The notes under the pieces were generated by a model. The model had not been told where the DNA came from and ran no database searches. It saw only the letters and a list, made by a program, of their open reading frames with translations. A DNA stretch of 32,564 bases from Asterionella formosa (Eukaryota). Location: NCBI GenBank assembly GCA_002256025.1, contig NKIB01000435.1:1-32564 (forward strand). The letters are read 5' to 3'. Of this stretch, positions 1-32,564 are shown one piece after another (position 1 is the stretch's first letter; the number at the start of each line of letters is the position of its first letter). A program made the translations under genes and the position numbers.

Positions 1-176
1 CCCCCCCCCTCCTTCAAAAATGTTCAGATAAAATTATCACAATGGGGCCTGCGTGAACAGGATGCTAACGCAATTTAAGAACATAGTTCATAGTTGTGTA
101 TGTTCAAGCATATTCTGGGACATACTTCATTTCTTGCATTAGGAAGGTCGTTCAGAAAATCTATTTTATTCGCCTG

Positions 177-272
177 CAGCAAGTTCTAGTTGTTGTTAGC
201 AAATCCTAGCATTCGTAGTCAGCAAATTCTATTTGTTGACAGGAAATTCTAGGTGTTGTCAGCCAGTTCTAA
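177..272. repeat. Degenerate ~20-bp minisatellite, about 5 units (consensus CAGCAAATTCTAGTTGTTGT)
   Basis: Units start at 177 (cagcaagttctagttgttgt), 197 (tagcaaatcctagcattcgtagt), 220 (cagcaaattctatttgttga), 240 (caggaaattctaggtgttgt) and 260 (cagccagttcta). Confidence 0.7.
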
Positions 273-2271
273 ACATAGAATGATTCTTATTTGTATTCTG
301 AAGCAAGAAGACAGTTTCCTGAACTGGTTGATCAGTCAGCAAATCCGAGCCGTGTTTAGAATTTGATTCAGCAAGTCGTCATCGGTCAATAAGAGTAGGC
401 TAATGTTTTCCTTAATTACTTAAGCAATATTGTTTTCATCGAAAGCTGGCCTATCTTGTCCGGCAGGCATGGGACAAATCATTGGGATTGAATTGTAACT
501 GAATAATGTGCACTACCAGACCCTCCTGAGGATGGGAGTGCCTACATTAATTTATTATTTTACCGCTACATACATACATGAGCATGTTCTGGCTCTGCCA
601 ACATCAGCGCAACATAAATTGATGCATGTAACCAAGCAGGTCTGACATTTGCAATCTATCCTCCTCATGCACAACCACCACACCATGATATCACAGCCAG
701 CAAAATGTACAGTCAGCAAGAAACCAGCCACGATGGGAACCACCTTGCTTGTAGTCGGTTTTCTGGTTTTGAAATTTTACGAAGGAGCAGGCAATCGGTG
801 GAATGATTGCTGTATGCAGCCACTACAATTGGAGCACTTGTCGTTAAGGATAGGATTCGGATGCCAGGGCAATAGCATCACAACTGAACATACTACCAGT
901 ATTGGCAACTACCGATAAATATGGCTGAATAAAAAGTTTCTTGTTTTTTCTTCCTCTAAACATGGCGCTCGTCACATTTTCCAAACTCGAACATTGCCCT
1001 TGTATGTCACCTACTTGAAATGTGAAGTAAAAAATGATACTTAGATGAAAATATTCTTTTAGCTTGTTCATCTTTTCTTAAATATTCATAGTAAACTACG
1101 TTTTGACTTAATTACCCTTAGCAAGCAAGCGATTTTTGACACCACTCCTATGAGATGAAACGACTGTTGACCATGATGGTTTCATTGGATAAATGGCAAA
1201 GAGCTATTCCTTCATTGGAAACGGCTATTCCCTTAGTCTAATCGAAGCTTTTATTATGATAGACATGTATTTTTATGTATGTAGCTAGAGCAATGACCGA
1301 TTGAGAGCATGAATAAACTCAACATAGCGATGTGTTTGGTCTTCTATTGCAAGCATTGAGAGCAATCACTGTTATCCAAGCCATTTATATTCACATCTCA
1401 ATGGAAAACTTACCTTAGACGCAGTGTACAAACAATCGGTGCCATTTTCAGCATCCGCCATTGTCTCTGGTTCACTCCTTTGTTTGAATTTCGCCATGCC
1501 TTTTATGATGATTATCTTTGCCTGTTTACAATAAAGAAATATATTATATAGGAATTTACTTCTCACCAAATTTCAAATCCTGACATGCAAAATGTTTTCT
1601 GGATTACAACTTTGTCAAAAGTGTGGAATTTGTGGTAAGCACTTTCGGGGATTACTCTTGCAGTTACAGGGAGGGGGGGCAAGAAATGCTTACCAAGACT
1701 TCTATATTTTGCATAGAGTTACATTTTTTACTAAAACCCTGAATTCTTAATGGAGTCAAAATCAGGAGGAAAACAGAGGAATAGCATACAATTTTTTAGT
1801 TTAAAGGGTAAATCATGTTGTAAGTGCCCTGGCATCTTGTTCGAATTTGCATGTGTGAAGTGCTCCATGGATCATGCTAATGGGGAAAATCATCCCTCAA
1901 TGTCCAACTGTACAATTTTCACTTTCTGAAAAATGACCTTTAGCAGCAACAAATTCTCTATTAAATGTTTAACTGAATATTCAAACATATTTCGACAGTA
2001 TGATATACCTAGATTTTCATGAAAAATACAATGTACCATACCTCAGAGTGAGCTTTGTTGCTGAGCTCAAATCAAGTGACCAAGCAATAAACCCAAAAGT
2101 GTTATATATCAGCATCCCGTTATATGATATTGCAATCATAGACATCAAAGAGCATGCGTGTTTGTTGGCAATTTACTCCTCTTTTCTATGACTTCCCATT
2201 CCACTTGTTTTATACTGAAATTGAGAATGTTCCCCCATTCAATTTCAGTTGTACACAAAACCAGTCGCCAT

Positions 2272-3242
2272 CTAATAGTCTTGACTAGTTGGCAAACGAG
2301 CAACATTAGGATAATCTGTGTCAAACGGAGGAGGCGTTCCTTCCGACAAGAGAACAGATTCCAAGAGCCCGTGCTCCTGACAGTAATTGAATAGATCAGG
2401 CGGCAACATTTCCTGAAGTTGGTGCATTCCAGTCTTATTCCTGAAATATATACCAGTGAGCTTTCTGGAAAAAGGCATGAACAATGAAGGTCAAAATGTA
2501 CTTACATTCCAAGACGCTTGAGAATAGTATTATCGTCATTGATCTCAAAAGGCATACTGAAATCAAACATGACATTAGTTCGATCTGGACTCATTTCGCA
2601 CTGAATCACGGCACTGGCGTGGGTGTTGACCACAATAAAAGGTAAGGGAATTCTCTCATCATCCGGAGTATCTCGCATTCGCTGATTGTGCGCCACTAGG
2701 TTCCGAAAGCAAACTTGCTGAACTAACAGCTCCCGGAGCGCCTCTCGCTTCCGTTCGACTTCTTTGCGTCTGAAAAGTCCCTCCCGCTGCAACATGTCCA
2801 AATCATGATGAGCATTCGAGGGAAGTCCCTTCCAACGAATCTCTTTCTTTTCCTTAGAGATGATGTCCATTGCCATGAGGACATTGAGCGCATCGTACAC
2901 ACGACGACGAATGTTCTTCTCATCATACACGCCACGTGGTTCATCCGCAGTTCGCTCCGCCATGACTTCCGTGACAAGCTCATCGGCTACTTCATTATAA
3001 GTAGTCTGTCCTTTCTCCTCCACCTTGCGACACACCTTCATGGAAAAGTGACGAAGGCCCTTTGATGCCTTTTCTCCTCCTTTGGGGGTCTCGTCGCCTC
3101 CAGGGGCCTTTTTGACCCCGCGTCGTCCTCGCGGAGTTGTTGCTGTGGTCTTTCTTGATTTTTTCCTGGCACTACTTCCTCCCTCGTCAAGTTCACCTGA
3201 TGGTGTGGGGTTGGCTGGACGCCTGCGAGGAGTATCAGCCAT
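2272..3242 (-). CDS. DP: DP-family transcription factor (E2F dimerization partner), 2 exons, ~301 aa
   Basis: The E2F/DP winged helix is present (KGLRHFSMKVCRKVEEKGQTTYNEVADELV, DEF box NIRRRVYDALNVLMAMDIISKEKKEIRWKGLP), followed by the DP domain (IPLPFIVVNT...FDFSMPFEINDDNTILKRLGM). ATG is at 3242 (MADTP); the ORF-track start at 3263 is TTG. Exon 1 is 3242-2506, the intron is 2505-2441 (GTAAGT...ctcac...TTTCAG, 65 nt) and exon 2 is 2440-2272, in frame. Confidence 0.92.
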
Positions 3243-3835
3243 TCTTTCGCTAGACGGTATCAACGACTATGCGACGACGAATCGTTCACGTGAACAGACT
3301 TCCGTGGTCTATGTTGACAGTCTATACACGGTAATTTGAGATCACTTCGTAAACAAGAGTCGGAATGGAAGTGAAGACACCTTTGGAGGGAATCCTAGAA
3401 TGAACCCGGAAAGTTTAGTATCGACACTCTACGTCGCTGAAGGTTATGCTGTGAAACAAAATTTTGTCACACGACAAAGCAACGAGTCACTAACGCGTTA
3501 ATACCCGCTATTATCTCAGACAGAGGAGCGCGAGACCAACCGATTGCGGTACGTACCTGTACCCGTAATATAATTTCAACTGGTCATAATCTCTACCGGG
3601 TACCAGGGTACCTTCAACGTGTTCGTCTTGATGATTAACAGTTTGAGCATTTTCCCAAATACCGGTACTGGACGATTGTCCGGTGGAGAGGTACCTGGTA
3701 CCATACCAGGGTACACAGAATCCTGTTACTTTGTCCGGTAGAACTGATCTGATGGTTGGCTTGCGGCACATTGGTATAATCGTCCCAAGAAATTAATCTT
3801 CTGACCTCTGCCCCAGGATAGCAATAACCCTTCAT

Positions 3836-5191
3836 ATGACTTCGTCCTCTGTTGGAACTGACGAATTGACCTTGCTAGGATCATTCATTGGGAAAACTGG
3901 ACCACGATCTAAGCGACAAGGAAAGTCACGCGAGCGCCAAATTTTTGAGAAAACGCTGAAGTCGCTTGAAGTCATTGAAACCAACGATGAAATCATACGA
4001 ACAATATTAGAAGACATTGAAGACCAATCCTTTTTCGGGGATTTAATAAATAACACTCCGCATTATCCATCCCAGTATAAGACGACTTTGAGGTGCTACT
4101 GGAGAGACACCAAACGATTTGCCGTTCAGTGTACCGAATATGTCCTACAAAATGCTAAGGCATGGTACGAATCTCCGAAACAACAAGCTCGAAAATATGC
4201 ACGTAATATTCGGCGATACCAGGGACGCTGGATATGGGCCTCCTTGTTGGCACTGTACGCATTGACCAAGTTTACTTCGCACACTTCGCCTAGCGATCAC
4301 TATGTAGCCGCTGAAAAACGTGTCCAAGTCACAGCAAGTGATTCTCTAGCCATGCGAACGTATCACGATGATCCTTTGGAGACAATGAAGACAATTCAAC
4401 AATATGCATCAGCGAATCTACAACAACTACCAAACTCTCGAACTACTGACTCAAAAAATGTTCAGCCCTTCGTGGATTCACAAAACTCCTTCGACTCCGA
4501 AACGAATGCCAGATTGCCGGAAAGTCAGCAGCAAAATGACCCAGCATTCACCATCAACACTGCAAAGTTAGCAGTGAAGACATCCTCTTCCAAGATCCAT
4601 GCTCCCATTGTTCAGCAAAATGCCCCTCAACGTGTTGAAAGTGAAAATCCGACAATGCTTAAATCGATTCTTGGAGATTATAAAATAGACGAGACAACAC
4701 AACAAGAGGAGCAACCAAGTGTTGAGCGTCCATCAACTATTGATACCTTTCAAGAAGGGAAGCAAAGTGAAGAAAACCCAACACTCCAAATGATTCCAAC
4801 AAATTCCTACAAGCAGGAATTATTGCCGAGAAACACGATTCAAGAATATCTGACCAGAGAAACCAATTCTGACAATTCAGTATCCTACAAGAATCAGGTG
4901 CCAACAGAGTCAGCTAACGAAAAATACAGTACTAGCTTAACAGAAACAGATGCCAAAAAATTCAATCGTACTGACACAAACAGACTGGAAGTGTTTGAAG
5001 TGGATCTTGGAATCGTTGAAACCAGGAACAGAACAGAATTGGGAAACTCCACAAAAACTCAACAAATGCATGAAGTTTGGCGACCACGGCATCAAGGAGA
5101 GTCCAAGATACCACCAGCTATACCAGAGGATCAACTCCATCCCCGTTATCGACCACTGTCTGCAGATGAATTCTCAAAAGGTGGCTTGTAG
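3836..5191 (+). CDS. Hypothetical protein, 451 aa, probable single-pass membrane protein with a long disordered Q/N/T/E-rich C-terminus
   Basis: Long ATG-initiated ORF. A hydrophobic segment (WIWASLLALYALTKF) is preceded by basic residues. No recognisable domain. Confidence 0.65.
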   Translation: MTSSSVGTDELTLLGSFIGKTGPRSKRQGKSRERQIFEKTLKSLEVIETNDEIIRTILEDIEDQSFFGDLINNTPHYPSQYKTTLRCYWRDTKRFAVQCTEYVLQNAKAWYESPKQQARKYARNIRRYQGRWIWASLLALYALTKFTSHTSPSDHYVAAEKRVQVTASDSLAMRTYHDDPLETMKTIQQYASANLQQLPNSRTTDSKNVQPFVDSQNSFDSETNARLPESQQQNDPAFTINTAKLAVKTSSSKIHAPIVQQNAPQRVESENPTMLKSILGDYKIDETTQQEEQPSVERPSTIDTFQEGKQSEENPTLQMIPTNSYKQELLPRNTIQEYLTRETNSDNSVSYKNQVPTESANEKYSTSLTETDAKKFNRTDTNRLEVFEVDLGIVETRNRTELGNSTKTQQMHEVWRPRHQGESKIPPAIPEDQLHPRYRPLSADEFSKGGL

Positions 5192-6741
5192 AATGGATCT
5201 AAAATTTATGTTTGTATCAAATTCCAATCAATGCAAAGTGATGATGTAGATATTCCATCTTCAATCAAAGGAGAGTCGAATACCAAACATTTCCTTAGGA
5301 TTTGAGATGTCTAATGACTGTTGTTAATTATTATGTATTATATTGATCATCAATGTAAAAAAGTGGAGTGCTCCAGTGTCCCACATACGTGTGGAAATGT
5401 AATTGACTTCACATCGACATACTATCTATGCACATATGTATGATCATAATCCCTTGAAATATATTGTTCTGCTCATTAATAAAATTGATAGATATGATAA
5501 GTCCAAATCCAAAGGAAGCTTATTTTTCAAAATTATTTAAGCTCTCTCCAAATGAGTTCGAAGTGAAACTGCTTAACTAAACCATGTTTTGAGAGGGCTT
5601 GAAGTAACCAAGGCAAACAATGGCAGAAAGATCCATTATGGTGCTATAGTATGCAAAGAAAAAGATGCTGGGATGAAGCAGATGCTGCCTCCCATGGCTA
5701 ACAGTTGATAATGTTAAATAGCTCATAAAGAAGACAGAACAAATGATACTAGAATTTAGTTTTCTGTTCCTGCCGCAGAACTACTAATTCTGGAATGGAT
5801 TCATTTTCATTCTTCATTTCCAACTATTAGGTCAACCATCACAGCAGTATATTTTTACCTCAGCAGCATTCCAAATTCATCCGTCGTCCCCCGCCCCACC
5901 TGGCATGATATGCATTGCATCACCACCCTCATGATAATTCGAAGTCAATGAAGGAGGAGGAAGAAGAATTTGAGACATTTATTGATTTTCACATCACAGG
6001 CAACAAAAATACAATTGAACCTACCTGAGAGAGTTTTGGGGACAGGATACAAACAAGGAAAGAATGGGGTATTTTCCAGCCAGTATCTTCTACCAATCTA
6101 CTTTCCACCATCAGTCGTCAACCAAATGGAGTTGCTGCAGCTGCTGTACAAGATGTTTAGATGGAAACTAACATTGTGTCCAGGGCAGCAGTTGAATTGC
6201 ATGTTTCTTGTAAAAATTGTTTCAACTTTCCAATTGGTGTAGATACAAAGGAATGCTATCCGAAATTATAAGCAAAAGCAAGGAAAATATTTGGTTCTTC
6301 CCAAATGACATCATTATCAAACCCATGTCAATAGCAACAACAGGACTCCTATGCATGGACAGTAAAACCTGATTTTCAATATATAATCATACCAGGCAGT
6401 TGGAGATGATACCCCAACTACCCAAGAATCATGTGTCAATCTTGGTTGTAGAGGTCTCCAGCATTTCAATTCTCCAATCATTGGTACCTCCTCACAAGTT
6501 GCTGCTGTAACAGATTGGCGAGTTAAAATTACTCTTGTTTTCAGATCAAACCAAACTATTTAACTTGGAACCACAAATTGGAAGGGCTTCATCAAGAGAA
6601 TGGGCATTGAGTAGCAGCAATGAAATGAATCAGACTGGTGTACTTACACAGCGATTGAGACAGTTTATGAGTGCATAAGTATAAATTTATACACAGTTGA
6701 ACACTTTCAAAGTTCAAAGACACTTATTATATCGCACATAA

Positions 6742-7653
6742 GGCCGTTGCTAACGGTGGACCAAAACGCAAACCAAACAGTGTTTTGGTTTCGCTAACCC
6801 TAAAAACGATGCTATCGGGAGTGAAAAACCCAACGCAAACGCATTTCATTTAGGGGATTCCGTGCCCATATCCCAATAAGTTACCCAAACGCATTACGTA
6901 GGATTCCATATTGACTACTTTGAAGGTAGTCACTAGAAACCCAATAAATATCGTTGCAGAATCACTACATATAGGACGCATCATATGCCGGTACCGGTAT
7001 ATCATATCAATATACAACAATAGCTATACGGTACTGGTACCAGGTACCATACCACACTGGCGAGAACAACAACAACAACAAATCGACTTCGATTTATTAT
7101 GCGGAACACATAAATCAATCTTCTGTCACCACGACTTCATCTTCGTCGTCCTCTTCAACTGAGGCTGCTGTTGGCGGTATAGCTCCGGCAACTGGGACTG
7201 GTGCATCGCCACGTCCCATTGTATCAATATATCTGGTAAGTAAGTAGTAGATGTTTTGTTGCAGGTAATGGCGCATTGCCAATTCGTTTGTACCAAGACA
7301 CCATTGTTTTTGTTTGCGGCATTCAATTCTGTCTGGGTTGCTGAAACTGCTATCAGTTTGTATTTCATCATGAAGAAGTGTGGTCGGAGTATATATATTT
7401 ATGGCACTACCGGTAAATTGCGGGGAAAACTAACTAATTCCCAAATAGGAATCATAATATTTCATTTATAAAAGTAGTCTAATAGAAATATTTTACTTTT
7501 TTTATAATGGTTTTGTCATCCTACGTCACAGTAGATGGGTGGTTGACAATATTTAGGATTTCCCAAAAACCGATAGCATCGTTTTACCAAAACCAAAACC
7601 AATCCAAAAATAAGTTTTTGGGTTTTGGTTTGGGTCAACGGTTAGCAACGGCC
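6742..7653. mobile_element. Non-autonomous PIF/Harbinger-type (Tourist-like) DNA transposon, 912 bp
   Basis: The left end GGCCGTTGCTAACGGTGGACCAAAAC matches the reverse complement of the right end, GGCCGTTGCTAACCGTTGACCCAAAC (first 13 bp identical, 23/26 overall). It is flanked by TAA at 6739-6741 and 7654-7656. The subterminal motif AAAACGATGCTATCGG is present in inverted orientation at both ends. A TAA TSD and GG-starting TIRs are characteristic of PIF/Harbinger. Confidence 0.88.
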
Positions 7654-7745
7654 TAATGAATATGCTATCATCAATTAAGCTTATACATAATTGAAATATA
7701 TAAAATGCATGAGGAAATCATTATTTTCCATGACCTGATGTCCTG

Positions 7746-7943
7746 TTGGTTTTGGTTTTGGTCAGACTGACGCAAAAACGATGCTATCGGTTTTTGGGAA
7801 ATCCTAAATGTTGTCAACCACGCATCTACTGTGACGTAGGATGACAAAACCATTATAAAAGTAAAAAATTTTTCTATTAGACTACTTTTATAAATGAAAT
7901 ATTTTCATTCCTATGTGGGAATTAGTTAGTTTTCCCGCAATTT
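7746..7943 (-). repeat. Inverted, truncated copy of the right subterminal region (about 7415-7602) of the adjacent Harbinger-type element
   Basis: 7746-7943 is the reverse complement of about 7415-7602 with scattered mismatches and indels. For example, aatggttttgtcatcctacgtcacagtagatg pairs with catctactgtgacgtaggatgacaaaaccatt. Confidence 0.88.
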
Positions 7944-9108
7944 GAGCGAGGCTGCTGTCTCGTCATCCAACTACATACTGACTGGTATCTATACCGGTAT
8001 ATACTAAGATATAGTGTCGGTTTGACGACATGTTGATTGTGGTGAAAAATATCACATACAGTACTAAGGGGTCAGGGATTTCGCTATAAACAAGCCTACG
8101 GGGACTGAACTCATGGACCCCAGAAATTGCACCCAGCCATCTCATATGACATTCGAGTCGCTATCGGAGTTCTGGTTCGTTTCACGTTAGTCTTCTCATC
8201 TGAAATGCCTATGTCCCCCTTGTTAACATTACAGGACTTGTGCTTCCTAGCGAATCCCCTGTGAAGACTGGTCCAGATCGTTCTCACACTCGGATTATTT
8301 CTTATTTTTTGGATGTATACAGAAGTATCATTTCTTATTTCAGGCACTCCTCCGTCCTCCGACTACATCTACCAGTCGACGCAAACCATAAATTGCTAAG
8401 ATTGTCACTAATAAGGAGAAATTCTTATCAATATTAATAACCAAAGAAGCGACATGATGGAATGGACATAAAAATACGATTAAATGGTCAATTACTCGAT
8501 CACGAAGTACGTCACGACATGTACGTCACGATATGTACCTATGCAAGTAAAGAATACCATCGAAAACAACGCTACCTGATACCAGGTACCAAGAATGTTG
8601 GAAAAGTCCAGTCATTTTCTGACGACATAAACTGGTTTCTTCGAAGTTATAACTCGAATCTAAATTGCAAATGTCATCGCAATATCTCATGTCGTAGGCT
8701 CATACCAATAACTGACCGGGGCTACCTGGGACCTACACTAATCATTGCTTTATCGTAGATTTCCCATTATCTATGTAGCTACTGGTAAACAAGAAGGCCG
8801 ATTGATATATCATGCAGGTAATACGATAGCGGTATATTAAATAAAAGGAACTCAGGCACACCACTCGAGGACATTCTAATATTATGTCCCGATACAACTG
8901 TACATCATCATTACATGTAATATGTTGCAGGTCTTGATATATTCCAACACGTGTTGATCAATATTTAAACGCCACACCAATCTCTGTAGTTCATAAATAG
9001 GAATATATTCGTTCTTCCTCTGTTGTGGACATATTAACATAAATCAGAGGCATGATATTTCATCGTCCTCAATAACTTCCAGCACCATCCATCTCAGTTC
9101 CAACCACC

Positions 9109-10623
9109 ATGTCGCGGTCATCAGAATGGGGTAACGAATACCCAACAATCGACAGTTCATCCTTTCAAAAGTTCAAAGAAAAATTGAGAACCGCCAAAGT
9201 AATGTCGAACAATGGAGTAAAACAGATGATGGCCCAAGAATTCCTAAAGCAGGAACGACACCGTTGTCAGATAGAACTAGGGCATGATGCCGACCATTTA
9301 CAATGCGAAATGTCAGAGGATGATAATAAGGGAATCCGGGGTGCCGTTCGCCACTCGCATCGGTATAGCTCTAGTTCGTCCACTTCCCAGCACCGCCATG
9401 GATCTGGCGCACAAGTAGGCCGCGTTCCGCAGAGAAGTTCATTCACATATGGTGCAAATTTTGGAGACGTTAACACACGTAGACGATCGCTCCAACTTGG
9501 TCTTTTCGATCATGGAGAACCCATCGCTCGACAAAATGACCTACAACGGCGGCCAGGCCTTCAAGGCGAGGATTTGAGAATGAGATTGTCTGAAAGTTTT
9601 CAGTTAGAAAATTCGGCAGACCTCACGCCTCATATAAGTCAAGGAAATGCTTCACAACTCGGCTTGTCGAATGGGCCATTGACAGGAATGTGTTCGCTTG
9701 GTTCCTCCACTCATACTATGAAAGGACGTGCTTCACGAGGCAGTCAGTCTAGTGGGTCACAGGAGACTAATCAAAAGGGATCTTTTACTTTCCCTTATAT
9801 TTCCGCATTGTTTGATTCCGAGGATGACAAGGGGCATCCTCTAGGAGGCAGCTTTGATTTTATGGGGTTGGTTGGTTCTTCCACTCCTACTATGCAAAGA
9901 CGTGCTTCAATGCGAGGTTCTACTAGTGGATCATTGACTAACGAGATCTATTCTTTAAGAGACCTTGATATTTCCGCCATGTTTGATTCTGAAGATAAAG
10001 AACAGGCGCAGCGTCAGGCAATTGTAAAACAACCTTGCACATCAAATGGTGCTCAGTCCAACTCAATTTCTGACTTTTTCCAAAATGATGCCAAGGAAGG
10101 GAGAGCAAAAGCTAATTTGGAAGACTCGCGTAGATCCCTTCCTAAGAAGCTGTTTACGGCATTTCAATCTTTGGGTGGGAGTGTTCCTACAGCAATAACG
10201 GCGGACGACTATGAATACTTATTTGCGAACATGAACTTGGTTAAACGCGACGAGAAGGTCTCCCACGAAAATGTTCAAGGACAACGACATGAACAAGGGC
10301 ATTTCATTTCAAAATCCGCCTCTGCACGTGACACCAATCGCAATAAAGTTGAGACACTCGATTTTAATAATGTTCGATCTGGAGGAATGCTACTAGTTGA
10401 ATTTCCTTCCGGTGATTCTGTGCATAGCGATGATGACAATTCTGAAACAGGCCTGAATGTCTCCGAAAGTGGATGCTGCAAAAATGATCGCCTTTTTCCA
10501 AACCATGACGTAGTGGAATTCGAGAAACCTTCGAACTGGGTATATGCCGAGGATGATAGCAGTAATGATTCGGACGACATTGAGCAACATGAAAATGAAG
10601 CTGCTATTGAGCTTGGACTGTAA
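9109..10623 (+). CDS. Hypothetical serine-rich, largely disordered protein, 504 aa, with an internal ~57-58 aa duplication
   Basis: Long uninterrupted ORF with a good start context (ccaccATG), several RRxS/RxxS motifs and an acidic C-terminus. No recognisable domain. Confidence 0.72.
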   Translation: MSRSSEWGNEYPTIDSSSFQKFKEKLRTAKVMSNNGVKQMMAQEFLKQERHRCQIELGHDADHLQCEMSEDDNKGIRGAVRHSHRYSSSSSTSQHRHGSGAQVGRVPQRSSFTYGANFGDVNTRRRSLQLGLFDHGEPIARQNDLQRRPGLQGEDLRMRLSESFQLENSADLTPHISQGNASQLGLSNGPLTGMCSLGSSTHTMKGRASRGSQSSGSQETNQKGSFTFPYISALFDSEDDKGHPLGGSFDFMGLVGSSTPTMQRRASMRGSTSGSLTNEIYSLRDLDISAMFDSEDKEQAQRQAIVKQPCTSNGAQSNSISDFFQNDAKEGRAKANLEDSRRSLPKKLFTAFQSLGGSVPTAITADDYEYLFANMNLVKRDEKVSHENVQGQRHEQGHFISKSASARDTNRNKVETLDFNNVRSGGMLLVEFPSGDSVHSDDDNSETGLNVSESGCCKNDRLFPNHDVVEFEKPSNWVYAEDDSSNDSDDIEQHENEAAIELGL

Positions 10624-11221
10624 TAAAATAGAAAGTTATATTATAAATGCGAAGTATCAAGGACTGAAGCGTAGGGAGATGATTCTGATAATAGTGATTG
10701 TAACATGATTTTGGATCCAAGTGTGGAATCGTTTAAGGTGCAAAACGAAATGAATGCTTATTTGGAGGATCAGTCTACCTTTGCTCATACACTTCATGTC
10801 TTGTTTGGCGCCTTTGAATTCCATATTAATTACATGAGGCTCCCTGGTAGCAAAGTCGGAATATTCATAGCTATCACCAGCTCGAAAACAAAGTACTTGA
10901 CTTTCTTATTCAATCATGGAATTCAATATTTTATATTAGAGACCATCCGTTTGTACCAGGAATTAGACTAGGTTGTGATCATCAGTGCCATGGGTTGCAA
11001 ATCACCAATGTACTGAAGCCACTTTTCTCCTAGTCAGGTTGGGGTGACGCTTGCAATGAAAACTAGACTCTTTTGTTCCGATGAAATATGCTGTAAGGTC
11101 GGTAGAACAAAGTACAAGCACTTCCTAGACGTCGAATGGGAGACACACTCCAAAGCAAGACCCAAAGTAATCTCAGGTAGTCATCACTATTCAATTATAT
11201 CCTTCAAATGTTTTCTGCCAA

Positions 11222-12391
11222 TCAACCCCCAACACAAGAAGCTGCTTCCTCAATTTCTCTTTGAAACAAATCTTGCAATGCTTGACCTTCTAGAGCATTC
11301 TTGACTTTGAACAAAAATGACGCTGGTTTGCCATTCATAATTGCCCCCAATTGGACATGTTTTTCACTTGGTCTAGTTACTGTACACTCTTGATGCAATT
11401 GAATGTTCACCATAAGTTTAGTACCCAATGATCCAGGAGCAGTTTCTCGTCGTTGCACAATTCGGGCATGCTCTTTCTTCAGCACGCGAAGGGGGCCAAT
11501 TCCGACTTCTCGCCATTTCTTTACGGTTCCAGCTGTCGGAGTCGGCTCCTTCGTGGTTTCTTCGGATGGTTTTTTTGATTCCTCTGCATCAATTGCTTCT
11601 TCTTTAGATTCATCTGCATGCTTCTTGGTCCCATTCTTTTCTACTGCCTTTGGCTCATAATCCTTCTCCAAAGTTGGGCCTGACCCACTGCTCGGAGGAA
11701 TACTGTTCGACGCCGGAATCGGGCCATCGGACACATTCGTCGCCATAAACTCCTCTTCGTCAACGAGCTCAAATGTTTTCGCCCTAACTTCATGCACTAA
11801 CGATTCTCCTTCTTCCCCGTTAGTTACTTCCACGTCGTCTGGGAGCACCGGTTCGCCGGCAGGAGCGGGGTCAGTGGAAGTGGCAAACGCAGATGATGCG
11901 AAGCCAGATGCCGCAAGGCCTCCTCCTTCTGCCTGTTTTCCAAAGATAGATCCACCAGTGGGAGATGCTCCGAAAGCGGATGTTGAAGCAGCTGCTCCAA
12001 AGGTGCTTCCAAAGCCAGATGTTGCAGCGGTTCCAAAGCCCCCAGCCGCCGATCCAATCGCTGCCCCAAAGCCAGTAGCAGCCCCAAAGCCACTTCCGAA
12101 AACGCTTCCACCACTCTTGCTCAGAGCAGCGGCAAAGGGGTTCTTCTTGGTCTCGTCAACTTCGACTGGCGGTCGCTTGACCTTGACAATCTTCCGAGTC
12201 GCTAGTGTGGCTGCGTCTGCCTTTTCAAAGGTTCCCGTTGGTTCTGCTTCTGTCTTGTCCATCGGGTGGCCGCCGTCGTCGTTCTCTTCCTCCTCACGAT
12301 CATCCTTGGTGATTTGACGTTCTGCGGATCGCTTGTTCGTGGCAAGTGGTTCCGTCGCAGAGTCGGCGTTGTCGTTGTTTGGTTTCGGCAT
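11222..12391 (-). CDS. NUP50: Nup50/Nup2-like nucleoporin (NUP50 N-terminal motif, FG repeats, C-terminal Ran-binding domain), ~389 aa
   Basis: KRSAERQITKD and TFEKADAATLATRKIVKVKR resemble the Nup50 importin-alpha-binding N-terminus. A central xFG-repeat block follows. RanBD motifs are NGEEGESLVHEVRAKTFEL, WREVGIGPLRVLK and ARIVQRRE. The likely ATG is at 12391 (MPKPNN); upstream ORF-track residues are AT-rich and UTR-like. Confidence 0.8.
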   Translation of the reverse strand: MPKPNNDNADSATEPLATNKRSAERQITKDDREEEENDDGGHPMDKTEAEPTGTFEKADAATLATRKIVKVKRPPVEVDETKKNPFAAALSKSGGSVFGSGFGAATGFGAAIGSAAGGFGTAATSGFGSTFGAAASTSAFGASPTGGSIFGKQAEGGGLAASGFASSAFATSTDPAPAGEPVLPDDVEVTNGEEGESLVHEVRAKTFELVDEEEFMATNVSDGPIPASNSIPPSSGSGPTLEKDYEPKAVEKNGTKKHADESKEEAIDAEESKKPSEETTKEPTPTAGTVKKWREVGIGPLRVLKKEHARIVQRRETAPGSLGTKLMVNIQLHQECTVTRPSEKHVQLGAIMNGKPASFLFKVKNALEGQALQDLFQREIEEAASCVGG

Positions 12392-12751
12392 GGTCGTTTG
12401 GTATTTTGTACACACGCTATATAAAGTATTCAGAATACCGGTATTAAAATACATTCTGGTATTATACTGTAAAAAAACCAAGCAAATAATAACAAGTACA
12501 GGTGCGTATACTCTAGCTGTACAAAATTAGTCCACATTACATATTTTGCACTCCTACCTGGTACCTGGTAGTAAAATACACACCAAGATCGCCTACCGTA
12601 CAAACGTAGCAATAATACCATGAATTGGTTGCGCACGACCAAGCCATCATACTGAGGGTAGATCATAATAAATACCTGGAGTACCAGGTACCGGTAGACC
12701 CTACCCTACAGAGTTGTGTATAGGGGTAGCAGGTACCAGTACCCTGATCAC

Positions 12752-12798
12752 CCTGGTACCTGGTACCTGGTACCTGGTACCAGGTACCAGTACCGGTA
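12752..12798. repeat. (CCTGGTA)4 heptamer array switching to CCAGGTA and containing a perfect 24-bp palindrome
   Basis: The sequence reads cctggta x4 (12752-12779) then ccaggta ccagta ccggta. 12767-12790 (ctggtacctggtaccaggtaccag) is its own reverse complement. Confidence 0.85.
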
Positions 12799-12851
12799 TC
12801 ATAATCATATCAAAATCGTTCGATCATGATCACATAAATATTGTGTGAGCG

Positions 12852-13928
12852 ATGGACACCGACAAACTCACTAATGACAGTACCGGTACTACCAACTGGT
12901 TTACTACCATCCCGATTCATTTACGTATCTCGACAACAGCATCGTCAGGTCGAGGCCTGTATGTAGCCCCCAACTGCCGATTGCAACGCGGACAAGTAGC
13001 ACTGTCGACATGTCCCACTGCGGTTTGCATTTCTGCTCGACACTCTAACTTCACCTGTGCGTGCTGTCTGAGTCGGAATGCATCTCCAGAGTTCCCAGAG
13101 GAGCCTGTTCCTTGCAAGTTGCGCTGTCGCATTTGCAAGAGTGCAAGCTGGTGCTCGAAAGCATGCAAAACTCAATCCAAGGCAAGACATGCGGTCGAAT
13201 GTCCTTTATTGGCGAGATTGGCACACACCACCAATCGGCACATTAAGCGGGAGGAACGGGAGCATATTGTTATTTTGGCAAGCACTCTGGCTAGTTTGGG
13301 CAGTGGAAGTGACGTGAATGGCAGCTCACAGAGAACAAACACGGAGGGGGAACGTATGTGGCTGCAAGAGATACATTCGCTGGTGGAACAAGACTGGGGA
13401 AAGCCTGGTTCCAAGAAATGTCGGCGTGTTATGCAAGATGCAGCCACGAAAGTACATTCATGGGGTGGAGCAGAGATGAACTGTCCTTGCGCTATGCATC
13501 TGCAGCATGCACTACGAACTGGACCCATGAATGACGTGGGTCTTTGGGATGAACGAGGAGAATCAATTGGCCGCTGTGTGGCTCCAATATTTGCTTTGAC
13601 CAACCATTCGTGTCTACCCAACTGTGCCCAAATCATATCTAATGGAAATGTCCAACTGATTGCTCTGTGTGACATTGAGTCTGGAGAAGAACTCACTCAC
13701 TCGTATGTTAATCTGAATGTATGTGATCGTGAGCAAACGATGCTGCGGTCCTGGCAGTTCAAGTGCCGCTGCATTCGATGCCACACGCCATTATCGCCGC
13801 TTGTTTCGACATTTGACACAAAGCACTTGTGCCGGTGCGGAGGAGTGGTTTTGGAGCGAAGATATGTCGATCCGAACAAGACACCACGAGAGGAGGAGTG
13901 TCAATGTAATATGCTGCAGATGTTATAA
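12852..13928 (+). CDS. SET and MYND domain (SMYD-like) lysine methyltransferase, 358 aa
   Basis: Split SET domain: GRGLYV, then a MYND zinc finger (CACC...CRICKSASWCSKACK...HAVEC), then ALTNHSCLPN and GEELTHSY. A post-SET motif follows (WQFKCRCIRC). Confidence 0.88.
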   Translation: MDTDKLTNDSTGTTNWFTTIPIHLRISTTASSGRGLYVAPNCRLQRGQVALSTCPTAVCISARHSNFTCACCLSRNASPEFPEEPVPCKLRCRICKSASWCSKACKTQSKARHAVECPLLARLAHTTNRHIKREEREHIVILASTLASLGSGSDVNGSSQRTNTEGERMWLQEIHSLVEQDWGKPGSKKCRRVMQDAATKVHSWGGAEMNCPCAMHLQHALRTGPMNDVGLWDERGESIGRCVAPIFALTNHSCLPNCAQIISNGNVQLIALCDIESGEELTHSYVNLNVCDREQTMLRSWQFKCRCIRCHTPLSPLVSTFDTKHLCRCGGVVLERRYVDPNKTPREEECQCNMLQML

Positions 13929-14177
13929 GAATGACGGCTAATATATTATGGGGGTTTCGAATTGAACGATTACATGGACACCAATGTGTGAGGTTTCCAA
14001 TTTGAAAACAATCCTCAAATTACGCTACTGTATTGTTACTCCATGTGATGTCTAGCATTGAACATGTCTCAACCATCCGAGTTTTTATTTAGCAAGTTGA
14101 TGTTCGGAGTGCTTGCTGATCAGTCACAAAGGTGACCTTTGCAAGGCTTAACAAGAGCAATGAGGAAGGAAGAGATG

Positions 14178-14948
14178 TCACTCAAATTGAGTTAGATCGA
14201 AAAAATCCCGTCGTTCCTCCTTTATACCTCCAAAAGCTACCCGTGTGATGATTTGAGTTGGTTTAGGAAATAGTTTGTGCTTGTGAGTTCGATTACGCAT
14301 CTTTCTTGGAAATTGATTGCACCAAAATGGAGGCCTCGCCAGAACACCAGCATGGATAAGCCCATGAACAGTGCAGTAATTTAGGGTCATTGTCATGAGC
14401 AAGTGTCCGCAAGAAGTTGTGGTCGCTCGACAAGGGAACTCTTTCGTCACGATACGGTCATGACCTTCTTCAGACCTGACAGCTCCCTTCTTGCATCCAG
14501 CCTCCAGAGGAAGTTCGATTTGACCCCCCTTCCATTTGTTGCCGTGGAACTGAGATTTCTCGTGCAAGTGGCCATGGTGAATAATGCATTCAAAAATTTG
14601 AACTGTAACATTACCGATCTGAGAAGTACCTGCAGTGTTTCCATTGCCCGTCCCTTTCGTTTTGGCAAAACGAAGGGCCCTGGTACAGTTGAATCCATCG
14701 TTGACAGACCAAAGGCCACAAAGACATTCCGTACTCTGATGCATCATGTTGATTGAGTATCCCAAACATTCATCGTCAACGAACAGGCGCATTGTTACTG
14801 CTCTTGGAAACATGCTGCTGATCTTGATGTAGTAGTCAACGTCAGGCTCCACTTCAGCAAAGGTTTCCCCTTTTGGTCCGGTATGTTCCTTGAACGGTCG
14901 CTTTGTATCGACGGCAATGAGCTCCAAGCTAAATCCTAATTCCCTCAT
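14178..14948 (-). CDS. Hypothetical protein, 256 aa, globular and beta-rich in appearance
   Basis: ATG-initiated ORF with ordinary protein composition (FSLELIAVD...PFKEH...FAEVEPDVDYYIKI...MRLFVDD; IGNVTVQIFE). No function assignable. Confidence 0.7.
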   Translation of the reverse strand: MRELGFSLELIAVDTKRPFKEHTGPKGETFAEVEPDVDYYIKISSMFPRAVTMRLFVDDECLGYSINMMHQSTECLCGLWSVNDGFNCTRALRFAKTKGTGNGNTAGTSQIGNVTVQIFECIIHHGHLHEKSQFHGNKWKGGQIELPLEAGCKKGAVRSEEGHDRIVTKEFPCRATTTSCGHLLMTMTLNYCTVHGLIHAGVLARPPFWCNQFPRKMRNRTHKHKLFPKPTQIITRVAFGGIKEERRDFFDLTQFE

Positions 14949-16046
14949 GATGGCTTTTGTGTAGTCACTGGAAGGGCATTTTAGTTGCGTCTCCTCGCTT
15001 GTGTAAAAACTGACGAATCATTTGCTCGCATACGAACCACGGCTGATGGGAGAAAATGTCCATATAAAGGAGTCCCATACATAAGTAATGTTAAAAGAGG
15101 CATTATCATAGGGACTTGAATTTAATACCGTTCGCGTTGACGATGGGAGGGGCATACAGGCATGCTGTGACATCAGTAATATAAACTTTATGATGATCTT
15201 ATTTAAAAGGTGATCAAAGCAGATTGAGAATGTCTACCTTGTACCAGGTACGAGGTACGGTACCAGGGTGCCTGGTGACCGGTAGTGCTTGCGATTCTCC
15301 CTCCTACATATAAGTAGCGCAACCCTAGAATGACCGCGATCAAGCCGCTCGCGTTTGCATTCTTGGTATATTCTTCTTATTTTAATTAATTTAATTACCC
15401 GTACTCTGAGTATATGTATGTATGGTTGTCATACGTTTTCACATCTGAGGCTTACTATTCTTTTAATATTTTTTAAAATATGCAAGGAGTGATCAACCAA
15501 GTACATTCCTTCATGATAGGGTCATTTTGCTTCACCTTGTCCTTGAACTCTTAAACTATGCATGTTAAACACAGACCCAACATAGGTTGAACAACACACA
15601 TGTCACCTGCTTCTTGTATTGCATGCACATTCAAGGCATGCGGAAATAGTAGGAAAAGGGGGCGAAAGTCCCAACCACTTTCCTCTCAAAATAAATGTCG
15701 AGTACATGTTTTTCCAAACCAAATGATAAACAAGTGTAATTGTACCATGAACATCAATTGGCTTTGTTGCAGGCGTAATTCTCCACCTAAGCTTTTGTTA
15801 TACTCTAAAATGTATTCATTTACCTGTTCTATGGTATTGCTTGGGAGATTAGGGCAGCCAAGCCAAATGCAATTTGAAGCTAAGAGAAACGTAAAAATAA
15901 AAAAATTCATACCCTTTGCATAGAAATTGACCAATAACATGAGCTATATCATTACAAGTTGCTCTTTAATGGGTTGTATGCATGCAGGTACACATAGTCA
16001 TGTCAACATCATGTCATTAGCACAAGCACCTTCTCCAAAATGGCAC

Positions 16047-17191
16047 TTATGATTCAACTGGGGCAGGGACAAAGAAATCATTGATGGTATCAGAGTAAAA
16101 ATCAGGAGTAATGCTATTCTCTGGCGACAAGAGCTTCGATTCCGAGGTAACACCAGACAAGACTAACAAGGATTGGAGTCCGTTGTCAGTTCCAAACAAA
16201 ACGTCAGTATCCAAGCGATCACCAACCATGCAAATACGAGATCTTTCCAATCCCAATTTGTCGCAAAGGTAATCAATCATCAATGGACTTGGTTTTCCAA
16301 CAACCGTAGGCTCTTTTCCGGTGCATCCCTTGATGGCCCCCACCATACTTCCATTCCCAGCCCACTCCTGTGCATCTGTCAAGTGTGTGACAGCGTCCAA
16401 ATTGGTGGCAATAAACTCACATCCAGGAATTTCGTTGATACACAGTTGCGCATATTGAATCTTGTAGTAGTTGATCGTTCGGTCAAAGCCAACAATAACG
16501 GCACCAACATCATGGTCGTGTTCCATGAAATCGCCAGGCCCCATGTTGGGCTGCTTGCCAGCATCAGCCGGTCCTCCAATATAGGGAACATTTATCAAGT
16601 CGAGTTCTTCGCAAATTCCTACTTCACCAATGACGTAGACTTTTTTCCCAGTCTCTTTGAATTTGGTTTGTTCCAAATAGGCGGCGGCGGCAAAGGAACT
16701 GCTGAAGATTTCCTCAGCAGGAATGTCCAAGCCCAGAGAATCGAACTTTTTCTTGTAACCTGCTCGGGACTTGGTTGAGTTGTTTGTGACGAAGTACATC
16801 TTTTTACCAGCCGCTCGGAGTCTGGCAAGGGTTTCTGGGATTCCGTCAATGAGCGAGTCTCCCTGAAGGAAAAAACAATGGTGAGCCGTGAGAACTTAAC
16901 CACGACAAGTTATTTAGGTTCCTTGTTCTTGATGGAATGATTCAGCAGTTCAACATACAGTAGACATAATTTGAGGGCACGTACTCTCCAGATGACGCCA
17001 TCGCAATCAAAGATAAAGACATCGATTCCGTCAAGAAACTTGTCAGGCTCAGTAAGTTTCAACACGTTGGCCTTCAAGGCGGTAGAAATGTGACGGGCGA
17101 TTCCACTACGAGCAAAGGCCGTAGGTTGAACGCCAAATGCAACAGCCCGGGTAGCAAGGAGCGAAGTTACAGCAACGGAAAGGAACTTCAT
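16047..17191 (-). CDS. PGP: Phosphoglycolate phosphatase (HAD IIA family), plastid-targeted, 2 exons, ~340 aa
   Basis: HAD motifs FIFDCDGVIW, FVTNNSTKSR, GKPSP and MVGDRLDTDVLFG. Exon 1 is 17191-16985, the intron is 16984-16863 (GTACGT...TTCAG, 122 nt) and exon 2 is 16862-16047, joining ...VIWR|GDSLIDG... The N-terminus MKFLSVAVTSLLATRAVA-FGVQP is a signal peptide followed by a Phe-initiated transit peptide (ASAFAP type). Confidence 0.93.
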
Positions 17192-17299
17192 GGTGCAACG
17201 TGATGAGCTTGTAGTGCGGAGAACAAAATGATGAAACTCATGGGACGACGTCGGAGAGAAGCGAAATAGAACGCACAGATCTCGTTAAATTGCTACCGA

Positions 17300-17322
17300 T
17301 GACGTCTCGTCATCTCTGACGT
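17300..17322. promoter_or_regulatory. Pair of TGACGT (CCRE/CRE-like) motifs about 110-130 bp upstream of the PGP start codon
   Basis: TGACGT occurs at 17300-17305 and 17317-17322. TGACGT/ACGTCA/TGACGC are the described CO2/cAMP-responsive elements of diatom carbon-concentrating and photorespiratory genes. Function here is inferred. Confidence 0.5.
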
Positions 17323-18204
17323 ATACGCACCCAGCGATTTCAAGACGGGCACTGAAATCGGACCTACTGACAAGAATACGATGCCTGTGATGATGGTGCA
17401 TGCTTGTTGGGAACTCTAGATCTTAAGAAATATACAGGTTTACGCGTACAAGACATTTGTTCATATGTGGATACCGGTATGTTGTTAAATGTATAGTAAA
17501 GACCATATCGGTAGACAATTTACCGGCATCAGTTGCTTAGCAGTCTACTGGTATTAGAGTACCAGGTACCGGCAGGTAAGTTCTTCATGTAATTGTGCTG
17601 AATAAAAGGTTAGCTTTCTTTATCCTATATTACCGGTAAATGAGCACGGCTTGCTGGTACATATGTGTCGATGGGCAATGAAATCTCATTCAGCCATGAT
17701 GGCTGATAGACAAGTAGCAACGATTCATTTTGATTTACTTTGATGACTAATACGTGGGTATCATCGGGTACAGGAAGATCTGGTAGAAGCGCTTTAATGT
17801 ATAGGTCGTTATAGATAATCTACCGGTAGTGTATAATGCCGGTAATGCACATTCCTTTCAAGTTTCTTGTGTTCTTGCATGGTACATATAATGACATAAA
17901 GATGGCGATTGAAGGTGCACGTTTGTATGACCGCTTGTTTGCTTCGTATCATGCAAGTGACGCCGCTAGGTCTCTAGAATTCAGTCCCCGGATACGAGGG
18001 TGTTGCTAGTTCTGTGAATCTTGACACCGTTGTTCGCGTTCCCAAAAAATTGACGCGATGATGTTCTTTGGTAGGAAAGGAAGCGGAACTGACAAACGAG
18101 AACTCTAGAAAAATACCACTGATGTAGATTGACATCGCTCCTTTCCTGAAGATCACAAAATACAAACGCAACACAACATAACAAGAGCAACTAATATTTT
18201 CACC

Positions 18205-20309
18205 ATGATTCAACTAGCTCCCTTAGCCATTCCACTCCTTTCTAACATCAACTTCGTCCCTCTATGGATAATCCTCCCCTTTGTCTTCGTTGTTCCCTTT
18301 TTCTTATGGTTGACAACTTGGCCGGGCAACAAGAAACACAGCACTCCCATACGTGCCAGTACCTTCCGCCCAGACGCTGTGCCTGTGAACGTTGATACCA
18401 TCGTTGTTGGCTCTGGGTCAGGTGGATGTGCATGTGCCAATCTTTTGGCCCAGTCTGGTCAACGAGTTCTCCTACTGGAGCAGCATCCCGATCGAACAGG
18501 AGGTTGCACACATTCTTTCCGAGAGAATGGGTGTGAGTGGGACACTGGTCTTCACTATACGTCCAAGGCAATGAGTGACAAAACTTGTCGGCCAGGTGCT
18601 ATTATGGATTTCATGACTCAAGGAAAGCAAGAATGGCGTCGCTTGGATGATCCCTACGACGAAGTTGTCTTTCCACAAGATGATCAAGTCAAGCAAGGTT
18701 TGCCGAACAAGCAATCATATCCTTTTGTCAGTGGCATGAACCATACCGTGGAGGGTATCATGGCCAACATTGATCCGATGAATGAAGAGTTGAAAAAGAG
18801 GTGTGTTTTGTAGTTGCGCAACTAATATTTGCATGGTATTGTGAGATGTAGTTCACCGTGCTAATGTTTCCTTCATCTTGAAGAGTTTACGCGTACATGA
18901 ATGTGTGCGAGGAAGTCAATGCAGGTTTTACGGCCTTGGGGATTTCTCGCGTCCTACCCTCATGGCTACAATTTCTCGTCAAGAAACGAGTTGATCGCTT
19001 GATGACCATCGCTAGCATGACTGTACGAAACGTACAGTATGCTATTTTCAACCTTGGCTACTCTTCGGAGCAGCTCATCAACGAAGGGTGTCCCGAAGCT
19101 CCCGATGGGCCTGAACCTGACCTTGCTATTCGTCGCCTCAAGGCTGTCTTGACGCATCCTATTGGAGATTATGCTGTCCAACCCAGAGATGCCACCATGG
19201 CAGCTCATGGAGTAACTATGTCTCATTACCGAGACGGTGCTGCCTACACAGTTGGAGCCACCCAGAACATTTCAATTCGCAGTTCAAGCATGGTCCGTGA
19301 GTTTGGTGGCGAAGTCCTTGTCGATTGTACGGTTAGAGAAATAATCATTGAAAATGGCCGCGCAGTTGGAGTCCGTGTCAGCAACACATCGACTTTGGCC
19401 AAGTGTGAGTCAGATGGGGGCATAGTATCTGTGCCTGTCACAGAGATTCGAGCCAAGAACATTGTCTGGGCATCAGGAATCTACAACCTCTACACAAAGA
19501 TACTGCCACAGGATCTACAGATAGTCAAGGACTTCAATGACCCTTCCAAGCGAACTGTGCGCCAAAGCAATGGCCACGTTTTTCTCTTTTGCAAACTTCG
19601 AGGTGATGCAACTGAACTTGGTCTACCTACTCACAACCTTTGGTACTTCAACGGATACAACCTTGATGAAGCATTTGATGATTATTTTGCTAATCCCAGG
19701 GAGGTCCGTCCACCAACATGCTACATTGGGTTTCCATGCACTAAGGATTCTACCTGGAAGAAACGTTTTCCAGGAGTGAGTAATTGTGTCCTCATTTCCG
19801 ATGGGCTTTGGGAGTGGTTTCAGGAGTGGGCAGACAAGCCAGTGCATAACCGTGGTGAACGCTATGAGGAATTCAAAATCCAACTCAGCAAGCACCTACT
19901 TGATATTCTATACGAGACAGTTCCACAAGCCAAGGGTAAAGTGGAATTCCATATGCTTGGTACTCCCTTGTCAGAAACAACTTACCTGTCATCCTTCCAT
20001 GGTGGCTCTTATGGTACCAAATGCACGACATCTATGTTTGACGCCATAAACAGAAAGTGGACTACAACTCCACACACTGCTATTCCTGGTCTCTATCTTG
20101 CTGGTTCTGATGCTTACCTTCCTGCAGTTTGTGGTGCCATGTATGGTGGTTGCTTTGGTGCCAGTGCTGTCCTTGGACATCTTGGCACTTTGCGTCTCAC
20201 TGCTGCTGTCCTTGGTCACCTTGCAACAACTCTTAAAGAAGAGAACCCAAAAATGTCCTGGCCTAGTGCATATCTTTTGGCAATGAATAGGTTTGTGAGT
20301 GATGACTGA
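18205..20309 (+). CDS. FAD-dependent oxidoreductase of the retinol saturase / phytoene desaturase / CRTISO family, 2 exons, ~673 aa
   Basis: N-terminal hydrophobic anchor, dinucleotide-binding motif DTIVVGSGSGG...LAQSGQRVLLLEQH...GGCTHSFRENGCEWDTGLHY, and C-terminal TPHTAIPGLYLAGSD. Exon 1 is 18205-18800, the intron is 18801-18883 (GTGTGT...ctaat...AAG, 83 nt) and exon 2 is 18884-20309, joining ...LKKR|VYAYMNV... Confidence 0.87.
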
Positions 20310-21152
20310 GCAAGGAAATGACATTCACTATCAGTTCCATACAAATAGCCATGATTAATATATCAATGTATTCAATCTTGTATCCTTGTAATATAAAATG
20401 ATGAGAAGCATTTGATAAATTGGCTCATTAACCACCACTTTTGAAAATAACAACTATGCATACACAGAGGCAAGTTGGTTGGAAGCAGGTTTTCATATTG
20501 TGCAAAACTGTCACTGGAGTTGTTACAACCTCATAGCAGGTCTGTACATGCAGGTTGCTGTGCAAATAATAGCAGCTTCTGCAAATGATGCAATGTATTT
20601 ATAATATGGTCTAGTGACTGCTGTATACTAAGGTTATTCCAGAACTGTCTGTGAATTTCTGCAGGAAGAGGAATCGTAGATTTCCCAAGGAAACAAGAAC
20701 TATGGACCCTATTTTCCCTTGTCTGGTGTCATATAAGCTTTCGATAACAAGCCAACCAGAGTGAGGCTTTGCAGAGCAACTGGTGCTCTCGATATACCAA
20801 TTCAGCACGAAACATGAACGATATAATCACTACTTGATAACCTTTTGTAAACTTCCTCCGCATGGAACCTAGGAAATGAGGACATGTTCGTTGTTTGATG
20901 AATACCGAAGAGGCAAACCAACATCACTAATGAATCCAAAACAAACATAGGGGGAAACTAACCGTGCATGAGAATCCAATAGTATTGCAATTGGTTTCTA
21001 TTAAAACCTAACTCCTTTTTGGTAGTCTATCAATTCCAGAATCTATAACTCTCTCAGTAATCGGTTGAGCAAGTAAACAAACTCGATGTGACATGCCCTC
21101 AGTGGCTACCCGTCATTGTTTTGCACCGGTGTTCCTGTTACCCGTCATTGCC

Positions 21153-23045
21153 CTAGTAACCTTGCTCGCGCTGCCTTGGAGCACACTTAATAATGTCATC
21201 CACACGCAAAATCATCTCCGCTGCTTCAGATGCACTCAACAAAACCATCAACTTTGACTTGTAGGACTCCATGACACCCAACTCCGTCATGCACGCAACA
21301 CTTCCATTGTACATGTCCAATCCATACGTTGACTTGCCTTGTGCATGTGCCGCCCTCAGCTGAGTGACAAGTTCCGCGCTGTCATATCCCCCATTGTCGG
21401 CGACAATGGCAGGTAACTGACGCAGGGCCTTGGCAAAGGCCGACATGGCCAGGGCTTTCTTGCCCGGTGTTTCTTCTGCGGCCCGGTCGACTGCTTGGGC
21501 CATTAGAATTTCCGTACAGCCTCCTCCAAGAATTGTCCGTGGCTCCTTGACAGTTGATGCCAAGATGCAAAGGGCATCGTGCAAGGAACGTTCGGCTTCG
21601 TCTAAGACATGACTGGAGGCACCCCGCAGGACGATTGTACACGCTTCGCCGCTTTTGCAGCCGCTAAATCTCAAAACTTTAGATTCTCCAATCATGATTT
21701 CTTCGATGACCTTGCACTCCCCAAGGGTTACAAGTTCAGGATGATCAAATGTAGAAGCGACTTCTCCGCCTGTGACTGCAGCCAAACGTTCAACTCCATC
21801 AAAGTCTGCATGTTCAATGGCCATGATTCCTTTCGCAGCAAAGAGTGATTCAGGAAAGTTGTAAATTAGTTGGCGGTTGATAAAGACGTTGCATCCATGA
21901 GCCATGATCTTTTCGCACTTGTTGCGCATTTTGTCCTACAGTGTTGGCAATGAGTAAGCAAGTGTACGCGAGAGCAAAATGGAATTACCCACCACGCAGG
22001 TAAAAACACACCTTTTCGGCCATTTCAATCTCCGCCACTTTGTTCATGCTATCAACCTTGACGCGACTCCCGTAAATCTTAATCTTGTCCGTGTCCATGC
22101 TGGTGTTGGCAATCAAGATCTTGCAATCCCTCATGACCTTTGGTTGTCCCACCCCAATGGTCTTGTCTAACAAAAATCCCTCTTCTAAGTACGAATCCCT
22201 CAAACTTCCGCCCGCTTTCTTCATAACTTGCACATGATCTAGATCTTTTCCATTCAATCTCAAGACAGCATCCACAGCTAATTTAGCAAAGTGCTCTTTT
22301 TCATGCGTCAAAAGTTTCGATGATAACGTGGTTTGTGCAATCTGAATCAAGTCGGCACGAAACGCCTCTGGATCATTGCTGTGATCGACTGTGGATGCTT
22401 CGAGGGCGTCGCGTGCTGTTTGGCGGGCAATCCTCCAACCAGCAGCAATGGTTTGTGGATGAATACGTTGTGCTACTAATTGTTCGGCTTCCCTCCTGTC
22501 CAAAATTTCATCCGTTAGAATTCCATTGACTGACAGCACATAGAATAGGAGAAACACAAAAAGACTCACAACAACTCTCCGCACAACACAGCAACACTGG
22601 TAGTTCCATCTCCCACTTCATCGTCCTGCACCTTTGCAATATCCACCAACACTTTAGCAGCTGCATTGTCAATATGTACTGACTTGAGAATAGTAGCTCC
22701 GTCATTGGTGACTGAAATGCCCATGTTGCTCCCTGGGCTGACGCTTTGTAGAATCTTGTCCATTCCTTTGGGTCCCAACGTCGTCTTCACAAGGTCTGCA
22801 ATGGCAATGGCACCAACGAAGGAAGAGAGGCGAGCATTTTCTCCCTTCAAAACAAGCAGCGGTTCTAGTTAGTACATTGTTCGTGGAAAGGTTCCTCGGA
22901 GCATCTTTTTCTTTTCTATCTTCCATTCCATTTTATTCCCCGTTGTGTCATTCGTTGTTGACCTGCTGCTGATTATCACTGTGATTACAATATTATCACG
23001 TACCTTGTCGACACTCGTGCCTTGGTTCATAAATGCCGTCTCCAT
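21153..23045 (-). CDS. CCT2: T-complex protein 1 subunit beta (CCT chaperonin), 4 exons, ~527 aa
   Basis: Motifs [63 protein letters not shown] and [13 protein letters not shown]. Exons are 23045-23004, 22844-22570, 22495-22012 and 21935-21153. The three GT-AG introns (159, 74 and 76 nt) all preserve frame. Confidence 0.95.
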
Positions 23046-23762
23046 GATGCTGTTGCTATGATTAAGTGACAAGAAGGAGGAGAGGTCAATAGTTAAATAG
23101 AAGGGCAAACAGGATTATACATACCAGTAGTAACAAAACAAACGATGGAAGCAAGAAGGCAGCCGCAATGCCGGACGTCGTGTTCGGCTGATTTTGCTTT
23201 GGATGGTGGTATCTTTTTGTGTGGACTTCGACGCCTTCAGTTATTATTTAGGCCCCTGTGAATGTTGTACCGCATATTTGTACGATCACGTCGGGGGGCG
23301 TCTAAGTAAAAAAAGGAGTTAATACTAACATGTACAGTGATTACAGAGAAAGATTGACTAGGCAATTGGGTTCGACTATGTAAAAGGTACTTAGAGTACT
23401 GGCACTTATTTTTCCTTCTCTTTCTTCTTAGCTATTCGTTGTGTCCGTACGTATCTTATGTACAAGCTACATACTGGTCTCTGGTACCAAAAACAGGGAA
23501 GTTCTTCTATGTACTGGTATGTATCATGGTCATCGGTATGTACATATTCAGGATAATTACATTGATTTATCAACCGTATGTAAACTCCCGGTACTGTAGC
23601 CGGTAGCTACGGTAGTCTACATATACAGTGGTAAAACCTACTGAGAAAAAGACTGCAAAGTTTCAATTTTCAGACCAACGACGATACCTGCCTGTGTGCA
23701 CAAACGATCATCGACTCGCATTTTGTTTATTCATCGTCAAACATTGAACACTTGTTTTCACC

Positions 23763-24426
23763 ATGGTAAGCTTCACATGGCTGCAGTCAAAGCGACAGTA
23801 GGAGTAAACGAAACAACAGGACGAGCGATGGACAGCGAGAATGGAGTCATTTTCGATTCTCACCAATGCCGTCCATGGAGAATTGCATTCGTACCTGACG
23901 ACTGACTGACCACCTTGCCATGCTTGTAATAAACCTCTCGTGATAAATGCAAAACTTTTCCTCACTCGATACTGTTTCTCTATCGATTCGCCCGCTGCAG
24001 GCCACAGGAGTAGTTGTTGACGAAAATGTTCCCAAAATGTTTCAAAAGTTTAAACTGAAGCATGAAGATTTCAAGCTGCGTTACTTTACCTACTTGATCA
24101 AAGACAAGAAGGTCATTGAAATTGACAAACAAGGACCCATTACTGCCACCTACGACGATTTTGTCAAGGACTTGCCTGAAAACGACTGCCGATATGGGGT
24201 GATTGACTTGGAATTTGAATCGGAAGACGGCCGTCCCACGTCAAAGCTGGTTTTTATTAGTTGGAATCCTGACACGGCTTCCGTTCGATCCAAGATGGTG
24301 TACGCAGGATCCAAAGAAGCCATGAAGAGTGCATTGCAAGGTGTTGGGATTAATATAAATGCCACAGATTATTCCGAATTGGATTTGGAGACGAGCATTT
24401 TGCCAGTGGTCAAAAAATATGCATAG
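23763..24426 (+). CDS. COF1: Actin-depolymerizing factor / cofilin, 2 exons, ~142 aa
   Basis: ADF-H motifs MATGVVV, YDDFVKDLPENDCRYGVID and KLVFISWNPDTASVRSKMVYAGSK. Exon 1 is the ATG alone (23763-23765), the intron is 23766-24000 (GTAAGC...CTGCAG) and exon 2 is 24001-24426. Confidence 0.93.
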
Positions 24427-25257
24427 AAAATATGCAATTTACACTACAACATGTCCCTTATCACCACAAATGTTGCGGTTGGACAAGGGTGAATATTTAG
24501 TGCCGATGAAGGATTATCATTTCGATAAAGGTTCTATTGGAGTTGATCGCAGTTTAGTAATTTTGTTTTGCTTGTCCAACTACGGTATATGACTGCTTAA
24601 TTTAGTACAGTAGACGGTCAATAGTCATCTTCCAAGTACACTCCATTCGTTTTTCTTCTCGACGAACAATTTACACTTGACATTATTCAGTCCCGCAACT
24701 GTCCATAAGGTCACCGCGAAAGCAGCGCTACCTACCAAAGGCTATTATTATAAAATGAGGTTGTCCGAAATGGAGCGAAGCAGTACAAACGTCACAGATA
24801 GTGTCAGTCGTTCAAAGTATACAAAGGAGATTTCGCGTTCCTCTCACTGCAATTAACCTTAATGTCTATACGGAAAGCGAGGAGGACGGCATCTCCTGAC
24901 GACAAGGTGTGGGAGCATCTGTCCATCGCGGGAACGTAGGAAAACGAAGAAGGTGCAGAATAAACAAGGGACCTTCCAGCTGGTCGGAGGGAGGTTGGCC
25001 GAGCAGGAAATTGAAGTTGTCACACAAAGAAGGAAATGAACGAGAATGTTCCTTGTACAGTAATCGAAAACTTCCCATGGTGATCATGCCGACGAACAAC
25101 AGGACAAATAGAAACGTCAAATCGATTGATGCAATCAGAATCTAGATTTTTTTCAAAATTAGTTCTTTCAATTTGGTGCCTAACTCGAATGGTTTATTAT
25201 GTCAATAGTTTGCCCTTCAACTTCTCCGACCGCCACTTGATTCGAATGGCATAAGCA

Positions 25258-26223
25258 TTAGTTAATCGAGACATATTCCTCCTGTCTCGCAGATTTTAAT
25301 GGAAATTGAAAGCCTTGCACTTGAGCACGGCCAGTTTCAAGTTGGTCTTGCATAGATCGAGAGGCCGTTCGATCATTCATTGCTTGGACGGAACGAAGGT
25401 TATTTCTGCCAATTTCTGTCCCTGCAAACATATTTTGTGTATTTTCTCCAAGTGCTGACAGCTCGGATTTTCTTGTCATAATGTTATTGAATGAGCGCGT
25501 ATTTTGGTCGTTTTCGAAGTTGTTTTTCATGTCGGTTCTCAATTTGTTATTTGCCGATTGGGTTCCTTGATGGTTTTGGTATTCCATTATGTCATTATTG
25601 TTGTTTGTTCCAAAGCCCGCTTGATGTGCGTTCCCATAACCTTTGGACGTGGCAGTTGTCGATCGTAAAATAGTATTGGATGCAGGCCCGAATTGATTCC
25701 CTGTCTTTCCTGAAGTTAACGTTTGAATCATTCCATTTGTGTTAGTTGAGGTCGCATCATCATGATTCGTGTTCAATCTCATTCCATTAGAGGCCAGTTC
25801 CGGCAAAGGCGCATATTCTTGATATTTCCTCGCTGGCCGCGTCATTCTGGGCTCGTACCCCGTCAGCGCAATCGATTCCGAAGTTGACTGGAACGCACTT
25901 AATTGCTGTTTATATGCCTTCCACCACTTCACGGTGTGTCGTTGTTCCCATGCATGAAGTATAAAGTACATGAGAAACATTCCGATGAATATGTATAGGC
26001 AGGGACGCGGCAATCTTCGTCGTTTGATAGGAAAACGTGAGTCAGTCTCAGGTTGCAAATAGGTGGCTAGCGGTCGGTCGACTAGTGAGTCAACAAAAGT
26101 GGTATCACCGTTCTTAATAAGCTTTCGCAGAAATGCAGTATCCCCAGATGAATCGGTCGTTTCCTCGTCAAAGTGCAAACGCCGAGTACTTCGTGCCTTT
26201 GCATATCTCCGGCTGTCTCTCAT
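25258..26223 (-). CDS. Hypothetical type II membrane protein, ~321 aa, with an N/Q/T-rich disordered C-terminus
   Basis: Long ORF whose first ATG is at 26223 (MRDSRR). A basic cluster (KRRRLPRP) directly precedes the hydrophobic segment CLYIFIGMFLMYFILHAW. Confidence 0.65.
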   Translation of the reverse strand: MRDSRRYAKARSTRRLHFDEETTDSSGDTAFLRKLIKNGDTTFVDSLVDRPLATYLQPETDSRFPIKRRRLPRPCLYIFIGMFLMYFILHAWEQRHTVKWWKAYKQQLSAFQSTSESIALTGYEPRMTRPARKYQEYAPLPELASNGMRLNTNHDDATSTNTNGMIQTLTSGKTGNQFGPASNTILRSTTATSKGYGNAHQAGFGTNNNNDIMEYQNHQGTQSANNKLRTDMKNNFENDQNTRSFNNIMTRKSELSALGENTQNMFAGTEIGRNNLRSVQAMNDRTASRSMQDQLETGRAQVQGFQFPLKSARQEEYVSIN

Positions 26224-27242
26224 GATGTAAGGTGCACGAGTGTGGACTTTAACTTGTGACTTGAGGTGGGAAGCAAGCAATGCACTCGGATGTGTTTGCT
26301 TCGAATTGCCGAACTTTAGCAACAATCATGATATTATGCTGCTCCGGAGGGTGATATTTGTTCTTGTTTCATATTTAGATTCTTAAGAATGCCTGCGTTT
26401 TCCGTGCTCCCAACTATGATCTGCACGCACAGGATGCACAAGTGATGCATCGCGACGAGGCAGAACAAATCTTTATCAGGGAATGTCTGGGAGAAAACGG
26501 CTTGTGCTACCTGGTACCAGTATAACGAAACTCTGCTACCTGCATGTTCCGGTCATTTTGCTGAAATTGATAACGTGACGCAGGACAGGCGTTGTTTATA
26601 TAGAAAACGTCATCAATCCAGTGTTTAAAATCGTATGTGCGCACATACCGGTATATGCATGGTGACCATCACTAGGTTTATGCTGATTTTATTCTTCAAG
26701 CAAAACATGAAGAAAACACAACAATGACTGGAGCAATAGAGGGGCAGCCCAAAGCAAAAGTAAGCAAAGTAGGCAAGTCTTGCTTACACTGCTTTATTCT
26801 CTCCAAACTCAAAATCTTTCTCCTTTTCCAGCTGAAGTGACAATGAAAATAACCTATCTTAATCAATGGTTTCAAAAGTCGTTGGGATTGGAAATTCGTA
26901 ACTGCCAGCATCATCATAGCAGCAACAAGATATAGCTCTATTATCAACTACCAGTATGTATTTACAGTACATAAGCATGTTATGTATGCATGTATACTAT
27001 GCACTATATTGACTGTTAACCAATGAAGATAATAGCATTACTGGTCATAATGGTATGTATACTGCATCAACTGTCAACTAGGAGTACATATACTGGTAGT
27101 ATAATGAAGACCATAGTATTCCGATACCTGGTACTTATTGGTAAGCAAACAATTTTGAAATCTTATCACCATCACGCTTCCATCATTCCCACCTCACAAT
27201 GATTCCATTTTGCGGTGTAGGCCGATACAAGCAATCAAATCA

Positions 27243-27753
27243 AATCTAAGCTAATAAATAACTTGTTTCCAATCTTTTGCTGCCTTCAATAAATCATCTT
27301 ATTGTTTAGTCGTTTTTGTATTCATTGTACATCTCCTGTGAAAGTGTCAAATCTGCTGATAGTATGGTTGTTTTGAACTACAAATCCATAAATTGATCAT
27401 TAAAAATGCGCTATCGACTGTTTCAATTTTCGTTGTCAATATTAGAGTTACTATAAAAGTTTTTCTTTACGATTGCATTTTCTATATCGTGCTTAATCTA
27501 AGCTACTAATGAATAACTTGTTTCCTATCTTTTGCTGCCTTCAATTAATCATTTTATAGTTTAGTCGTTTTTGTAGTCATTGTAAAGCTACTGTGAAAAT
27601 GTCAAATCTGCTGAAAGCATGGTTGTTTTGAACTCCTTTGAATCTATAATTTAATTGTTAAAAAATGCGCTATCATAGAATGTTTCGATTTTCGTTATCA
27701 ATATTAGGGTAATTACAAAAATTCTTTACAATTGTATTTTCTATATCGTGCTT
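27243..27753. repeat. Tandem duplication, 2 units of about 252 and 259 bp
   Basis: Unit 1 (27243-27494) and unit 2 (27495-27753) both start aatctaagcta and end ttttctatatcgtgctt. Shared blocks include tcttttgctgccttcaat, gtttagtcgtttttgta, tgtcaaatctgctga and atggttgttttgaact. Confidence 0.9.
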
Positions 27754-28488
27754 AATATATGAACCCAATAGCATTATAAGCAACCTCATTTATTAAGCGC
27801 TTTAAAACTACTCTATTGCTGGTAGGGTAGCTCGCATAGCGCTTCCTGGCGTTGTCAGTCTTGGTGTTCTAAATTACTTACCAACCCAGTATCAGCCAAC
27901 TCAAAAAACGTAATGACTTTAAGCTCTGAAATGCGGAAAAAAGGGTGGATACAGTCCTTCGAGTGAGAGTCGAAATTTTTTGTTGTGCTGTGGTTGTGCT
28001 ATAGATAACATCAGTCTTGTGCAGAGATTATCTCCCTGATAAAAATGTGGATAGCTTGGTTTGGACTTGAATCTGAGAATATTGTGGCATTAGTTTACTA
28101 GAATTCTGATCACTGTCCTTTTGCTGTGATAATGAGATTTCGAAGTCCATCCAGCAAATATTTGTTGTTCCTTTGTCTTCAAAAATAATAATTCTTGGTG
28201 CTTTATTTTCCAGATTTCCTTCCTTTAGAAGCAATTCGGACTCTTCATCTTGTTTTTGTGCTGCTATAATGCTGTTTCTATTTTGAGGGCATATTCTGTT
28301 GCTCTTCATTTTGCCCATGCAAGTTTGGCGGCATACTCTTCTGACTTCTCTATTATACCAAAAGTCTTCAATGGAATGACATTGGGAAAGTTCCCCATCA
28401 TGACTATCAATGGAAAATGCGTTAGGCCTAACACTTTTGCTTAATTGTTAACTGCCCCAAAATTATCGCAGTATGACGTATTATTTTC

Positions 28489-29289
28489 TGATTGATCATA
28501 CAGAAAAACTCATCGATCAATCACTTTTTTTGCCATTGATCATACACATATAAATGATAGATCACACACATATCATAAATATGATTACATAAATATTTTC
28601 ATATTATCAAACAGATCTTTTATGTTGCAATATATTGCATCAATAAGTGAACCGTCTCTATTATACATTGGTTATATGGTTCTATCAATTGATAATATAA
28701 CTTGATTGAAATGATGATTCTACTTTGTTGTTGTTTACGCTTTAAGTAGCAATCTGTATTTTATTCTTGATAAATTTGCTTTCTTTGGTTCTACCCTTCA
28801 ATCCAATGCCTTTGTTTTCCATTGAACGCCTTTGATACTAAGCATTGCAACCGAAATGACAAAACAAGATCAAGTATTGATTCATGATGTTGTAGTAAAC
28901 ATAACTTTCTATTCACTGATTCTGGCTGGTAGAACAGGGAAAGATAGAATGGTGTGTGAGCAAAAGAGTTGGACTATACATTCAGCATCCCCCTTAAATT
29001 TGCATCGCTTTTCACATTTTCGAAAATCCATTCGTCATTTTTTCTGAAAGCGATATTATGGGCAAGTAAGCTTCAATGATTCGAACAGAATATGACCAAC
29101 ATTTCTATTTTGGATTACCTTGTCACCAAATTTTTAGCTGCTTTCCCTTAATTGTCTGTATCAAACACTTTTAAAAGGTGCGATCTAAGTTTTTAAAATT
29201 TTTCCGATCAAATCAAATATTTTTTGTGATCATACTTCTTGATTAAAAGTTGATTGATCATACAGAAAAAGTTATTGATCAAACACTTT
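28489..29289. repeat. Dispersed ~39-bp direct repeat (28489-28527 and 29251-29289) within TGATCA-rich clusters
   Basis: TGATTGATCATACAGAAAAA is identical (20 bp) at 28489 and 29251, and continues as ctcatcgatcaatcacttt versus gttattgatcaaacacttt. Confidence 0.75.
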
Positions 29290-29669
29290 AAAAAGTTTCC
29301 ATAACAATTTGTCACTGTTGGTAAGTGGCAAAAGCGCTGATACAGTTAAACCAGATGAATCTGATAATGATGACATGAATTCAAATAGTATACGCGATGC
29401 AAAGACATCCATTCCTATGAAACCCAAAAAAGTAGAAAATTCTCGGTAGAGAAAGAAAAGTGTGGGATTTGGCGCATTTCCGGAAGTACTAAACAGTCAA
29501 AAACTCAACCAAAACGATCAGATGGGACAGAATAATTCTGCCTATTACACCCAGACAGCGAACACGATAAACAGCGGTTAAGAACCTTGTAAATTCGGAA
29601 AGTCGAAATGGTGATTATTAGCTACACTGTCCCAGCAAAATTAATTTTATGGGGAAACGTCAATTACTC

Positions 29670-30918
29670 AGATGGAACCCAAACACTCCTTCCATATGTA
29701 TGCTTCTTGAAAAGTACAAAGAGCATGCCAGCCCATGATCTCATGTTTTTTGCTACAGGTGATAACATTTGAAATGAAAATACAGGATTAAGCACGCGTT
29801 GTTGAGCATAACAACATACTTTCCATGGCGTTTGTGGTCCATGGTGCTTTACCACTGGCTACTAACAGAAAATGTATGAGTACGAAAGAAACCGTTAAAG
29901 CCATGGAAATCACTGATTATTATATTGCGTTACCATCACAAAATCAAAGGAAATTGATTGGTTAAGATATTCATTTAGGTACAGAGACATAGTAACGGGT
30001 GGTAAAGTGTTCACATAATTTAGAATATACTTCAACATGTGCATAGTAGTTGCTTCTGAATTCATAAAATGTTTTTTCTTTTCATATGTTTTATAGCCCA
30101 CTCGTATTCCCCTCTTTAGAGGCAAGTATTTCATTCTGCTACCTTCCGACAAGACCTGTGCTTCTCTAGCTTTGTTAGCGTAGGTGAGTCCCCAACCACC
30201 TTTCGCGAAAGGTGATCGTCTTAGCCGCAGCGTTAGGGGAAACTCCGACCGCCTGGGAAGGCGCGACAAGCTGCTTGTAGGGGGGCAACCCATTATTTCT
30301 TGTACACCAGGCAAGACCGTGCGGGACGGTAGGAGTGTGGGAGTCGAACCCAACAATTGCTCCTAAAAATTGCGAGAATCGAACCTCACAACCTCAGATC
30401 AAAGGCAACGTCCTAAACCACTACTAAGCCACTCCCTCTTGAATTCATTATATACTTATCAATCTTCTCTTTATTTTTTTGAGGAAGTGATGAAAAATAT
30501 GAACTGTCATCATCCACTGATTCTTCCGACGATTTCCATAGTTTCTTAACATTGTTGTAAAGTCTATCATGTTGGATGCCATCCAGAAGGACAGAATGAT
30601 GGCTCACTCTCAGCATGCAAAGCACGTCCGAATTTGTTGTCGAATTTCAAGGTTTCTTTATTACCTATCATGCCAATGGAATGATTCTACAGGATGTTGA
30701 ACCATTTCACCAAAATTCATCAATTTGGTAGTACTTAATTTTAGAGATAACTCAAATTCAGGATTGAACTCCAATTACTGCAATTTTTTCAAGAATGAAT
30801 TTTTGAGAACTTATACCAGCATTGCTGCATTATCAATTCCGAAAGCTGTATGGTCAGGAAATGATCATCCCTTTTCATCTCCACTAAATTTCTTTCCTGA
30901 GAATGTATCCCAACCATG
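29670..30918 (-). pseudogene. Decayed coding-like sequence, possibly transposon-derived, interrupted by the SINE-like insertion
   Basis: ORF fragments on either side of the insertion join in frame at the TSD (...KIDKYI-MNS-EATTMHMLKY...). Flanking frames read as protein-like with scattered TGA/TAA stops. Boundaries are approximate and the product is unknown. Confidence 0.4.
30066..30439 (-). mobile_element. tRNA-derived SINE-like element, 374 bp, with a 9-bp target-site duplication
   Basis: The minus strand begins AGAGGGAG-TGGCTTAGTAGTGG (A box-like), then GGTTCGATTCTC (B box-like) and a second GGTTCGACTCCC. A GC-rich structured body follows, ending in an A-rich tail (ATAAAACATATGAAAAGAAAAAAC). 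It is flanked by the direct repeat tgaattcat at 30057-30065 and 30440-30448. Confidence 0.72.
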
Positions 30919-31729
30919 ATCGATTGCTCATTAACTGTGGCTCACTTTGTTTCCCCATACACACTATGTCGCCATTGTAGCGTAATTGAAGTAATACACT
31001 CCAGAAATTTCGGAATTCTTCGGTAAGCTATCATGAACTAATTCCAGACTGGTATCAATTTCTGGAGTCAACTTTAATTTAATTTTGGTTTCACTTTGGA
31101 AGGGGGAGCTCTAAAACGACCCGGAAAATACAAATGTTTGACTACTGCGAAGGTTGGATGTGTTCCATATTGAATGCGCATGTATACTGACAACCAGTAC
31201 CTGGTACCGGTACCATTGGTACCTGGTTCCGAGGATGCACCGGTACACACCATAGTATGTACGAAAATTTTCTACTACTTTTCGTTTCACTTTGATGACC
31301 GTTGCATGTGTGGTATTTGCTGTAGTAATATTCATTTATTCTTACAGGATATGTACAGGGATTTTATCCTCTTATAATGTCACGGTAGTTAGAAATCAAC
31401 TCGGTGAGTAGTGTGAGTGCGGAATACAATTTACGATTTTAATATTCTGTTGACAATCTTAGTAGTTTCACTTGTGTGTTTTCTAAAAGAGTGAGCTTAA
31501 ACTAAATGTAATTTTGAAATGTAGTTTCGATTGAAACATGGCAATTCCTACATGTTTCTGAAATGAATTTGTTCTTTGTTCCTTCTTGGAGGCGAGGTTC
31601 TTCGTAGTTCCTACAGCTGTAGCGAAGTAGATTAGTACATCCTCTTCCTTGCAACATATATATCCATCTAGCCTAGATAGATTCTAGGACATAGATGTTC
31701 CTCTACTGAGATACTTTTCAGGTATCTGC

Positions 31730-31788
31730 AATATGATGATTGGATTGTTCCTCAATCCTTTAATAGGATGATTTGATTGTTCTTCAAT
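31730..31788. repeat. Two-unit tandem repeat, period 32 bp
   Basis: aatatgatgattggattgttcctcaat (31730) versus aataggatgatttgattgttcttcaat (31762). Confidence 0.65.
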
Positions 31789-32446
31789 GCTTTAGACAGA
31801 ACTGATATGTCTCTCCAATCATTCATAGTTTAGGGTTTACCAAGTTTGTTTGGTAAACATAGGGAAAATTGATAGAATTCGCCCTTCAACATTGTTCTTT
31901 ATCAAATGTCTGAAGGTTATAAAGCTTGGTATTGAATTGTGCGTTGTTCCATCAAACACAGTGACTAGTAGGGAAATGTTGTCTTCACGCAAAGTGGAGA
32001 CCTAACTGGGAATCAGGAATCAAGAATTCTTCTGTGTTTCAACTACGGTGTATCATCAGAGCTTCGATGTCGTACGCCTCCTAGAAAAAACCAGGCATCC
32101 ACCTATTTGAGCTTTGTAGTAGATTTCTGATCAGGGAATCACCCTGTGGCTGGTACCTGGTCCTGATACCGGTACTGGAAACTCGATGCCATCGTTCTTA
32201 AAGCAGGATCGATCGTGAGTCAAGAAATTCAAATGTCCGACAATGATCTTTTCATATAAAATGAAAGAAGGCGAATACGTCCAAACAAAGGGCTTTTCTT
32301 TGGAGCACATGAAAATCCATTCATTGGCTCTTAATAAATATCATAAAAACCTCCATATATATATATTGAAAGAACTCTATGAACAAGTACGACAACATAC
32401 CGGCATATACATAGCTCCTGTTCCTTGTTTTCACATATACCGTATA

Positions 32447-32529
32447 CTTCATTGTCCTGGACCCCCCAATGTACACTGCCGTGACTGAATTTGACTGATT
32501 TTACTTAAGGGGGGCCCAGGACAATGAAG
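32447..32529. repeat. 21-bp inverted repeat (20/21 match) with a 41-bp spacer, probably back-to-back transposon termini
   Basis: cttcattgtcctggacccccc (32447-32467) versus ggggggcccaggacaatgaag (32509-32529). The second arm is immediately preceded by TTAA. Confidence 0.7.
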
Positions 32530-32564
32530 AGATTTCCCTTATAATGGACCTAAGTAAATTTCTT

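What the first reader, a model, noticed from the sequence alone, without database searches (positions are those of the whole stretch)
30057..30448. Candidate new tRNA-derived SINE with TSD and A-rich tail in a diatom-like genome
Seen: a GC-rich 374-bp island lies in AT-rich DNA. On the minus strand it starts with Pol III A-box-like (TGGCTTAGTAGTGG) and B-box-like (GGTTCGATTCTC) motifs at tRNA spacing and ends in an A-rich tail. It is bracketed exactly by a 9-bp direct repeat (ATGAATTCA on the minus strand). Established: this layout is the signature of SINE2 elements inserted by target-primed reverse transcription. Inference: it is a retroposed family member that depends on a LINE partner. To my knowledge SINEs are poorly characterised in diatoms, so the family may be undescribed.
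Basis: partly seen in the sequence, partly recalled or inferred. Interest (0 to 1): 0.8.

Follow-up and report, generated by a model that had tools for sequence, protein, structure and literature searches.

The report
High-copy tRNA-like SINE in a diatom
The 374-base island is one copy of a short, non-coding mobile element with a tRNA-like front end that is repeated roughly a thousand times in a freshwater diatom genome; such elements are ordinary in plants and animals but barely described in diatoms.

Summary
A 374-bp block (30066-30439, minus strand; GC 0.49 against 0.35-0.37 in the flanks) sits between an exact 9-bp direct repeat. It begins with an A-box-like motif and two exact B-box motifs.

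The window is diatom nuclear DNA. The block is single-copy in the window but highly repeated in the source organism. In one public run 9,236 assembled pieces match it, and their summed depth is about 500-1,700 times that of the unique flank. Matching pieces also occur in a second study, in a separately labelled organism and in a poly(A) metatranscriptome.

Family copies share a 5' end within about 3 nt of the proposed boundary and a common 3' end, and then continue into unrelated flanks. This is seen in 11 distinct 5' flanks and 6 distinct 3' flanks. One other copy appears to carry its own target-site duplication.

- The A-rich stretch is private to this copy. The family ends in CTAAC plus a run of T, like RTE-dependent Au-like SINEs of plants.
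- The head is only tRNA-like and falls below the thresholds of the tRNA detectors.
- No LINE partner could be sought.

Verdict: a real SINE-type retroposon family, probably undescribed. It is a new member of a known kind and of moderate interest.

The parts
30440..30448 (.). Upstream (5', in element sense) copy of the 9-bp target-site duplication: TGAATTCAT on +, ATGAATTCA on -.
   Evidence: (D3); chance estimate.
30066..30439 (-). The whole SINE-like insert (374 bp) in this copy.
30331..30436 (-). tRNA-like head. A 7-bp acceptor-like stem (GGGAGTG / CACTCCT) encloses a degenerate D arm, an anticodon-arm region, two T-arm/B-box motifs and a linker.
   Evidence: tRNA-Sec model, 20.2 bits, E 0.4, full model length, 28-nt insert. 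ARAGORN finds something only at relaxed thresholds, with inconsistent isotypes.
30418..30431 (-). A-box-like motif TGGCTTAGTAGTGG.
   Evidence: Translated copies elsewhere read EWLSG / AQLVEH at this place.
30374..30385 (-). B-box motif 1, GGTTCGATTCTC. The family majority has C at 30375 on the minus strand.
   Evidence: majority variant 30375 A>G on +, table 3.
30339..30350 (-). B-box motif 2, GGTTCGACTCCC, followed by the 3' half of the acceptor-like stem.
30085..30330 (-). tRNA-unrelated, GC-rich body shared by the family. It includes an 18-nt perfect palindrome at 30197-30214.
   Evidence: depth, pieces; 92% to L001; I16.
30070..30084 (-). Copy-specific A-rich stretch (TGAAAAGAAAAAACA) standing where other copies read CTAAC.
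   Evidence: (loose ends at 30085).
30066..30069 (-). Terminal T run (TTTT), the family's type of 3' end. It abuts the 3' TSD.
30057..30065 (.). Downstream (3') copy of the 9-bp target-site duplication.
   Evidence: D3. The junction is bridged by contigs in two runs (table 8, records 2 and 25).

Best explanation
The block is one somewhat decayed copy of a tRNA-derived SINE family of a freshwater diatom.

Proposed mechanism:
[quoted passage not shown] Transcription ends at the terminal T run.
- The RNA is copied into DNA at a staggered nick in AT-rich target DNA by the reverse transcriptase and endonuclease of an autonomous non-LTR element. This leaves a target-site duplication of variable length.
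- The T-run 3' end and the 9-13 bp duplications fit best with an RTE-type partner, as for plant Au-like SINEs.

Shown here:
- The family is dispersed and of high copy number.
- Copies share 5' and 3' ends and continue into unrelated flanks.
- This copy has a TSD, and one other copy probably has one.
- The head is tRNA-like and carries B-box motifs.
- No coding capacity was recognised.
- The element occurs inside longer contigs of a poly(A) RNA library (DNA carry-over not excluded).

Inferred, not shown: Pol III transcription, reverse transcription, and the identity of the partner.
For: (1) Copy number.
- At 80% likeness, 9,236 contigs of run X1, 1,662 of X2, 48 of X12 (a separately labelled organism) and 28 of X17 (a poly(A) metatranscriptome) lie on 29500-31000.
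- In X1 the summed depth is 538,374 to 1,611,679 per bin across 30112-30417. The unique bin 30010-30060 has 965, and unique flank contigs have 947-987 (tables 1, 2, 8).
- The tool warns that this is not a copy number. I read it only as an order of magnitude of about 10^3.

(2) Shared ends.
- Loose ends pile up at 30085 (29 records in X1, 19 in X2) and at 30423 (128 in X1, 41 in X2).
- Beyond 30423 the consensus continues AGCCAYTCCCT and then becomes AT-rich with low agreement. One X12 contig reads AGCCACTCCATCT and then unlike sequence, so the 5' end falls at 30436-30439.
- Beyond 30085 all four sources read (minus strand) CTAAC plus 3-7 T and then diverge.

(3) An independent metagenome contig, L001, carries a copy at 92% identity over 30399-30085, with unrelated flanks.

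(4) ORF-peptides from other assemblies.
- 64 short peptides all map onto the element by tblastn (64 of 64). Eight long repetitive proteins were dropped beforehand.
- 61 of 64 stop at or below 30452, and 60 of 64 stop at or above 30080.
- 12 peptides have 20 or more unaligned residues upstream of the head. These represent 11 mutually unrelated flanks, because P0137 and P0140 share one.
- 6 peptides have 20 or more unaligned residues after the 3' end, and none resembles another.

(5) TSD.
- The 9-bp repeat is exact, with 0.0027 chance hits expected.
- In P0138 the residues I-N-S-T stand just before the head and again directly after the T-run codons. This would be a 12-13 nt duplication at a second locus (inferred from amino acids).

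(6) Head.
- There are two exact B boxes against 0.00 expected.
- A full-length alignment to a tRNA-clan model scores below threshold.
- Other copies encode E-W-L-S-G or A-Q-L-V-E-H at the D-arm place. By my recollection this is what a canonical tRNA A box and D arm would encode.

(7) No terminal inverted repeats were found. There is no Rfam family at gathering score and no unusual fold stability (z +1.14).

(8) T-stretch 3' ends and 7-15 bp TSDs are described for RTE-dependent SINEs (PMC6007223, passages read).
Against: - The head fails the tRNA detectors. ARAGORN finds nothing at default settings, and relaxed runs give His, Glu or Pro inconsistently. Rfam gives 20.2 bits against a gathering score of 47.
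- The A-box-like motif alone is not significant.
- Only one TSD was seen at the nucleotide level. No TSD could be found for L001.
- L001 carries the same 13-mer, ATGAATTCAAGAG (the window's 9-mer plus the first 4 nt of the element), 126 nt upstream of its core match. The rest of that interval does not align significantly to the head (4 of 500 shuffles reach the score). This is unexplained. It could mean that the 9-mer is not purely target DNA, or that there is a target preference.
- This copy's 3' end differs from the family over 15 nt.
- No LINE or reverse transcriptase was seen in the window: 24 ORFs were scanned and none matched an RT or EN family. None could be sought in the genome.
- Contigs cannot show Pol III transcripts. 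The RNA contigs run on into unlike sequence (share 0.98), so they show at most read-through inside longer RNAs.
Confidence: 0.75

Rival explanations
1. It is a non-autonomous DNA transposon (MITE-like, for example Mutator-derived, which makes 9-bp duplications) that happens to carry a tRNA-like segment.
For: The TSD of this copy is exactly 9 bp. MuDR and MITE elements are listed among the repeats of the diatom P. tricornutum (PMC5859163, Table 2 passage).
Against: No terminal inverted repeat joins the two ends (inverted list). The ends are asymmetric: a tRNA-like head at one end and a T run at the other. The second candidate TSD is 12-13 nt, not 9, and DDE transposases make duplications of fixed length (established knowledge).
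Confidence: 0.06
2. It is a piece of, or a derivative carried by, a larger or different retroelement (a solo LTR, or a Penelope-, DIRS- or LTR-dependent short element). In that case it is not a LINE-dependent SINE.
For: LTR elements dominate the one diatom repeat table I read (P. tricornutum; PMC5859163, Table 2 passage); that non-LTR elements are scarce in diatoms generally is my recollection. Both flanks of this copy are themselves moderately repeated in X1: 29704-30009 and 30469-30621 have about 10-45 times the unique depth (table 2). The partner is unknown.
Against: Depth drops 20-fold or more at both element ends. The 11 upstream and 6 downstream flanks seen in peptides are unrelated to each other. 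The left repeat stops before 30010, so it does not reach the insertion site. The ends are not TG...CA.
Confidence: 0.1
3. It is a multi-copy family of functional Pol III-transcribed non-coding RNA genes or tRNA pseudogenes, spread by DNA duplication rather than by retroposition.
For: It has internal promoter-like boxes and a terminal T run that would act as a Pol III terminator. The element is present in RNA-library contigs.
Against: Thousands of pieces are 80-99% alike, with changes dominated by transitions (table 1). There is a TSD. Flanks are unrelated. There is no Rfam family and no excess fold stability. Copies carry deletions and rearrangements (table 5; L001).
Confidence: 0.04

Closest known systems
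tRNA-derived SINEs in general (Repbase class SINE2)
   Same: The element is short and no protein family was recognised in it. It has a tRNA-like head with A and B boxes at tRNA spacing, a tRNA-unrelated body, a simple-sequence 3' end, dispersed high copy number, and TSDs.
   Different: The head has a second B box and T arm about 35 nt after the first, and it is too degenerate for the tRNA detectors. An extra B' box 20 bp downstream of the B box is mentioned for a fungal SINE (PMC5063351, passage). The parent tRNA is not identified.
Au-like SINEs of flowering plants and other RTE-dependent SINEs (PMC6007223, passages read)
   Same: Both are tRNA-derived SINEs whose copies end in a short stretch of T rather than poly(A). 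TSDs fall in the 7-15 bp range given there for RTE-type insertion. Here they are 9 bp and probably 12-13 bp, with T runs of 3-7.
   Different: No sequence relationship was tested because no Au or RTE sequence is held here. The TSD of this copy starts with A, not T, and no T stretch lies about 10 nt upstream of it. The host is a diatom and no RTE partner is known.
'Putative SINE' annotations in diatom genomes: P. tricornutum, 13 copies covering 1,454 bp (PMC5859163); Cyclotella cryptica (PMC7466962); Pleurosigma pacificum, SINE GC 45.8% (PMC12803021)
   Same: They are SINE-class repeats reported in diatoms. In Pleurosigma the SINEs are GC-richer than the other repeat classes given there (Copia 39.7%, Gypsy 38.7%), as this element is GC-richer than its flanks.
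   Different: In the passages I read, those are outputs of automatic classifiers, without a described head, tail, TSDs or high copy number. This family is of the order of 10^3 copies with defined ends. Their sequences sit in supplements I did not see, so identity with this family is not excluded.
infSINEs of the oomycete Phytophthora infestans
   Same: They are SINE families in another stramenopile.
   Different: I know them only from a citing sentence ('fifteen families of infSINEs', PMC5063351). The original paper was not read and no sequences were compared.

Membership tests
tRNA-derived SINE (SINE2) | Short (under about 700 bp), non-coding and non-autonomous | tested here: met
   The insert is 374 bp. 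Its flank-overlapping ORF 30413-30646 gave no Pfam hit; the ORFs lying mainly inside it were not scanned. Translated copies elsewhere use different frames and break off.
tRNA-derived SINE (SINE2) | 5' head derived from a tRNA, with internal Pol III A and B boxes | tested here: inconclusive
   There are two exact B boxes against 0.00 expected. The A-box-like motif is not significant alone. A full-length tRNA-clan alignment scores 20.2 bits, below the 47-bit gathering score. ARAGORN finds nothing at default settings. Other copies encode AQLVEH or EWLSG at the D-arm place; that these match a canonical D arm is my recollection.
tRNA-derived SINE (SINE2) | Many dispersed copies with common ends and unrelated flanks | tested here: met
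   9,236, 1,662, 48 and 28 contigs in four runs, with loose ends at 30085 and 30423. L001; 64 of 64 peptides map, with 11 distinct 5' flanks and 6 distinct 3' flanks.
tRNA-derived SINE (SINE2) | Each copy flanked by its own target-site duplication, of variable length | tested here: inconclusive
   This copy has an exact 9-bp TSD. P0138 has I-N-S-T on both sides, which would be 12-13 nt, but this is at peptide level only. No TSD was found for L001. No other copy could be examined at both ends.
tRNA-derived SINE (SINE2) | 3' end of simple sequence, and/or a 3' region shared with a partner LINE | tested here: inconclusive
   A T run of 3-7 after CTAAC is seen in X1, X2, X12 and L001, and T-rich codons follow the 3' end in peptides. 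Sharing with a LINE is not testable because no genome is held.
tRNA-derived SINE (SINE2) | Transcription by RNA polymerase III | not testable with these tools
   Only contigs of a poly(A) metatranscriptome were available. 0.98 of what was laid runs on into unlike sequence.
Au-like / RTE-dependent SINEs | 3'-terminal sequence shared with an RTE-clade LINE of the same genome | not testable with these tools
   No genome is held. None of the 24 window ORFs scanned matched an RT or EN family.
Au-like / RTE-dependent SINEs | Copies end in a stretch of T, and TSDs start with T about 10 nt downstream of a T stretch (PMC6007223) | tested here: inconclusive
   The T-run end is met. The TSD signature is not met in the single copy readable here: its TSD starts with A and has no upstream T stretch.
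MITE / non-autonomous DNA transposon | Terminal inverted repeats | tested here: not met
   No inverted repeat pairs the two ends of 30066-30439.
Known non-coding RNA families (Rfam 15) | Score at or above a family's gathering threshold | tested here: not met
   There are 0 matches over the whole window. Only sub-threshold matches appear in 29700-30800.

The most novel reading that the evidence does not exclude
This may be the first well-defined, high-copy SINE family of diatoms, of the order of 10^3 copies per genome. Under this reading it has a double-B-box tRNA-like head and a T-run tail of the RTE-dependent type, and it is shared by at least two separately labelled freshwater organisms. It may also prefer an AT(G/T)AATTC-like target: the window's TSD is ATGAATTCA, the same 9-mer stands before a 5' end fragment in L001, the candidate TSD of P0138 would encode ATTAATTC-like DNA, and the X1 flank consensus reads TTAATTAAA. 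If so, it would give diatom genomics a retroposon marker system and point to an active RTE-like partner in a group thought to be poor in non-LTR elements.
Probability: 0.45. Interest if true: 0.55.

Novelty: new member of a known kind. Interest (0 to 1): 0.42.

Why it matters
SINEs were long considered absent from most unicellular eukaryotes. In the diatom genome papers I read (passages only) they appear only as small 'putative SINE' classes from automatic pipelines.

A family with defined ends and about a thousand copies in a widespread freshwater diatom would have several uses and consequences:
- It would give a concrete consensus for repeat libraries. Otherwise such copies are annotated as spurious ORFs: 64 such peptides already sit in public protein collections.
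- It would offer presence/absence markers for strains and species.
- It would imply an active reverse-transcriptase partner that has yet to be found.
- It is also a practical warning. The element breaks short-read assemblies, because contigs end inside it (table 8).

It does not change what is known about how SINEs work.

Tried and rejected
- Own genome: none is held.
- Public contig collections: one metagenome-contig scan with a 21-nt core gave a single locus. Viral contigs and genome-contig scans with a 22-nt core gave 0 each.
- tRNA identity: ARAGORN with relaxed thresholds gave inconsistent isotypes (His, Glu with intron, Pro), so it is rejected as a way to name the parent tRNA. Its relaxed tmRNA calls are noise. 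My impression that the anticodon-arm region resembles tRNA-Lys(UUU) rests on recalled sequences only and is not used.
- RNA structure: the fold of the whole element is no more stable than shuffles (z +1.14; 92 of 100 shuffles fold at least as well). It is therefore not a strongly structured RNA.
- L001 head: a gap-tolerant alignment of L001 to the window beyond the core is not trustworthy. A stricter test found only the 13-mer.
- False positives in the profile search: 8 long proteins of 868-3,333 aa matched with 4-21 stretches each. I inspected two of the eight (P0154 and P0179). Both are tandem-repeat, adhesin-like proteins that share a short G-x-W-T-Y-T-L...Q-A-L-A-A-G-E-T-like motif with one reading frame of the element. 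I took all eight as chance matches and dropped them before the counts.
- Empty site: no joint skipping 30066-30439 is among the 15 joints shown of 52 (table 5). This is not evidence of absence.
- RNA runs: small shares of words (0.08-0.16) in six RNA runs are not used for habitat or expression. Only X17 was laid.
- Bacterial promoter and terminator scan: irrelevant to a eukaryote, and nothing was found.
- Introner or intron reading: no coding exons flank the insert. ORFs around it are short and have no Pfam hit, so I did not pursue this.
Full report
**What is in the sequence**

Read on the minus strand, 30439 to 30066 is a 374-bp block with GC 0.495. The 1-kb flanks have GC 0.354 and 0.370.

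The block is bracketed by an exact 9-bp direct repeat, ATGAATTCA on the minus strand, at 30448-30440 and 30065-30057 (family D3). In this window, exact 9-mer direct repeats at spacings of 200-600 occur at 6.4e-6 per site pair. About 0.0027 chance hits are therefore expected for the 7 x 60 site pairs that I would have accepted around the ends later defined by the family.

The block starts with AGAGGGAG and then TGGCTTAGTAGTGG (30431-30418). GGTTCGATTCTC follows 46 nt after the start of that motif (30385-30374), and a second GGTTCGACTCCC lies at 30350-30339.
- The B-box pattern GGTTCGANTCYC occurs only at these two places in 32.5 kb, with 0.00 expected in 100 shuffles.
- The A-box-like pattern is unique in the window but not significant alone (0.26 expected).

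The 3' end reads ...GGGCTATAAAACATA, then TGAAAAGAAAAAACA, then TTTT, then the repeat. It missed the second B box and the terminal T run.

**What kind of genome**

The ORFs of the window carry eukaryotic nuclear domains: E2F/DP, NUP50 with RanBP1, SET, HAD phosphatase and the TCP-1 chaperonin.

The CCT-beta fragment is 83-84% identical to diatom proteins, namely Cyclotella atomus, Attheya septentrionalis, Trieres chinensis and a Dactyliosolen-like MMETSP entry, and 82% to Seminavis robusta. Its best hit is 87%, to an unnamed MMETSP transcript. 'Diatom-like' is supported.

The last 6 kb of the window (about 26.5-32.5 kb) is AT-rich and poor in ORFs. The ten ORFs tested there have no Pfam match.

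**Is it a known RNA or a tRNA gene?**

No.
- ARAGORN finds no tRNA or tmRNA in the window.
- Rfam finds nothing at gathering score.
- With permissive thresholds, the head 30436-30331 aligns over the full length of the tRNA-Sec model (tRNA clan). The alignment shows a 7-bp acceptor stem, a good T arm and a 28-nt insertion. It scores only 20.2 bits against a gathering score of 47 (E 0.4).
- Relaxed ARAGORN runs give inconsistent isotypes.
- The whole element folds no better than shuffled sequence (z +1.14).

The head is tRNA-like, not a tRNA.

**Is it repeated?**

It is single-copy in the window, and no genome is held for the window. Public sequencing runs answer the question.

*Which runs hold it.* 20 runs of 16 studies hold part of the 392-base stretch. 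Six hold half or more of its sampled words. Their labels are algae, freshwater, lake-water, runoff and estuary metagenomes, plus one coded organism.

*Number of matching pieces.* Four runs were laid on 29500-31000 at 80% likeness.

| Run | Label | Contigs laid |
|---|---|---|
| X1 | algae metagenome | 9,236 |
| X2 | second study (no organism label on record) | 1,662 |
| X12 | 'organism A' | 48 |
| X17 | poly(A) metatranscriptome | 28 |

*Depth.* In X1 the unique flank contigs have depth 947-987, and the bin 30010-30060 sums to 965. The bins across 30112-30417 sum to between 538,374 and 1,611,679. The tool warns that summed contig depth is not a copy number. I take it only as an order of magnitude of about 10^3 copies.

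*Divergence.* In X1 the likeness to this copy is spread as 1,041 / 2,366 / 4,137 / 1,692 contigs in the classes 99+ / 95-99 / 90-95 / under 90%. Changes are biased to transitions (table 1).

*This copy against the majority.* At 12 or more listed sites the window copy differs from the family majority, among them 30136, 30145, 30165, 30170, 30255, 30264-5, 30293, 30303, 30362, 30365 and 30375. A further 160 sites are not shown. This is a somewhat decayed copy.

*Same insertion in two runs.* It is present in X1 and X2. Contigs bridge the 3' junction with 0 differences in 301 nt (record 2) and 5 differences in 727 nt (record 25).

**Where do family copies end?**

*5' end.* Loose ends pile up at 30423 (128 records in X1, 41 in X2, table 7). 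Past 30423 the consensus continues AGCCAYTCCCT. This is still the window's element sequence. It then turns AT-rich with low agreement. One X12 contig reads AGCCACTCCATCT followed by unlike sequence. The 5' end of the family therefore lies at 30436-30439, at the proposed boundary.

*3' end.* Loose ends also pile up at 30085 (29 records in X1, 19 in X2). Before 30085, all sources read (minus strand) ACATA-CTAAC followed by 3-7 T, and then diverge.

*An independent copy.* The only copy retrievable as DNA is metagenome contig L001.
- It aligns at 92% from 30399 to 30085 and continues CTAAC-TTTT and then unrelated sequence.
- It carries the family-majority base at nearly all the sites where the window copy is private (compare, table 3).

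*What this means for the tail.* The family's 3' end is CTAAC plus a T run. In the window copy, 15 A-rich bases stand in place of CTAAC. The copy still ends in TTTT next to the repeat. The 'A-rich tail' is thus a private feature of this copy, not a poly(A)-type tail.

**Independent support from translated copies**

Gene callers have turned copies of the element into short 'proteins' in public assemblies.
- A search with one frame of the element found 14 such peptides from ENA and JGI contigs, at 47-85% identity.
- A profile search of 1.84 billion representatives found 67 matches.
- Eight of these are long tandem-repeat proteins (868-3,333 aa, 4-21 matched stretches each). I inspected two. They share only a short motif by chance, and all eight were dropped.

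The remaining 64 peptides all map back on the element by tblastn (64 of 64).
- 61 of 64 end at or below 30452. The three exceptions are low-identity extensions of 37-49%.
- 60 of 64 end at or above 30080.
- Twelve peptides have 20 or more unaligned residues upstream of a head that starts at 30419-30449. All-against-all BLASTP shows that only one pair (P0137 and P0140) shares that flank, giving 11 distinct 5' flanks.
- Six peptides have 20 or more unaligned residues after the 3' end at 30083-30086. None resembles another.

At the head these copies read R-E-W-L-S-G-L, G-N-G-L-V-V-K-H or M-A-Q-L-V-E-H. By my recollection of tRNA sequences, A-Q-L-V-E-H is what a canonical D arm would encode. This is a lead, not a test.

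After A-I-K-H the copies read T-N-F-Y, T-I-F-H-F or I-I-L-L-F-I-F. These are T-rich codons and fit the CTAAC-T(n) end.

**A second target-site duplication?**

P0138 is a single ORF that runs through a whole copy. It reads ...P-I-N-S-T-M-I before the head and ...K-H-S-I-F then I-N-S-T-K-Q after the T-run codons.

I-N-S-T on both sides would be a 12-13 nt duplication, separated from the head by about 5 extra nucleotides. It is inferred from amino acids only. If real, TSD length varies between copies (9 against 12-13). That fits target-primed reverse transcription and argues against a DDE transposase.

**An unexplained point**

L001 carries ATGAATTCAAGAG 126 nt upstream of its core match. This is the window's 9-mer plus the first four bases of the element. 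The sequence between does not align significantly with the head. The 13-mer alone gives the score, and 4 of 500 shuffles reach it.

Three explanations are possible:
- chance;
- a rearranged copy or a chimeric metagenome contig;
- a target preference.

For the third, the candidate TSD of P0138 would encode ATTAATTC-like DNA, and the X1 consensus upstream of the head reads TTAATTAAA. This looks like a weak AT(G/T)AATTC-like preference. I could not test it.

**Mechanism**

The anatomy is that of a tRNA-derived SINE: internal Pol III boxes in a tRNA-like head, an unrelated body, a terminal T run that would also terminate Pol III, dispersed copies with unrelated flanks, TSDs and no terminal inverted repeats.

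SINEs that end in a stretch of T are described for plant Au-like families mobilised by RTE-clade LINEs, and RTE-type TSDs are mostly 7-15 bp (PMC6007223, passages read). I therefore propose an RTE-like partner.

This is inference. No genome could be searched, and none of the 24 window ORFs scanned matched a reverse-transcriptase or endonuclease family. The single readable TSD does not show the 'T at position 1, T stretch at -10' signature of that paper.

The element's presence in poly(A) metatranscriptome contigs that run on into unlike sequence (share 0.98) shows at most read-through inside longer RNAs (DNA in the library is not excluded). It does not show Pol III transcription.

**Rivals**

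- A MITE (for example Mutator-type, with a 9-bp TSD) is unlikely. There are no TIRs, the ends are asymmetric, and TSD length is probably variable.
- A fragment of a larger element is unlikely. Depth falls 20-fold or more at both ends, and flanks differ between copies. Both flanks of this copy are themselves moderately repeated (29704-30009 and 30469-30621, about 10-45 times unique depth in X1), so the copy lies among other repeats.
- A functional ncRNA gene family is unlikely given the decay, the rearrangements (table 5) and the lack of structural signal.

**Novelty**

Four full-text searches found no characterised diatom SINE family (for SINE with diatom terms; for SINE, Phytophthora and tRNA-related).

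What I read, as passages only:
- 13 'putative SINE' copies covering 1,454 bp in P. tricornutum, called the first in a diatom (PMC5859163).
- SINEs listed by the repeat annotation of Cyclotella cryptica, 'functional roles... poorly understood' (PMC7466962).
- A SINE class with GC 45.8% in Pleurosigma (PMC12803021).

Their supplements, which may hold sequences, were not seen. Dfam, Repbase and SINEBase are not available here. The library also misses most subscription journals.

I rate the element a new member of a known kind. It is probably undescribed, and novelty is unproven.

**Verdict**

- The SINE interpretation is largely supported. The corrections are a T-run tail rather than an A-rich one, a double B box, and a degenerate head.
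- The LINE partner, the parent tRNA and the target preference remain open.
- Interest is moderate.

Noticed in passing
window 30481-30548 (+): A candidate C/D-box snoRNA lies 33 nt from the element's 5' end on the opposite strand. It has a GTGATGA C box near its 5' end, a CTGA D box, and a GGAAG/CTTCC terminal stem. Three Rfam snoRNA families match it below threshold: SNORD41 at 22.9 bits (E 0.12), snoR79 and snoR14. It lies in a flank that is about 30-40 times repeated in run X1.
   Followed up: no
window 29704-30009 and 30469-30621: Both flanks of the insert are themselves moderately repeated in runs X1 and X2, with summed depth about 10-45 times that of unique contigs and 15-26 contigs with majority variants (tables 2 and 3). 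The left repeat stops before 30010, so it does not reach the insertion site. The nature of these repeats is unknown. ORFs there have no Pfam match.
   Followed up: partly
L001 427-439 against window 30448-30436: The 13-mer ATGAATTCAAGAG (the window's TSD plus the first 4 nt of the element) recurs in the metagenome copy, 126 nt upstream of its core match, with unrelated sequence further upstream. The possibilities are chance (4 of 500 shuffles), rearrangement, chimeric assembly or a target-site preference.
   Followed up: partly
P0136 (peptide from another assembly), residues 32-76 and 82-174: One ORF reads through two element copies in opposite orientation. Residues 32-76 map on the + frame at 30084-30212, and residues 82-174 map on the minus frame at 30383-30099. 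Copies therefore also occur as close inverted pairs.
   Followed up: no
window 30197-30214: An 18-nt perfect palindrome, CACCTTTCGCGAAAGGTG, lies in the most conserved part of the body. That bin has the highest summed depth. The surrounding 84 nt is identical between the window and L001. It may be a conserved hairpin of the family.
   Followed up: no
P0154, P0160, P0163, P0167, P0179, P0184, P0188, P0190: Long tandem-repeat proteins of 868-3,333 aa match one reading frame of the element through a short G-x-W-T-Y-T-L...Q-A-L-A-A-G-E-T-like motif, with 4-21 stretches each. I judged this a chance resemblance. It is a trap for profile searches seeded with translated repeats.
   Followed up: partly
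window 31730-31794 and 29245-29285: There are two short tandem duplications in the AT-rich, ORF-poor tail of the window: a 32-nt unit x 2.0 and a 21-nt unit x 1.9.
   Followed up: no
window 3797-5191 (+), 9076-10623 (+), 18882-20309 (+), 25258-26325 (-): Four long ORFs of 355-515 aa have no Pfam match even at E 0.1. They may be lineage-specific diatom genes.
   Followed up: no

Follow-up and report, generated by a model that had tools for sequence, protein, structure and literature searches.

Positions 30066-30436 of the window (the whole 32,564-nt stretch of DNA analysed here), read on the minus strand, most probably represent one copy of a high-copy, non-autonomous retroposon of about 370 nt, a SINE residing in a diatom-like nuclear genome, and the double-hairpin region that was singled out by an initial sequence-only reading would be the 5′ head of this element. 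With the same good confidence, and as part of the same reading, the head appears to be a decayed tRNA-like unit in which an A-box region is followed by the first T-arm/B-box module, a run of Ts and a second module. Dispersed repetition and target-site duplications were demonstrated for the element, and the family as a whole shares both modules and the T-run. As for the host, its CCT-beta has its best named matches among diatoms (83-84% identity), the best match of all being a transcript (87%). The features of the window copy, all of them on the minus strand, are the following:

30066-30436, minus strand: SINE-like retroposon, full copy of 371 nt, with head, body and short A/T-rich tail, bounded by a target-site duplication
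30440-30448, minus strand: 5′ copy of the target-site duplication, ATGAATTCA, the same 9-mer being found again at 30057-30065
30057-30065, minus strand: 3′ copy of the target-site duplication, ATGAATTCA, directly after the element tail
30430-30436, minus strand: acceptor-like stem, 5′ strand GGGAGTG, 7/7 pairs with 30331-30337
30418-30431, minus strand: A-box-like motif TGGCTTAGTAGTGG, with a 3-nt insertion relative to copy L001 (TGGCTTAGTGG) in the copy alignment
30366-30395, minus strand: hairpin 1, the first T-arm/B-box module, with extended stem and B box at 30375-30385
30365-30369, minus strand: T5 run between the modules, Pol III terminator-like, element nt 68-72
30330-30365, minus strand: hairpin 2, the second T-arm module, with T stem 30349-30352/30338-30341, T loop 30342-30348, B box 30340-30350 and outer stem TAGGAG/CTCCTA
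30331-30337, minus strand: acceptor-like stem, 3′ strand CACTCCT, which pairs with the element 5′ end or, alternatively, with 30359-30364, and is invariant in 5/5 DNA copies
30086-30329, minus strand: SINE body, holding a hairpin (30197-30214) that is palindromic and conserved in the copy alignments; no Rfam match at E up to 10
30066-30085, minus strand: A/T-rich 3′ tail, copy-specific and ending in TTTT; family alignments stop at 30085 and tails differ between copies

A dispersed family and its copies

Contigs from three DNA runs of different studies (X1, X3 and X6) pile up over 30085-30423 to about 350-1700 times the depth of the flanks, a summed depth from metagenome contigs that is not equal to copy number. 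For X1, with 9236 contigs aligned, the summed depth was 0.54-1.6 million over 30112-30417 against about 950-990 for unique flank contigs, whilst X3 gave about 12,000-21,000 over the element against 34 at the flanks, and X6 about 2,000-3,200 against 5-6. The same pile-up sets the family ends at 30085 and at 30423, the latter followed by a 10-nt loose end. Within the window there is a single copy of the element, and a tandem array is absent. Searches in a metagenome collection returned ten loci, four of which (L001, L002, L007 and L008) hold genuine copies, with 81-92% identity along 289-352 nt, and lie on separate contigs with unrelated flanks; the remaining six were dropped as chance hits, with only 18-26 nt matching. 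A viral contig collection offered just six loci of 19-20 matching nt each, again chance, and a genome contig collection had no match to the element patterns. Our DNA sample comprises five copies (the window copy plus these four), all selected by one 18-mer and four of them from contigs with one sample prefix, and 13 further copies were seen indirectly through spurious ORF translations reaching the head, which makes a total of 18.

Two of the three copies in which both ends are available show target-site duplications, of 9 bp in the window copy and 14 bp in L002; L008, the third one, showed none, and L001 and L007, each with one end missing, stay outside this count. We are dealing with a short (<1 kb), interspersed and non-tandem repeat, like the SINEs of the SINEBase article (PMC3531059), whose full copies are surrounded by duplications of variable length, like those left by non-LTR-type retroposon insertion. 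Since these target duplications vary in length, retroposition by a LINE-type reverse transcriptase is proposed, and the window copy would be an inert insertion, given that its A box carries the 3-nt insertion listed above.

Altogether, the excess of contig depth, the further copies and the target duplication bear out the original suggestion that the region is the head of a repeated, tRNA-like element of the SINE type. A chance resemblance, or a degenerate single-copy tRNA pseudogene lacking any family, would agree with the one copy present in the window and with the failure of the tRNA detectors (see below), but it is already refuted, and we give it practically no credit, in view of a massive depth excess that three DNA runs of different studies show over the element alone, four independent copies with different flanks, and two B-box matches where 0.14 are expected. 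A coding exon was rejected as well: a Pfam match is absent, and the frame shifts between the ORF translations of the copies argue against coding constraint.

A tRNA-like head with two T-arm modules

Along 30436-30330 of the minus strand, the head shows an A-box-like motif, at 30418-30431, followed by two T-arm/B-box hairpins spaced 35 nt from each other. Both hairpins lie where they had been placed beforehand, at 30395-30366 and 30365-30330. The sequence GGTTCGANTC has only two sites on both strands of the 32.5-kb window, 30341-30350 and 30376-30385, for an expected count of 0.14, and two or more sites turned up in 1/100 shuffles. The first module sits at the position where a tRNA gene has its B box, and the second one resembles the 3′ half of a tRNA, with a short linker, T-arm 2 and a strand complementary to the 5′ end of the element. 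The A and B boxes may act, or may once have acted in the source copies, as a Pol III promoter inside the element, derived from a tRNA ancestor. Under the SINEBase rules, as given in excerpts of PMC3531059, such boxes are an indication only, and the internal T-run urges caution over a Pol III promoter reading of the A-box-like and the two B-box motifs.

In this regard, ARAGORN under default settings reported no tRNA gene in the head of any of the five copies, and Rfam at gathering thresholds gave no match for the window copy. The best sub-threshold Rfam match was tRNA-Sec, spanning 30331-30436 with a score of 20.2 bits (E 0.29; cut-off 47); across the copies the Rfam tRNA clan reached 19-20 bits against the same cut-off and, at E up to 10, the element and the four other copies gave only sub-threshold tRNA-Sec. 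With loosened settings, ARAGORN called Glu, Lys, Leu and Glu among the copies, with 'introns' of 11-42 nt. As the detectors are silent by default and the anticodon calls inconsistent, the tRNA ancestry rests on the box motifs and their geometry, and a functional tRNA gene or tmRNA is discarded on these same negative detectors and inconsistent anticodons. An origin from a CCA-tailed mature tRNA was also rejected: the ACCG that follows the acceptor strand acts as a decaying CpG, and reads CTG or CCA in other copies.

Each hairpin folds better than expected by chance, the whole head only marginally so. Hairpin 1 of the window copy reaches −11.8 kcal/mol (z −4.53; none of 200 shuffles as good) and hairpin 2 reaches −11.4 kcal/mol (z −2.35; 5/200), compared with a z of −1.70 for the complete 107-nt head (10/200) and of −1.22 for the head plus flanks (119 nt; 24/200). 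The stems are neater in the window copy than in the other four, and the hairpin 1 stretch yields only −5.2 to −7.3 kcal/mol in the three other copies having it.

No block of the element outside the selected stretch is better conserved than module 2. The second TTCGA hairpin, which had been put forward as a family feature, is indeed found in 5/5 DNA copies and in all 13 ORF translations reaching the head, and T-arm 2 is kept even in three translations (P0129, P0138 and P0140) that have deletions in other parts of the head. Over the five DNA copies, the block 30332-30357 accumulates 3 differences in 130 alignment cells versus 161/1644 element-wide (uncorrected binomial P 0.0009), all three falling at the CpG of the T loop, and no 26-column window does better once the stretch used as search query is set aside. 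The sequence-only reading had staked its second hairpin on two signs, conservation among copies and compensatory changes, and only the former appeared: two-sided changes amount to 0/21 pairs in hairpins 1 and 2 and to 0/22 in the enlarged fold, in a set of five sequences with near-invariant stems that gives the comparison low power. Altered TFIIIC binding and a double-elbow substrate for RNase P/Z, two further ideas of that reading, are conjectural. Module 2 may have been kept by a need of the source genes, either as a B box or as an acceptor/T minihelix of the transcript.

Modules 1 and 2 have a 21-nt block in common, with 16-17/21 identities in three of four copies and a 16-nt block (13/16) in the window copy. 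Such scores were reached in 1-27 of 1000 shuffles, and 11 letters of the block are those of the universal B box; the flanks are unlike. A clean tandem duplication of 35 nt was rejected, the sequences after the two modules being unrelated. The double T-arm most likely arose in the founder of the family, be it through a partial duplication or through fusion with another partial tRNA-like piece.

The internal T-run and the rival readings

The T5 between the modules had been read as a possible copy-specific decay mutation, an idea that the alignments overturn, since runs of T4-T7 occupy the same place in 4/4 DNA copies covering it (T7 in L001, T5 in L002 and T4 in L008, besides the window copy). 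The T-run is a trait of the family, and its conservation inside the element is the one real oddity of the case. With T4-T7 inside the presumed transcript of all four copies, full-length Pol III transcription is not obviously possible. In the excerpts of a study in mammalian cells (PMC8466645), T5 terminates Pol III efficiently, with near-complete termination at T5 or longer runs, and T4 does so at about 65%; the same excerpts indicate that T-runs may lengthen in old copies after insertion. A two-product Pol III unit could follow from these observations, in which termination at the T-run makes most loci produce a tRNA-like RNA of about 70 nt, and the body is carried and retroposed through rare read-through or Pol II transcripts. 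The T-runs of the four copies and the mammalian termination data (PMC8466645, in excerpts) speak for this unit, as do the Phe/Leu codons, compatible with a T-run, found at its place in 8/13 ORF translations, and the many contig alignments that break at 30365-30369. We nevertheless regard it as rather unlikely, because those termination rules are mammalian and may not be the ones of diatom Pol III, the source genes may carry a weaker run that lengthened after insertion (as the same excerpts of PMC8466645 would allow), L008 reads TTGTTTT, and the translations P0135 and P0136 imply an interrupted run. A poly(A)-selected RNA run (X17) gave 28 contigs, with 98% of the aligned part continuing into unlike sequence; these contigs show no discrete SINE RNA, and a run of this type cannot reveal Pol III products.

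A different origin for the head could be a dimeric one, in place of an internal duplication, with joint transcription either of a pair of adjacent tRNA genes or of one tRNA gene, complete with its terminator, and a partial tRNA lying downstream. The T-run exactly at the expected 3′ acceptor strand and terminator of the first unit suits this origin, and the unlike sequences after modules 1 and 2, with which a clean 35-nt tandem duplication does not fit, point in the same direction. Module 2, however, lacks an A box, a D arm and an anticodon arm of its own, and the TTGT before and the CA after the universal B-box letters, common to both modules, suggest a common descent within the element, so that we hold the dimeric origin as possible though on the doubtful side. 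Less probable still would be a functional RNA mimic, a transcript folded as an enlarged, two-elbowed tRNA-like structure, or as a tRNA-like unit plus a minihelix, which would be processed by RNase P/Z or a CCA-adding enzyme and in which selection would keep the shape and not the DNA promoter. As had been noticed from the letters, CACTCCT is able to pair with the 5′ GGGAGTG, the acceptor-like end of the window copy forming 7/7 pairs; both Infernal and the loosened ARAGORN take T-arm 2 plus the termini as an acceptor/T domain, with module 1 as an insert; and the best-conserved unselected block is module 2. Yet the acceptor keeps only 6, 5 and 4 of the 7 pairs in the three other copies whose 5′ end is present, 4/5 copies have an A.C mismatch in the outer stem of hairpin 2, the L001 head is no better than shuffles (z −0.78; 45/200 as good) with neither hairpin in its best fold, two-sided changes are nil, and the B-box requirement accounts for the conservation equally well. 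The boldest combination would be a first characterised diatom SINE family whose head is a two-output Pol III unit, with the family-wide T-run behind module 1 causing a tRNA-like RNA of about 70 nt to be released from thousands of loci and rare read-through RNAs folding their ends onto T-arm 2 as an enlarged tRNA mimic, the form that is retroposed; it strikes us as a long shot. Our preferred reading remains the SINE with a decayed tRNA-like head.

Meaning and comparison with known systems

The element is of an ordinary type, in a group where such families are hardly described. Our literature search, with most subscription journals outside its scope, found repeat tallies only and no described diatom or stramenopile SINE family, and the sequence strings of the element had no match in it. 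In the excerpts of two diatom genome papers (one of them PMC7466962), SINEs appear only within the repeat annotation; according to PMC7466962, single-celled eukaryotes were formerly believed to lack them, and little is understood of what they do in diatoms. If well defined, with sharp ends, target duplications and a very high copy level, a family of this kind could serve diatom genomics as a repeat model, as a source of insertion markers and as a way into the Pol III promoters and terminators of the lineage. Moreover, the conserved T-run poses the question of how a Pol III-type retroposon can bear such a terminator-like signal at nt 70 of its transcript; should this be an ordinary SINE with a weak T-run in the source copies, the finding would be routine annotation.

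Like the tRNA-derived SINEs in the excerpts of SINEBase (PMC3531059), the family is a short dispersed repeat at what appears to be a very high copy level, with A- and B-box motifs in tRNA-gene spacing in the 5′ head, an unrelated body, a variable tail and target duplications (9 and 14 bp). Unlike those SINEs as presented there (PMC3531059), its tRNA likeness is below detector level, there is a second T-arm module together with an internal T-run, the tail is neither a simple repeat nor poly(A), and the host looks like a diatom. A tRNA gene whose anticodon arm holds a long insert or intron is another likeness, as Infernal and the loosened ARAGORN model the head in this way with module 1 as the insert, but here the scores are far under the cut-offs, the anticodon varies, the insert holds a T-arm and a T-run, and the whole is repeated in dispersed copies and has a body of 240 nt.

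The Twin SINE of Culex pipiens (Feschotte et al. 2001) reportedly contains two near-complete tRNA-like monomers, for which a dimeric tRNA precursor was proposed. Both cases have two tRNA-related regions in one short retroposon; in contrast with Twin, the second unit is here only a T-arm and a 3′ acceptor strand, which pairs with the first unit at its 5′ end. Module 2 consists of just a linker, the T-arm and the 3′ acceptor-like strand in 5/5 copies, and the element is not a dimeric or complex SINE. The rodent B1 derives from 7SL RNA and has a clean tandem duplication. With quasi-dimeric SINEs such as B1 (PMC3531059, in excerpts), our element has in common that a part of the head appears to occur twice within one element, and under the SINEBase rules, as excerpted from the same article (PMC3531059), an internal duplication does not found a new family. 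Unlike the two parts of B1, the modules described here share only the 21-nt block (16-17/21) and are separated by an unrelated spacer of about 17 nt with the T-run.

A probable high-copy retroposon and its insertion site

The double T-arm region most probably forms the head of a retroposon of SINE type, carried by a freshwater diatom. The element (30436-30066, minus strand, 371 nt in total) consists of this head, a GC-richer portion of ~240 nt and a short tail rich in A/T. Direct repeats of 9 bp, ATGAATTCA, flank it at 30448-30440 and 30065-30057, and it occurs once in the window. Public runs containing the stretch were mainly freshwater and algal metagenomes, and contigs of three DNA runs (X1, X3 and X6) and one poly(A) RNA run were aligned to 29500-31000 at ≥80% likeness. 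The summed depth over 30112-30417 was 0.54-1.6 million in X1 (9236 contigs), ~12,000-21,000 in X3 and ~2,000-3,200 in X6, against ~950-990, 34 and 5-6, respectively, for unique flank contigs, an excess over the element of ~350-1700-fold, with the proviso that summed contig depth does not equal copy number. The element very probably belongs to a high-copy family. Contig alignments end at 30085 on one side and at 30423 on the other, where the loose end of the contigs is GGGAATGGCT (minus strand) and the window reads GGGAGTGGCT. Moreover, X1 and X6 contigs with 0 or 1 differences cross the 3' junction, which indicates that samples from two separate studies contain this same insertion.

An 18-mer from the body, scanned once against metagenome_contigs, matched 10 loci, four of which are true copies: L008 (92% over 319 nt), L007 (89% over 289 nt, cut by the contig end inside the spacer), L001 (84% over 325 nt, with likeness lost in the final ~70 nt) and L002 (81% over 352 nt, with a 14-bp target duplication). 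The other six, matching over only 18-26 nt, were dropped as chance. Around L008 no target duplication was found, and no copy turned up when viral_contigs and genome_contigs were scanned with patterns. A long stop-free frame of ~100-115 codons spans almost the entire element in the family, as a result of which gene callers deposited spurious translations; at least 19 such 'hypothetical proteins', none with a Pfam domain, occur in public protein sets. The head is reached by 13 of them (P0122, P0125-P0127, P0129, P0130, P0132 and P0135-P0140), which cover it in all three frames, and the frame shifts between copies argue against a coding role and allow the translations to be used as indirect copies at the amino-acid level. 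Since both protein queries contained module 2 (hairpin 2), the 13 cannot be taken as unbiased.

The element sits in a 6-kb ORF-poor, AT-richer stretch with no Pfam match. Elsewhere the window is eukaryotic, dense in genes with long exons, and gives Pfam matches to DP, NUP50/RanBP1, SET, HAD phosphatase and CCT chaperonin; the best named relatives of the CCT-beta fragment are diatoms (83-84% identity), its top match overall being a transcript (87%), which points to a diatom or a close relative as host. Between these recognisable genes, four open frames as long as 355-515 codons (3797-5191, 9076-10623, 18882-20309 and 25258-26325) matched no Pfam family at E 0.001. Nested inverted repeats at 7423-7936 (~190 nt between arms of 72 and 99 nt that are 92-94% complementary) look like a foldback or MITE-like element, and at 27251-27634 a 129-nt unit occurs twice in direct orientation (91% identical, 255 nt start to start). 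Both SINE flanks (29704-30010 and 30440-30620) are mildly repeated in the aligned runs, with an X1 depth of ~10,000-47,000 versus ~950 for unique contigs and 17-26 X1 contigs carrying identical variant letters, so the SINE may have landed inside another low-copy repeat. Adjoining the 5' flank is a C/D-box snoRNA-like stretch (30483-30527, plus strand, up to 30548) with a 5-bp terminal stem GGAAG/CTTCC, then UGAUGA and then CUGA. Four models match it, all sub-threshold: SNORD41 (22.9 bits versus 41, E 0.088), snoR79, snoR14 and snoR116; at ~45 nt it is shorter than a typical snoRNA and may have arisen by chance.

Anatomy and tRNA likeness of the head

The head, the 5' 107 nt of the element, shows the following features in the window copy.

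Sequence features of the head
From 30436, minus strand: 5' acceptor-like strand GGGAGTG
After GGGAGTG, minus strand: A-box-like motif TGGCTTAGTAGTGG
30395-30366, minus strand: hairpin 1 (T-arm 1), cap GGTTCGATTC
30369-30365, minus strand: T5 run
30365-30330, minus strand: hairpin 2 (T-arm 2), TAGGAG-CAAT-TGTTGGG-TTCGACT-CCCACA-CTCCTA

The hairpins proposed in the sequence-only reading agree with the sequence in letters and coordinates, and their structural description is right, as is the suggestion that the 3' strand CACTCCT (30337-30331) can pair with the 5' GGGAGTG, since complementarity is complete in this copy. The two strands of the 32.5-kb window together contain only two GGTTCGANTC sites, which lie 35 nt apart in the head, for an expected count of 0.14 (at least two sites in 1 of 100 shuffles). 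Folded alone, hairpin 1 reaches -11.8 kcal/mol (z -4.53, equalled by 0/200 shuffles) and hairpin 2 -11.4 kcal/mol (z -2.35, 5/200). Folding of the whole 107-nt head is marginal (z -1.70, 10/200 shuffles as good), and with flanks z is -1.22 (24/200).

For comparison with tRNA genes we used the textbook A-box and B-box motifs. L001 has TGGCTTAGTGG as its A box and GCTT/AAGC as its D-arm; the first B box is placed ~50 nt from the start, as in tRNA genes. T-arm 1 carries one extra nucleotide in its 5' strand, and the T-run starts where a 3' acceptor strand would be expected. ARAGORN reported no tRNA or tmRNA in the head of the window copy, and Rfam gave no match there at gathering scores. The best sub-threshold Rfam match was tRNA-Sec (20.2 bits for a cut-off of 47, E 0.29, 30331-30436), with T-arm 2 and both ends as acceptor/T domain and hairpin 1 skipped as a 28-nt insert. 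ARAGORN loosened to an 80% threshold with long introns permitted placed its model every time on T-arm 2 and the termini, with anticodons inconsistent between copies (Glu, Lys, Leu, Glu).

Module 2 resembles the 3' portion of a tRNA, with GCAAT, a short linker, T-arm 2 and a strand pairing with the element start. GCAAT occurs both behind T-arm 1 and ahead of T-arm 2, each able to pair with the upstream ATTGC. The two modules share a 21-nt block (16-17/21; 1-27 of 1000 shuffles score equally high), while the sequences 3' of each are unrelated, so that either a partial duplication or fusion with a second, incomplete tRNA-like piece could have given rise to them.

The second T-arm and the internal T-run across copies

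In the five-copy head alignment the block ATTGTTGGGTTCGACTCCCACACTCC is invariant apart from the T-loop CpG (TTTGA in L001 and L002, TTCAA in L007). The region 30357-30332 shows 3 differences from the majority letter in 130 cells against 161/1644 element-wide, excluding the stretch used as search pattern (uncorrected binomial P 0.0009), and ranks first among the 26-column windows outside that stretch. The corresponding counts are 9 in 80 for the first T-arm and 40 in 172 for the 5' 37 nt, which contain the A box and the D-arm region. Some body blocks, 30317-30292 for example, are nearly as conserved, which makes the conservation of T-arm 2 notable but not unique. T-arm 2 is present in 13/13 head-reaching translations, with the proviso that the queries included module 2, and is unchanged at the amino-acid level in seven; P0135, P0137 and P0139 change as from a CpG transition in TTCGA, and P0125, P0127 and P0129 otherwise. 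It is kept in translations implying loss of the spacer between the two GCAAT repeats (P0129), of the module 1 3' half and spacer (P0140) and of part of module 1 (P0138). The second T-arm is a family feature.

Differences in L001, L002, L007 and the aligned contigs are mostly transitions, many at CpG (TTCGA to TTTGA or TTCAA; CCG to CTG or CCA; in X1, G>A 28, C>T 21, T>C 20 and A>G 18), as would be expected from cytosine methylation of the repeats in the host. A perfect 18-nt palindromic hairpin, CACCTTTCGCGAAAGGTG (30197-30214, minus strand), lies where the body is best conserved; in L001 both of its CpGs have decayed symmetrically (TTTTGCAAAA) with pairing preserved, and it might be the hairpin by which the partner reverse transcriptase recognises the element.

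The second TTCGA hairpin is retained among copies, but compensatory changes are absent: two-sided changes affect 0/21 pairs of hairpins 1 and 2 and 0/22 pairs of the enlarged fold in the five copies, and covariation scores equal the shuffled score for both. Paired cells amount to 87-88% versus 41-64% in slid controls, an excess expected from structures derived from the window copy.

Stem pairing in the window copy and in other copies
T stem, hairpin 2: paired in the window copy; invariant in the others
Outer stem, hairpin 2: G:C in the window copy; A.C mismatch in 4/5 copies
Acceptor-like stem: 7/7 pairs in the window copy; 6, 5 and 4 of 7 in others
Inner two pairs, hairpin 1: both paired in the window copy; one or both lost in every other copy

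In the other copies the folding energy is -5.2 to -7.3 kcal/mol for hairpin 1 and -5.0 to -8.4 kcal/mol for hairpin 2, versus -11.8 and -11.4 here, and for the L001 head it is no better than that of shuffled sequences (z -0.78). Given this weaker pairing and folding, the neat hairpins are partly specific to the window copy or its subfamily. P0129 and P0138 imply the same GGGAGTGG start as the window copy, whose CTCCTACC state, without one T found in the other four DNA copies, is common among aligned contigs (extra letter in 35-52% of DNA depth at 30330). An RNA role of the head finds no support in covariation, and altered TFIIIC binding and RNase P/Z recognition are putative.

The T5 had been suspected of being a copy-specific decay mutation, which is contradicted by a homologous T-run in 4/4 copies covering the place: T5 (window), T7 (L001), T5 (L002) and TTGTTTT (L008). 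Of the 13 translations, eight show Phe/Leu codons at this place, as a T-run would allow, P0135 and P0136 imply an interrupted one, two lack the spacer and one starts behind the run. Numerous contig alignments break at 30365-30369, as homopolymer length variation would cause. According to one report (PMC8466645), Pol III termination in mammalian cells is efficient at T5 and ~65% at T4, and as SINE copies age, their short T-runs tend to become longer. The internal T-run, which a Pol III transcript in the diatom would have to pass, is the sole feature for which we found no place in the ordinary SINE picture; this run and the strongly conserved second T-arm merit experiment.

Comparison with known SINEs

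Text and sequence-string searches of the literature, covering main texts and few subscription journals, found no description of this family. In the parts consulted, the Cyclotella cryptica genome paper has SINEs from automated annotation only and describes what they do in diatoms as poorly understood (PMC7466962), and that on Pleurosigma gives for SINEs their GC content only (PMC12803021). By the SINEBase definitions (PMC3531059), the element is a short interspersed repeat, and its copy number very probably suffices. It differs from a dimeric SINE in the SINEBase sense, since module 2 is not a near-complete monomer, and resembles what SINEBase terms a quasi-dimeric SINE (PMC3531059).

The nearest named analogue is the Twin SINE of Culex, the head of which reportedly also contains two tRNA-related parts.
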